A DNA stretch of 64,000 bases from positions 6,704,626 to 6,768,625 of the forward strand of contig NC_091937.1 in assembly GCF_041260155.1 (NCBI RefSeq), written 5' to 3'. Shown piece by piece: positions 1 through 64,000 of this stretch; the first letter of the stretch is position 1, and every line of letters begins with the position of its first letter. The notes under the pieces are model-generated. The model was not told the origin of the DNA, searched no databases, and saw only the letters and a program-made list of their open reading frames with translations. Both the position numbers and the translations under genes were made by a program. The DNA comes from Ptychodera flava. Its lineage: Eukaryota.

Positions 1-299
1 CAACAAAAGTTCAACTTAATAAATGAATACTGTGTAAACTTCGGGAAAGCGACATAGAAGGCACAAATATCGACAAGCAACGATAAATTTCCTTCATCAC
101 ACAAATACTATTCCGTTGTTTCTCGATCGTAATCAAGCCTAAGCTGTCGAACTGTAGTGTAAACTCTGCAGTGCAGCGCTGTAGAATCTGATGCATTTCG
201 AAAGTTGACTCGGACAACACTCACAACAGAACAGAGTTCCCGTCAAGTAACAAAATTGGGAAGTACCTACGGGCGATATATGTGTCACAGCAAATATCA

Positions 300-700
300 A
301 AGTCCATATGACGAAAACATTGACGACTGAGATGGCCACCGGCGGACGCGCAGTGCATGCCAACTGTACAAGCGTACATTGTGTGTGTACTGTGTCATCG
401 ATCTGAAACTTTCGGGCTCGCCAAGGCCGTAAACTTGTGATATTTTAAAAGCCACAGCATCTGTAAGAGTGATAACTACTGTTTCGATCGTGCCGTTGCA
501 TTCGCTTTATAAATATAATTCTAAATATTCTAAATAACTCAAAATACTATCGTTATCTTTCGCAAGCGCGGTGAAGGCTATGTCCGCCGATGGCAGACTT
601 GCCTTGGCATCGCTCCAGCACGAGACAATGATTGACACGCGCACGTGACCGAATCCGTATGTCTGATTGGTGGAGATACCATTCCATGTATCAAATTTTT
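300..700. promoter_or_regulatory. CpG-rich island in AT-rich context with a TATA-like TATAAATA (508-515), E-box CACGTG (642-647) and inverted CCAAT ATTGG (666-670). It may be a promoter, possibly bidirectional.
   Basis: Local CpG density (e.g. ccggcggacgcgcagtgcatgcc, cgcaagcgcggtgaaggc) is much higher than in flanking DNA. The motifs were read directly. No coding support. Confidence 0.25.
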
Positions 701-789
701 AACTTAATGGGATTTATGAATGAAAGTATACCTGTAAACATTTGTACATCTCCTGGATGACGGACCGCTTTACTCATTAAATGTACCCG
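700..789 (+). other. Candidate non-coding 5' exon ending at a consensus donor (cccg|GTAAGT at 790-795)
   Basis: Perfect GTAAGT donor downstream of the CpG-rich region. The frame that would join to the 2978 exon has a stop (TAA 735-737) and no ATG, so if it is real it is UTR. Confidence 0.15.
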
Positions 790-910
790 GTAAGTAATCC
801 GCGTAAATAAAACACAAAATCGCGATAAACATCATGCAGTTTGTTACAATAATTTTGATCCATCCACATCAAAGAAAAATAAGAAGACTGTTCATGTGAT
901 AAATATATAA

Positions 911-1204
<294 letters not shown>

Positions 1205-1668
1205 CATGCTACCATGCGCCATTCTGATTGGACGAGAGCTCATTCCAGCGATGCTAAAATATTGTTTTAGCACTGATAGCGGTGGTAAAACGGGCCCCTA
1301 AACAAGCATTTTCGAAAATTGCCCAGTCGGTGCATTCGAACGTACACCTGTCTAAACCGTAGACCCTCGAGAAAAACCGAAACAGTCCGCTTTGTTTCAA
1401 AGACGGAAGACCGAATTTTGATACACAGGTAAAGTGTGGGTCTGTAACTCACCTCTTGGTGAAAATAAGCTTGGATCGATGATGAAAGACATCTCTGAAG
1501 CAGCACATTTGGGTGTGATGTACACAATATTATTAGAGCGAGAGCGCACCTTGCACTTTGCTTGATATTGCGGGAGTCGAAACGCGATATATCCTACCGC
1601 TCTTTAAAATAGCGCTAGTATTCATTCGTTCATACACTAATAAATTGACACTTCCTCACAGTAATGGT

Positions 1669-1893
1669 ATGTCAGATAATCTTTACCAAAATTTGGGCTG
1701 TAACAGACCGGGGTGTCCTAACGATGTACCGGTAGACCAAGAAGTTCAAAATAACGATGGGATGACTCCTGGCGACTGCGACGAAATTTCACATAAATGC
1801 AACGAGCAGTGTCAGCGTCCAGCTATCGCTGCATCGGGCAACACACTCTGCAGAACTGCTCATCACAGTTGCAGTCATCGCAAGTCTGGATGA
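1669..1893 (+). CDS. Hypothetical small cysteine-rich ORF (MSDNLYQNLGCNRPGCPNDVPVDQEVQNNDGMTPGDCDEISHKCNEQCQRPAIAASGNTLCRTAHHSCSHRKSG, 75 aa)
   Basis: Open frame with locally raised GC and codon-like composition (CCG GGG TGT CCT AAC GAT GTA CCG). It follows a possible acceptor (ctcacag at 1657-1663). I recognise no family. Confidence 0.15.
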   Translation: MSDNLYQNLGCNRPGCPNDVPVDQEVQNNDGMTPGDCDEISHKCNEQCQRPAIAASGNTLCRTAHHSCSHRKSG

Positions 1894-2395
1894 TTTCAAA
1901 ACTGCTTGTTTTCTGGTACAATTAACGTCCAAATTATCCATCAAATATTGATCCTGTAACCTCACATGCACTGTACCACCTCTGAATGTCGCAACGGCCG
2001 TATACGTGTATGCTGTACAGAATGAGACAAATCTATTTTTAGTATGCCAAAAGTCAGGACAATTATTCTTATGTCAATTTACGAAAAAAATGTTACTTTT
2101 TCTTTTGATTTGAACTCTTGACCCGTTTTCTGTGTCTGCAGCAGGTATTTTTGTATAGTGTTCATGTTCGTGTTGCATGCGAATAAAATGCAATGTTGAT
2201 AAACGTAATTCGTATTTATCGTAGGATACGGTGTGCGTGTACGTAATCCCAACTTATAAAAATGCTCGGTCTCGGGCGCAGAATTTCCGACGTTCGATTT
2301 CTCAGACGTCCGTTTTCTGCATTTCGGGCTCAAAGTGATGAAATTACCCAAGTATGACAACAAAGACACACATACTGATATAAAATAATAGCAAT

Positions 2396-2525
2396 AACCC
2401 CCTCCACAGTCGAGTATCCACTCGATTTTGGTACAATACGCTCCATATAGCACTCGCCTATCGGCTCGTGCTTTATGTCGCGCATTGTACCAAAATCTCG
2501 TGTATACCCTCCTGCGGCGGGGGTT
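2396..2525. repeat. Imperfect inverted repeat (arms ~60 bp: aaccccctccacag...ggtacaatacgc / gcgcattgtacc...ctgcggcgggggtt)
   Basis: The arms are also visible as mirrored ORF-track peptides MLYGAYCTKIEWILDCGGGYC (-) and MLYVAHCTKISCIPSCGGGYC (+). Confidence 0.7.
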
Positions 2526-2531
2526 ATTGCT

Positions 2532-2535
<4 letters not shown>

Positions 2536-2623
<88 letters not shown>

Positions 2624-2650
2624 CCTTTCTTTCTTCTTTCTTTCTTATTC
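2536..2650. repeat. Compound microsatellite: (TA)n, then poly(T) ~25, then (TTTC)n
   Basis: Direct read. Confidence 0.95.
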
Positions 2651-2977
2651 TTCAAAAAATATGTTAAAATACAAGCTTTTTTTTAACCTTCGTATTGTTA
2701 CCAAAGTCATTCTTATCTAGACTAAATATTAGTTGTCAACATTAACATCGGATATAATGTACAGGTAGACTGTGCCAACAACTTGTACGCAAGACACTTG
2801 GGCATATTTTGAGACAATAACAAGAAGCTATTTTATCAACAGATCAAAAATACTGCTCAGGGTTATATGTATCAAAGATCATAGCTGATGATGCTTTTAA
2901 TAACACAAGCTATGATATTGCATATCAAGTAGTAGATATACGATATTGATAATATTGATGATATGGATTGTTTTCAG

Positions 2978-3048
2978 CAGATATTGGGTCGGGAAAGGCC
3001 AGATCTTCAGGTATATTACGAAGATTCGGATCAAGGCTATCAGATACA
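2978..3048 (+). CDS. Internal coding exon (..ADIGSGKARSSGILRRFGSRLSDT) of the large low-complexity-protein gene. Acceptor ttttcag|, donor |GTAAGT at 3049.
   Basis: Consensus splice sites. The ORF-track frame ends in phase 0, compatible with the 8063 exon. All three frames are open, so the frame is assumed and this is the least certain exon. Confidence 0.35.
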
Positions 3049-4359
3049 GTAAGTAATTTCATCAGTTCAATATATGCCATATTTGCCTTTCCAAAATTCT
3101 GCATTCACCGTTTTGATTTTGGAGCAATGAAAGTACTTTTCATGTTTTGATTTTGACTTTTTACAATGTACAAGCTTTTGTTAATGTTTACTAAAAATGC
3201 AAGGGAAAACTGAACAAATGACTCAGAGATGTCTTTAATTGTCTTTTCAAGGAAAAAAGGTTTTTTAATTTTTCTGGTTGACATAACACAAAGATTAGTG
3301 GCCACAATCTCTGTGTGAATTCTATGGGGAAAATTTGAATTAAAAATATGTGTTGGGCAAATACGAGACACTGAAACTTCACTTACTTCAAGAGCTTCAA
3401 AGTGAGGCCTTACAAGTGGTGGACCAGAAAAGTTTTATAAAATGTTGAGAGTCCAAGTATCTGTCACCAAAATGCACTCCTACACTACCATTAACTCTTT
3501 TGTAAGCCCTTTGAATGATGCTACAGCACGATGTCATTGAAAACTTCTGACCTCACTGTGGCAACAGCTGAGCACTGTACTTCTAGAAGCACTGCTTATC
3601 TAATGCTTTATGGAGGGAATATCATGTATATCCAGTGCTGGCTAAAACAGCACCAATTCTAGCTATCTGAAATAGCTTTTGTCTTGTGCTGGAGGTTGGG
3701 GGCAAACTACATGGTATTGAAATGCATTTTGGGTAAAAATCGTTAGCAAGAGTTTTAGATAGTGATCTCATAAATTCTTTGAACACAAATGTGTATCGTT
3801 TTAATGGCAAAAAGTTTGGGTTTTTTGTGGAACCACTAAACTCATTTACCTTGTCATCTTTTTAGGCATTACTGGCATTAAATTTCTGTATAACCTTAAA
3901 CATAACATTTGTAATGTGTGTTTTATGTGTAGAAATCTGCCAAATTTGGCCAATTGCCTGAGACTTGTATGACCCACCTTGGTGGGAAAATTATATTTAG
4001 TTACCGAGAATTGAAGGGCACTTTTTGTAAAGCAGCAGCATAATTGATTCACTTTGATGTATTCCTCCTAGGCTGTCATATTGATCAAACATACTTCAAA
4101 CCTAGGTCCCTCATAAGGGACCATGTTAAAATATTGCATACAGTTGCAAAATTGCAAGCTGAATGTCGATCTGCATGTATAATGATTGTATATACCATCA
4201 TTGGATAGGGTTTGGTGATTTTGTAAACACCAATGCCAAAAAGACTCTGCTGTCTGTAAATATTGAAATAAACTTGGTGAAACAATCAGTAATTGGCCAA
4301 TTATTACTCATGAATATTTATAACCTTCACAAACAGTGTGCGAAATTTAGAGAAAATAG

Positions 4360-4450
4360 CTTCAGGTCATAAGGACCTGCACCGAGCCAAAGCTTCTGGT
4401 CCTCACAGAAAACTGCCGGTCCTCAATGAGGGCACTTGTTAACGACCATT
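4360..4450. repeat. Short dispersed repeat (ggtcataaggac...ccggtcctcaatgag...) with a second copy at 6430-6520
   Basis: Shared blocks ggtcataaggac and cggtcctcaa(t/c)gag read in both places, ~70% identity. Confidence 0.35.
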
Positions 4451-7400
4451 AAAGTCAACTTCTCCACCAATACTATGCTTTCGAATGTTGTAATATTTAA
4501 TTTTCATGTCCTTTTATCAATAGAGTCAGCAAGTATTCACTCCAAAAGACTATTGTTCACATAGATTGCAGAATAGTGTAAGTGAATGATCATGAAATAT
4601 TCATCTACATGATCTGGAATCTGAAAAAGATCACAGTCCTCATCTTCCTCACTGTCATGCACACACATTTATCAATGTTTTCCACCATTTGGGGGACTAT
4701 GGGACTAACAGGAGAATTTGACATTTTTTCTAGCCATGTCAAATCCCCCACTCTCGGACTATAAAATGATGTCAAACACCCAGGGGCCAGGGAATACAGG
4801 CTCATGCACTGGCTACATGTGGCTGATGAAAGCGATAAAGTTTGTCTCTCATGACTGTCTATGGGGAATGGTACGTGTTCTCTACATTGCTGTGTACAAT
4901 TGTACACCACACCAGGGTATGTGATATTGTGATTTGAAAATGGTTGGCGAGCTGAAAATCACTTCTGAAATTTGCCAACGCAAGTGGTAGAAGAGTGCGT
5001 GAATAACTTAGTACCCTGAAAACAGTCATGAGTAAGGGGAGTGTATGAATAAATTTTTTATGCAAACATTGATCACTACAACTTTTTTCTTAATGGAAAA
5101 CAGAAGGAAGAAAATACTTGGTATGGCTTTTGATATGACGTATGGATTACTTTCAAAATTTTTCAAAAAATAAATATGCTTAAATGTGGCCTCTGTTGCA
5201 TTCATGAAGAAACAGATGAAGTTATACTTTTAATTAAAAGGACAAGTATCGTAACTTTTTTCGATTATAAAAATTGCAGACAACATGAATGGCACACGTC
5301 ACCACTTGTGGAAATGAATGCATATTTTCTGATTGAAAAGTTTTGACTGAGCGATTGCTGGGTCTCATCCCCCTTTGAAAGCGTAAAGTTATTAAAATGA
5401 CTCTGAAAAGTTTGACAGACACTCGATACTGCTGAAAACCATCGACACGATCAGTTAATGATACCGTAAAATCTTAAAAGACGTAATTTTTTGCGACATT
5501 TAGGCCTACAGTCCAGGATGACACTGAGTTTTGCCTGTCTGTCGTAAAACGGTATACATCGAAACAATTTGAAGCCCTACTCTCAACCTCTGAGAGTATA
5601 CACGACGGATCGTGCAACTCGACAAAACTGTTAATGATAAGGCCGCTCTGTTTTATAAAATGTACACTTGTTATCACGATATATCATGGTAACAGTCGGT
5701 CTTGTGGACTTTGGTTGAAGACCAACGAATGCAAGCAAGATATTCTAGCGGTCCACAAACAAACGCAGCGAAACGTGAACTTGACTGTCGACTGGCAGGT
5801 AGCACAATTGGGCTGTCGTGTAACATCTAGTCCTTGTATCTGGCGTAGTTCAAAACGATAGAGGTAAAAAAATACCTCCATATTCAAAACCAAATATGTT
5901 TAGCCAACAGCACTGATCTCGTAGTAGGTTTTTGTCTTAAACTCTTCATTGAACCGTTTATGTTTTGAACTCTTCAATGGAATTTACTATGTACATTTGT
6001 GTACACGTAAATTCCGAACACTTAAAGTGTGGAACTAGTGAAGTGATACTGGGTGTTGTTACCATATGACACAGATATGCTAACATTACCAGGGTTACAC
6101 TCACTAGACGATTGTATCACATTGTTGCACCAAAATCAATCCATTCCATTGCTAGAATCTGCATGCACGGACGTAATTCATACTGATCTGAATGCAATTA
6201 GCTGCACCGTGCTATGCGCGTCGATCGGAGGGATTAGTGGCGTACCATAGAGATCGAATTCCCCACCACCAGGATACGAAGTGCGATCAATATCCCTGTT
6301 GCCCCGCACTCCCACGGTGGAAAACATTGATAGGTGCATGACATTCAAGTCTGAATCACATAATTCAGAGTCAGTCATCATCTGCATCTGTTCAGATCTT
6401 GACGGAGAAATTTTTATCATTTATTCCAAATTTCAGTCGGTCATAAGGACTGACATGTTGCTAAAAACTTTCGGCTCAACGAGAAATCTGTCGGTCTCGG
6501 ACCGTCGGACCAACGTTAATTTTGCACACTGTTCACAAATCCCATGGTTTCCTGTCTCCTGGTAGCTGGGAACCTGCCCCAAACAGTGGGAAATAATTAT
6601 CCAAAAGAAAGTAAACCATATTGCATGCTACTATTGCTACATTGCAAAGCATCCTTTGAATGACAACCATTTAGGTAGCTGTGTCTTTTTTCTCCAGCAA
6701 CAGCAACAGTCTTTTTGTGTTCCTGAGAATGCTAAATGCATAATACTTTGCTTACCAAGTCTTTGCATTTCAGACGTCATCAATCTCTATCTATCTCCAT
6801 TCATTCCTCTATCAGTAGACCAAATTTGTGGAGTTGATGAATTGTTAATCACCAATCCAAGTCTTAGAAGTTTATGTATATGGATGTGTACATGGTCATC
6901 TAGAACTGAATAAAGTCTTGTAGATTTGACTTTTTGCAAATAAAAATTTTTAATAATAATTATGCTTTTCCCTTATTAATGCACTGAAATTTCCCAATAA
7001 CGATTGCTTCAGTTTCGTTGCCACTTGTTTTTACAGATGGCCTGTTTCACATTTGTTAAACCTATTTATTTTCTGATGGTGTTTGTCCATTCATTTCAAA
7101 TTTGATTTCCTCTTTTGCTCTGGGGAATTACAGCGCCATGCAGATATATCAAAATGGTGATGAAATTTGTAAATATGTAAAATTTTTGAGCCAATTTTCT
7201 CGTAGTCCATCATAACATTTCCTACCACGTAGCCATGTACCTGACTGCTTTCAACTTTGGCTCGTAGGTTTATTACCTAATTCAGATTTGTTCAAATGAT
7301 GATGGAAATGTGTGTAACAAACTCCTTGTGTCTCATTCTATATCTTACTGGAAACGACATTTTACAAACCACTCAAATGAAAGCTTTCAATCATTTTTCA

Positions 7401-7557
7401 TCTCTTTTTGTAAGCAAACTCTTCATATTTGTCAAAAATCACATGTTTTGACTATGATTCAAGTGATAGCATTCTGCTTAGTATTGAGGTTCCTATGAAT
7501 GAGCTCATCAAGTTAACTTATACTTTCAATTGAATTAAGTCTTTAGGGCTGATTTTC

Positions 7558-7842
7558 TTAAAGGGACAACGTCGGCCATTTTTCATGAATTTTGTTTGAT
7601 ATGAGATACTACTTATATTGTTTGACATGTTGAAAGATACTGAATGAATTGGTGAACATGCATATATTCGACCCCGGTTTTAGACACGAAACCATCGCGA
7701 AAATGAATTAAATATCTAAAACAGGGGTCAAATACATGCATGTTCACCAATTCAATCAGTATCTTTCAACATGTCAAACAATATAAGTAGTATCTCATAT
7801 CAATCAAAATTCATGAAAAATGACTGACTTTGTCCCTTTAAA
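7558..7842. mobile_element. MITE-1 copy 1: a ~285-bp non-autonomous DNA transposon that is almost entirely a ~130-bp terminal inverted repeat (termini ttaaagggacaa(c/a)gtc)
   Basis: The arms are reverse complements along their whole length. Flanks are compatible with a TTAA or TA target duplication (c[ttaa]agggacaa...ttgtccct[ttaa]ac). Confidence 0.8.
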
Positions 7843-8062
7843 CATCTGATACTTCATTTATTTAAACCACCTGATAGTGTGTCATAGTAACAAACATATC
7901 ATCTTTGGTATTAAATTTGCAAGAGCACAATCTGAAAGTTTCATTTAAATTTGGAACAAAGTCCAATTATTGTATATTAATGATAGATCATTATCATTGA
8001 TATTACTGGTAATGCCATAGGTTTTCACCTTATTCTTCATTTTTTTTTCTATTCCATGATAG

Positions 8063-8162
8063 GGTATACGTGATCGTTCAGGGACCAAAAGTGACGATGA
8101 CAAGAAGAGTTCTGACATATTTCACAAGAAATCAGATGTTGGAAAGGCAATTGTGCTTGGAG
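8063..8162 (+). CDS. Coding exon (GIRDRSGTKSDDDKKSSDIFHKKSDVGKAIVLG + 1 nt)
   Basis: Polypyrimidine tract then catgatag| acceptor, and GAG|gtatgc donor. It ends in phase 1, which joins exactly to the AG-start of the next exon to make GAG. Confidence 0.5.
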
Positions 8163-8637
8163 GTATGCCAGAGCTTTCATTTGTGGTTAAAAGATTGTAT
8201 TATAATATGACCTTATACGATAAAACAAGAAAGCGTTTGTGTATACCTGTTGAAATCACCAGGAGTATAATATATATTATAACATACCACACACAAATTT
8301 TTTGCCAAGTTCATAAGAACAAGATCCATGATGAGAAAATGGATAAAGCTAGCTACACTCTAGCTCAAAATATCAACTGGATTAAATATTTCCTTTTTGC
8401 ATTCTATTAGCATATCAATTAGAAAATGTAAGTTCAAGCGAGGATGATAATTGGTGTGCCAAAGATATTTTTGGTGTCTCACCACAAAGAAATTGTTACA
8501 TCAACAACTGCTGTGGAGACCATATTACAATTATTGTACAGTGTGTGCATTTAAGGTAGTATGTGCCTCAACAGTGAGACTCCAACTTCCTCAATGAAAC
8601 TTCCAATCATTATATTACCAAATCAAGAATAAAAATC

Positions 8638-8960
8638 AGGGGTTACCGTGGAAAGTTTTGAACTATAGAAACAAATTGCCCAACATTTACCGATATTTGA
8701 AATTCAAAATGGTTGACATCCCTGTGTTAATTCTATAAGGGGGACAATAACATTTTTTGAATTTAAAAAAAACTAAGAGGGTGAAAATATTTCTCACGCC
8801 AAAAGATTTAAAATGAGCTCCAATAAATGGTAGATCACAAAAGATTTGTAAAAGTTTGAGAGCCAAAATATCAGTCCCTGAGGCACATTCTACCTGAAGC
8901 ATATCAAAAATAAAAGTCATGAACAGAGTAGGCACATGGTATGTTATAGAATACACATTT
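8638..8960 (-). repeat. Interspersed repeat family D (~300 bp, SINE or MITE-like). Further copies at 9300-9560, 10620-10880 and 49190-49470 (+), and partial copies at 10400-10495 and 11925-12035.
   Basis: Shared core ggccattttgaatttcaaatatcggtaa... plus ggggt(t/c)acc(g/a)tggaaa. ORF-track peptides at 8687-8956 (-) and 49194-49496 (+) are similar to each other. Confidence 0.6.
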
Positions 8961-9177
8961 ACCTGGTCTTTATTTTTGCCAAAGCCCTTGTATTACCCTT
9001 TGACAATGTGCATTACCAAAGACAAATTGCTCCTTTTGTTGACTGAAATAATGATGTGTTTCTTATGATGCACAGCCTGTCAGAGCACATTACGTGGTAT
9101 ATCTGTTTAAGATTTTAAGCCAATGAGGGTGCTTAATGGAATACTGAACTGTAAATAAAATGACTACCATTTTAAAG

Positions 9178-10330
9178 AGGGGATGTAGAAGAGCAGGACA
9201 GAATGCTGATTACTTTCTTTACATAAAGAAGATCTGATTTTGTGCCAACACTAACAGGAAAAGTGAATTTTTACCATCTTGATCAACCATAAGCATTTTT
9301 TCCACACAGTGAATAACAAACATAGAATAAATGAGTTTGCCAAAAATGTATCTTCATATTTAAAGTCTTGGGTTCTTTCAGGTACTAAGATTAAACTTTC
9401 CTCGTTCCCTTTCCAAATTGAGATAAAAATTCAGGGGTCACCATGGAAACTTTGCCACTAGAGAAACAAATTGCCTAAAAATTACTGATATTTGAAATTC
9501 AAAATGGGCACCTTCACTGTCTTAACTCTATGGAGAAAAAATAATTTGAGATTTTCAAAACAATGAGACAGTGGAAAATTTTACCTTACAATCTTCAAAA
9601 TAAACCTCCACAAGCTGTAGACCAAAAATGTAGCGCATTCCACTTTTAGGGAAAATAATCTTCAAAGCAAGATAATTTAGTCAAACTTGTAAAAAGAGTA
9701 TCAAAATGTGGTAATAGACATTTAATGTTCAAAAGCAAAAATGGTAGAAAGTAAATAAGATCTGAAAAAGGGATGAATGATGTGAAACACTTCAATTGGC
9801 AAGTAAAAAACAGGATAACTTTGATCTTTGAATGGAAGCTAGCTCTTTCTGTTCCAAAGTTTTGGTCGTTTGGTTTTAACCCCTAAGAACAGGTGTACAA
9901 AGCTTTTCGTGTTTAGCTTCCCTTCAAAAAATAAATTCTTTGTGAAAGAAACATTTGTAAAGTATGAATAATAAGACATTAATATTTTATTCAGCTATAG
10001 AGTCAAATATTTATCAGATTTTTGATTTAAAATCATTAATATTGGTTTTCGTTCTGTAGAGGCTGAAGAGATGTCTGATTCTTCTGAAGAGGACGAGGAA
10101 ATGGGTTTTGGTTTATTCGACGATTCACCTCCACTGCAGCCATTACGTGCTAAAACCAGAGGTATATTTTGCAAGTAGACACAATGCTTTTGATTTTTGG
10201 AAAGAGCCTCTTATAGAAAAAATTTGTTTAAGCATTCAGTGTTTTTGTCCGAAAATGACAACAAAACAAAAAAATAAAATTGATAAGATCACGCTTTCTG
10301 TTGCATAATAAGTAGACTTCATAGATCTTC
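9178..10330 (+). repeat. Copy 1 of a ~1.2-kb tandem segmental duplication (copy 2 is 10497-11740). Each copy contains a family D repeat and one acidic exon.
   Basis: gggatgtagaagagcagga(c/a)(a/g)gaatgctgattactttctttaca... restarts at 10497, and collinear similarity continues through the exon to ttgcata(a)taagtagacttcatagat. Confidence 0.8.
10060..10161 (+). CDS. Acidic exon, copy 1 (E)AEEMSDSSEEDEEMGFGLFDDSPPLQPLRAKTR. Symmetric phase 1-1.
   Basis: Acceptor ttctgtag| and donor AGAG|gtatat. It lies inside copy 1 of a ~1.2-kb tandem duplication, and its paralogue at 11451 differs only by in-frame indels. Confidence 0.6.
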
Positions 10331-10496
10331 ACAGTCTTAGTTTTTGAAAATCAAACTTTTATATTTCCCTATATTAAGTTAAACTGTCTTACTTTTTTGA
10401 AAATCAAAAAATTTATTTGTCCCCACACAGTTAAAACACGGACAGAGGCCATTTTGAATTTTAAATATCGGTTTATTTGAGGTAATTTGATTTTCT

Positions 10497-11740
10497 GGGA
10501 TGTAGAAGAGCAGGAAGGAATGCTGATTACTTTCTTTACACAAGGAAGATCAGATTTTGTGCCAATACCAACCTTAATAGGATAAGTGAATTTTTACCAT
10601 CTTTATCAACCATAAGCATTTTTACATACATTGAATGACAAACCTAGATCAAATGAGTTTGCTACAAATATATCTTCATATTTAAAGTCTTCGGGTCTTT
10701 CAGGTAGTAAGATTAAACTTCACTCATTCCCTTTCCCAATTGAGATAAAAATTCAGGGGTCACTGTGCAAACTTTGCCAGTAGAGAAACAAAGTGTCTAA
10801 AAATTACTGATATTTGAAATTCAAAATGGACACCTTCACTGTCTTAACTCTACGGGGGAAAATTAATTTTAGATTTTAAAAGCAATCAGATAGTGAAAAA
10901 TATCACTCAACAATCCAAAACAATGAGGCTGTGACAAATTTTATTCAACAATCTTCAAAATAAACCAACCTTCATACGTTGTTGACCAAAAATGTATTGC
11001 TAAAATTTGAAAGTTGGAATATCTGTCCCTGTACTATGGGCATTCCTCTTTTAGGGAAAATGAATTTCAGAGCAAGATAATTTAGTGAAACTTGAAAAAG
11101 AGTATTAAAATGTAGTAATAGATATTAAATGTTCAAAAGTAGGCATGGAATAAAGTAAATAAGATCTGAAAAAGGGATTAATGACATGAAACACTTCAGT
11201 TGGCAAGTAAAAAAAGGATAAATTTGATCTTTGAATGTAAGCTAGCTCCTTCTGTTCCAAAGTTTTGTCTGTGTGTTTTAACCCCTAAGAACTTTTCGTG
11301 TATAGTTTCCCTTAAAAAAATAAATTCCTTGTGAAAGAAACATTTGTAGAGATATGGAAAATGAGGCCTTGATATTTTATTCAGCTATAGAGTCAAAGGT
11401 TTATCAGATTTGTGATTTAAAATCATTAATATTGTTTTTTTGTTCAGTAGAGGCTGAAGAGATCTGTGATCCTTTTTTTGAAGATGATGAGGATGAAGAA
11501 GAGGAGGAAGAAATGTGTTTTGGTTTATTTGACGATTCACCTCCACTGCAGCCATTACGTACTGAAACCAGAGGTATATTTTGCAGTTAGAAACAATGCT
11601 TTTGATTTTTGGAAAGGGCCTCATATAGAAAGAAAAATTTAAGCATTCAGTGTTTTTGTCTGAAAATGGCAACAACAAAAAAATGAAATTGATAGGATCA
11701 TGCTTTTTGTTGCATATAAGTAGACTTCATAGATTCATCA
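10497..11740 (+). repeat. Copy 2 of the tandem segmental duplication
   Basis: See copy 1. The copies are ~85-90% identical by eye and are separated by a ~165-bp spacer that carries a partial family D repeat in the opposite orientation. Confidence 0.8.
11451..11573 (+). CDS. Acidic exon, copy 2 (E)AEEICDPFFEDDEDEEEEEEMCFGLFDDSPPLQPLRTETR. Symmetric phase 1-1, a tandem duplicate of 10060-10161.
   Basis: Both splice sites are conserved (ttcagtag| and AGAG|gtatat). The length differs from copy 1 by 21 nt, a multiple of 3, and the frame is conserved. Confidence 0.6.
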
Positions 11741-12288
11741 TTGTGCAAATCCTGTACCTACCATTCATCCAGTAAACAGACTAAGAGATTGTGAAAATTT
11801 AAGGAAGAATGCACATTTGGGACAGATATTTGGAGTCATAACATTTTATAATTCTTTTCTGATCTAGTGCTTGTAGGGACTCATTTTAAAGCTGTCAGAG
11901 CAAGATAAATTTTATTCAGTCTTATTTTTTTGAAAATCAAAAGTTTTATTTGTCCCCATAGACTACAATGATGGTGGCCATTTTGAATTTTAAATATCAG
12001 TAAATTTGAGGTACCGGTAATTTGATTATCTGGTACCAAAATTTGCCAAGTGACTCTTAATTTTTATTCATGACTTTGAACAAGAATGGTTAGATGTATC
12101 CTTGAGGAAAGTTTAAGCAAAGTCAAGTTAATCAATATAGAGGAGCATACTACCTTAACACTGGTGAATATTTTCCATTTTATCGCCGGCTTGCACTAAT
12201 TTGCAGAACAGAATGAGCAGAACGGAACAGAATGCAACGGATTAGCCACACTAGATAAAAAATTTGTTTCTTTCATTTCTTTTTTGTT

Positions 12289-14175
12289 AGTCCCCACGGA
12301 CACCGTCCGGGGGGACTTATAGGTTTGGTCATGTCCGTGCGTGCGTCCGTGCGTGCGTGCGTGCGTCCGTGCGTGCGTGTGTGCGTCCGTCCGTCCGTTC
12401 ACGCAGATATCTCAGAGATGCAGGAGCGATTTCATTCAAACTTGGTACAAGGATTACTTCATATGTCATACAGATGCACGTCGATTTGTTTTGTGATACG
12501 ATCCAATATGGCCGCCAGGCGGCCATTTTATTACGATTTTTTCATGTACAAAGCCATAACTCAGACATGTTTCAACCGATTTTATTCAAAGTTGGTACAA
12601 GGACATTGACCAATGTCATAGATATGCATGTCGATTTGTTTTGTGATACGATCCAATATGGCTGCCAGGCGGCCATTTTATTACGATTTTTTCATGTACA
12701 AAGCCATAACTCAGACATGTTTCAACTGAATTTATTCAAAGTTGGTACAAGGACATTGACCAATGTCATAGATATGCATGTCGATTTGTTTTGTGATACG
12801 ATCCAATATGGCTGCCAGGCGGCCATTTTATTACGATTTTTTCATGTACAAAGCACAATAACTCAGACATGTTTCAACTGAATTTATTCAAAGTTGGTAC
12901 AAGGACATTGACCAATGTCATAGATATGCACGTCACTTTGTTTTGTGATACGATCCAATATGGCTGCCAGGCGGCCATTTTATTACGATTTTTTCATGTA
13001 CAGAGCCATAAGTCAGACATGTTTCAACCGATTCAAAGTTGGTACAAGGACATTGACCACTGTAATAGATATGCATGTCAATTTGTTTTGTGATACGATC
13101 CAATATGGCTGCCGTGTGGCCATTTTGTTACAATTTTTTCATGTACAGAGCCATAACTCAAACATATCTCAACCGATTTTATTCAAAGTTGGTACAAGGA
13201 CATTGACCTATGTGATACATATGCACGTCAATTTGTTTTGTGATACAATCCAATATGGCCGCTAGGCAGCCATTTTATTATGATTTTGTCATGTACAGAG
13301 CCATAACTCAGACATGTTTCAACCGATTTTTTTCAAAGTTGTACAAGGATATTGAACAAGGATATTGACCAATGTCATAGATATGCATGTCAATTTGTTT
13401 GTGATATGATCCAATATGGCTGCCGTGTGGCCATTTTGTTACGATTTTTTCATGTACAGAGCCACAATACTCAGGCATATCTCAACCGATTTTATTCAAA
13501 GTTTGTACAATGACATTAACCTATGTCATACATATGTACGTCAATTTGTTTCATGATATGATCCAACATGGCTGCATGGCAGCCATTTTGTTACAATTTG
13601 TTCATGTCCTTTGGACACGTACGATTTTATTCACCAATTTTATTCAAACTTAGTGCAAGGACATTGACCTATGTCATACATATGCACATTGATTTGTTTT
13701 GTGATACAATCCAATATGGCCGCCGTGTGGCCATTTTTTTTCCCGATTTTTTTTCATGTCCGGAACCATAACTCAGACGTGTATCCAGCGAATTTATTCA
13801 AAGTTGGTACAAGGACATTGACTTATTTATACATATGTAATATATGTCGATTGGTTTCACGAGATGGTCCAATATGGCCACATGGTAGCAATTTTGTTAT
13901 GGTTGTTTCATGTCGAGAGCCATAACTCTGGCAAGTCTCAACTGATCCTATTCAAAGTTGGTACATGGACATTGACTTATGTAATACATATACGGTACAT
14001 GTTGATTTTTTAAACAGTAAGATCAAATATCGCTGCATGGCAGTGATTTTGTTACAATTTTCTAATGTACAGAGCCATAACTCAGACATGTTCCACAGTA
14101 TCATTCAAAGTTGGTACAAGGACATTGACCTATTTCACACATATGCTCGTCAATTTGTTTCACGTCATGTAGCAG
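12289..14175 (+). mobile_element. Satellite-bearing element A. Its terminus is AG + hairpin (tccccacggac acc gtccggggggac) + CTTAT + (GTGCGTCC)n, followed by ~11.5 tandem ~150-bp monomers.
   Basis: The terminus is homologous to the start of element B at 45209 and the monomers are homologous (~75%) to satellite-1 of element B. No matching distal terminus was found. A shared motif ggggactgtgtcatcaacgat sits at 14708 (and at 46917 in B). Confidence 0.55.
12440..14175. repeat. ~150-bp satellite array of ~11.5 units. Each monomer contains the GC-rich palindrome ATGGC(C/T)GCCAGGCGGCCAT.
   Basis: Period measured from recurring tcaaagttggtacaagg at 12588, 12738 and 12888. The ORF-track shows 50-aa periodic pseudo-peptides. 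Confidence 0.9.
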
Positions 14176-15189
14176 TAACATGTCAATTATTGAAGTTTTG
14201 TAAGTAGGCTGATATGTCAAGAAATACTGCACCAAATTTCATGAAACTTTGCACAGATGTTAAGCTCACATTGCTTTAACATTGAGAAAGACATTTATCA
14301 GTGTCATTTTAATTAATTTGTAATTGCATATGTAATGAACTTTCCTAATTAGAGTGATATAGCCACAAATTAATACAACGTCAAATTTGATGAAACTTGA
14401 TACAGATGTTGATCTCATAGTTTGTTGTAAATACTGCGTCAAACTTCATGAAATATGGTACCAGTGATAATCTATTAAGTATTAGGATTGTATGCAAAAA
14501 ATTTTTGCAACACCCTGTGATTAATTCCTAGTTGACTCATTTTATGAACTTTAGGATGGTGGCCTACATTGGTTTTATGTTTTCATCACCATGGAACTCA
14601 TTCTTGGCCATTGAGTGCCATCTGTATCAAAGTATTTTTATCACAGACCTAATTAATGAAGAGGACTCTATCCTCTCTGAGGACTTGTAATCAAAGTACC
14701 CATTAACAAGTGGGGACTGTGTCATCAACGATTTCATTTCTTTTTTGTTTTTTGTCCACTGGATTTTGGTGCTGAACAGGATTGAATTTTTGATCTAAAA
14801 TTGAAATTCGGATATAAATACAATATCATCATTTTTTCTACCCTAAAAGTAATGCATCTGTTTTCCAAAGTTTTCTGTTTTTCTCCCGTGATGAAAATCA
14901 TGAATAAGCTTAAGACTGATAAGAACTTTGTTGCATAAAACCACACTTCGGGAACCATGGTAGAACAAGTACCATGAATCAAACATTTCACATAATCAGG
15001 CAAGACTGCGGCTCCGGAGACTGCTGCTGGGAATGAATAAGACTACTGGACTGAAGCTTTAATTCAAATCTGAAACTACACCTGAATCCAAACCTTACCC
15101 TGGATATTGCATCTGATAGAGGACACCATAGCATATGAGATGGCGGGCTGTGTATCAGATATTCACCTCAATGGCATGGCGCCAGATTA

Positions 15190-15295
15190 CATTTAAATTG
15201 GCACTGAGGTGAAAAATGAGGGAAGCGGTGGTGGATTCTAACCGCTAGGTGACTGGGTACCGTACGTTATGAGTTCGAATCCTGTTGAAACCACC
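15190..15295 (+). mobile_element. tRNA-related SINE-like fragment (T-loop-like GAGTTCGAATCC, with a GGTGGTG...ACCACC pseudo-acceptor)
   Basis: Read directly. The T-stem and D-arm do not fold canonically, so this is not called a tRNA gene. Confidence 0.25.
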
Positions 15296-16085
15296 ATATT
15301 GATACATTGCCACAGCATTGCTGACTACGTGTTCATTAGTGTGGATGCAACCCCTGACTTGCGTGATGATGGGGAGTCTCACAAACAGCCAGGCAGGGCA
15401 GGGAGTGGCAGAGCTAGGTACATCCACATTAGTTGTTGCTTAGGGTCTGCAGACTAAGGGGGAGCACCATTTTATTTTGGGGGGGGGGCACTGGAGAAAA
15501 TGGAGGTGTCGACAAATTTGTTTTCACCCGTTATGGCAGCATTTTTTTTTCAAAGTATGCTCACGCAACAAATTATTTTTTTACACAGCTGAAGGCAATG
15601 CAAAGTATTTCATTTGTTCTCAAAGTGAAGTACATGTGCATATTTTTTGCATGTCAAAGTTCATTCATGCAACCTGTAATCTATAATGGTGCAGAATTTT
15701 GCACATCTGACCCCTTCCCATGTTAGAAAATGTTGAAATATGCAGAGCTCAAAGCTGCATTTTCATGAACTCAAAACTAAATTGATTTCACAATTTTTTG
15801 TTTGATTAAAAAATTTCTTATGAAATGTCTCTGCATCCATTCTTCAAATTTTAAACAGAGCAAAAGTCAGAATTACAGTATACCATAATGGAGGGGTCAA
15901 AAATAATTTCGTAATTATGAATAAACTACACAAATGTAAAGAGATAAATTGAAATATACACTTTGTAATATGATTTCCACCATAGGCAGCAGCTCAAATA
16001 CTAAAATCAGTTCTAAACATGCATTTTTAGCTCACATTTGGTTATACCAATGTGAGTTTATCGTATAAGCTGAAGTCGATGGCGT

Positions 16086-16127
16086 CTGTATGTATGTGTG
16101 TATGTATGTATGTATGTATGTACGTAT
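16086..16127. repeat. (TGTATGTA)n microsatellite
   Basis: Direct read. Confidence 0.9.
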
Positions 16128-16399
16128 AGTATGTCCGTCAACATCAAAAACACGCAAACCGCTGCACGTTTCAGCTTGGTATTTGGTGTGTGGATGCATC
16201 CTGGGCTATAGATGGGATTTTGTTCAAATGAAGTCTGCATTGCCAAATTATGCAAATGAGCTTACAAAATGTGAAAATGGTCAAGAATTAATATCTCGAG
16301 AACCGCTGTTTTGATTGCTTTGAAAATTTGTGTGCAAGTACCTTAGGTGAACCTTATACAGTTTTATGAATATTGTGAAGATATCCTTAATTTTGTATT

Positions 16400-16900
16400 T
16401 TTACTGAATTTTTTGGTGATTTTTCTCATTTTCATTAAAAATTATTCTTCTCTGAAACCGCCAGCCCAATCGCTCTCAAATTTGGGTTGGATCTTTGCAA
16501 GGGTGTTACTCTTCTAATTTGTTGAAATTATGACAAAATTGGGAAAATTACTATTTTGGAGCAATTTTGTCATTTTTGGTTGAAAACTCTTAAACAGTAT
16601 TTTCTTTTTAAAGCTCCTGAACAGACAGCTTTTATATTTGGTACACAGACGTACAGAGATGACGATAGTTAGATATGTGGAAATTGTCCTGAAATATACA
16701 AATTTGTATTTTTAAGACAATATTGTCATTTTTGGTCAAGAAAACTTGTTCTCAAAATTACTTGTGTGATAGCTTTGTAATTTGGTATAAAGTCCCGAGG
16801 GATGTTATTAGATAAATTTTCTGCTCAAGTGTTGGGAAATTTGTATATTTTAGGTAATTTTCTCAGTTTCTGATCTTAAATGACCCACACCAACCCAGGA
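16400..16900 (-). repeat. Two to three units of the satellite-2 family (the same family as 47290-48620) in reverse orientation
   Basis: The reverse complement of 16670-16730 (ttgaccaaaaatgacaatattgtcttaaaaatacaaatttgtatatttcaggacaat) matches 48181-48245 (ttgaccaaaaatggcaaaaattgccttaaaaatgtaaatttgcatatttctgcacaat). Confidence 0.6.
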
Positions 16901-18658
16901 TATGTTGTGAGACAGTTTTGAAGGCTGTGAACATAATTTTGTCTTTGGTATCAATTTGTAGGAAAATTTGAACCAGAAAACAAAGCTGAGGTGACTTTTT
17001 CATTGCAGACCAATTTTTGCAACTTATCTATGTAAGACATACAAGAACTGATGAGAAATTTGGATCCAGGATAATTCCAGGTGTTGTAATCACCGCCCAC
17101 AGTGGAAGGCATTTCACCATCTGTAACTAACTTAAGTGCTGTTTACATTAGAATGATAACACTCACATTGTATTTACAACCACAAGGTTATAATTCATTT
17201 CCTGTCATCTGGTGTTATGTAATACCAAGGAATGGAACATTTGATATTCAGGAGGGGTAGGGTCTAGAGGATTGATGAGGTAGCATTACTTTTTTTACCA
17301 GATCCTCTTGTACATTTTTTTACCCACTCCCACCTTTTCTTTTCATCAAACCTTCTCTGTCTATTTTTTGTTGTTGATATTTGTCTATGTATGTAGGATC
17401 TGCTTGTCCCATTGCTATAGAAGTTGATATGCATGTTCCTAAAGATGACCTCAGTACCTAAGTTGGAGACCTTATTTGCTTTTGTCATTCTTGTTTTTCC
17501 TGGTTTAAATATTCTCGAATGGACCAATTCAAACTGAATGTGAGCACACTGTCCTTGACGGTATTTTTGGTATTTCCAGCACCCCACATCACATTTTTTT
17601 AACCTTCATCTCTGGGAAGCAGTAACATTTTTTTTCTCACTTTGGGGTTTTGCTGCAAATTATTTTTTATTCTCCAAGGGAGGCGGACAGTTTTCCACAC
17701 AATCCTACAGCCCCTACCTCAGAAGTCAAATGTTTCTCCCCTCAGCATGCTCAGTAAAAAAAGGGGGGCTCAAATCAACCTATTGATTGGCCAATCAACA
17801 AGGTCAAAGGACATCACTTGTACACACATACAAAAGGACATCACACATACACAGTCGACAGACGATCAGTGCAGTAACTTGAAACCATACGGTCGTTTTG
17901 CAATTTTAGCCATTCTTTTGTGATCAGTTTCTTAAGACAGGATGTGTTTACACCCCTAATTTTGTTGTATGCCGTACATATGCAATTTTTGTTTGAAAAC
18001 TAAGTTGAGCTATTGCGATCGTACAAAACAGAGTGCATAATTACATATTGGCCATAGACACGCCCACTGTGGTAGTGCCCTCTATTAGGCACAATTCTCA
18101 GGGTAAGATTTAAATTCAGATGTAGCAGTTACAGCTCTGAAGTTACAGCTGTTAAGGTGCCTCCCTTGTAGAGTTGGATAGTTTATTTAAATCCAAATTT
18201 CTGTTTCAGATCTGAAATTCCATTCTGTTCTGCTCCAAAATCCAGTGGGCTAAAAAACATGGACTCTTAATAATAAGAAACTTATTTTTTATCTGGTGTG
18301 GCTATTCCGTTCCTGGCCACAAATTAGTGTAAGCCCTTGTCGCCACCATTCACTCTGAGATTGTCAATTGTTTTTGTCGCTCAGTTTCTGTCAGTGGACA
18401 GCTATGCAGATCCTAACCATACTTACATTGTATGACCAAAGAATTGAGAGATGGCCTCCCAGTCTAAGATCACTATTCCATCGGGCCTGTAGTAGCATAA
18501 GACTACAGGTCCTAAAGCATTGGCTGGATGATTTGCTTATTACTGGTTTAGTCACAGTGAATCTCTACACAGGGAAATCGGGAAACAGTTAAAAGTTTGA
18601 AGACTCATCAGATGCATTTATGACAATTTATACATAAGCTTATTTTATTCTATTGCAG

Positions 18659-19827
18659 GGATAATGGAAGAGAAAAGCAAAGGTATGCTATCAGAAGTGT
18701 CAACAATGTCAGCTTCTATAGCTGGAGAGGCATTGAAACCAAGAAGGGCACTAGGAATGGCACCATCAACAGAATCTCTGGCAAAGACAAAAAAACCACC
18801 TCCAGTAGCACATCCAGCAGGTATGCCACCGCCCCCACCACCACCGCCACCACCTAGACCAGTAAGTGGTGCACCAGTGCCACCACTAGGAACAGGGGCA
18901 CCAGTACCACCTGCAGCGGCACCTCCACTAGGCATGCCACCACCACCACCACCACCTCCAGCAACATATGCTCTACCAGTGCCACCACCACCAGGGGCAT
19001 CAGTACCTCCTCCAGTGGCACATTCAGCAGGCATGCCACCACCACCACCTCCATCAGTAAGTGGTGCACCAGTGCCACTGCCATCAGGAAGAGGAGCACA
19101 AGTACCAATAGCAGCAGGATTTCCACAAGAAATGCCACTACATGAACGACTACAATCAATACCATGTCGATCAGCATATGCTAAACCAGTGCCACCACCA
19201 CCATCAGGAAGTGTTGGGCCATTGCCACTTCACCAGTCTCAACAAAGATTAATGAGAGGCGGAATACCACAAGCACGTCGAAAATTATCAGTTGAAATGG
19301 TATATCCAGCAACCATACTGCCACCAGTACCACCACCATCATCATCATCACAAAGAAAATATGCTGCACCGTCACCCCCACCTCTTCCAAAGGCACGAAT
19401 TCAAGCCCAGTCAGGCAAGCCATCATCACCACCTCCAGCTAGAGCAGAACTTCAAAAATCTTTGCCACTACAAGGACCACCTTCGGTAAAACGAACACCA
19501 CCACCACCACCACAACAACAACAACAAGAACAACAACAACAACGGGCACAACCAGCTATACCAATACAGCCAGCACAGGTATTATCTAGGGGAGTACAAC
19601 CAGCTGTATCCCAGCCTTTGCTCCATAAGGCAACTGCAGAATCAGAAGCACCAAGAATGAGAAGTGCAGTAAAGATTGGTGCAGCCATGCCTGAATGGGA
19701 AGAAGAAATACCATTGCAGATGGAAATTCCAATGAAGGCTGTGGAAGGGGCTTTTGATGCAAAATTACAACTGCAAACGTTGAGACAAGGAGATTCAATT
19801 GTATATATAGGAGTACCAAAGACAAAG
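18659..19827 (+). CDS. Large proline-rich exon (389 codons) resembling a formin FH1 or WASP-family polyproline region: repeated GMPPPPPPPPPP / GAPVPP blocks and a polyQ (QQQQQEQQQQ)
   Basis: Acceptor ttctattgcag|. The exon starts with GG, which completes the phase-1 codon from the acidic exons as GGG. There is an uninterrupted 1169-nt frame and an AAG|gtaaaa donor ending in phase 0. Confidence 0.7.
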
Positions 19828-19986
19828 GTAAAATTTTATCTTGCAACAATCTTGTCTGTTCATGTTCTGAATATGGATTTCATCATGACACCATTTTAAT
19901 AGCATTAAAGCTCATAATGTTATTAGATCTGTATTGATAACAACATGGCTTTTGCTGTTGGATGGCAAGATTTCTTCTTACTCTTT

Positions 19987-20255
19987 TAAAGGGACAAAGT
20001 CTGCCATTTTTCGTGAATTTTGTTTGATACGAGATACTCCTTCATTTCTTTGACTTGTCAAAAGATGTTGAATTAATGGTCATTACCATTAATTCATTTT
20101 TGCGATGGTTTAGTGTATCGGGTTCGATAAAGCGGGTTCAAATGTATGCATGGTCACCTATTCATTCAGTATCTTTCAACATGTCAAACAATATATATAA
20201 GTAGTATCTTGTATCAAGCAAAATTCATGAAAAATGGCCGACTTTGTCCCTTTAA
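19987..20255. mobile_element. MITE-1 copy 2 (same family as 7558-7842), in the intron after the proline-rich exon
   Basis: The same termini (ttaaagggacaaagtc...gactttgtccctttaa) and the same internal sequence blocks (ttttcatgaattttgtttgata, catgttgaaagatactgaat). Confidence 0.8.
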
Positions 20256-23200
20256 TTTTGTAGGGCACATCTGTAACTTTGCATTCTGATTGCAGTAACA
20301 GTAGATTTGAGCATTATTACTATTCGTGGCAGTCATTGCTTGTGGTTTTGGCAAGCGTAGTTTATGACTGATGAATAATAATCTGTCTTCCTTTCGATCA
20401 CTGTTCTTGCCTTGGTGAAACACCAGTTACTGTACCGGTACATCTATTAGCTACAGTCAAGGCACCTTCAATTTGGTTATTATGTAGAGTACCATACTTG
20501 TACAATACATCCATCAAGTACCATCTTGCAATCGTGATTGTCAGGAAAGCCGCTTCCATATTAGTGTACCATATTCCGAATTGTGCACATCAGTAGATAA
20601 CTTTCAGCAGATATACTGGTACTTCTCACACACTGAAACCTAAATTAAGTTTCATTGTGGACTGCATAAATTCACTCAAACAAAACCAGGTGCAGAATTT
20701 CAGCTGCAGAAATTTCTATAGGGCCATTCACAGTTTACGTCACTGTTCCCTCATGAATATGCAAAAGTAAATATTTGTCCGCATTTTTAGATTACGCTTT
20801 TGAAAATTACGCATGCAAGAACGACGCAAATACATCTCAGAGGGCGTGACTGCTGGTGTAACAATGAATACTAAAAGGCATATTCACGACTCAGAGTACA
20901 AGCTGCAAAAACAACCACGCATGCAACATAGATAAAATTTGTCCGCATTTCAAGTTGCGTGTCCGATGTTGCGCGCGTACAGCTATATTTAGTCATACAT
21001 ACACCACTCATGACTTTAAATTTCTAACTGCCATTCATTTTGAAACACCTACAATACATGAGGATCATAGGACCATAGCCTGAAAGAAGAAGTTATTTTT
21101 GTAGGGCTTTCATGCCAATCACACTCAAAACCTGTCAAAAAAAAGTATTTCATAGTGGAGTACTGTTCTCTTCCAGGCAGTCATCTAATCCAGGAATCTT
21201 GATTCTATAAGATTTCAAACTTACGATATCTACCATACACATGCAAAGTCTAGTCTAGATAAAATAGGCATCAGCACATGACACTGCACTGGATATTGTC
21301 AAACCCATGCGGCAAGTAAGGTTCATGTACATGTTATATGTCATCCTAGGTCAGTGAAGGTTGTACCACAAGTCTTTCTGGATGTGGGTAGTCATAGCTA
21401 CCACATGTGTACCGGTATATGGGAGCTGAGTATGCTACATACTCTCGGAACCAGAGTTCTTATCGCGCGTTCGCTCATAAGTATCTCTGGCACAGGCAGA
21501 TTAATATATTTGTGTGACCTTGAGGTCATTGGAACGTAAATTAACTACTTTTTTACCTGTTGCGCACTGTAGCCATGGTATTGCCACAGTAACGCGCGGC
21601 AGTTCGAATTCGTTCCAGCATGCGCACAGTTATCTACAAATTCAAATAAAAACGCCATTTCCTCTTTTCAGTGTTTATTTATTATTCTTTCTTTTGAGTA
21701 TTCATATATATGGCCTTGGTAAATAACTTGAAGTGCAGGAGGGGTCACAATTCAAGAAAATACATCATCAGCAGATGATTCAGAGGGGATTTGCCCAAAG
21801 GTCAACAGGTCAAAGCCTTGTTTCTTCCTGAATAATTACACTATTTAAAAGTAGTTCAAATGCTAATGATATTTTTCCAGTTTGTGTTTTCCTGTAAACT
21901 GATAGTAATTTTAAAATACGGTATGTCAATATCAAAGGACTTTATGTAAAAAGTACATATATCATGCTTTGTAGGGGAGCCGATTGCTTTTATCTACATT
22001 AGGGGTTATTTGACTGGTTTTCTTTTAATTATTCAATCACTTTGGTTTGGACAAACACTGTTGTCTTCACTGGGTGATCTGATACAGTGTGAGCTCAGAT
22101 GACAGTATCATATCCAATAGGCACTGTTATCACATGCACAAACCAAGTTTGTTGTCTCTGAACAAAAAAATATGGGATTTATACTCAGGTCATTCTACGT
22201 CAGCACAACACACGCCTGTGTCATCAATTTTGGTGTATCGGAACTTTTTTTTGCATCAATCGTTGGTGTGCTTGTCAATGTAAACAAACAAAATGGCAGC
22301 TAGTGTGAAAATATCATAAAAAATTGACACGATTTTTAGAGTCTGACAAAGTAGATCAACTTTGCAAATTTTGAGTTCTTTTGTTCGTATAGACCCTGAC
22401 ACCACTTGAAATTTCAATGCATAGTGAACAACACAAGGGGCTCAGAGTCAATGTCCAGGCCTCCAAAAGTCATGTAATACAATCAATATTTCCATAGACC
22501 ATGGTCCCTGTGATAGAGGGACCGTGCATAGACTAAGATAATAATAATCCAAACAATGAAAACACAAGTGTGTATCCCCTGTATCCCCTGTATATTCTGA
22601 AAGAATTTTTGGAATAATTTTCGGAAACAGTGAACTCGAAACTAGTTGCATCACTGTGGGTCAGACACGACACTACACAGTGTTCAAGTGGTTGAGATTC
22701 AGTCAATTTTTGTTCCAGAAAAATAGCATACTGGTAACGTTGTCTGAGGTAAATTTCTAGTTCTATGCTATCTTTGATATAGTGTATAACTTTGCAAAAG
22801 CTACTTGTAGGCTGAGTAGTCATCTGGCATTTGCTCCATACACAAACGTGAACGCCATGTTCCTCACTCATGTGACGGATGACCAGAAATGATTGATAAC
22901 TCGCCTATGGACTATGATATTATTTCTAAAGTAGTTCAAAAGTTTAAAAGCCGGATCATTATGGAAACCTTGAACTTTGCAAAAAGTAGCAAATTCTTGG
23001 CTTGTGCATGTGATAAGGATATTATTCCCTAACATTTTATTCATGAAGCAAAGGAAAATACGAGTGACGTAATGACCTTGTGACACAATGGTAATAATTG
23101 AACATGTACAGTGAATTCATTCTCAAGTTTTTGATTTGTTGGTATTTATTATAGCATGCGACTTTTGTATGAACTTCAGAAAAAATCAGAGTCCTTAAAT

Positions 23201-23661
23201 AATTGCAATATTTTATGGTATTTCATTCCTATCTGATCAAAATGTACAAACGGCAACATACCCACTTGGTCAAAATGTTATAACTGAAAGGCGAAAAAGT
23301 TTGTGCATATTGTAATCATAGTAATATATCTTTTAGCAAATAAATTGGCACAAGTCTGAAAGTTCATAGCAATAGAAATATTATCTGGTTTCAATTTTTG
23401 TCAAATATGCATACAGTATATTGGTATTCATCACAATCTTATTTGATGAGTACTTTAAGATTCATATCATGATTCATTTTTCAAAATCACACAATCTTAC
23501 TTGAGCTGATAACTAAGCATGCAGTGGTTGAAGCCAATGATATTTCAGTACTTGTGTTCAATGTAGTAGAGTGTGTGCATTCAAATTGACCAGTCAGTCG
23601 TCCTAATTATTGTTGATGAATGTCTGTCTGTTTTATGCCATACACATGTTGTCCTGGACAG

Positions 23662-25727
23662 GAAGTGGAAGACAAGAGTGCATCAAGATTGCAGACACAG
23701 AGTCAAAGTTACCGTGGAATAGTCAGAGGAAGTAGCTTTGGAGATATTGCTGCATCAGAGTCACAGAAACAACAAAAGCCATTCACATTTGTGCAAGAGA
23801 AGGCAACAGTTGCCGACAGTGGCGTACCAACACACCGTATCCTCAAGGACGCTTCAAAAGCTGTGGAAGCTGATTTGTCAACAACTGATTCAAAACAAAG
23901 TTTTGGCTTTGCTTCATCAGTACAGCCAACAACAAAGTTTGGAGGAACAGTTGGTTTTGGTGCTTCATCAGTGCAAACAACAGTAAAGCTTGGAGGACCT
24001 GGTGGCTCTGCTGCAGCGGAAAAACCCACAGCAATGTTTGGAGGAACCGATGGCTTTGGTACTGCTGCTGCAGCTACTGCAGCTGCTAAAGCGCAACCCA
24101 CAGCAATGTTTGGAGGAACCGATGGCTTTGGTACTGCTGCTGCAGCTACTGCAGCTGCTAAAGCGCAACCCGCAGCAATGTTTGGAGGAACTGGTGGCTT
24201 TGGTACTGCTACTGCAGCTACTATCGCGCAACCTGCAGCAATGTTTGGCGGAATGGGTGGTTTTAGTACTGCTACTGCAGCTACTACAGGGCAACCCACA
24301 GCAATGTTTGGAGGAACTGGTGGCTTTGGTACTGCTACCGCAGCTATGACAGCGCAACCCGCAGCAATGTTTGGAGGAACTGGTGGCTTTGGTACTGCTA
24401 CTGCAGCTACTACAGCGCAACCCACAGCAATGTTTGGAGGAACTGGTGGCTTTGGTACTGCTACTGCAGCTACTACAGCGCAACCCACAGCAATGTTTGG
24501 AGGAACTGGTGGCTTTGGTACTGCTACTGCAGCTACTACAGCGCAACCCACAGCAATGTTTGGAGGAACTGGTGGCTTTGGTACTGCTACTGCAGGTACT
24601 ACAGTGCAATCCACAGCAATGTTTGGAGGAACTGGTAGCTTTGGTACTGCTACTGCAGGGCAACAAGCAGCAATGTTTGGCGGAATGGGTGGTTTTAGTA
24701 CTGCTCCTGCAGGGCAACAGACAGCAACATTTGGAGGAACTGGTGGTTTTGGTACTGCTACTGCAGCTACCACAGACCAACCCACAGCAAAATTTGGAGG
24801 AACTGCAGGCTCTGCTGTTTCAGTGCAACCAACATTTAGTTTTTTAGGAACTAGTATGCTTAACAGATTCAAGTCAACTCCGCAACCTGGGGGCGTTATC
24901 GCAAGTACGCAAGACCAGGCTGATGGTTTTATTAGAAGTTTATTTGACACTTCACAAGAAGAAAAATCTTCACCAAAATATGGTTTTTTTGGCTCTCAAC
25001 AAGTCAAAGCAAGTTCATCAGATCAGAAACCATACCTATCTGGCCAATCTAAAGACTTGGAAATTTCATCTGCAGACACATCTGGGTTATTTGACTCTCC
25101 ATTAGTTGAAGCCATCTCATCTGCTCATCAATGGCAAGGAAAAGGTGGAAGCGCTCCCAGTCAAGATAGTTTTATGCTTCTTCCAGGTTTCAATTACTCA
25201 ACTGCAGAGCCTGGTAAAAAAGTGGCTGGATTGAGCTCTGATTCAACTGGTCAAGACATGGGTTGGAGTTACACCAGTTCTAGCATGAACAGGACGAAAA
25301 GGTGACAGGGTCGACATTTAGTTCACAGAGTCAAGAATCAAAGAGAAAAGAAACTGATTCAGGTGTCTTTGGATCAAGTCAAGACCAAAGTGGGACAGGG
25401 TCGACATTTAGTTTTGGTTCACAGAGTCAAGAATCAAAGAGAATAGAACCTGATTCTGGTTTCTTTTTCTCAAGTCAATATCAAAGTGTGAGCTCTTCAT
25501 ATGGTTTAGGTTCATCAACTCAGAGCATGACAGAATACAAACTTGAGCAAGAAGTCCCTAAATATGAAGACAAATCTAGCACACTTTCAATGCAAGATGT
25601 GCTTTGCTATGATGTGAGACTTGATGAAGCACTGGACATTGAAGACTCAAAGCAAAATGAGAGACACATTAGAGAAACCTTGACACCACCACCATGTAGT
25701 GTATCGCCTATAACACTTCCTACAATG
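23662..25727 (+). CDS. FG-repeat exon. It has ~14 tandem 21-aa units (TAMFGGTGGFGTATAATTAQP), then an S/T-rich tail with GSTFSFGSQSQESKR repeats. A +1 frame break near 25284-25305 separates frame 1 (stop at 25303-25305) from frame 2.
   Basis: Acceptor cctggacag| in phase 0, continuous with the 19827 donor, and donor ATG|gtatgt at 25728 in phase 0 relative to frame 2. The exon length is not a multiple of 3, so the exon as it stands carries a +1 frameshift (or an unseen intron). Confidence 0.55.
23990..24800 (+). repeat. Coding 63-bp tandem repeat (~13 units, very homogeneous) that encodes the FG repeats
   Basis: ggaggaactggtggctttggtactgctactgcagctactacagcgcaacccacagcaatgttt repeats nearly exactly. 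Confidence 0.9.
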
Positions 25728-27203
25728 GTATGTGGATTACTTCTAAATCACTAGATGATCACAAACTCCTAAACGTCTGCCATTCTGTATTACTGTGGGT
25801 TTTTTCAAATCTTTTTCCACAAGATGTGTATCATAACTGTGTGAAGGGTATGAGAGCAAAATTTACTCGGTCCCATAATGTTACTGTGGTTTATTGATAA
25901 CAACATTAATTAATGGTAATAGATTCTGCGGAAAATAGAGTTAGTCTTTTGTTCCTACAAGTTGCATTATATAGAAAAATATTCCAAAGTTTTGAAAAAT
26001 ATTGTAAAATGTTCCAGTTGAATCAATGATAGAGATAAATTCCTTAATTGGCACAAGTGACTGGTGATTAAAAGATGATACAATGCTGGCAAATGGTCAC
26101 TACAGGAAATGCCTTTTACTGATTGATACATACACCACTGGGTTGAGAAGGGCATGACACTAAGCATGGCTTTACGTAATTTTTTTCTATCGTATGCAAG
26201 ATATTGTGTCAGAACAAATTAATTGCATAGTGCAAGCAAAAGACATAAAATAGTTGCATTATTGGTTTGATAAGGAACATGCTTTAGAACTAATTTTCAG
26301 TTAGTACAGATGTGTCTTTTAAAATGGAATTTGAGTTTGTTTTGTGTAAGTTTTTGGCTAATGTTTGAGTAGCTTGCTCATATAATGGATTGTGTGGATG
26401 GATTATGTCCAAAATTTCAATAATAAAACAGCAGGTACTGAATAAGTTTGTTAAAATGGGAAGCTAGTGAAGAGAGTGAGGGCGTGAGTTCTGTGCTCAA
26501 CAAATTTGCTACCATAAGTTTTGAATATCAAATCTAACAATATATATTATGTAATCCAACAAGGGACAGTTTGCCCAATGTCAGTAGGGCAAATGGTCTC
26601 CTGCCTAGAAGGTCCATACTCCCTTGTAAGGGCTATAATAGTTTATTACATGCCTCTTTTATATAGTTTTCCCTCCAATTGTTTGGTATGGAGGAAAGTG
26701 TTATGCTTTATTTCCTGTTAAAAATAGAGCATTTTCCATCATTGACCAGAGCCTTGATGTATTTAAATCATTGTTATGCAAAAGTGTGAATGACTGAAAA
26801 CCATTTGTTTTATGTGAAACGTGTAATTTGATAACTTAAAATATCAAAGTTGACAAGTTTGAAATAGTTCCTTTTCACTTTTAGTCTAATGATGACTATG
26901 GGACCGGCTACATCATCAACAAGATACCATTGAATCCTCTTGGGTGTATGACATTCAATATATGAGGCACATAATAATGTGCATTGCTTGTTTTAATTCC
27001 ATAGCAACAATAAAATTCCAATTTTTGCAAAAGCAAGAAATATCAGAGTGTGCTTCCAGTAGTATGAGGATTTTCATTTAATTTTCAAAATCACTGCACA
27101 TAGTCACAAATGTGCAAGACTTTGACATCAAAAAATATGCATTCATATTACGTGCTTGTCACATCTAATATTTGACTGCTTTGGTCGCTCTCTACCTGTA
27201 TAG

Positions 27204-27591
27204 AAAAAGAAGAAAAAGAAGGGTTATGGTGTTGCATATATGGCTGCAGATTTTACAACAGATCAGAAGGCAGAAGAAGAAAAAAAGAAGCCACAAGTTG
27301 TTCCTTGTGTTGTTACCTCTCCAGTTAGCTGGCGTAAAGAACCGGAAATCAAAATTGATCGAATTGAAGGAGGAAAAGACGTTAAAATGAGACGTTCGTG
27401 GGGTGCTCAAGATGAGGAAGTCCTCGGTGATGATTGGGATGATGTAGATGGAGACTTTTGGTCACCTTCTACCACAGAAGATAAAGACATCACTGAACCC
27501 TTATTAGATATCAGCCCTGCAGAGCTAGATGTTGAATATTGGCTGAGTGAAGACTATGATAAGGCAACTGTATATGACCTACCTCCACAAG
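27204..27591 (+). CDS. Exon encoding a basic then acidic segment (KKKKKGYGVAYMAADFTTDQKAEEEKKKPQVV...WRKEPEIKIDRIEGGKDVKMRRSWGAQDEEVLGDDWDDVDGDFWSPSTTEDKD...)
   Basis: Acceptor cctgtatag| in phase 0, matching the 25727 donor. Donor CAAG|gtattg ends in phase 1. Confidence 0.65.
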
Positions 27592-28125
27592 GTATTGTTA
27601 TGATCATAACAACATATTTCACTTGCTAATGATTGCCTTTTATTTTGACTGTTCTGTTATCTTCATAGTCATTTGTGAATAACATTAAATAGAAAGACAA
27701 TGTAGGGTAATTTGACCAAGCAACATACATATAACACTCTATACTAGCAAATGCAAAGCTGTATCATTAGAAAGTTTTTGTTGGGAGTTCCCCAGACAGA
27801 TATCCAGTAACCATCCCGTCCTGAAAATCAATACCAGTAATATGCATTTATTTTTAATTTTTGAACCTGGCTTGTTTCGCAATCTTTGATGTGGAAGGTT
27901 TCAATAGAATGACAATTAACAGTTTAACTTTTTGTACAATTCTGTAAATTTGCAAGCAAATAGTGTGAGTTTAAACCTATGTATCTATACTTTAGTAGAT
28001 TTCACCTTGATTTTTGAAAGATCAGAAAACAAAATTTGAATAAGTCTGTGTTATTTGTGATTCCTTTTGATGGGGTTTGTAAAATTTCAAAGTGACTTTT
28101 GTTTTCACATTTTGTTCTGAAATAG

Positions 28126-28244
28126 AAGACTTGATTTATGGGACAGGAGACAGGCTTGGAGATTTACAGCACAAGGAAACAGTTCCCACTACTCTACCCA
28201 ATATCACAAGGCCTGAATTCAGATCAAAGGAAGAAGACAAACCA
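28126..28244 (+). CDS. Exon (E)DLIYGTGDRLGDLQHKETVPTTLPNITRPEFRSKEEDKP
   Basis: Acceptor ctgaaatag|, donor CCA|GTAAGT. Phase 1 in, phase 0 out, consistent with both neighbours. Confidence 0.7.
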
Positions 28245-29157
28245 GTAAGTCAAGTTTGCCAAGTTTGAGTCAGACAAGCAATACATACCCTTCATCTTAC
28301 TCAGCAAGCTTGATTTCATGACTTTTAACATTTTTTGTCACAAAACTTTTTATCAAACATATGGTGAATATTTAGAAAATGGACAAAAAGAAATTGTGTT
28401 TTGTAACTGACAAAATTATTTGAAAAGATACAGGAATGTTGAATTATTCTATTTGAAGTACTTTAAAATGACAAGGTAGTAAACACTTGGACAAGATAAT
28501 ATTGATTAACCACTTTATTTAATGATTGGATTTGATAGATTTGATGAATTAGATTAGTTTGATTGAGCTGATAAATTGACATTTGTCTTTGTGTGACTTG
28601 TATTAGATTGCCGTGAACAAGCAAATTGCAATTTACTGTCATGTCAGATTTGAATGTATGTAGGAACCATAGAGTTATATTTATGAATAATTAAGTGACA
28701 GTAGTTGATCCTTTTTGTTGCTTTTACAGGACCAGGTAGCTCTAACTTTTAATAATTTTTACACTATTTCTTATTTGAATGTCAAGGAGTAACAGTTTCT
28801 TGTTCAAGTCCTGTAAGCTTGTTGAGATACATAGTATAAAGCTTGTCAACTTAGCCTGTAGTGTTCATTTGTAAAATCAAAACAATCATGAATTTTTACT
28901 CATTTATATTGACACCTCTGACAGGTATGCATTGTTTATGAGCTGTTGTCTCTGCTCAAATATCCTATGAGCTTTGTGTCAGCAAAGTCCTGCATTGTGC
29001 TTTGATTGGTTTTAAAGTATATCATACTTTTCCAAATTGACATAAACATATGCATGTGGGCCTCCTTAACAGCTGCTCTACGTAGTAATGATAAAATTAG
29101 TTTTTGTAATGTTGTGTGCTTTATTAACAATGTACATCTTGTCTTATTTCTTGACAG

Positions 29158-29205
29158 GACCCATCTATGTTTGAATTAATGACTGAAATTATGAGCTTTG
29201 AAGGG
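29158..29205 (+). CDS. 48-nt exon DPSMFELMTEIMSFEG
   Basis: Acceptor ttcttgacag|, donor GGG|gtaaga. Phase 0-0. Confidence 0.65.
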
Positions 29206-30060
29206 GTAAGAATATACACTGAAATTTTGCAGCTTAAAACATTTTGCTGTGATTTTTTTGATGGTCTTTTTGTGTGTGTGCTTTTGACATGTTTGATATC
29301 TTTTCTACATATCTTGCCTTGTTCATATGACCTACCTGTGGTCAAGTTGTCTGTCTGTTCTGTAACACTGTTCTGTCTACTCCTGTTGCACTGAGTGTTT
29401 GACATCTTACATTGGCATTATAGAATGTTTAGTGACTGATTTTATGCTAGGGAATATCTTCCCTGGGTCATCACCATTTCACAAGCACACTCAAATAATA
29501 TTCATCATTAAAAAGGCCATTATCTGAGACTTTTTATAGTTTTCCACTATTTTTGTTTTTGATGTTAACCATAGTTTCTTGTCTACAGCTTGTCAACTCA
29601 ACTTGTACATGTGTAAATTGTCATTGTTGACAAATAAATTCTGGTCCGCACTAGAATTCAAACATCAAAATAACATCACATTCTACACACAAAGTCGCTG
29701 TGTTTGCAAGCTATGGTGTAGTGATTTTACATGCCTTACAGAGTAGAACAAGATTTGCAGTGGACATACAGAGTAAAAAATCTTCAAAATTTACAGCTAT
29801 TGGCCTTGTAACACATCCTATGGTAATGAATATATGAATTTTTTAAAAAAAATCAAGTATCTAGAATTACAAAATAGTATTTGGATTGATTGTCAACTTT
29901 GTGGAAGATTTGTCTATGACTGAACAATTTATCGACTTTAAGTAAAGTTTATTGTTATTATCATAATAATTATTATTAGCATCTGATACCTCTGTGATTG
30001 CATTATGATGATGAAGATGATGATGGTGAAATGATATATTTTCATTTTTATTCTAAATAG

Positions 30061-30178
30061 GATATACCCGTATTGGATTGCTTTGAGAATCGATACGCTG
30101 ACAGAATTGACAAGATGTTTGGAATCAATAGTCGTCTGATTAAAAAAGTATTAGAAGATGCTGGTGTGAAATCACTGG
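30061..30178 (+). CDS. Exon DIPVLDCFENRYADRIDKMFGINSRLIKKVLEDAGVKSL + 1 nt
   Basis: Acceptor ttctaaatag|, donor CTGG|gtgaga. It ends in phase 1, and the G joins GA of the next exon to give Gly. Confidence 0.7.
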
Positions 30179-30711
30179 GTGAGATGTGAAGTCTATTCTT
30201 AATTTTCACTTGTACATTGGGATTATGAAATTAAATTTCAAAAGAGCTGTTGATAAAAATACTTCTGCAGGTTAAATACAATATGCATCTTTCGCAACAA
30301 TTTAAACAAACCTAAGTCACCCGTACTATTACCTGTATGCCAAAAATTCAAAACAATTGGACAAGCAGTTGCAGAGAAAATTTTTTTGAACAAAAAGGAA
30401 AAATTGCCTCCAAAAATACAATTATGCAAATTTTACTACAATTTGAACAAACTTGACTCAAGTCGCCCCTAGCAACCTGCACAACCATTCAAACCCATCA
30501 GAAAAGTGGTTACAGAGCAGTGGCTTCAAATGCAAAAAGCTGACAGAAGGACAACACACAAGATGACGACAGACTATCATTAATATTGATAAGCTCAGCT
30601 CCGTCTAAAAAGTGGTATTTATTAATGCTGAAATTATATACTTAATCATTGTTTGAACTGACAGTGGCAATTTTGAAATTTCTTAAAAAAATGTTTCATT
30701 TTTCTCTTTAG

Positions 30712-30968
30712 GATTGAAAGCATACAATGACATATTTACTTTCCTGATGGTCATAGTGCTGCTTTCAATTTTGAAAAAACAACATCCCAAGTGGTTCACA
30801 GGAAGTCTGGCACCATCACCAAATGTGCCTAATGAGTGGTCGGATGATTTAGAGATATTGAATGTCATGATAATGAACTGGAAAAATGCCTACCCATCCA
30901 TGTATTATCAGTTAGAGCTAGGTTCCAGCTGGGAAGATGTCACTGATCAACTTCTAGGAATCAAGTAA
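30712..30968 (+). CDS. Terminal coding exon (G)LKAYNDIFTFLMVIVLLSILKKQHPKWFTGSLAPSPNVPNEWSDDLEILNVMIMNWKNAYPSMYYQLELGSSWEDVTDQLLGIK*. Stop TAA at 30966-30968.
   Basis: Acceptor tctctttag| with exact phase continuity from 30178. In-frame TAA and no GT donor at the end. Confidence 0.65.
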
Positions 30969-31672
30969 GATGACTCCATGAGATAATCTCTTTTGATTGT
31001 ATCACTCCACCATACTTATTGCCACAGACAATGAACATGTTATTGCCATAGACCAATTTCCAGATCTCACAATGGTGCCATTTAAAACTTAGACACAGTC
31101 CTTTCCTACCATGAAAGAATGATCCCTCAACTATCAGTAGTACATGTGGGAATCATGAATGTTGTTATTAAGGGCCTCTGGTTTATTTTGTATATTAAGC
31201 AATAATGTACCCCCTCCCTGCCCATAATGGATGAAAGCAAACTTTGCACAATATAATAATATACAAAGCGAAGCTGAGTACATTATGGAGTGGAAAGATT
31301 GTGCGAGTGCATTGTGGGACGAGAAGGGGTACATTATTGCTATTATTTTATAATTTTGGCAATGCTAGTGAATTTGCAGATGTAGAAACATCTTGGGCCA
31401 CAATGCTGGGTAATCAGATAAATTATCAGTAATAATCTGAGAGGGATGACGTCGCAAAATTCATTGGTATTACCAAAGCTGTAATGTAATGACACATATT
31501 GGCCCTCTGTCAACTTGAACTTGCAATGTTCAACCTCTAAACCAGTTGTGCTGAAAGTATTTTTCATAGGGAGCATCCCCTGTCCATGAAACATGGCAAA
31601 TTAATGATGTTTCAAATATATAGTTCTTATTATGTATATGACAGTAATTCACATATTAGTTACTCAAATAAA
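30969..31672 (+). other. Putative 3'UTR, if the AATAAA near 31666-31671 is the poly(A) signal used
   Basis: First canonical AATAAA downstream of the stop that I could find. The transcript end is not otherwise supported. Confidence 0.15.
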
Positions 31673-34600
31673 TATTTTTGTACTTCTCCATATACATTAA
31701 AATGAGCATTGGCATGTTGTTGAGCATTTGTGGTATTTGCCTATAACACTTTTGTTGAGTAACTTTACTGTATGTTTGTGTAAGAATTTTATCCCAACCA
31801 TGCTACAATGAAAATCTATGGTAATACATCTGTTGATGATAATTCTCACATTTTTGACAGATAAGAAGACTCTCCAATCAAAGCAGGTGTATATGTTCAG
31901 AAAACTGGAACGACAACGTGAAATACTGTATATCCAAGACAAGTTCAGTGTAGCTTTTATTGTGTTAAATCATCACGACAAGAAACAGTTTATATTGTAC
32001 AGTCTACATGAAAGAGAGAAAAACACTGAATCGAAATGTCTAGATAGCAGTTAGCCAACATCAAGTGAAATATACTTGTAGAGAAATTACTGTAAGAAAG
32101 GCAATGTATAATTATGTATATAAATAATCGGAAATCAAAATTTACATAGATAATACTTCTTAAAATTACTTTTTATAAACACCGGTATGCTAGGACACAG
32201 TAAAAAGTAATTTCAGTGTTTAGTTTATATGTTGGCATAGCCAACAATGTGCACTTTCATAGTGGGTTGTCTCATCTGTGTTTATATTTTATGTATGTTA
32301 CTGAAAGTTTCACTCTTTCAAGAGTTTCTGTTAAAATTTATGTTACTTTGTATTGTGAATTCCCATGAAAGGATTTAAGTTTGGTTTGCCTTTGAATGCT
32401 GTAGCTTGCATTGGAAAGAGTAATTTGGATAATCAGCAATTTGGACTTAAATCAAGCAGCTCAAGAAGTACCGTATACTCAAGGCAATATTGTGTGACTT
32501 TGGAATTTTTTAATGATTATATGGTAACATTTGCTATGTTTACACTCAGGCCTAGGGACACCTCTTGGTCTGGTGCAAGGTTGTGATAAGACAAGAAAAA
32601 TTTTGATATGTGTTCACAAAGTATTTGAATTTCCCTACTATCAGTCACTTGTTGACCTTTGAACTCAGTATAGTCAAAATGGCCAGCATGGGTAACAGAA
32701 ACCTGTTCACCCTTTCCTTGTTTTTCATGCATTTATTTTTGCTCAAGAGGAATGAATATGGCTTTCCAGCTAGGCTTACGTGAAGTAGATACCTGTACTA
32801 ATTACTTTCAAATTGTACACAGCTCTATCCTGATTGGACATTCTGCCAATGTGGTTTTTTCACAACGTCATCAATTTTGAATGAAAATGAATGCTGTCAT
32901 TTTCTTGTTTGACCAAAGTTTGCTTTGGGTTGCGATGATTTACAATATGACACACTGAGGCTCATAGCAAGACCTCACTCAAGGCCATCTACGAAGGCTT
33001 CAACTTGACCCATGGCTGACATAAACTATTCACATAATTAGAGGCTGGTCACAAAGTTTAGATGACTTTGAACCACCTCTCATACCCAACATGCAATAGG
33101 CTAACACAGGGCCAACATAGCATGTTCACATTGGGCTTTTAAACTAGAGTTGACTCAGAGGTGACCTAAACTCTGTAGTGTGAACATAGTAAACTGTGGT
33201 TAAGGTTTGGTGTGAATTATATCTTGATTATTAAAGTCATTTACATATAATTAGGCTAAATATCAAAGTTGATTTCTGTGGACTGAAGAGATACATCATC
33301 ATTGTTAAGTTTGATGGTTTGGATAAATTTAATGAGCATAGCATATTATCTGTGTACTCCTTTCCATATTTAGTAAATTTTTGTAATTAGACCCTTTATC
33401 AATACTAAATACATATAGTTGGATTTTATGAGTCTGAGATCTGACTTGAGTGTTGTTATTGAGGAGTCATTTGCATTCTGGAAATTATTCACAACTTGAG
33501 GACACATTTTGTGGAAATAACTGATCTGATTTGTTGTTCACTGCAATCCGGTGGAAAGAACAAATTAATTCTAAATGACTCAAAAGATTGCTTACAAGAT
33601 GGTGTGAATTTGTTTCTTTTGTCTATCAAGTTGTATCATGCTAAAAGATTTTGATAACAGTTACTTACCGGTGAAATTGCTAAAAATTTACATTATCTAA
33701 TTAATAATTGTAATAACATAGGGCCACAGTTATGCAAGTTATCACCTTTTCACATTTTGGTCACTGGAATATTACTTTGTTATTGTGTTGCTTTTTATAA
33801 ATTCATGTACCAGTATTTTGAGTTTTTACTATACTGTGTCTCTGAATCTGCTTGAATAAAAGAAAATCATGGTAATATTCATGTGATCTCAATAGCTGCT
33901 GTGGTGTGTTTGTGTTCAAATGATGACTTTACAATTTTATTGATGAAACATCTGACCTGATGCATCATTGGTTTATGTGAGCAAAATAAGTGACAATGGA
34001 AATATACTGATCACAAGTGAAATGATAATGCTAAAGCAGAGAAAAAAGTAGAAGCTGCTGTTTCAATAGATTTTCAAACTCTGACTCAAATACTGCAAGG
34101 GTATCAACCAAAACAATAAATAATCTTCATTCTCTCTTGCAGTCCAATTAATTCTGGCTTTGACATTGACTATTTCTAGATGCAAAGCAGTGAAATAAAA
34201 TTACCCCATTTGTTGATCCAACGTCATATGTGTTCTCTTGGAGGATATATCTGGTGTTATTTGAGTTCTGGCAGTCAATTTGCATAGTGTCTGTTATTTC
34301 AAGGAGAGATTACTTTAAGGGGCCTGCAGTATATCCTTACGAGTTATGGTCATTGTGGAAATTTTACTGTTCATCTGCTTCAGTTACAAAAGGCCTATGC
34401 GTGGCGCCTATTTGTAATTTGTTGACATCAAAATAATTTGCAATTGTCTCTGATACTCTATAAATTGTAGCCACTAAAGCTGTTTGCTTTCCACCTGCAT
34501 GCTTTGATGTGGTATTTCTCCCGCTAAACACCCAACCGAGTCCAACTAATGTTTTTCTTTTGCTGTCTGCCTGTCAGAGACATGGCGCTTGTGAGATAGC

Positions 34601-36164
34601 ATGGTCGTTTCTCATCCTCTGCGAACTTTGTACTTCTCCAAAAACACACGTTTTGCTGAGAAAACTTGCAATCTGTATTTCATCACATAGAATGACAAAC
34701 TTTGATTTCTTCAAATGATAAAATATCACGTTAAATCTGATCCAACAATGTGAATGATATATACAAGGTAATTAACACCAAAAATTACCATATGACATTA
34801 ACACCAATATTTACAATTTCAGGAAGGACCATCTTGAACCACAAATAAATATCATAATATGTGGTGGTACCAGGTGTCTGGAAAGGGTAGGCATACCCTG
34901 CTAGCATACTACACCCATCAAAAATGGCTGAAAAGTGTCAAAATCAGTCCAGTGATGCTACAGAACCACTTTATTCAGGAATGCTGTCACGTATCATTTG
35001 TGTAACAGTTATGCGTATTTGGAAACTCTGTCTCCATATCTACCATAGGACTACTTAAATGATCTTTCAATTACTTGTTGCTGGTTTATCTTTGTTTTCT
35101 CTGATACTTCAGGTCTTACAAATCTTTGAAATTTGATTTGTAGGTCTGCCAAACTAATCAAGCAGACTACAGGCCTTTGACAATACCGGTACACTAATGC
35201 TCCTGCCCTTTTTTGCATAACAGAGATGAAGTCAATTTTTTTTGAAGTAATTTCATATCAATCAAGCAAATCACCAATCTCAAACATGACACTGATTTTG
35301 AGTTTAAAGCATCGCAAACTACTGGTTGTAAAATCCCATTGACAATATTTGGCAGCTGATTATGCAGTACAATCAATCAACAATCAGTCTAAAAGTATCC
35401 AAACCAGCCTTATTCATTTCTTCTCAACTGATAATATTTTGGAAATCACAGTTTAAGTGAGAGATAATTTCATACCCCTCAACTGATAATCACTGAGGTA
35501 AAGGAGAACGGGTCTGCCTTGAAACTTGTTGACAGGGGAGATATCTAGGGTATTGTCTAGTTAACTGATCAAGTTTTCTGAATACCATTCTTTCCAAATT
35601 GCGTGTCAAGAAAAGGGGACAATTCTACAGTTCCCACTGACAGCAGTATCGAGAATTTTGATCCTTTAATAGTACAAAATTCACCGTCTATGACACAATA
35701 GCACACTGCCCTTGAGTTTAATAGGGATGAGTACTGCCAAACTAAAAATTCTCGAACATGACGACAGTCCCTTGGTTGGGGAACTTGTCCATCAGAGTGT
35801 ATGTTCCCAGCAAACATGACCAATTTGGAATGACAGCCTTCATGTTAATGAGCCAAGAGTGTGAAAACACCATCGCTTACATCTTCACTGGGGAAAATTT
35901 CAACCCACCAGCCGACGATCAAGTGAAATGAGCTTGGCATTTCAAAATTGTTATAGGTTTGAAAACATCCAAGCCGCTACATTTTGTGTTTATATACAGA
36001 CTACATTGTACTGCTATACAAGTCAAATTCAAGTTTACAGTATTTGTGACACAGTTTCTGTAGGTATACACAGGCTGAATCAAAATGAATTGCCAGATGC
36101 AGGCTCTACTCTGATAAACAGAAGAATGAGGCCCTATCTGGGGAGGGCTGCATGCTGGCATTAA

Positions 36165-36215
36165 ATTGGAATCATCTTAATGGAGTCATACGACTCCATT
36201 AAGATGATTGCAGAT
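36165..36215. repeat. Perfect short palindrome (atcatcttaatggagtc atac gactccattaagatgat)
   Basis: Direct read. Confidence 0.85.
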
Positions 36216-37889
36216 GATATTGCAGTTCTAAAGAAATGTTTGAAATGCCTGGCCAACTTGCTTGGCTAGTTAGGTTCGAAAATGAAAACCTAGAACTACT
36301 AACATGGTTGGTTTCAAGATTCCAATCAACTCCCTGAACTAATAGTGACGCGGATAGTTATTGTCCGGATAAAAAACTACCCAAATGTTTAGCTACAAGG
36401 ACAGCTGTCATCGTTGACCTTTTCAAGATTTTCTTCTAATAACTGAATATTTTGATGTATTATTGTAAGCGAGGTGAAATCTCAAGCATTCAGCTTGTTA
36501 ACACAGCATGTACATACCGGTAGTATACAGGTACAGTACACTGATATTACTGAATCTTATCTGTGCTAAAAAATCCACCGCTCGTGAACAAAAATGACTG
36601 CATATACATACACAAGCTGTGAAGATAAGCTGAATATTTCCATGAATACATCAACAGCAGATACATAACACATGAACACACGGGTTAGATTTTCACGGCA
36701 CAGTACAGTACAAACTTATGATTACCACTGAAGACACAAGACAATTCTTTTAATAAAAGTCTCATGAAAGTTTATTTCAATTCACTAAATACTGAGTGAT
36801 TATGCAGCTGTGCACTTGTCATACAGACAAGTAAAGGTCTCTTGATAGAAATACCTACTGATAGGAGATCAAATCACTACCACAAAATAGAATCAATAAC
36901 TCTATGCTCTCTTTTGTTCAGTACAGGAGCAAGTTTGACATACAAAATATGAAAGACAACAAACAAGAAGTTTCAGTTGTGATGATATCTCTATATGTGG
37001 CCCAGAAAAGCTGTAAAGTTCACAATTTATTTTACTCAAATCTGATTGAAATGATCCAAGGCACTCATAAATAAACATTATCCAGTGGGCATTTTTGAAG
37101 AAAAGTTGTGTGCAACAAAAAAAAACAGGAACACTGGCTAAACATTACAACAAAATATGTAAATTTCACAATCACTTCATCAAAAATGAAGTAAAAATGC
37201 GTGACAGCACTCAGAGCCTGGCACATTGTACTGCACAAAACCAATGTTTTAAACAAATTACATCTATCAAGTAATGTATCCCATCATTTCTTGGCAGTTT
37301 GATGATGCTATCACAGTGAACTACAAAATTATCCACAATATTCAAACTGTTATTTTTTTATCATGTTTGATAGACATGTTTGCTTGAGAAGAAGTGAATG
37401 TGCATTGATGGAACAATAATGTCTGGATGTTTAATTGTTGCAAAGCCTTCATAGAATTATCATAATCCGAACAATGTGATCCTCAATATTGTTGAAAATA
37501 ATGATTCCTCTTCCAATGTCTATTAAGATATGAAATACATAATTTATCCAGTCAAGATTTGTTTCTTACTCACAACAAAATGTTGAACTTGTATCATATT
37601 ATTAATGAAGAAAAAATGACATATTTTATACACTGCACTTTTGATTTGGATAATGATATATTGTGTTAAAATGAAATTTTGGCAGAATTGTAGACACCGC
37701 TAAGATAAATAAGGTTAAGTATGTGTTAAGAAAATTCAATAATTTTATGGTAGGAATAGGATTAAAAATGTACGAATTTAGAAAGTAGATTTTTGCCATT
37801 TCAAAATATAGTGTTGGTTTCACGACTGACCAAATCCATGCCCGCCTGTGAAGGAGTATGTCAACTATCACTGTGTAAAATTTCAGGGG

Positions 37890-38510
37890 ATTTGGAGCAA
37901 ATTTAGAGTGGAAGTTCACCAAGGATGATTTTTACATATGTGCTAGCTTTTTGGTCACTTACCCTGGAAAAGCTATTTTCGCCATTTATAACTTGCACGA
38001 TTTTTACAAAAACCGATAGAAATAGTACAGGAAGTTGCCCATGTAATTTGAATCATGGGAATAAAGCGCCAAGCTTGGGGCTTGCATCATGTGATATGGA
38101 AGGCACCATTTTCCCATGGTTATGGCATTGTCCACTCACCCATGCTTAAACCAGGCTGTGCGTATTTACATAACTTTTGTTTATACTGAGTATCCTTGCA
38201 TAAATGGTGAATCACTTATAATAAACTGTCCACTGTCAGATTTTGTGTTGCTGTTAGGCCTACTACTGTATTACTGTGAGTGGGGGCCATACCCATCCAA
38301 AGATGGTCCCTTCCATATCACATGATGCAAGCTCCAAGCTTGGGGCTTTTTCCCATGATTCAAATTACATGGGCATTTTCCTGTACTATTTTTATCATTT
38401 TCGTAGAAAATCGGGCGAGTATAAATGGTGAAAATAGCTTTTCTGGGGTAAATGACCACAGAGCTACCACATATGTAAAAATCATCCTTGGTGAACTTCC
38501 CCTGGCTTAA
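37890..38510. mobile_element. Foldback-type element: ~235-bp inverted arms (~80-85% identical) around a ~150-bp core that itself has a small inverted repeat (ccactcaccc...gtgagtggg)
   Basis: Mirrored ORF-track peptides 37925-38149 (+) ...NSTGSCPCNLNHGNKAPSLGL... and 38271-38459 (-) ...NSTGKCPCNLNHGKKPQAWSL.... The nucleotide arms were read directly. Confidence 0.75.
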
Positions 38511-39147
38511 TCAAGAATTTTTCAAAAACATGCTATACCAATCTGCATATCTATGACTGTCACGCGTTCCATGACTGGCAATCATGCGTCTGCGTGGTTT
38601 TGATGCCAATGTTTTGCATCTTTGGGTTAAAAATGCACAAAAAGTCTTATTTTCATGGATTAGACAGATTTTCCTTAGCAACTGTTGCCTAGATACTTGA
38701 ATTCTTCGATACTTCCTTAACTACCCTCAGTTCAATGGCTTTGCTCAACATTAAAATACACCATCTTCTTACATTGCTTCACAAGTCTCCCTTATTGTGG
38801 ATTGAGCTTTCTGTTAAGTGAAAAAAGGAAATGAAAATAAATAACTGATTTCAAAATATGGCCGACAAGTCATTGACAATGACACAGTCCCCACTTGAAA
38901 TTGTAAATTAGTCGGTCTGAGTAACTATTGAAGTCAATATGATGTAAATGGAAAAAGATATGAGGGTACCAAAGACCTGTTTGTGATTGATGCCCTACCA
39001 CCCTAATTGTGAAAGGTCTATAAATGTGTCAACCAGTAATTAATTTACAGGATGTTGCTAAATGCTTTTGCTTGTACCAGCTTTCATAACACTGTGAGAT
39101 AATCATTTGTACCAAGTTTCATAAAACTTGATGCAATGCTTCTGGAC

Positions 39148-39410
39148 ATAACCCTTTTCCTGCCAGACAGTATCACTTCCCCATCAGCCAAGTCAGTAAA
39201 AAGCGGTATTGAGCCAAAACATGACGTATTTTCACCCACTTGGCTTGGTCTGTTATAGCATCTTTAGTCCAAATAAATCAAATTTACAGTATTTATGTTT
39301 TCAACAGCTTTCAAATGTACAGTATTATGTTAAAATACACCATATGGAATATATTGTGTTTCCATCTTGACATGGTGATGAAATATGGACTTGGCAGGAA
39401 AAGGGTTAAA
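39148..39410. mobile_element. MITE-2 (~260 bp) with TIR TAACCCTTTTCCTGCCAG / CTGGCAGGAAAAGGGTTA and a subterminal CCAAGTCAGTAAAAAGCGGTA repeat
   Basis: Termini read directly at 39148-39166 and 39391-39410. Confidence 0.7.
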
Positions 39411-40265
39411 TATTCAAATTAGAAATTAATTGAATTGCTACTGCTTAATGTCATTGTACACTATTACTGCTGTCAACATCTGTACCAAGTATCATCAAAA
39501 TTGAGTATTTCTTGACATATTTTACACTCCCAAAGCCCTGTGTGACCTACATTGGTAAAAGCTCATCAAATTTGTGCATTCTCTCTAGGAAACAACTCTT
39601 TTTTTTTCAAAAATCACTGATTGTGCTCATTAGCACTAATTATGCATGCTACACCTAAAACAATGCATATGTATGCCATGGTGTACTTTCCTTATACCAA
39701 GTATGAAAGGAATTGACTCAGGCATGTGTGATTATCTGTGTGGACTGACAGACAGGCGGAGCTAAATTCATAAGTCCCCTGACTAATAACACTGTGCTTC
39801 CATTTGATGAGAACAGAACTACATTCAACAGAAAATAACGTATGAAAAGTAACAGACAACAAAAGTTTCAGAGATGAAATTATTTGGCAAAACCATGGTG
39901 ATAGAGGGACTATGGCAAAACACGAGATATTTGATCAAGAAAATAACTTCTAAAGTATAAAACTTTTCTTCCTTTCCACAGTAGCAGTAATGTCCCCTCA
40001 CCTTTTTGGCAGTTGTTATCAAAGATTTGTACTATATGATTTGATATCTTAATGTTACAAATATCTACATTGTTGAATTATTTTTCTTCCAGTACAAACA
40101 TTGTGTGATGCCTAAATATCTGTAATGGGTATCCAATCATTGTAGGGAGATTTGTGTTGATGTATCACATAAAGTTTTATCCATGAATTTTCATACTAGA
40201 AGACTATTCAAGACTTAACATCATTCCATTAGAAAGTATTTGGTCACATGATACCATCATGAAAT

Positions 40266-41944
40266 GGCCTAATTTTAACCCTTTTCCTGCCAAGCGCCCT
40301 TGTCCGTTATCCTGCCAAGTCAGTAGAAAACCGCCCCATAATATGTGCCTGCAAAAGATTGGCTCTCCTGCATGTTACCCTGCCAGGCATTTTGGCAGAA
40401 ATCGCCCATTTTCAGGGTAGTTTTAGCCGTACTTATACGTGTTAGACTTCGATAATTTCTACATGCCTGTTGACAGGGGAAGGAGCAGCTCATGGGTTAC
40501 TGCAGAAAAAAATTGAGGTCACCGGCTTTGTTTGCCCCTGGGAGTGCGTCATTTTATTGCCGTTTCATGTTTATCATTTCTGAAATAAACTCCTTCAGTA
40601 TTGCGCACGTCCGCTAGGCACAAACATCACCTCAGTCGTCTGTTAGTCAGAGACCCTGGGGGTCGTGCTAGGGGTGCGGCAGCACCGGCAAACCTGTCCT
40701 GTTTCCCCAGGGTAGGGTCAATTGAATACGTACCTTCAACGACTTGGCAGTGTAGCACAAAAACTACGTTTTTGCCGTTGTATTAACGACATGGCTGAGC
40801 CATTGAAGCACAGCTCCACGTAGTTTAGCCAGCTCATTTGGGAGTTGGCTTACGAGTGTTACCGTTCATTACCGACTTAATCGAGTGGTCCTCAGTCAGG
40901 TACGGGTTTGTACCTACATGGATTGGGCTGCAGCTAACCAGTGATAACCAGTCACTACACCCAAGTCGTCAGTCTCACTTTTGCGATGCATGGGTACAAC
41001 GCAATATGCTTCCATTGTTCTAGCCATCGACGTGTCCACATGCCTGGCAGCCATATTGTACTGCTAGCTGGTTTGCATAACAAAAGCAGTCCCTGCTAAG
41101 TGCAGACGGTATCCCCGTACCATTGACCTTATGTCCCCTTTTGAATTCTCTGTACGCAAACAGCGTACGTAGTTACCATGCGTCGGCAAGAGGATACGTT
41201 TGCCTGCAAACCAGAGCCAATACTTCGGACGATGGAATAAATAAAAAATCCAAAGCTACGTCCATTGAATGGCACGGCCAAGGCGGTGAAGGACGTTGCC
41301 TGGCTTGAACTTGCAGAGCTGAAGCCCAGCTTAGTACGTCGGACACCAGTTTGTAATGGTATTTCCGAGTCGTTCACATCCGTTCCATCGGAGGAACAAG
41401 TCGAGCCGTCCCGTCAAAAATGCGTTCTCATTTTCAGTCATGCACAACTGAATAAGTGACTTTCGTCTCGCACCATCGGCACCATCTGCCAAGTCGTTTA
41501 CAAGAGGTAGCCTTCTAGATTAGCATTGCCGAGTTGGTCTGTTCGGCAGCAATCTCTATAGTGCCAGGCAGCCAAGTACGTCCAACTCCGCCAGAAAACG
41601 TCACCATGCTATCCTGCCAAGTCCGCTAAAAAGCGGTAAAAAAAACCCAGCCCCCCTCGGGTGTGGGGGACTGGCGGACAGGTTTCTGCACCTTTCCCTG
41701 TCTATCGACTCCCTGCGAACCCATTTCGAGGGGAAAAGGCGTTCCTTGTCAGAAAACCTCTCCTCGGATGACCCCTAAACGCACAGGGTATAGCAAAACG
41801 TAGTGCCGTCGACTTGGCAGGAAAGGGGGTACCCAAAAAGGGCCCGATTTCCACCGGGTTGGTAGAATAACGGTCACCAGTGCTTAGATTCTGGCTACAC
41901 CGAATTTCAAGCGGATTTTCACCGACTTGGCAGGAAAAGGGTTT
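40266..41944. mobile_element. 1.7-kb element of the same TIR family as MITE-2 (TAACCCTTTTCCTGCCAAG ... CTTGGCAGGAAAAGGGTTTA). It has several subterminal CCTGCCAAGTC..AAAAGCGGTA repeats in both orientations and a GC-rich ~1.1-kb core (40600-41700).
   Basis: Termini at 40266 and 41925-41944. Subterminal repeats at 40305, 41604, 41808 and 41918. The core has only short ORFs (up to 85 aa) and nothing that looks like a transposase. Confidence 0.65.
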
Positions 41945-42844
41945 ATACATGATATACACTACTTTTAAGTTTAGATAATATTTGTTGTAACTGAATGTGG
42001 AAATCTTGACTTCTACATGCTGTCCTGACCAATGTCATCAGTAACCCTTGATAAATTACGTGTTTCAACTTCTCAGTACATATATACACAACCTACTGCA
42101 ATAAGTTTATATTGCAAATGGAAGCTAAAAATTTAAAATGGCCATCGACTGATCGTACACACAAATGTATAAGGATCAAGTGACACAAAATGTTCATTTC
42201 TGAGGTCAGAAATAATGCATTTTGCTGGACACTAGACAAATAGATTGTAAAATTGGTAATTAAACATGATTGTCCAGATACTTGGTGAATTACTTACTTC
42301 TAGAACATTGCTTGATCTTATCTGATGTAACAGTAAGCTAAGTGCATACCAATGACAGACAGAGAAATCCAATGATGAACAATTGTAAATGACACCACAA
42401 AATAGCTGGTAGTGCCTTACATTTTCCAGAACAAGTTGGAGAGTTGCAATTGGTGTAAAACTAAATTAAATAACTTTGAAAAAAAGTCTTTAAAAATATC
42501 GCCTACAGTGATAAGCTTAATGGCAGTAGTGGAACTTGTTCAATATCTATTAATGAAACAAAAAGGTCAAGGTAGTGTAGAAATGTTGAAAATGGCAAAA
42601 AATCTATCTTGTGAGAAGTCATTATCTGCAAAAAATACAGCAAATTGCCTAGGTTTCTATGTGATATCTAGCCATTTTTCTTTCCATGAAAACTATACAC
42701 AAACTATCACATGTGCATCAACATTTAACATGTGTCATTTTTCTATGAATAGTGAAAGTTTATATCAAATTTCTTTCGCCCACAAAGTTTAGATGACAGT
42801 TTCAAATTGAGGCATTATTCTGAAATTATGTCCTCGCCTCCATA

Positions 42845-42995
42845 AGTGGCCATGCTTCCTGTAATTGGCCCCTGTGAATTATCTTCCAATTTTAATCATT
42901 CACTGAATTGCGTACAATTCCTGCTGAATTAAGCCGACAGGAAAAAGGAGCTTTGTCATTGATGAGAGCCCATTTTTTGGCCAATTTGACCTTCA
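42845..42995 (-). mobile_element. Short fragment of the same LINE family as 43066-44020
   Basis: ~75% identical to 43735-43890. On the minus strand it encodes a ...LNSAGIVRNSVNDLNWKI...-like peptide. Confidence 0.5.
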
Positions 42996-43065
42996 CTTCA
43001 TATCATTTGTTATCAAATTTCCAATAAAGTGACTTGGCATTGACGTAGTTCTCCAAGTCTAGAAT

Positions 43066-44020
43066 ATTTTTTTTTTTTAAGCAAAGTAGAATTTATTCAG
43101 GAATAGTGACTTTGATGGTAGATATGTTTCCATCAACAAGTCCATAATTTTTTTGAAAAAGATAAATTTATTTCAACACCGTCACTAACAAAACAAGTCT
43201 ACATAACTGTGAATGCATTAAAATTACAATGCGTCTTGTCTGAAAAAACAAATAATTAGCTGTTTAATTGCAAAGATCATCATATGAATGCATTCAGGGT
43301 GCATTCTTCTCCTTCACGTCTTACAAGGCTTGAAAACTTTGTGATAAAATCCTCAGTTTTGTTAATCATCTTATTAGTGAAATATAATGTATTCATCCAT
43401 GAAGAGAGATAACATTTTAATTGCATGACATAGGATTGAAGGGAAACTTTAATCCCATCAAAAGTAACCGAATTTCGAATATTCCAAACTGTGTATTTTA
43501 CAACGGAAGTAATACAGTAAATAATGTCAGATGTTGCATTGTTATCGTTTTCGATTCCTCCAATTGCTAATCTTTTGATATTGATATTATTATCAAAGTT
43601 ATGTTTTCTGACAAAGAAAGAAATGCATTTCTGCCGGATTTCTTTAACATATTAACACTCAAATAAGATGTGTTCCAGTGTTTTTTCTTGGCCACAAATA
43701 TGGCATTTCCCATCACTTAAATTGAAAGTTTTGGCCAAGCTTCCTGTGACTAGGCCTCGATGGAAAATCTTCCAATTTAAATCATTTACTGAATTGCTGA
43801 CAATTCCTGTTGAATTAAGACGGCTGAATAAAGTAGCTTTGTAATTGTCAGTGAGATTTAGATTCTCAGCCCATTTTTGACCAATCTGATAAGTCCAGAA
43901 TCTCATAGTTAGTTGTGGAAAGCGCCCTCTATCAACCAAACATGGCAAGTTTGCTTTAATGAACTCCACTGCAGTGCTGGTTTTGAATCTCTCTATTTGA
44001 CTTTTAAAACAAGGGTACAC
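43066..44020 (-). mobile_element. 5'-truncated non-LTR retrotransposon (CR1/L2-like) 3' portion: the ORF2 C-terminus, a ~570-bp 3'UTR, and a poly(A) tail seen as T13 at 43066-43078 on the plus strand
   Basis: The minus-strand ORF 43652-44020 ends ...NLSDGKCHICGQEKTLEHILFEC, the C-x2-C...E-T-L-E-H-x-L-F-x-C tail motif typical of CR1/L2-clade ORF2 proteins. Confidence 0.6.
43652..44020 (-). CDS. LINE ORF2 C-terminal fragment (122 aa; the RT domain is absent because of truncation)
   Basis: As above. Confidence 0.55.
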   Translation of the reverse strand: MYPCFKSQIERFKTSTAVEFIKANLPCLVDRGRFPQLTMRFWTYQIGQKWAENLNLTDNYKATLFSRLNSTGIVSNSVNDLNWKIFHRGLVTGSLAKTFNLSDGKCHICGQEKTLEHILFEC

Positions 44021-45299
44021 AGTACTGTTTGATAGAGTACTTATTTTTATTTTTTATTTCACTTTTACAGCATCAACAGTCTAGTGTGTACTTTAAAGAA
44101 TCATATAATTAGCCAAAACTACAGTTTTTGAAATTGCTTCTCACAAACACTCATATTTCACCCATAAAGCCGACATATGAGAACAGATATTACATAATCA
44201 AAACTTCAGAAAACCAGTTCTTGAGGTCATAAAAGTAAATAAATACATGAATCATGAATACGTGAATAACTAAAATAATAAATAAATACTGCAATTAATT
44301 GTTGTGCCATTTCTACTTTTGCCGATATTTGAATGCTTTTGCACGGTGTAAAAAAACCACAAATACTTCCATGCTTGATTTTCATTCCTTTATTTCAGAA
44401 CTTTTGTACAGCCTCTTTCCTGGTAACTGTGAATTCAATCATGGTGTTGTTGTACTATAGGTTGTACCTTGCATCAACCTGAGTACAGCGCAACAGCTTT
44501 ATCATTTAGAGCAACTTGTTTCACTTGGAACACAAGTCTCCTCGATGATCATCCGGGTCGCATAACCAGCAGCTGTCTCAGACTTCCTCGGTTACGGTGT
44601 AACTAACGAGAGGTCCTAGACTTATACACAGCCATGTAAAGAGGCTGGAACATTTGGTCAAAATGAAAAGAGAATGTTCAGACTTTAAACCAAAAACTTC
44701 AGGAAGTTTACAGTATAACAGCTGTAAACCGATACTTTTTCATCACTTTTTGTTCTGCATTTTTTTCACATTTCCTCGTTAGATCTACTCAAAAAAGTAT
44801 ATTTATTACTACCATATATTCTCCGAGTAAACGATGTCTGTACATGTAATGTACATTATTGCCCTAGACAGTGAACTGAACTGATCAATAATCAGTGTGG
44901 ATATACAGTTAGCCTTGGTTTACGTCAGTGATTTGTGAAATAAAGTCATTTCACCAAGTCGCAACGCATTAATATAACTAATATGATTGCAATAGGATCC
45001 TGCATTATCTTCATTGAGTTGTACAGAGCGTGGCACTGAGCATTTACGAGGTCACATCAAACACTCTGGGTAGTATATTTGCGCCTATTTAGGTCGACTG
45101 AATGCAATGAATGGTAAGTTTCTCATGATAACTCCAATACGTAGCAGCCAGAAAAAACAACCTTGATTACTCTACTTCATTGCATTCGCTGAATTATTTT
45201 TTAGTCCCCGCGGACGAAGTCCGGCGGGGACTTATAGATTGGGTCCCGTCTGTGCGTCCGTCCGTCCGTCCGTCCGTCCGTCCGTCCGTCCGTCATCAA

Positions 45300-46640
45300 C
45301 AGTTTCTCAGACACTGCTGAACCAATTTTGTTCAAACTTGGCACAAAGGCATAGCCCTATGACCTACAGATGCACGTCGATTTATTTTGTGATACGATCG
45401 AATTTGGCCGCGAGGCGGCCATTTTGTTGCGATTTTTCATGTCTTTGGACCATAACTCAGACATCCTTGAGCAGATTATGTTCAAACTTGGCACAAAGGC
45501 ATAACACTATGGCTTTCATATCCATGTCAAATAATTTTGCGATATAATCCAATATGGGCGCGAGGCGGCCATTTTGTTGCATTTTTCATGTCTTTGGACC
45601 ATAACTCAGACATCCTTGAACAGATTCTGTTCAAACTTGGCACAAAGGCATAACACTATGGCCTACATGTGCATGTCAAATTAGTTTGCGATACGATCCA
45701 ATATGGCCGCGAGGCGGCCATTTTGTTTGCGATTTTTCGTGTCTTAATTGAACCATAACTTAAACATCCTCGAACTGATTCTGTTCAAACTTGGCACAAA
45801 GGCATAACACTATGGCCTACACATGCATGTCAAATTATATTGCGATACGATCCAATATGGTTGCGAGGCGGCCATTTTGTTGCGATTTTTCATGTCTATG
45901 GACCATAACTCAGACATTCTTGAACCGATTTTGTTCAAATTTGGCACAAAAGCAAACAGTATGCCCTTCATATGAACACCAATTTATTTTGTGAAATGAT
46001 CCAATATGGCTGACAGGTGGCCATTTTTTTGCGATTTTTTCATGTCTTTGAACCGTAACTCAAACATCCTTGAACCGATTTTGTTCAAACTTGGCACAAA
46101 GGCAAAGCACGTACTATGGCATGCATATGCATGTATCAATTAACCTTGCGATAGGATCCAATATGGCTGCAGAACTGCCATTTTGTTGGAATTTTGCATG
46201 TCTTTGAAGCATAATTCAAGGTCATTACACCCATTTTGTCCAAACTTGGCACAAAGATCAAGCACTATGGCATACATGTCAATTTACTTCGTGACTATGT
46301 TCCAATATGGCTGCCAGATTGTAAATTTTTTCCAATATCTCTTAATCATATGCAAATATTCCTAAACCAATGTTGTTGAGACTTGGTACAAAGATAAAGT
46401 ACTATGGCATACATATGCATGTCTACTAATTTTGTGCTATGATCCATATGGTCAAGAGACAGCCATTTGATTTCAATTTTGGTGTGATACTTTTATGTCT
46501 TTGAAACATAAACATAGGTCACTGTCCCTCGATGGACTGATTTTGTTCAAACGTGATACGAAGATAAAATACTATGGCTGCATTCTTGTGCACATTAAAT
46601 TGTTTCATTATATGATCCGAAATGGCTGATTACAACAACA
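45300..46640. repeat. Satellite-1 array: ~150-bp monomers in ~9 copies that degrade distally, each with the palindrome ATGGCCGCGAGGCGGCCAT
   Basis: Recurring caaacttggcacaaaggcata at 45335, 45483, 45634 and 45788. Homologous to the array at 12440-14175. Confidence 0.9.
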
Positions 46641-47289
46641 TACCCAATCCCATAGCATTTCGAAAATTCCACCAAACCATGTGTATAGTATGTGCCGTCA
46701 TGACACTAGAGGCAGTGAGGGCATCGTTATGTGTGATGTAATCAAAAGTTCCTTCAGTGGTCATTACCGGCAGAGATGAGTCATTTATTACACGTTCCTC
46801 AGATTACTTTATTATGCAAGTCACAGGCCTGATGCACCCATTGCATCAATGTCATTCCACAGCGACCTAGACCACAGCTACCTAGACACCAATGATTATA
46901 ACAAAATGGACAAGCGGGGACTGTGTCATCAACGATGACTTGTTTATTCACAGACTTGTACCAAGTCTATTGCAAGATATATATCAAATTTTGGTTTATT
47001 CTCAACTCATCATAAGGAAAACTTTTTGTAACAATAAGGATACAAATTGAATCTTTTGTTTGATTTCTGGGATTGATTGAATAGGCGGCGTGCCTTTGAT
47101 GACATTTAGTTTGTGTCTGAAAAAAGTCTGTGGCTGCGTTTATTTTGTTGCGCTGCACAAAAGAGTCAGCGCTGACTCCATTTTCGCTGTAACATTGACC
47201 AGATATGGAACAAAATTACTAAACAAGCGACCTAGCGGCCGATATAGCTCCGCTGTGTTTATGTACAGAATAACTATTTTTGACACATG

Positions 47290-48620
47290 TTGATGAAGAA
47301 GGTGGAAATCTTTGATAACTCAATGCAGTGGCCAGAAAAATGTGGCTAAAATAAGCTGCAAAAATACAAAATTGAAGATTTCATCATACTTTGAATATAT
47401 CACATCCGATCATCCCTAAGAACATGTCAACCAAAGCTATCTGATGAGTAGTTTTTTGAGAATAAAATATTCTGACCAAAAATGGCAACAATTGCCCCCC
47501 AAAAATAAAAATTGCAGATTTCATCATAATTTCAAAATATCACACTTAGTTATACCAAATTTCAAAGCTGTTAGACCAGTACTTTTTGAGAAACGCATTT
47601 TTTGACCAAAAATGGGAAAAATTGCCCCAAAAATTCAAAATTGCAGATGTCATCATTATTTCAATAAATATCATTTAGTTCATCTATGGAAACCTGTATA
47701 CCAAATTTCAAAGCTATCAGATAAGTAGTTTTGGAAATACACATTTTTTGACCAAAAATGGCAAAAATTGCCCCAAAAATACAAAATTACAGATTTCATC
47801 AGAAATTCAATATATATTACTAAGCTTATCTGTAGAAACCTGTATACCAAATTTCAAAGCTATCAGACCAGTACTTTTTGAGAAACACATTTTTTGACCA
47901 AAAATGGCAAAAATTGCCCCAAAAATACAAAATTGCAGATTTCATCATTATTTCGATAAATATCATTTAGTTCATCTGTAGAAACCTCTATACCAAATTT
48001 CAAAGCTATCAGATGAGTAGTTTTGGAAGTACACATTTTTTGACCAAAAATGGCAAAAATTGCCCCAAAAATACAAAATTACAGATTTCATCAGAAATTC
48101 AATATATTACTTAGTTCATCTATAGAAACCTGTATACCAAATTTCAAAACTATCAGACCAGTACTTTTTGAGAAATACATTTTTTGACCAAAAATGGCAA
48201 AAATTGCCTTAAAAATGTAAATTTGCATATTTCTGCACAATTTGAACAAATCTGAAATAGATCATCCCTAGGGACATATGTACCAAATATAAAAGCTATC
48301 TGACCAGTAGTTTTGAAGAAGAAGATTTTTAAAGATTTTTTTACCAAAAATGACAAAAATTGCCTTAAAATACAAATATGCAAATTTCACCACCATTTGA
48401 ACAAATCTGATTTAAGTCACCCTAAGCAAACTGCATATCAAATTCAAAGCAATCGAACGAGCGGTTTCAGAGAAGAAGATTTTTTTACCAAAAACACAAA
48501 AAAATGCCCCAAAAATACAAATATGCAAATATCACCATGATTTGAACAAACTGAAGTAAGGTCACCCCAAGTGAACTGCATATAAAATTTCAAAGCAATT
48601 GGACTTGTGGTTTTAGAGGA
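47290..48620. repeat. Satellite-2 array: ~130-150-bp monomers in ~9-10 copies, core ttttgaccaaaaatggcaaaaattgccccaaaaatacaaaattgcagatttcatca
   Basis: Direct read. Unrelated to satellite-1. The same family occurs inverted at 16400-16900. Confidence 0.9.
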
Positions 48621-48633
48621 GAAGGCAATTGTT

Positions 48634-48690
48634 GACGGACGACGGACGACGGACGACGGACGCCGGACGACGGACGCCGGACGACGACGG
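48634..48690. repeat. (GACGGAC/GCCGGAC)n simple repeat, the reverse complement of the (GTCCGTCC)n at 45248-45292
   Basis: Direct read. Confidence 0.9.
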
Positions 48691-49189
48691 ATAATCAACC
48701 TATTTGATAAGCTCCGCGTCGCTGACAGCGGAGCTAAAAAATGAAAGTTGCCGCTACTTATCCTTTTGAGTCAATCACTGTATCAGCAACTCTGTTCTTG
48801 TTCTTTCTTCATAACAATGTGAATTCAAAAATGCGGTGAAACAATATTGTCTGATTCTCTCCAGTGAGATATATATTTACTCAGCATTCAGTTTTATAAA
48901 ATTATAGGATGTGATTTTTTAACATGCATTCCCAGAGAATAAAAGAAGCTACGATGCATATTTATTATCTGGCCTTAGGAACCCAGAGAATGGTACAATT
49001 CCTGATGGCTGCACCATGTGTGCAAGGAGTACAAATTCATTGGCAATTTGTTTTTGTTTTATGTCTGAACAAGTCATGCAGACATTGCAATATTGAAAAT
49101 TAATGATATATGGGACAATACACTCTTACCACTCCCAGGTTGAAATGTATGGACCACTTTATACAAAGTGAGACCACAGAGTGAAAGGA

Positions 49190-49470
49190 TGAATTGAAAA
49201 AGATGTACAGTTTTATGTGCAAATGTACAACAGTTTTATCCCATGAAGGTAGAATGCGCCTCGGGGACAAATATTTGGACTCTCAAACTTTTACAATTCT
49301 TTTCAGGGCTACCACTTCCCAGGCTCATTTTAAAGCACTTGGCGTAAGGAACATTTTTTTCAGTCATAGTTTTTTGAAAATTGAAAATTTTATTTTTCTC
49401 CATAGAGTTAACACAGGGATGCCGGCCATTTTGAATTTAAGTACTTGTAACTTGGGTAGTTTGTTTGTTT
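49190..49470 (+). repeat. Family D interspersed repeat copy, opposite orientation to 8638-8960
   Basis: ttttctccatagagttaacacagggatgccggccattttgaatttaag matches the reverse complement of 9490-9545. Confidence 0.6.
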
Positions 49471-50699
49471 CTGCAGTCACAAACTTTACACGGTGATCAT
49501 TAATTTTTATTCTTGCTTTTGAAGGAGAATGTTTGACTGATTCCTTGAGGAAAATTTGAGCAAAAGTTTAAGTCTTTCACTTTCGAGGCATGAACTTACC
49601 TTAATTCTGTAATACATGTATTGCCATCAATTGCACAGGAAAGTATTTGCAGTGTATATTGTCTATGAAAGTTAAGGTGGATGTCACGGATAAAGTTGAC
49701 AAAGTACAACCATTTGTGTTTCATACATACATATGATGATGCTGCAATGTATTATGACTTTGAAACTTAGTTTGGAATGAAAAAATACTTGAAACAAAGA
49801 TAAGATTCTGAAAATTCATGAAATTTGCAGGTATTTTTCCTCTTAATCACATTTGAAGTCTAATGTGATGGAATCCATGGATACGTTTATAAAGTCAATG
49901 AAAATGTTTCCGGTGATTGAATTGAGTTTAATTTTCGATCCCTTTCATAGATTTCTCTGTTGTCGGAACTGTGCTCAAAGGTCGTAAATGGGACACATAT
50001 GACCAATGTAAATATTGTATCCAAGGTACTATGGTGAATGAGGAAAGTTAAAACATGTCTGTCATCATCTACATTGTGTAAATTTAAATGTTGCAGCTAG
50101 GATGATGAGGTGCATCTATGGATAAGCACAAAATACATCGTTCGTAAACAAGAAACTCGCACAGGCGCAGTTGCGAAGACTTGTTTGGTTTGTGGCATAT
50201 ATATGTATTGCGCCCTCACATGATGCATATGCTGAAAGTCATACCCAGGGCAAACTTTCCCAGCTGACATGGCATAGTTGTGTTCATGGCTTGGATTTTA
50301 GCGACAAGAAGAATCTTAATTGTAAATTTGTTGTTTCGAATTTTTTATAGGTATAATTGATTGATATATTGTGAACATCTTTGAAAACCAAAGGTTTATC
50401 AGATTTTTCCAAGTTTACAAATGATGAATGGGGCACTGACGAGCCGTATGGCTAGACTGAACATAAATTTTACAGAACCTTTACGACGGCAACCTTCTAT
50501 ATTTTCTGATCATCGTTCGAATAAAAGAAATAAATTTCCATAGGTGACGTCATAATTGTGTCAAACTGTTAGACTTTTTATTGAACTTCTAAAAGTGGTC
50601 TATTTATTTGATAGCAAATTCTTTAAGCAAAGTTTAAGTTCGTCTTTTGACATGGACACGTTGCTACATACAAAGTGTCGAGGCGAGGAATAACTTTAT

Positions 50700-51450
50700 T
50701 AAAAGAGCGCGAAGTCAGTTATTGCCATTCGTGTTTCCAGGAAATTGTAGCACGAGTATCTTATCAAATGTGGCAAGCGCACGTTTCGTAAAATGATAAA
50801 TATTAGCTTTACGTGTGGTCGTTTCATAGTCAGACATCCACGTTCTCGCAGCGTTTTTATAGGTTTTGTTTTTTTCCGGTGTTTATACAGCACGGTACTG
50901 AAAGCAGTGAAAGAACTTTCGTTCATTGCACTCTCTGAACTTTCGTTTCGGTCACAGTCCCTGGTGGATAGAGGGACTGTGTTTCGGTGTTCACCGCGAT
51001 AGTTCTGACGTCATCAGGTGTGCACAAAAGGAACTTTCAAAGTAGTTCGCTCCAATGGCCTTCAGGTCGCACCTGGCTTGGTACGCCCCATATTCATCCG
51101 CAAAATCAGACTGGCAGAAAATTATGATTATAAAATCTTTCTCAGAGAAATCAAAGTGTGCCATTGTATTTTACAGAAGAAACTGAGAACGTTTTGTAAG
51201 TTTATTACTTTAGCTAGTGGTGAAGAGGCGTATTTTGGTCCTACTTTGTTGTCGTGGAAGGATTCGAATTAAAGAAAAGACGTTATACGGTAATACCGGC
51301 AAGTGTCATCCGGTATACCGGTCCCTGCAACCTGCCATAGATTTACTGATAATTTGTCCCGTTTCCTTGGTTGTTGGCTGTGTGTAGGTAAGTACATTCG
51401 CTTTGGAATATTCCAGAACTACGAACAGCTATTTCGCGATCTGATGTGCC
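50700..51450. promoter_or_regulatory. CpG-rich region with a palindromic CRE-like TGACGTCA (51007-51014), a GTCCCT...AGGGAC hairpin (50956-50980) and a downstream GTAAGT donor (tgtag|GTAAGT ~51388). Possible promoter and first exon of a plus-strand gene.
   Basis: GC and CpG enrichment compared with flanks, and motifs read directly. No coding support. A possible 19-nt microexon at 52679-52697 (acag|GCACAGTTCCTTGCCACAG|gtaatt) is speculative. Confidence 0.2.
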
Positions 51451-54400
51451 CTAGAATTCTTTTCACCTAAAGTCAAACATATAAAGCCATCAATGAGATC
51501 GGTGAACGATTAGGCTGTAACCGGTACCGCACGAGTGTGTGGTTTTATCTGCCGTGTACCCCTCACTTCCTGGTTCGACTCGAAGTGATGTAACTCACAC
51601 GAAGTAACGCTTTACAGTTCAGGCGATCGCTGACCGTGAATACCAGCAGCAGGAAAACGGGACCTATCGCACCAATATTTGGAGCTTGACATCCAAGTAG
51701 AAGCCACCTCCACTCGCAGCCATATGATGGTCGAGGCAAATGGGTGGAGTCGTGCTTTAGGCCAGCACTGTTTGTAATGTATGAATAAGCCATAACACGA
51801 CAGTTAACGGTACACAATATAATACGAGTCGTATTTACTGTAACTATAATATCTTTTAACGTCCACTTGATTGTCCCTACATTTTATTTTTTGAGAAAAA
51901 GGACTATGCACATACAGTTGGTAAGACTACACTTGTAATCTGGTAGACAAACATTGCAAACCGGTATCAAAACAATTATATCCTTGCTATGGCTGCAGGA
52001 TCTCCTATATGTCTATGATAATTTAACAGATTTTTTGTGATTAAACAGTCTTATTTGGCAAAATTTTCATAAATTGTACCTGCTTCATTTGGTTTGTTGC
52101 AAAGGTCATTTGAGCCCATGCCTCTTATTTTGTACAAATTTGTGACACACCAGCACAAAAAAGCAAAGGTCGTTGAATTCTGACATAGATAAATGAATAA
52201 GTACACAGTCTGGTATCAAAACGTGTCCAGTACCGCCAACTCCCCCTTTAGCAGGCTTGTCCCAGCTGGCTCCTATTTACCTCTACACTGAACAAACAGT
52301 CAACACTCCAAAAGTTCACATTATATTTGCAACATGTTAATATTTATGCAGAGAAATCGTAAGAGAGATTTTGAAAATTAGGTTTTTCACAATGAAAAAA
52401 GTACGCGTTTCATAAAAATGCTAGTACCAGTTATTAAATTTATTATGAAATATAATTAATCTGTGGCAATGTATTAGATATGCTAGAGATCTTTTTGTCT
52501 TCTAATATTTGATAAAACATGGTAAAGCAATGAATAATCATATGAACTTCTGATACCACCGCACTCGTAAGTTCTTTCAAGCCAACATTTTCATAAATAT
52601 AATATTCATAATTTTTTCTGAAAATTGATATATAAATGTATTTCGAAAAGCATTTAAATATGTTGTGTTCATTGTACAGGCACAGTTCCTTGCCACAGGT
52701 AATTTTTTACATAATTTTTTGCATGTTTTAATTATTCACAAGGGCATGATGTCTCTCCTTAACTGAGCTATTGCAAAGTAATATCTATGTAACTTACCTT
52801 TGAGATTCAAATCCCAATTTGATTCAGTCTATGTTATCACAGCCAGTCATCAAGAAATCATAAACCTTCCCATGTAATTAATGACTAAGTATTGTCAATG
52901 GAATTTGAATTTACTGTCAGGATTTATTTGAATGCAGAGAAGGCAAATTACCATTTTAATTATCAAATCACTGTTTAAGCCCAGCCACGCTCTTCTATTG
53001 TTATACTAAACTGCTTTTGTATTTTATGAACTATGTTATAAAAGTCAACGGTAATTCTTTCTGGTCTAAGTCAATTAAACTGACTCACAGCAATATCAGT
53101 GGTTTCTTAGCTGACATTATTACCGCAGTGAAATTTTGACTGATGCATACTCCAAACATATATGAAAATTTCCATTCAATCCCTCAATTTATCGCCCTAT
53201 AGCAAATTCAAAAAATTGATTTCAGTGACTATATAAAAATAAAATCTAAAACAACACTGCTGGTTATTATTTCAGAAAATATACTGTAGATATATATATT
53301 TAGTTCATGGAATCTGTGAAAGGCTGTATGTCACAGTTTGTATTTTTTTTAAACTGCATATGCTTCCATCATATGCAGTCATTGAATATCAATTATTTAT
53401 GTATAAGAAAGTAATGAACTAGCTGTCATGAGTTGAAATTAGATAAACAGCTGTAAGCTTTGAATAGAGTTTGCCATTATTTGCTGTTTCAAATTTTTAT
53501 TTTGAGTTATTGAAATTTAGAAAAATAGTGCTAGACTTAATTGTGCATAATGTTTACAATTCAGAACAGCCAAATTTTCAATTTATTATCGCCATAATCA
53601 TTATTTGTAATTTTTTTGGCGTCCAAGATATTGACTAGTTTTATTTTGCAATTCTAAATTTCATCAAAAAAGCTCCATGCTTCTACATGTATGAACACAC
53701 AGCAGAATACGTAAAAGTGTAATTTTAAGTGAAGGCTTATTATAAAATGGCTGCAGTAGTCATGGTGACCAAATGTCTGTATTTCCAAAATTAATAGCAT
53801 ATTATTTCTGACGTTTTTGAATAATTTAAAATTTTCATTGTTTTATAAAGCAATCATTGAAGGAAAACCACAAGATTTTTGGGGGTGAATTTGACTTATG
53901 CATTTACAGGTACTTGACATTTACAAGTTGAAGTTCCATGAATAAGATGACGCTAACTTGCATAAGTTTGGCTTCTCATTGAATGACTACTTCAGGTTTA
54001 GAATTTCAATTTCAGTTCATTGGCTCTCAGGGTGTTAAATGAAGTTGTGAGATATGCACTCCGTGAATGTTGTGTGAATTACCCACAGTGGATATACATG
54101 TATGCAAGACAACCAATACAGCATTGTCGGCCATTGTAGTTTATCATGTTGGTAATGTTAACTATGCCAAACAGTAGCCAACATTTTATCAAAGAGGGTT
54201 TCTTGTTGTCTACGCATCTTGAAGCATGCGTAGACAACAAGACTGCCTGTAATAATATACTTACAGTAACCAGAGTACGGAATCGCTGCCAAGCTGGCTT
54301 GCTATGTTGAATGAACAAGTCAGCATGACATTAGTGCATACTGCAAGATGTGAAATGTCATGATCTGTGGCCTTTGCTGTGTACAGCTTTCATTTATAGT

Positions 54401-55789
54401 TTATTATCCAAGTGTCTGGTATTTGCATGGGCACGATGAGATGTTTCCATGTAGCGGAACTAATATCAAGTCGTAAATGGAGGGATGTTGATCTGGTCAC
54501 ACTTTCTGGCTGACATTATTGCCATTACGAAGTGTGCAAGTCCTCATTGAGAACATTGAGTGTAAACTTATAATGCCACCAACACAAATCATTGTAAACC
54601 ATCTTGTGAGTCAAAATTGCATGAAGTACCATGTTGAGGAGGTTTATGTTTAAGTTGTAAAAGGCAAGGAGCTGGAGAGTAATAAATTTTAAAGTGGTCA
54701 CTGTGTAATATATCTTCAGCTATAAATTGGCAAAGTTTAGCTGGGTAACAATAATAGTTATGTAAAACTATTATGAGGTTTGAGGTATAAATGTCACTCA
54801 AAAGCATATTTTTCTGTTTGTTGCTCGGCATAGTTGGTTCAAGTCATTTCAGTCCTAAGTAAAAAACTTCTTGACCTGACGACATGTATGGCTATCTCCT
54901 TGGTGCTTGATGCAGATTACAAATGTTGTCACCATGGTGTCTACCATTAATGGAAGCAACAATTTCCAAAGCTGTGCATCTTACAATCTTGTGGAAACCA
55001 GATACTATGCGACATGAATACTTGTGGCTGGATGGTTATAAATCTATTGTGAAAGCTGAATGTAAGTCTTAGGTTGACAGATTTCCAGCATGGCTCTAAG
55101 GTAAATTACACATCATTTCAGTGATTGAGATGCTGCCGATGATTACCTGAAATCTGATATACCCAAGGCTTCATCAATATTGCCTACAAATTGTATTTGC
55201 TTGGAAAACTAGTGTGTAATTGTGCGGTAATCATGTGCCTTGATAAAACAATAGCAGGTGGTTTGTTGAATTCATCTGGATAGTGTATTGTGCTTCAGGT
55301 GATTTCAGCTGGTTTACTATTTTCCCAGATCTATACACTGCATACATGAAGTGGTAACACGATCATGTAAAGACTGCTGGTGAAGGAATACTTGAACAAT
55401 TCCTTGCTATGGGGTGTCAGATAATCTCAGTACACCCATACTACAACAGAGTTTTCCTTTTGCTGTCTGTACTAGAAAGCTTCAATCTACCTGATTTGCA
55501 ATTTTCAGATAAATTGTTAAAACTTTGCAAAGTACACTACTTCATGTGACAGAAATAATGAGCTCTCAGTGATGAAAACAAGAACAATACCTAACCCATA
55601 GCAAGGTGAAATTTTAGACAATAGAGCTAAATTTGGCTGACCTTGAATGTGACCTTGATCATTGTTCTGGTTACAAAGGTTTATGTCCTCACAGCATGCA
55701 CAAATATGCAAAACATACACATGGTGTGTGTATTTGTGTATATATATAATGCAAAACATAGTGTTTGTGTGTGTGAGTCTCTGTGTCTG

Positions 55790-56068
<279 letters not shown>

Positions 56069-59000
56069 TATATATGTAGAGACAGAGAGATGGGTAAATA
56101 GAGAGTGTTATGTAGGGTAAGAATAGCCAATACGCATATGTGGACAGAACAAAGAAAAAGGTATTTCATGTCAGAATGATTCATACATAGGGATCTATTT
56201 TGCTCATATTGTTCATGGATGAATGCATCCCTGTACACCTCTAGTCAATCCCTGTGAGATATGAACTTCAGTGCGTTGAAAAGTGAAATTAATGGAACCC
56301 AAGACAAACAGAATGTCACCACCGATTACCTCTCAATTTATCATCACTGTGTAACCCAGTCAACCGCTGCTTACACTCTCAGTCTTCTGCTAACAACTGA
56401 TATTTCATAACTGTGTACTTAGCTGTGTCACTCTCAGCTCTAATGTATTGATATCAATGCTGTGTGGATTCAACGATTTCCTAACTAATGATTTATATCA
56501 GTTTCTCATTACTCTCCGTTCTTTTCTTACAATTTGAAACCCTGAAGAAAGTTTATTATCAATATCATTCTTTAGTTTTACCAAAGTAATATTTAAGTAT
56601 TATAAAGTGATCAGTCATATAATATGAGTTTGTATATAGTTACAATCTGTTGGCTATTTCAGATTTAATCATTTAATACATGTTGTTATGACCATAAACA
56701 ACCAGGGTTAGTAAGGTTGGGCCACAGACAGGATACCCACAGATGGTACCATTTAAGCTTGGAATGTAATAAAGATATTGCTTATACCCATACACTTATA
56801 CAATAATTTCCTTTATAATCTTATTCTGGGTAGTACATCCATCAAAACAAACAAAATGTGACATTTTCATTTACAAATTTTTATTGTCATGTGGAGGCTT
56901 ATACAGACTCCACATAAATGTAAACTTAAAATTCAAGCAATGTTTAGTGTATACCTAATTACACCTTGATATTTTGGGTTGATATAAAATGAAGTTTTCC
57001 AAGTACCAGGCTGTAAAGTAATGTTGATTGTTATCAAGGAAATTTTCATTTAACTGACACAAATTCCTGTGTTGTAAGGGCTGTGTTTGTTTTCATATGA
57101 GATTAATCTGACAGAACTGTGACAATCCTGTAGTATGTACATTGCATGGAATTTGAGGTGTAGACAACTAGTGTACACTCAGTACGAACACATATGACTG
57201 AGGATCTCACTCCAGGGTCTATGGTTGTATGCACATAAAATGCAGCTTTTCTCCTTTTGTTGTGCAAATTGCCAAGTGTAATCTTATCAAAGACTCAACC
57301 AATATTACATAACAGTTATTAAGCCATACATGTAGGTAGACTGTACAGCTACTGAACACGTCATTCATACTCAAATGATCTGTTCTATGGCATGTCATAC
57401 TTTATCAATATGCAAACAACCTAGACTGCTTAACCCAAATTGTCATGGTAACCTTCCCATAGCATGCAAAGGGACAAAACTGTTTTGAACTTGGAAGTAT
57501 CATTTGATTCGATAATACTGTACAGTTTATGCCATCATTTACTCCTGTGGAAAATTCATTATTCACTGAGTTGTTTTTTCTTTGTTCAAAGTGTCAGACA
57601 TTCAGACATATATAGTAGATCATTGCTTTTACCATAGAGCCTAATGTACAGGCTGGTGTACATATCGGTGTTCCAGGTGGCACAAGGCTGTTGTTGTAAG
57701 AAGCCTTGCTAGGCACATGCAGAACGGCCTACCACACAGAGATATACTAATTATATTATAGCCTTCATTGTCTATTGATTGTGGCTGGTAAAAGCATATA
57801 TGCATGAGTCACTCAGTACTGCACAGTGCTTCTCTTGTACTTGCATGTGTACTCTGAATGCTGTGTCATGGAAGTGCTGTTCCACAGATGAACCATCCTA
57901 CATAATGACATAATGTCTGCAACATCTGGAACAAAATAAAGTGCAAACACAGTCTGCCGACAATCATGTGGTGCTCTGCAATCGGCAGATCGTCCATGTA
58001 GCCGACACGAACACGAAGTGTCTGTGACCGGCTACCAGAAACTATGAAAAATAGTAAGAAATGAACTACAAAATCACTGTCAGTTTTAAGTTGCAGGTAG
58101 AATAAGTCTGTGCCTTTGTACAAAATACTATAAAAATAGTAGAAAGTGAGCAACCAGCTGAAAGTTAGTCGAGGAGACCTTAACCGCATATCATTTGCAT
58201 CTCATTGTCGGCTACATGGACTGTGTGCTGTGAAAACTCCCATGTACAGCAGTGGCATTGTTGTAGTTTTATTCAAACATCTGTAATAGATCTCATTGTC
58301 TAATGGATGTCTAATCAATTTAAAACTGTCTCAGTGATCATCCCCTGAAGGTTGCATGATTTATTGTCTCATTAGCATGAACCATCTAATTCTCTCTATC
58401 AGATCAGTTATATGGATGGGGTCAAAGTTCAAACACCATGCCGGACACTAATCTTTAGGCTGGAGGCAGCCATGTTCTGTAATTTCATCATTAAAATGCT
58501 GAATTATAGATTTTTCATCAGTTTTTAAAAGTATACTCTAATAATGTGGGCAGTAAGCATAGTAGGGGTAATTAATTTTTAAGATATTGTGTAAAATAAG
58601 TATTATAGTAAGCTGTACACCTTGTTAATAATTTACTATATACCCAATATGATTAAGTATAAAAAAACTGAAGCAGTGGCCACGTACCACACTGTTGATA
58701 TGTAATCTGGGAATCCATTATAAGCGTTCTCCTTCAGGCTTAGTCATGCTGACGGTCTGTTCAGAAAACTCAATTACTGGCATGGCAGTATTGGACCCTG
58801 AAATCGGCAGATAAAAAAACCGTTGCAGCTGTGTACAGTCTTCATGGATTCTTATTTGAAAAGAGATGGGAGTGTCACATTCTCTGTGGTCTGACAACAC
58901 AGCCTGTATATTACATGCGCATTGCAGGCTACATTCTTACATCTACAAACAATATCATTATTCCTTGCACACTTTACAATACTCTAAGGTAGACATGCAG

Positions 59001-62000
59001 TTTATTCAGTGTTGCCATTGATAGGGCAGACGTTGCTATTCAGATCTATTGGATAAACAGCTGCAAAGTCCTTGTATTTTCTCCAAAGCTTTTGATTAGA
59101 TGCTTTGTAGTCCAGTGGTATTGAACTACATGTGTACATACAGAACATAAGTACATTTCATTTCTACTGTAGTTCCAATGTTAGTGGTGGTGATGTGATG
59201 CGATATCTTACTATAATTATTGCTTTCAATTCAACTACACTTGAACTTGTTGAATGTTGCTAAGGCAACAATAACTCACAACTTGGATCGTCAAGTTTCA
59301 AAACTCCACTCTCTTGAGATCACTTTCTGATTGCTCATATATGTAAGTACATCCTCTTACATAACTTTGATAAAGGTTAGATGATAATGCAAATTTGTCC
59401 AAATCAGAAATCTCTGTCCTAATTCAACATTTAAAATTAATCTCCAGCTTCTGTAGGTCAAATTTTAATCAGAAGTCAGTTTTCTCAAATTCTGCCGATG
59501 AGCTCTCCTAAAACATTGAAAACTGAAGTCCAAAATGAGACAGACGATATTTTTTGTGTAGATAGCTGTGATATTGCCATTTCAATTTAGTAAAACATAC
59601 ATATTTCAGATTGCAGAGTGAGTGATGAAGAGATGACATATCAAATGAAATGGAACAATGTATGATTATTTTCACAACAAATCCATCAAGTATAGACTTA
59701 GGTCTGACCCAGTAGTTATAAACCATAACACCCATGGGAAGAGTATTCATATTTGCACTGTACACTGTAACACTGAAAGGAAGTGATCTTAGTGTATAAG
59801 GTTGAATTCATTTCATGACATTCTCACCAGCCAGTGCTTTTCCTGCTCCACAAACCTAGGCAAAATTATCGTCATGGTAACACCATAGCTGTTGCCATAA
59901 TAGAGGCCTGTGGTTTCCTGCAATGGTTCGTGAGAGAATAAGATGTACTGTAAAGAAACATGTGACCGAAGATGTCATTTGTCATTGTCAAGTTGTATGG
60001 CAGCCTAGATTGAAAGTCTCCCATCATGCAAAAGATAGATGTTTTACATGGGAATGAATATCTTAAACTTTGTATTTTAAACTACAAGCTTGAATGAAGC
60101 CCCATTGCGTAGATCGGAGTTTTTGATTTATTGTCAGGTCAAAAGCGTTAGCACTTCCACAGTAAATTGACTCTCTATTGAGAATTGTCAGACCATCTTT
60201 CTTTTTGATTAACTGTCCTGAAAAACCCACCTAATAAAGACATCAATCATCAAATACCATTATCACACTTTTCAAAACAAAGTATCGTATTAGTTTAGGA
60301 ACTCTCAAATACCCATTCTATTTATTATGATGAATTTTATATATTTTCAGTTCAGAATGGTTGATGAGTAATTTGCAGATAAACGTGCTGAGAAACTTAC
60401 TTTATGAATTTAGATTCCTTCCATTAGAGATGGTGAATGAAGCCATAAAGCTTTCATAGTTCATGAATTATGCATGTACGGTACATGCGCTGATAAGACA
60501 CACTGACTGATGCATGCTATTGATAGGCAGTTTTGATTTTGATGACACTGACTGTCTTGTATCTATTTCACACACCATCAGCCCCGGACTCAAACGAGTG
60601 AAAAGCTTAGTGAGAAAATATGACAAACAAAACTGTCAGTGAATTCCAGTTGATCCTATTTGCTGCCGATCAAGAAGTCGTTGATAACAGTGACAGATGT
60701 GATATGCGTTTCTAATAGGATTTGATAGGCCTTGTCCCACAGGACTGAAGTTGTGCTGCGTTTTATCGGTTCTCCAGCTTTCATGTTTGACTGTACGGTC
60801 AATCTAGCGAGTCTTAAAATCAACATCATTCTGTCTTTGTCAAAATCTACCTTTCCAATTTCCAGTTCACTTCAAATACACACTCAAAAAAGTCCTTGTA
60901 ATTTACGATGATGATCATGATGGTTGGTGTACATATAAACTGATCCAGTCGTTTTACTTTTTAGAATATTTTACCAACCCAGCAATCAAAATGATAAAGT
61001 AGTATGGCTGTGACATATAAATGTATACTCATCAACTTGTCAACTCATTGTTCCGAATAACTACTATTGCACACAACCCAACAAACTCTATCTTCATAAA
61101 GAACAAAAGTTAATGTCAGTTTTCATATAGTGTGGAAGAAAGCCACAACTGTTACAGCATACCAGTCAGTATAGATAATAATAAATTTAAAAAAAACTAA
61201 ATGATGAGGTTGCCATGTAATTCATTAACAATTCTAAAAATGCCAAAAATGTCTAGTATGACTCCCTTCCAAATAATTGCTGGTATTATACTTGTATACC
61301 TAACAATAAATCATACAAAATTTTGAAATCTCACCATATCTAGTGTAATGGAGATTATTATTCATGTTTAAGGTGTAACCTTATTGCTAGCAATTTTCTG
61401 TAAAGCTATTCTGAATTCCTGCTGTTGCCATGGTAACAACTATCGTCGTCTTCTGTTCAGAATGTTCTGATTGTGTAACCATAAAGCAAAGCACTGCTGA
61501 GAGTGAATGTGTCCTGAAGTTTTGTTTATTATTTCACAGTAAGTACATGTATGTAAGTTCATCATACAGATCTGTGTGTGTATGTTTTGTTTTGATTGGC
61601 GTTCAGTGACAGGTAGAAATTTCCATATGAATGTTTACATCCTGTGTTCTGAAGGAGAACTGTACGTGTACAGTATGCATTGTGATAATTCAATATCAGT
61701 GCAGGGTGTTCCACTATATCACAGTCTACAACATTCTAATGACTTCTACATGTAATGATTAATAGTTGGTGTTAATTAATAATATGGATGATTTTCAAAA
61801 CAGAGACGATTAAACCCACTACTGTAGAAAGTTGATCAAAAAGTGGCCTTACTTTTGGCCTCAAAAGACCACAGTTTACAATAAGTATTTGTTCTAAATG
61901 ATCGTTCAATGACATAGACTCAAGGCAAATGAGGGAAAACAAAAAGATTTGGCCTCACTGTTATGATGAATGTGTTCAGAAATATGACTTGTAATGATGT

Positions 62001-64000
62001 GAGATGAGCATTTTCATGCAATGATGCATAACAGTTGCCACGAAAAATGAATGAATCTAAGAAATACGATGAAAACAGGTCAGTGACAGTGTTGTAAGTT
62101 TGAGTATGTGTGAACTTATCAGTGAATGGCTAAAAATGAAAGTTAATGTAGATGCATGATTGAAATTCCAACATGTTTACTTTTACAGATGATAAGATCA
62201 TTCCTAACTGTCAATGTCAGTCTAATAATCTGACCATTATTTTCTTTAACATTGTTCTTGTGATGAGTCAATATGATCCCTCTTTAAAAGCATGTATTTC
62301 CTTTTGTGTGCCTGATTTTGTTACTTGATAACCCAACCATCTGTTACATTTGTCCTGATTCAAGCTTGTACCGGAAAATGCTCTGAAATAAGCTGCCAAG
62401 TTTGTAGCATGGAAATCTCATGTTTCATGGAAAGTTTCTGGTCAGATTGTAAGTCTCTCATCGGATTTGGTTTATGGCATGATACGAAGGGTCTCTTTTA
62501 CATCAGAGGTCAGCCGTTGATGATTAACTGCCACATCATATTGAACTTCACAGTTGATACCATGATAGATTGGAAATACAGCCCAGGGCTAACCCTGTAA
62601 TGCTAACGCCAGTGTTTCTGAGATGAATTGTAAATACAGATTGATTTTTCAGTTCACTTTGTCTGGATAATCCACATGTCATGTACATGCAACCCAGAAC
62701 AAGAAAATAGATTCAATATTAGACCAAGCGAACACAAATCTCTTTTGAGTCACCATGATTTCCTGTGTCCCCAGTGTCTTCCATCCCACTGGTTTCCATA
62801 GCAACTCATCCAGCAGTTTTATGTAAATGAAGCTTACATTGATGTTGGATTGGTACATCTTGGACTGCTGATGTTTCAGTCGATAGACCTTGTCAAATTT
62901 GCCGAAGACACTATATAGACTGTACAAGTGATGACTTGTTAATGAAAGCTGTCTTCGTTAAGTCAACATGGATGTCAGTCCAGATTGATTTGAAGATACT
63001 CCAAGATCTCTTTTCTTGCCGTCAGTTCCCTTCAAAATTTTGCTGAATGTAGGACACCTCAGTTTTGAATGGTTGATCACTTCTGTCTTGCATTGAATGC
63101 TTTATGAGGGAGGATTGTAAGAAGGTAAAGTTGGTATTTTTTATGTATGCACATGAAAACTGAATACCTGTTCTCAAATTACAAGAACATTGTGTGTGTT
63201 ATAGAGACACTAACTGTTTTAACATATAATAACTTTTAATAATTATTGTCATTATTTTGTACATAAAGGTATTTCCTCATCTTCTTTGGGTATTGAATGT
63301 GGAAATACAAAGTATTGGCCTTACAACACATTTTGTACAATCTATAATATTGTTGTAGTTGACAAATGGATTCTTGTCTTGACTAAAATTCTGTCATCAA
63401 CAATAACATTGGGTATCATGCATATACTGTCAATGTTGATAAGTTGAACAATATGGTATTTGATGGTAGGTTTGGAGTAGTACAATAATTTTTAGACAGA
63501 AAAATAGAAGAAAACACATCAATTAGTTTCTGCTAATGAAACTTTCACTCAATTGTTTCAGTTCTTAAAATCACAGTGACTGAATTTGGTTGAAAGTAAT
63601 TCTCAAGTATAGATGAACTGGAAGATCAAACTATATGTACATAAATTTGAACTAGCTGCATGCTTTTTAGAGTTTTCAGATTTTTGTTTCAATCATCAAG
63701 TTTATATTTTACTTAAAAGGCATCGTAACCTCAGTATATGTAGGGAAAGTTTAAATTATGGGTATCTGGAATCAGGGAATTGACAGACTTAGCTTAATTT
63801 GCTAAAAAAGGATGCATTCTGAAAAGACATGTTTTACAATATCTTCTGTACATTGTTTGATATCATGTATCAACTGTTCAATGCCAAGCAATAGTCCAAA
63901 TAAGAACAGGGATGTGGAAAAAAGCCGGCAACCAGCAAAATTAACCAGCTGTCAGCTAAAATTTGTCGGCTATGAAAATCGTTAGTTGTAAAAAAAATCA

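Follow-up and report, generated by a model that had tools for sequence, protein, structure and literature searches.

A 1.3-kb intron segment holding one small symmetric exon is duplicated head to tail in the gene for XP_070567729.1, within a stretch of 64,000 nucleotides of Ptychodera flava DNA (the window). Our preferred reading, to which we give a probability of about 0.68, is that the exon of the first copy (C1) is the one used by the gene, that the exon-like sequence of the second copy (C2) is a silent or rarely included pseudo-exon, and that the encoded peptide is a putative docking motif. As an event it is nothing out of the ordinary: a tandem exon duplication, with a curious motif aboard, in a lineage-specific disordered protein.

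The host gene was identified when the spliced model was compared by phmmer, exhaustively, with 1.84 billion representative sequences; the comparison returned one 99%-identical protein, XP_070567729.1, named "nuclear pore complex protein Nup214-like". This protein of the hemichordate P. flava has 1077 aa, is the sole member of its 90% cluster and carries no 'isoform' label. The other 19 matches covered only a Thr/Ala/Gly-rich repeat region, and the two that were inspected were unrelated repeat proteins. Word-index homology searches had missed this 99%-identical RefSeq protein, and thus negatives from them carry no weight; exact-ORF look-ups of the window ORFs and of XP_070567729.1 found nothing. 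XP_070567729.1 is a computational model, and its residues 1-50 are encoded upstream of the window. Exon mapping by tblastn showed that the model splices 8162 to 10060 and 10161 to 18659, using copy 1 only, and its sequence (...AIVLG-E-AEEMSD...RAKTR-G-IMEEK) reads through copy 1 alone. The exons concerned are as follows.

2981..3048, + strand: coding exon for residues 51-73 of XP_070567729.1, located by tblastn, with a CAGCAG tandem acceptor
8063..8162, + strand: upstream coding exon, GIRDRSGTKSDDDKKSSDIFHKKSDVGKAIVLG, with the phase-1 donor GGAG/GTATGC
10060..10161, + strand: exon C1, 102 nt, phase 1-1, encoding (E)AEEMSDSSEEDEEMGFGLFDDSPPLQPLRAKTR; coding exon of XP_070567729.1, residues 107-140
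11451..11573, + strand: exon-like copy C2, 123 nt, phase 1-1, encoding (E)AEEICDPFFEDDEDEEEEEEMCFGLFDDSPPLQPLRTETR; outside the RefSeq model
18659..19827, + strand: downstream coding exon, Pro-rich, 389 codons, with a phase-1 acceptor
23662..25305, + strand: FG-repeat coding exon, with 63-nt tandem repeats at 24145-24805 and the RefSeq stop codon at 25303-25305

The exon at 18659-19827 is the splice target common to C1, C2 and the skipping product. The exon at 8063-8162 is about 72% identical to an earlier exon of its own protein that lies outside the window.

The initial annotation had described the host as non-ribosomal and disordered, and this agrees with what we found: the protein has no recognisable domain, its composition is of low complexity (13% Ala, 12% Gly, 12% Pro, 10% Ser and 9% Thr, so that A+G+P+S+T make up about 55%), and searches with the whole protein gave no match in Pfam at E<=10 and none in PDB at E<=1. 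Likewise, no Pfam domain was found in the large window ORFs or in the concatenated open stretches 1-8100 and ~27200-32100, and a Nucleoporin_FG match on the downstream ORF in the Pfam scan was sub-threshold (E 0.15). XP_070567729.1 contains 30 FG dipeptides, 11 GFG and 11 MFGG. It thus resembles the C-terminal FG-repeat region of Nup214 in its long low-complexity stretch, its FG dipeptides and its Thr/Ala-rich spacers, but by the Pfam and PDB searches it lacks the N-terminal seven-bladed beta-propeller and the central coiled-coil of Nup214. Its N-terminal 140 residues are encoded by short charged exons. Its hydrophobic cores are GLFG-like, as in Nup98-type repeats, whereas its formin-like polyproline exon sets it apart from the FG-repeat nucleoporins. 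An acidic flank is also unusual for FG repeats. Since the protein has no Pfam or PDB relative, is rich in Ala, Gly, Pro, Ser and Thr, and contains 30 FG dipeptides, the name "Nup214-like" is driven by composition. Neither Rfam families nor tRNA genes turned up when the window was scanned for them. The window also contains modules of a microsatellite with ~150-bp repeats that are pearl/DTC84-like. A bivalve origin, guessed from these modules, was wrong, as the protein match is to the hemichordate P. flava; such modules are present in a sea urchin too (PMC3879986). RNA-seq data covering 16 developmental stages and Iso-seq data have been generated for P. flava (PMC11175523).

The duplication is located in the 10.5-kb intron between exons 8063-8162 and 18659-19827, in a region of AT-rich eukaryotic DNA. 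In a global MAFFT alignment the two units are joined head to tail at 10496/10497.

9180..10496, + strand: duplicated unit, copy 1, 1317 bp; comprises an internal D-family repeat, then exon C1, then at its end an inverted D repeat that is truncated
10497..12033, + strand: duplicated unit, copy 2, 1537 bp; its parts are in the same order as in copy 1

When each half was compared with the window by blastn, 9180-10326 paired with 10497-11734, and a repeat search of the window gave 15 collinear direct blocks of 78-92% identity with a spacing of 1317-1412 nt. In the MAFFT alignment, homology picked up again after a copy-2-specific insertion and reached 10496 and 12033. Copy 2 has extra insertions of 38, 41, 21 and ~180 nt, and lacks 13 nt that are present in copy 1. 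The aligned blocks of the two copies are ~89-91% identical, with a K2P distance of ~0.10-0.12. A recent tandem duplication of ~1.2 kb had been proposed at first. Its reality is confirmed by blastn, the repeat blocks and MAFFT, but the units measure 1317 and 1537 bp, and the word "recent" is unsupported, because a K2P of ~0.10-0.12 and an intron divergence of ~11% are not obviously recent.

The D-family repeats in and around the duplication are distributed as follows.

8594-8796, + strand: D-family repeat, direct, upstream of the unit (blastn)
9410-9589, + strand: D-family repeat within copy 1 (blastn and repeat search)
10712-10909, + strand: D-family repeat, the copy-2 paralogue of 9410-9589 (blastn)
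10383-10498, - strand: D-family repeat, inverted, closing copy 1 on its 3' side and cut short by the duplication junction
11907-12067, - strand: D-family repeat, the fuller paralogue of 10383-10498 (blastn)

These repeats had been taken to flank the duplication and to have produced it by unequal exchange, an idea that the breakpoints do not support. On the left, the break (9180) falls in unique sequence; on the right, at 12033, it falls 34 nt into the D copy in inverted orientation, the paralogue of which is cut exactly at the junction. The closest upstream D copy is 384 bp off and is inverted relative to the D copy at the right breakpoint. The junction reads ...TTTTCTGG/GATGTAG, the left flank ...AAAGAG/GGGATGTAG and the right flank ...TTATCTGG/TACCAA, and the junction CTGG/GATG has just GG in common with the flanks. 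Non-allelic homologous recombination (NAHR) between D repeats is therefore rejected from the breakpoint anatomy, as there are no direct repeats at both ancestral breakpoints. From breakpoints of which one falls in unique DNA and the other within a dispersed repeat, with no more than GG in common, we infer that microhomology or replication slippage, and not recombination between repeats, probably made the junction.

D copies in opposite orientation also bracket each exon, and the duplexes predicted between them have energies of -91 to -120 kcal/mol (z -12 to -16). This arrangement of opposed copies with strong pairing, which is predicted only, resembles that of exons bracketed by inverted Alu-type repeats, from which it differs in that C1 and C2 are very small (102-123 nt). 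Alu-type inverted-repeat pairing promotes exon skipping or the formation of circular RNA.

Both exons are intact. The peptide of C1 consists of xAEEM, SDSSEEDEE, MGFGLFDD, SPPLQPLR and AKTR in succession, and that of C2 of xAEEICDPFF, EDDEDEEEEEE, MCFGLFDD, SPPLQPLR and TETR. Each exon has two codon-completing bases at its start and one extra base at its end, and is therefore phase 1 to phase 1. Upstream of both there is a pyrimidine tract followed by TAG, and downstream the same donor, AGAG/GTATAT. In C2 the ORF and the AG and GT are intact, the acceptor is a CAGTAG tandem, and the pyrimidine tract is if anything better than that of C1. The intron separating C1 from C2 is 1289 nt. All four splice combinations with 8063-8162 and 18659-19827 (C1, C2, both or neither) stay open and in frame, and the earlier description of two intact phase 1-1 exons of 102 and 123 nt is thus borne out by the sequence. 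The open frame of C2, its two splice sites, its pyrimidine tract and the core FGLFDDSPPLQPLR that it shares with C1 count against our preferred reading.

The two copies could instead be functional alternative exons, mutually exclusive or co-included, with the sequence beside the motif varying between isoforms; C1 would then provide a phosphorylatable SDSS, and C2 a longer, constitutively acidic, serine-free run together with a DPF tripeptide. The intactness of both exons and the open frame in every combination are as this explanation would have it. As in known cases of alternative splicing of tandem exons, paralogous exons of equal phase and with intact splice sites are neighbours in one intron. 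Tandem exon duplication was reportedly described as a source of alternative and mutually exclusive exons by Kondrashov and Koonin in 2001 and by Letunic, Copley and Bork in 2002. Moreover, as read from the sequence, the splice sites of C1 and C2 are weak (a TAG acceptor, and a donor without +4A/+5G), the acceptor at 18659 is strong, and the bodies of both exons are purine-rich. Such a combination is what regulated cassette exons typically show. The inverted D repeats around each exon could also give competing RNA structures, as predicted. On the other hand, neither reading frame nor intron length imposes a choice between the two exons: 102 and 123 nt are both divisible by 3, so no frame clash arises, and the intervening intron is 1289 nt long. 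In this, and in a divergence that is neutral-looking overall, the pair would differ from mutually exclusive tandem exons. The annotation contains the copy-1 product only, and copy-2-only, both-copy and skipped products were absent from a collection of 15 billion proteins, an absence that is weak evidence.

Between the two copies, the upstream intron is 88.9% identical, the exon 90.2% and the downstream intron 90.7%, and thus the exon is conserved no better than the intron. Among 33 aligned codons of C1 and C2 there are 8 nonsynonymous and 2 synonymous differences, with a dN/dS of 1.04. The initial annotation had argued that in-frame indels suggest coding constraint. By MAFFT, however, the exon length difference is a single 21-nt block in a GAA/GAT/GAG ((GAN)n) tract, and triplet slippage in such a tract can change the length in frame without selection; with exon identity equal to intron identity and a dN/dS of 1.04, the argument is unsupported. 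In neutral simulations at 6-12% change per site, the ORF, AG and GT survived in 58-35% of trials. Being intact and in frame is therefore no evidence of constraint, and intactness does not favour alternative exons either, as it is expected in 35-58% of neutral histories. In their favour, the 14-residue core FGLFDDSPPLQPLR is identical in C1 and C2, with 1 synonymous change in 42 nt, and the differences are concentrated in its flanks. This identity hints that copy 2 may remain under selection. Equally conserved intronic windows of 42 columns make up 1.4%, all of them inside a repeat, and a scan statistic for the conservation of FGLFDDSPPLQPLR within the exon gave P = 0.26. Copy 2 is probably silent or minor, and we consider two functional alternative exons unlikely. 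According to our preferred reading, microhomology or replication slippage would have duplicated the 1.3-kb segment with its symmetric exon, C1 would be the exon that the gene uses, and C2 would since have diverged at the rate of the neighbouring intron and would most likely be a silent or rarely included pseudo-exon that is simply not disabled yet.

The segment of C1 that resembles the ribosomal P-stalk has one counterpart in C2, and a related motif lies further downstream.

10074..10124, + strand: P-stalk-like segment of C1, SDSSEEDEE followed by MGFGLFDD (10101-10124), reading SSEEDEEMGFGLFD
11513..11536, + strand: C2 counterpart MCFGLFDD, with Gly changed to Cys and preceded by EDDEDEEEEEE
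25084-25095, + strand: third motif, SGLFDSPLVEA, in the FG exon 23662-25305, without an acidic run

The C1 segment has an identical heptamer, MGFGLFD, after a Ser/Asp/Glu run, as in the tail of P0, P1 and P2 (uL10, P1, P2), ...EESDDDMGFGLFD-COOH. SDSSEEDEE is made up of serines and acidic residues, and its serines carry D/E at +3. The acidic run of C2 is longer than that of C1 and serine-free, all three serines of C1 being lost. A phmmer search of all PDB with the exon peptide gave 15 matches, all to P0, P1 or P2 and all aligned to their last residue, at weak E values (0.3-6) because the match is short. The P-stalk resemblance claimed at the outset thus stands for C1 (SSEEDEEMGFGLFD, with every PDB match a P0/P1/P2 protein) but not for C2, in which the first Gly is Cys and the serines are gone. 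By composition, MGFGLFD is expected 2e-6 times in XP_070567729.1 and ~0.01 times per proteome, and for MGFGLFD with at least 5 acidic residues among the 6 preceding ones the expectation falls to ~1e-6 per proteome. Chance can therefore be rejected for the heptamer with its acidic run, and at the level of sequence the resemblance is beyond chance, with capture or convergence as the alternatives. The likeness was read from sequence in one species. A match so far beyond chance counts against our preferred reading in that coincidental resemblance is no full account of the origin of the motif. Descent from a processed piece of a P-protein gene was discarded as a simple explanation, as there is no in-frame stalk hinge upstream and no stop codon following ...LFD.

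The stalk tail has well-described partners. Shiga-like toxin A1 docks on it through an acidic cluster, FGLF and the last five residues (PMC3280276), and trichosanthin and ricin A dock on it according to the literature. EF-2 is bound by the tail as a short helix in a hydrophobic groove (PMC5887453), and the tail is constitutively phosphorylated and interacts with Gcn2 (PMC11624264). The peptide might be a working mimic of the stalk tail that occupies the grooves used by the tail on eEF2, eEF1A, Gcn2 or ribosome-inactivating proteins, as a decoy or recruiting site carried by an FG-type protein. Along with PDB matches that are all to P0/P1/P2 C-termini and the ~1e-6 chance expectation, it would fit such a role that both copies have the residues on which Shiga-like toxin A1 binding depends (the acidic cluster, FGLF and the five last ones; PMC3280276), that helix-in-groove binding to EF-2 (PMC5887453) need not, as we infer, require a free C-terminus, and that the C1 serines with D/E at +3 would be CK2-phosphorylatable, in parallel with the constitutive phosphorylation of the stalk tail (PMC11624264). 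However, all functional instances known so far end their proteins, at the extreme C-terminus, whereas the host motif is internal: it occupies residues ~120-127 of 1077, and DSPPLQPLR comes after it. The host also differs from P0/P1/P2 in that it has no N-terminal dimerisation domain, no uL10 rRNA-binding domain and no Ala/Gly/Pro hinge in Pfam or PDB searches. Furthermore, the part kept between the copies is shifted C-terminally (FGLFDDSPPLQPLR), and the stalk-like Met-Gly and Ser have diverged. The third instance, which has no acidic run and lies in the FG exon, suggests a GLFD-SP-L motif specific to this protein, and the literature that we found contains no GFGLF(D) in a nucleoporin or other non-ribosomal protein. 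We regard a working mimic as quite improbable. By our preferred reading, the Ser/acidic run, MGFGLFDD and SPPLQPLR would most likely form a short acidic-hydrophobic docking motif in a disordered FG-type protein, and the match to the stalk tail, real at the sequence level, would be a case of convergence or old capture. Very improbable is the combined picture in which an FG-type, possibly pore-associated protein carries a working internal stalk tail in two splice-selectable versions.

The P. flava genome has been described as highly heterozygous (PMC11175523), but two haplotypes misplaced in tandem are hardly a credible source of the two copies, as they differ by ~11% and by five indels, the 21-nt one of the exon included, that range from 13 to ~180 nt, which we judge far beyond allelic difference, there are no N runs, the junction is precise, and the 3'-terminal D repeat of copy 1 breaks off exactly there.

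New alternative exons are well known to arise by tandem exon duplication, and thus the case by itself adds little. The interest lies in the motif. In all examples known to us or found in the papers and solved structures searched, acidic-MGFGLFD belongs to ribosomal stalk proteins, and the stalk tail is a docking site common to elongation factors, Gcn2 and toxins such as ricin. If the combined picture were true, translational GTPases or Gcn2 would be docked away from the ribosome, and the charge of the motif would depend on phosphorylation in C1 (SDSSEEDEE) and be constitutively acidic in C2 (EDDEDEEEEEE), a hard-wired phosphomimic. An internal instance in an unrelated disordered protein would test whether a free C-terminus is needed, and whether stalk mimics are used by cells to titrate or relocate translation factors.

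Residues 19-50 of XP_070567729.1, the Nup214-like protein, read RKFARTKADDDKKSSDVFHKKSDVEEAIVLG and are coded upstream of window position 1. This peptide is ~72% identical to the peptide of the exon at 8063-8162. Both are present in the annotated protein, and the pair is an older exon duplication within the gene. Together with the exon pair at 10060-10161 (copy 1) and 11451-11573 (copy 2), there are therefore at least two exon duplications in the N-terminal region. Two exons of this region are preceded by tandem NAGNAG acceptors. At copy 2, splicing to the upstream CAG would insert a single in-frame Val. Each exon copy is also bracketed by D-family repeats in opposite orientation:

2975-2980, acceptor CAGCAG, 5' of exon 2981-3048
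8594-8796, additional D-family repeat
9410-9589 and 10383-10498, opposite-orientation D-family repeats bracketing copy 1
10712-10909 and 11907-12067, opposite-orientation D-family repeats bracketing copy 2
11445-11450, acceptor CAGTAG, 5' of copy 2

The RNA duplexes predicted for the D-family repeats have energies of -91, -106 and -120 kcal/mol, with z-scores of -12 to -16 against shuffled sequences. Such predicted pairing could loop out one or both exon copies, giving exon skipping or circular RNA.

The GLFDDSPPLQ motif of the duplicated exons is similar to the third GLFD motif of the gene, SGLFDSPLVEA, which is found in the FG-repeat exon (25084-25095). Two exons carry coding tandem repeats:

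18841-19107, ~99-nt units, polyproline exon
24023-24805, 63-nt units, FG exon, ~11 copies with 85% matches, encoding AATTAQPTAMFGGTGGFGTAT

The RefSeq model ends at a TGA (25303-25305). A candidate GT-AG intron of 95 nt in phase 1 (25214-25308) would, if spliced out, bypass this stop codon and join on a 139-codon open frame at 25309-25727, which is Ser/Gly/Phe-rich with an FG-like composition that matches that of the RefSeq product. Two phase-matched exons are located downstream of this frame:

27204-27591, Trp/acidic exon (DDWDDVDGDFW, EYWLSEDYD)
28126-28244, exon with donor CCA|GTAAGT

It may be that the RefSeq product is cut short at its 3' end. In the word-index protein search, queries that are 99-100% identical to the RefSeq protein found no match within the same collection that holds it, and for one such query a single candidate was collected and none was scored. 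Since a known protein was missed, negative results of this search on low-complexity queries are not to be trusted.

Elsewhere in the window, the following repeats and a probable transposon remnant were identified:

12336-14160 and 45246-46277, modular repeats, each a tetranucleotide microsatellite abutting 6-11 copies of a ~150-bp unit
43652-44020, (-) strand, ORF whose match to zf-RVT (22 bits, E 2.5e-4) falls below the cut-off of 27.5 bits
47551-48624, further tandem array, in which a ~146-bp unit occurs in 5 plus 2 copies with 82-89% matches

The ORF is probably the remnant of a decayed non-LTR retrotransposon. The microsatellite parts of the modular repeats are (CGTG/CGTC)n and (CCGT)n, equivalent to (ACGG)n. 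In bivalves and in a sea urchin, pearl/DTC84 elements are described as a microsatellite joined to ~150-bp units (PMC3879986), and the modular repeats share this architecture, in this case in a hemichordate.

Follow-up and report, generated by a model that had tools for sequence, protein, structure and literature searches.

Two tail-to-tail non-autonomous Helentrons very probably make up a 3.5-kb satellite-bearing block in Ptychodera flava

Results

We analyzed a 64,000-nucleotide stretch of Ptychodera flava DNA (GCF_041260155.1 NC_091937.1:6704626-6768625; hereafter the window). The block at 45203-48741 very probably consists of two independent non-autonomous Helentrons (HINEs, of the design of the bivalve elements pearl, DTC84, and Cg_HINE) lying tail to tail, ~280 bp apart. 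Element A (45203-46943, + strand) and element B (48735 back to ~47221, - strand) each have their own 5′ and 3′ end. In both, the modules follow one order: a 5′ subterminal inverted repeat (subTIR) with an adjacent inverted repeat, forming a hairpin; CTTAT; a GTCC/ACGG-type microsatellite; GTCAACA; an array of satellite-like ~150-bp monomers, all oriented alike; non-repetitive sequence; a 3′ subTIR that is the complement of the 5′ subTIR; a short palindrome; and CTTGT. The initial annotation had described a single 3.5-kb composite with inverted termini. The shared, inverted order it reported at the two ends is real, as T-run, AG, GC hairpin, CTTAT, GTCC/ACGG-type microsatellite, and GTCAACA are all present. 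However, both hairpin/microsatellite "termini" are 5′ (left-flank) modules, not the left and right ends of one element. The internal 3′ ends at 46910-46943 (A) and 47221-47256 (B) argue against the composite, and the fact that each 5′ end has a 3′ partner of its own bears out a caveat in the same annotation, that two elements might be juxtaposed.

Element A opens with AG (45203-45204), right after a T-run (45197-45202) that belongs to a T-rich stretch, TGAATTATTTTTT (45190-45202, + strand). This stretch is either a T-rich host target or a short 5′ leader. The 5′ hairpin (45203-45232, + strand), which had been recognized but placed from 45209, comprises the subTIR AGTCCCCGCGGAC (45203-45215) and the complementary inverted repeat GTCCGGCGGGGACT (45219-45232). 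Folded as DNA, it reached -14.5 kcal/mol (z = -5.3), which none of 200 shuffles matched, and it is conserved in a second element of the window (copy C) and in two metagenome contigs (L009 and L011; see below). It is followed by CTTATAG, a (GTCC)n microsatellite of period 4 and ~12 units detected by tandem-repeat search (45246-45294, + strand), and GTCATCAAC. A microsatellite occupies the same left-flank position in B, copies C and E, and contigs L009 and L010.

The array of element A (sat-1; 45306-46626, + strand) contains ~8.8 copies of a 150-bp monomer. TRF called 45306-46277 with 82% matches, and degenerate copies continue to ~46626, the array decaying toward its 3′ side; its identity to the array of copy C is 71%. 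A non-repetitive internal segment (46627-46909, + strand), which has no second copy within the window, lies inside the pair of flanks and runs from the array to the right flank (46910-46943, + strand). This flank comprises an outer stem formed by ACAAG/CTTGT, the 3′ subTIR GCGGGGACT (46914-46922), and the palindrome GTCATCaacGATGAC (46925-46939), and the element ends in ...GACTTGT. The subTIR pair is perfect over 9 nt (27 of 2000 shuffles were as good). Copies C and D and contig L010 conserve the right flank.

Element B is read on the - strand. Its 5′ hairpin, AGCTCCGCTGTCAGCGACGCGGAGCT (48735 down to 48710), follows a T-run (48741 down to 48736; an A-run on the + strand) and folds at -11.2 kcal/mol (z = -5.5). 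After the hairpin come, in + strand reading, ATAAG, the microsatellite, and GTTGAC. The microsatellite (48634-48686, - strand) is (GACGGAC)n on the + strand, with a mix of ACGG and ACGA that corresponds to GTCC/GTCG in element sense. The array (sat-2; 47336-48624, - strand; 30% GC) contains ~8.8 monomers. While the 150-bp units proposed for sat-1 were recovered, the period of sat-2 is 146 bp, not ~140 bp. TRF splits sat-2 into 47551-48314 and 48332-48624, with matches of 83% at 146 bp and 89% at 292 bp and a 145 bp x 2 call; the higher-order period is 292 bp (dimeric). The three monomers nearest the microsatellite are of a variant type, and arrays related to sat-2 occur at 16278-16850, 30274-30520, and 7141-7312.

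A short internal segment (47257-47335, - strand) connects sat-2 to the right flank of B (47221-47256, - strand). Here we found the 3′ subTIR ACAGCGGAGCT (the reverse complement of 47246-47256), a palindrome made imperfect by one G.T, CGGCCgctaGGTCG (47228-47241), and CTTGT (47223-47227), a layout that parallels the right flanks of A, D, and L010. The agctccgctgt that had been noticed in the middle of the block is at 47246-47256 and, rather than being a partial copy of the hairpin, is this 3′ subTIR, an 11-nt perfect inverted match to the 5′ end of B that 2 of 2000 shuffles equaled. As placed, the end comes from one copy; the true 3′ end of B could extend up to ~90 bp further, near a 16-bp perfect palindrome, GAGTCAGCGCTGACTC (47167-47182). 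This palindrome falls within the ~280-bp spacer between the two 3′ ends (46944-47220), which is single copy within the window and presumed to be host DNA. The non-repetitive middle of the block was correctly reported, although its length is ~710 bp instead of ~650 bp.

Comparison of copies bears on the boundaries. The T-run and AG mark the point from which A, C, L009, and L011 are alike, and the likeness of A, D, and L010 stops after GACTTGT. T is found on both sides of A and B, on the 5′ side of L009 and L011, and on the 3′ side of L010; beyond this T-richness, we detected no target-site duplication at A or B. The 5′ and 3′ repeats covary, with ...CCCCGC accompanied by GCGGGG... in A and ...CCCCAC by GTGGGG... 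in C and L011. In the 3′ palindrome, GTCATC/GATGAC (A) versus GTCATT/AATGAC (D and L010) is a compensatory C:G to T:A change. The hairpins of A, B, C, and E had z = -4.5 to -7.9 (0 of 200 shuffles as good), and a degenerate hairpin plus CTTAT pattern matched two window sites where 0.13 were expected. Separately, the motif T[TG][CA]ATT is present upstream of the 5′ end in five of seven copies.

The features by which HINEs are recognized were found as follows. Paired short subterminal inverted repeats lie near each end of A, B, and C, and an inverted repeat a few bases 3′ of the 5′ subTIR gives a hairpin in A, B, C, and E. The 5′ flank carries a microsatellite, followed by central tandem repeats in fixed orientation. 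A palindrome follows the 3′ subTIR; these palindromes have stems of only 5-6 bp and are individually non-significant by folding alone (z = -0.6 to -1.6). The elements are non-coding, as the ORFs that pass through the arrays are mechanical only and their frames differ between A and C. Searching the 64-kb window for an autonomous partner, we found no long ORF and no Rep/helicase domain. A Pfam scan of 20 window ORFs gave only a sub-threshold zf-RVT match and a sub-threshold HTH match (the latter in an array ORF), and Rfam and tRNA scans of the window gave no matches. Protein searches with two promising window ORFs, and look-ups of the two longest ORFs for identical proteins, likewise came back empty.

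The 64-kb window contains six or more elements of this design, in both orientations, which together cover ~12% of it. Copy C (12289-14731, + strand) is a complete A-family element with a hairpin, (CGTG/GTCC)n, a 150-bp array, second-type repeats, the 3′ subTIR GTGGGGACT, and a truncated palindrome. Its subTIR pair is perfect over 9 nt (39 of 2000 shuffles as good), and it splits a host repeat for which a paralogous uninterrupted site exists at 18204-18311. Copy D (38865-39790, - strand) is a 5′-truncated A-family element with the right flank AAGTGGGGACTGTGTCATTGTCAATGACTTGT. Copy E (16029-16870, + strand) is related to B and consists of T-run and AG, a hairpin (AGCTCACATTTGG..CCAATGTGAG; fold z = -7.9), (TGTA)n, GTCCGTCAACA, and sat-2-like monomers; a search for its 3′ subTIR found none above chance. 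Copy F (30270-30611, - strand), a B-family element, retains a deleted hairpin (TTTTTAG-ACGGAGCTGAGCTTATCAA), an eroded microsatellite, and ~1.5 sat-2-like monomers, its left flank being a deleted version of that of B. Copy C, and no other copy, is flanked by a perfect 18-nt direct repeat, TTTCATTTCTTTTTTGTT, which is not expected for Helentrons.

By searching with the translation of the copy C array, we found five related contigs in ENA marine metagenomes, including Tara Oceans. Wherever a flank is present, the order is left flank, array, right flank in one orientation: L009 has left flank and array, L010 array and right flank, and L011 left flank, array, and the start of the right flank, with the contig stopping inside its 3′ subTIR. 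L012 and L013 contain arrays only. The right-flank pattern matched metagenome contigs at eight loci, all unrelated bacterial chance matches; the left-flank pattern gave four chance matches, without the hairpin, in prokaryotic genomes; and two pattern scans of viral contigs gave no matches.

The two arrays had been called unrelated. Overall they are dissimilar, as the best rotation of the sat-1 and sat-2 consensus monomers scored 13 compared with a shuffle mean of 8.5 (sd 2.0). They are not wholly so: a 19-nt box, oriented alike relative to the element, occurs in both and is the only likeness between them. Taking all arrays together, 29 of the 30 occurrences of the box motif run in element sense.

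Discussion

The anatomy of these elements matches that of Cg_HINE from Crassostrea gigas, which is Helitron-N*_CGi in Repbase (Vojvoda Zeljko et al., 2020, PMC7492417). Cg_HINE has a left flank with a 5′ subTIR, a complementary inverted repeat, and a GTCY/GTCC/GTCK microsatellite, followed by a variable spacer, 2-29 satellite-like monomers (140-180 bp) that share one orientation, and a right flank with a 3′ subTIR and palindrome. It inserts at T-rich sites and is densely interspersed in both orientations, and families with related flanks bear unrelated repeats ("group 2") (PMC7492417). Some elements have two consecutive arrays, as do copies C and D. Unlike in Cg_HINE, the A-family subTIR is perfect over 9 nt rather than 11-12, which is also below the usually quoted 11-13 nt, and copy C has its 18-nt flanking repeat, whereas no duplication is reported for Cg_HINE. 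The likeness to the 11 published Cg_HINE families is one of described anatomy, and k-mer searches for element sequence in published supplementary material gave no matches.

Pearl (CvA/CvE/CvG, Crassostrea virginica) and DTC84 (Donax trunculus, PMC3879986) likewise consist of a flank, one to five ~160-bp core repeats, a tetranucleotide microsatellite, and a second flank. They resemble our elements in having AA/TT at the ends, regions of reduced variability inside the monomers, and, as in B, ordered variant monomers beside the microsatellite; the microsatellite of DTC84 is the ACGG/ACGA mix seen on the + strand of B (PMC3879986). They differ in having been described on the opposite strand, as MITEs with an AA duplication. 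Compared by description rather than sequence, our arrays are longer, at ~9 monomers, and their units measure 146-150 bp. DINE-1 and other HINEs (Thomas et al., 2014, PMC4067079) share the subTIRs, an inverted repeat beside the 5′ subTIR, the microsatellite, central repeats, a 3′ stem-loop, and non-coding content; their preferred insertion sites are TT or T-rich, with a variable number of flanking T. DINE-1, which shared termini tie to autonomous Helentrons, differs in its conserved core block and 13-bp subTIRs (PMC4067079). Canonical Helitrons also belong to the rolling-circle class and have a 3′ hairpin; they make no target duplication and lack subterminal inverted repeats. We rejected this class for A and B: canonical elements have 5′-TC and 3′-CTRR ends and insert between A and T, whereas here we see (T)nAGTCCCC... 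and ...GACTTGT, with T on either side.

Could the elements instead be strict MITEs, cut-and-paste elements whose inverted repeats are recognized by a DDE transposase and whose insertion creates a target-site duplication? We regard this as very unlikely. The initial annotation had suggested Helitron/Helentron-like or MITE-like carriers of tandem repeats; the assignment to non-autonomous Helentron-type carriers held up. The elements are small and non-coding, with short inverted repeats near both ends, and a putative AA (= TT) duplication was described for DTC84 and pearl (PMC3879986). However, MITEs have terminal inverted repeats and a fixed-length duplication in every copy. Here the repeats are subterminal and sit in an asymmetric context (hairpin at the 5′ end only, palindrome at the 3′ end only), and A and B are flanked by T-rich sequence but by no duplication. 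The 18-nt direct repeat that flanks C could be taken as a duplication, but 18 nt is not of transposase type and it occurs in that copy alone. Moreover, the family was reclassified as Helentron-derived from termini shared with autonomous Helentrons (PMC4067079).

We give scarcely any weight to a single 3.5-kb composite in which inverted hairpin/microsatellite termini enclose both arrays as cargo. The same ordered modules do occur, inverted, at both ends, with a T-run on each outer side of the block. Yet each 5′ module has its own complementary 3′ subTIR and palindrome in the middle, and a rolling-circle element needs a 5′ end and a 3′ end that lie on the same strand. Other copies also separate the two supposed ends: in C and L011 an A-type 5′ end is joined by a directly oriented A-type 3′ end, and there is no B-type end (the L011 contig ends within the 3′ subTIR), while B-family 5′ ends stand alone at E and F, with no A-type end near F. 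The annotation had itself named failure of the two ends to co-occur as the finding that would count against it, and this is what the small sample of C, L011, and F shows. Finally, that the block is immobile, its tandem arrays generated locally and lying by chance beside microsatellites and GC hairpins, is barely credible: no transposition event was directly observed for A or B, but the modules are found, in their set order, at six unrelated places in the window and in both orientations, as well as in independent metagenome contigs. The dispersed copies have sharp boundaries in common, and copy C interrupts a host repeat found intact elsewhere.

Within the reading of A and B as two Helentrons, the 18-nt repeat at C, TTTCATT upstream of 5′ ends, and the box in otherwise unrelated monomers are small unexplained points and only leads. 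One explanation, which we consider unlikely, is that the 18-nt repeat is an element-borne 5′ leader re-copied after the 3′ end (a fossil 3′-5′ junction from a circular or concatemeric rolling-circle intermediate) and not a target duplication; together with the 19-nt box, it would then suggest that the Helentron enzyme has cis-acting sites both within the element as now defined and upstream of it. The TTTCATT leader also precedes B and L011, and the uninterrupted paralogue has unrelated sequence where the 18-nt repeat sits, both of which fit this explanation. The 3′ palindrome of copy C is cut short beside the repeat. Since, to our knowledge, the biochemistry of Helentron transposition has not yet been worked out, the repeat, the upstream motif, and the box could merit a genome-wide check.

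By analogy with the family, A and B would be mobilized in trans by a Helentron Rep/helicase/endonuclease protein. Transposition would presumably be single-strand rolling-circle ("peel-and-paste") into T-rich sites, with the 5′ hairpin/subTIR and the 3′ subTIR/palindrome as putative recognition and termination signals. The internal arrays may vary in length through slippage or unequal exchange and would be spread around the genome as passengers. Since non-coding rolling-circle transposons with their own arrays are a known kind, the 3.5-kb block is an ordinary feature of such genomes. Annotations should mask it as a pair of HINE-type Helentron derivatives, not as a new composite transposon or two free-standing satellites. 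The block is a further example of HINEs scattering short satellite-like arrays across gene-bearing regions.

Two tail-to-tail elements at 45203-48741

Modules of similar design lie at both ends of the interval 45203-48741, in what we call elements A (left) and B (right). In A, direct reading of the plus strand gives a T-run (45197-45202) and then AG, a GC hairpin formed by AGTCCCCGCGGAC (45203-45215) and GTCCGGCGGGGACT (45219-45232), and CTTATAG leading into a (GTCC)n microsatellite (45246-45294) that is followed by GTCATCAAC. The end that carries B is inverted: in plus-strand coordinates it has an outer A-run (48736-48741), a hairpin in the opposite orientation to that of A (48710-48735), and ATAAG, a (GACGGAC)n microsatellite equivalent to ACGG/ACGA (48634-48686) and GTTGAC. 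Compared with shuffled sequence, folding of the A and B hairpins gave z = -5.3 and -5.5 (0/200 shuffles as good), and a degenerate pattern of hairpin plus CTTAT occurs at 2 sites in the window versus 0.13 expected. The motif pairs of these left flanks (hairpin, CTTAT, microsatellite) are AGTCCCCRC..GGGGACTTAT and AGCTCCGCTGT..GCGGAGCTTAT; the right flanks, which consist of a subterminal inverted repeat (subTIR), a palindrome and CTTGT, are marked by AAGYGGGGACTRTGTCAT..ATGACTTGT and ACAGCGGAGCT. Between the hairpin ends are two tandem arrays, sat-1 with a 150-bp period (45306-46277 by TRF, with degenerate monomers to ~46626) and sat-2 with a 146-bp period (47336-48624), separated by ~710 bp of non-repetitive DNA.

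The initial annotation had read this interval as one composite with inverted termini. All the features it listed were found, with small corrections to coordinates and periods only, but a single composite is not supported, since both hairpin ends have their own inverted partner in the middle DNA. In A, AGTCCCCGC at 45203 has a perfect inverted partner, GCGGGGACT, at 46914-46922; a match of this length was reached in 27/2000 shuffles of the downstream DNA, and the subTIR of the A family is perfect over 9 nt only. In B, on the minus strand, AGCTCCGCTGT has a perfect inverted partner, ACAGCGGAGCT, the reverse complement of 47246-47256 (match length reached in 2/2000 shuffles). What was noticed earlier in the middle as a partial further hairpin copy is this 3′ inverted repeat of B.

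The right flanks of A and B have a parallel layout, as each internal inverted repeat is followed by a small palindrome (GTCATCaacGATGAC at 46925-46939, plus strand, in A; the imperfect CGGCCgctaGGTCG at 47228-47241, minus strand, in B) and then CTTGT. The 3′ palindromes are so short that none reaches significance by itself. From the internal partners and the parallel right flanks, we assign 45203-46943 on the plus strand to A and 48735 down to ~47221 on the minus strand to B. The 3′ boundary of B is drawn from a single copy and might lie further on, in the direction of the 16-bp palindrome that occupies 47167-47182. The two 3′ ends point toward each other, with ~280 bp between them, and no copy, in what is a small sample, pairs an A-type with a B-type end, a result that the initial annotation had itself named as grounds for rejecting the composite. 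We conclude that the block consists of two ordinary HINE-type elements (HINEs are non-autonomous Helentron derivatives), tail to tail by chance of location.

Assignment to the HINE class

HINEs are defined by subTIRs, an inverted repeat beside the 5′ subTIR, a microsatellite, central repeats, and a 3′ stem-loop, and insert at T-rich sites, where the number of flanking T varies, with no target duplication (Thomas et al., 2014; PMC4067079). In Cg_HINE of the Pacific oyster (PMC7492417), the left flank contains a 5′ subTIR, an inverted repeat, and a GTCY/GTCC/GTCK microsatellite, the satellite-like monomers are 140-180 bp in fixed orientation, and the right flank is a 3′ subTIR plus palindrome. 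Copies are densely scattered in both orientations, related flanks enclose unrelated repeats, and some copies carry two consecutive arrays. A and B have the anatomy of HINEs, which derive from Helentron rolling-circle transposons. As described, Cg_HINE is a closer anatomical match than the general definition. The older accounts of pearl and of DTC84 (PMC3879986) show the same plan, described on the opposite strand, with the ACGG/ACGA microsatellite mixture of B. Since neither a Rep/helicase gene nor any other long ORF was found within the 64-kb window, we infer from the family that a Helentron enzyme would move A and B in trans. The elements are additional members of this known type, or possibly catalogued already.

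Further copies and element boundaries

Self-comparison of the window and inspection revealed four further copies of the same design. Copy C (12289-14731, plus strand) is a complete member of the A family, and D (~39790 down to 38865, minus strand) is a 5′-truncated one. In E (16029 to ~16870, plus strand), the hairpin differs, the module order is the same, and the monomers resemble sat-2; F (30611 down to ~30270, minus strand) has a B-type left flank with a deletion. HINE-type elements make up ~12% of the sequence in this region. A lone sat-2-like fragment of ~1-1.5 monomers is also present at 7141-7312, and neither kind of flank can be recognised around it.

In alignments, the copies are similar from the T-run and AG onward and no farther than GACTTGT; the sequence upstream and downstream of these limits is unrelated. 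The 5′ and 3′ inverted repeats covary (G:C in A, A:T in C and in metagenome contig L011), as do both palindrome arms (GTCATC/GATGAC in A versus GTCATT/AATGAC in D and contig L010), and the right flank is bracketed by an outer stem, ACAAG/CTTGT. These three kinds of covariation argue that the parts of the element belong together.

Candidate insertion and repeat motifs

C splits a host repeat that has an uninterrupted paralogue at 18204-18311 (minus strand). The 18-mer TTTCATTTCTTTTTTGTT stands on both sides of C as a direct repeat without mismatch (12271-12288 and 14732-14749). The 3′ palindrome of C is cut short. Helentrons are reported to insert without target duplication, and the repeat is unexpected for them. 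Since the paralogue matches on either side at ~85% identity but carries 16 nt of unrelated sequence in place of the 18-mer, the latter may not be host DNA. Directly upstream of the T-run and AG, TTTCATT or its relaxed form T[TG][CA]ATT occurs in five of seven independent 5′ flanks (45190-45202; 48736-48748, minus strand; 12271-12288; 16020-16028; L011 16-22), which could mean that such sites are preferred as targets or that the element has a 5′ leader so far overlooked.

Sat-1 and sat-2 have no overall similarity. A 19-nt box, (G/A)TTCAAA(C/G)TTGG(C/T)ACAA(A/G)G, occurs once per monomer in sat-2, in E, and in C and D in the units of the second type, monomer families that are otherwise unrelated. 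Of its 30 occurrences within elements, 29 are in the element sense, and its score in the sat-2 consensus was equalled in 14/5000 shuffles. The arrays given for the box (consensus ~TTCAAAnTTGGyACAArG) are 45306-46626, 47336-48624, 12427-14160, 14188-14420, 16600-16800, and 38996-39525. We treat 18-mer, upstream motif, and box as leads only; they may represent target preference, an unrecognised leader, or constrained repeat sites. Doubled periods of 303, 292, and 302 bp scored at least as well as the monomer period in the arrays at 45306-46277, 47551-48315, and 12427-14160, respectively. In sat-2, matches were 89% with the dimer versus 83% with the monomer period, which suggests a higher-order unit of two monomers.

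Other features of the window

Nested in copy D is a 260-bp MITE-like insert (39149-39408) whose terminal inverted repeats, GGCAGGAAAAGGGTTA, match perfectly over 16 nt. This terminus, found at 5 sites versus 0.02 expected, also occurs at 40276-40291, 41816-41831, and 41929-41944, and flanks a GC-rich stretch at 40.3-41.9 kb. A 561-aa open frame (23620-25302, plus strand) contains about eleven 21-residue AMFGGTGGFGTATAA-type repeats derived from a 63-bp tandem repeat, and a 432-aa frame (18601-19896, plus strand) is proline-rich. Neither had a Pfam hit; a homologue search with the former and an exact-sequence look-up with the 411-aa ATG-start version of the latter gave no match. A fragment of the C-terminus of a non-LTR retrotransposon reverse transcriptase lies at 43283-44053 (minus strand; zf-RVT E = 3e-4, under the Pfam cut-off), and long (TA)n microsatellites, the largest with 74 units, are at 1059-1204, 2535-2597, and 55790-56053.

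Relatives in marine metagenomes

A protein search with the translated array of C recovered five short ENA marine-metagenome contigs (L009-L013), one from Tara Oceans (PRJEB4352), with arrays 70-78% identical to that of C. L009 leads from a T-run and hairpin through CTTATAGATTGGGT and (CCGT)n into an array. In L010, four monomers lie between a microsatellite and a right flank. L011, of 702 bp, carries a left flank, ~600 bp of arrays, and, at its end, the start of a right flank (ACAAGTGGGGACT). In L011 and L012, monomers alternate with a second, unrelated segment of ~100 bp. Judged by these sequence matches, the family of elements described here also occurs in marine metagenome assemblies.
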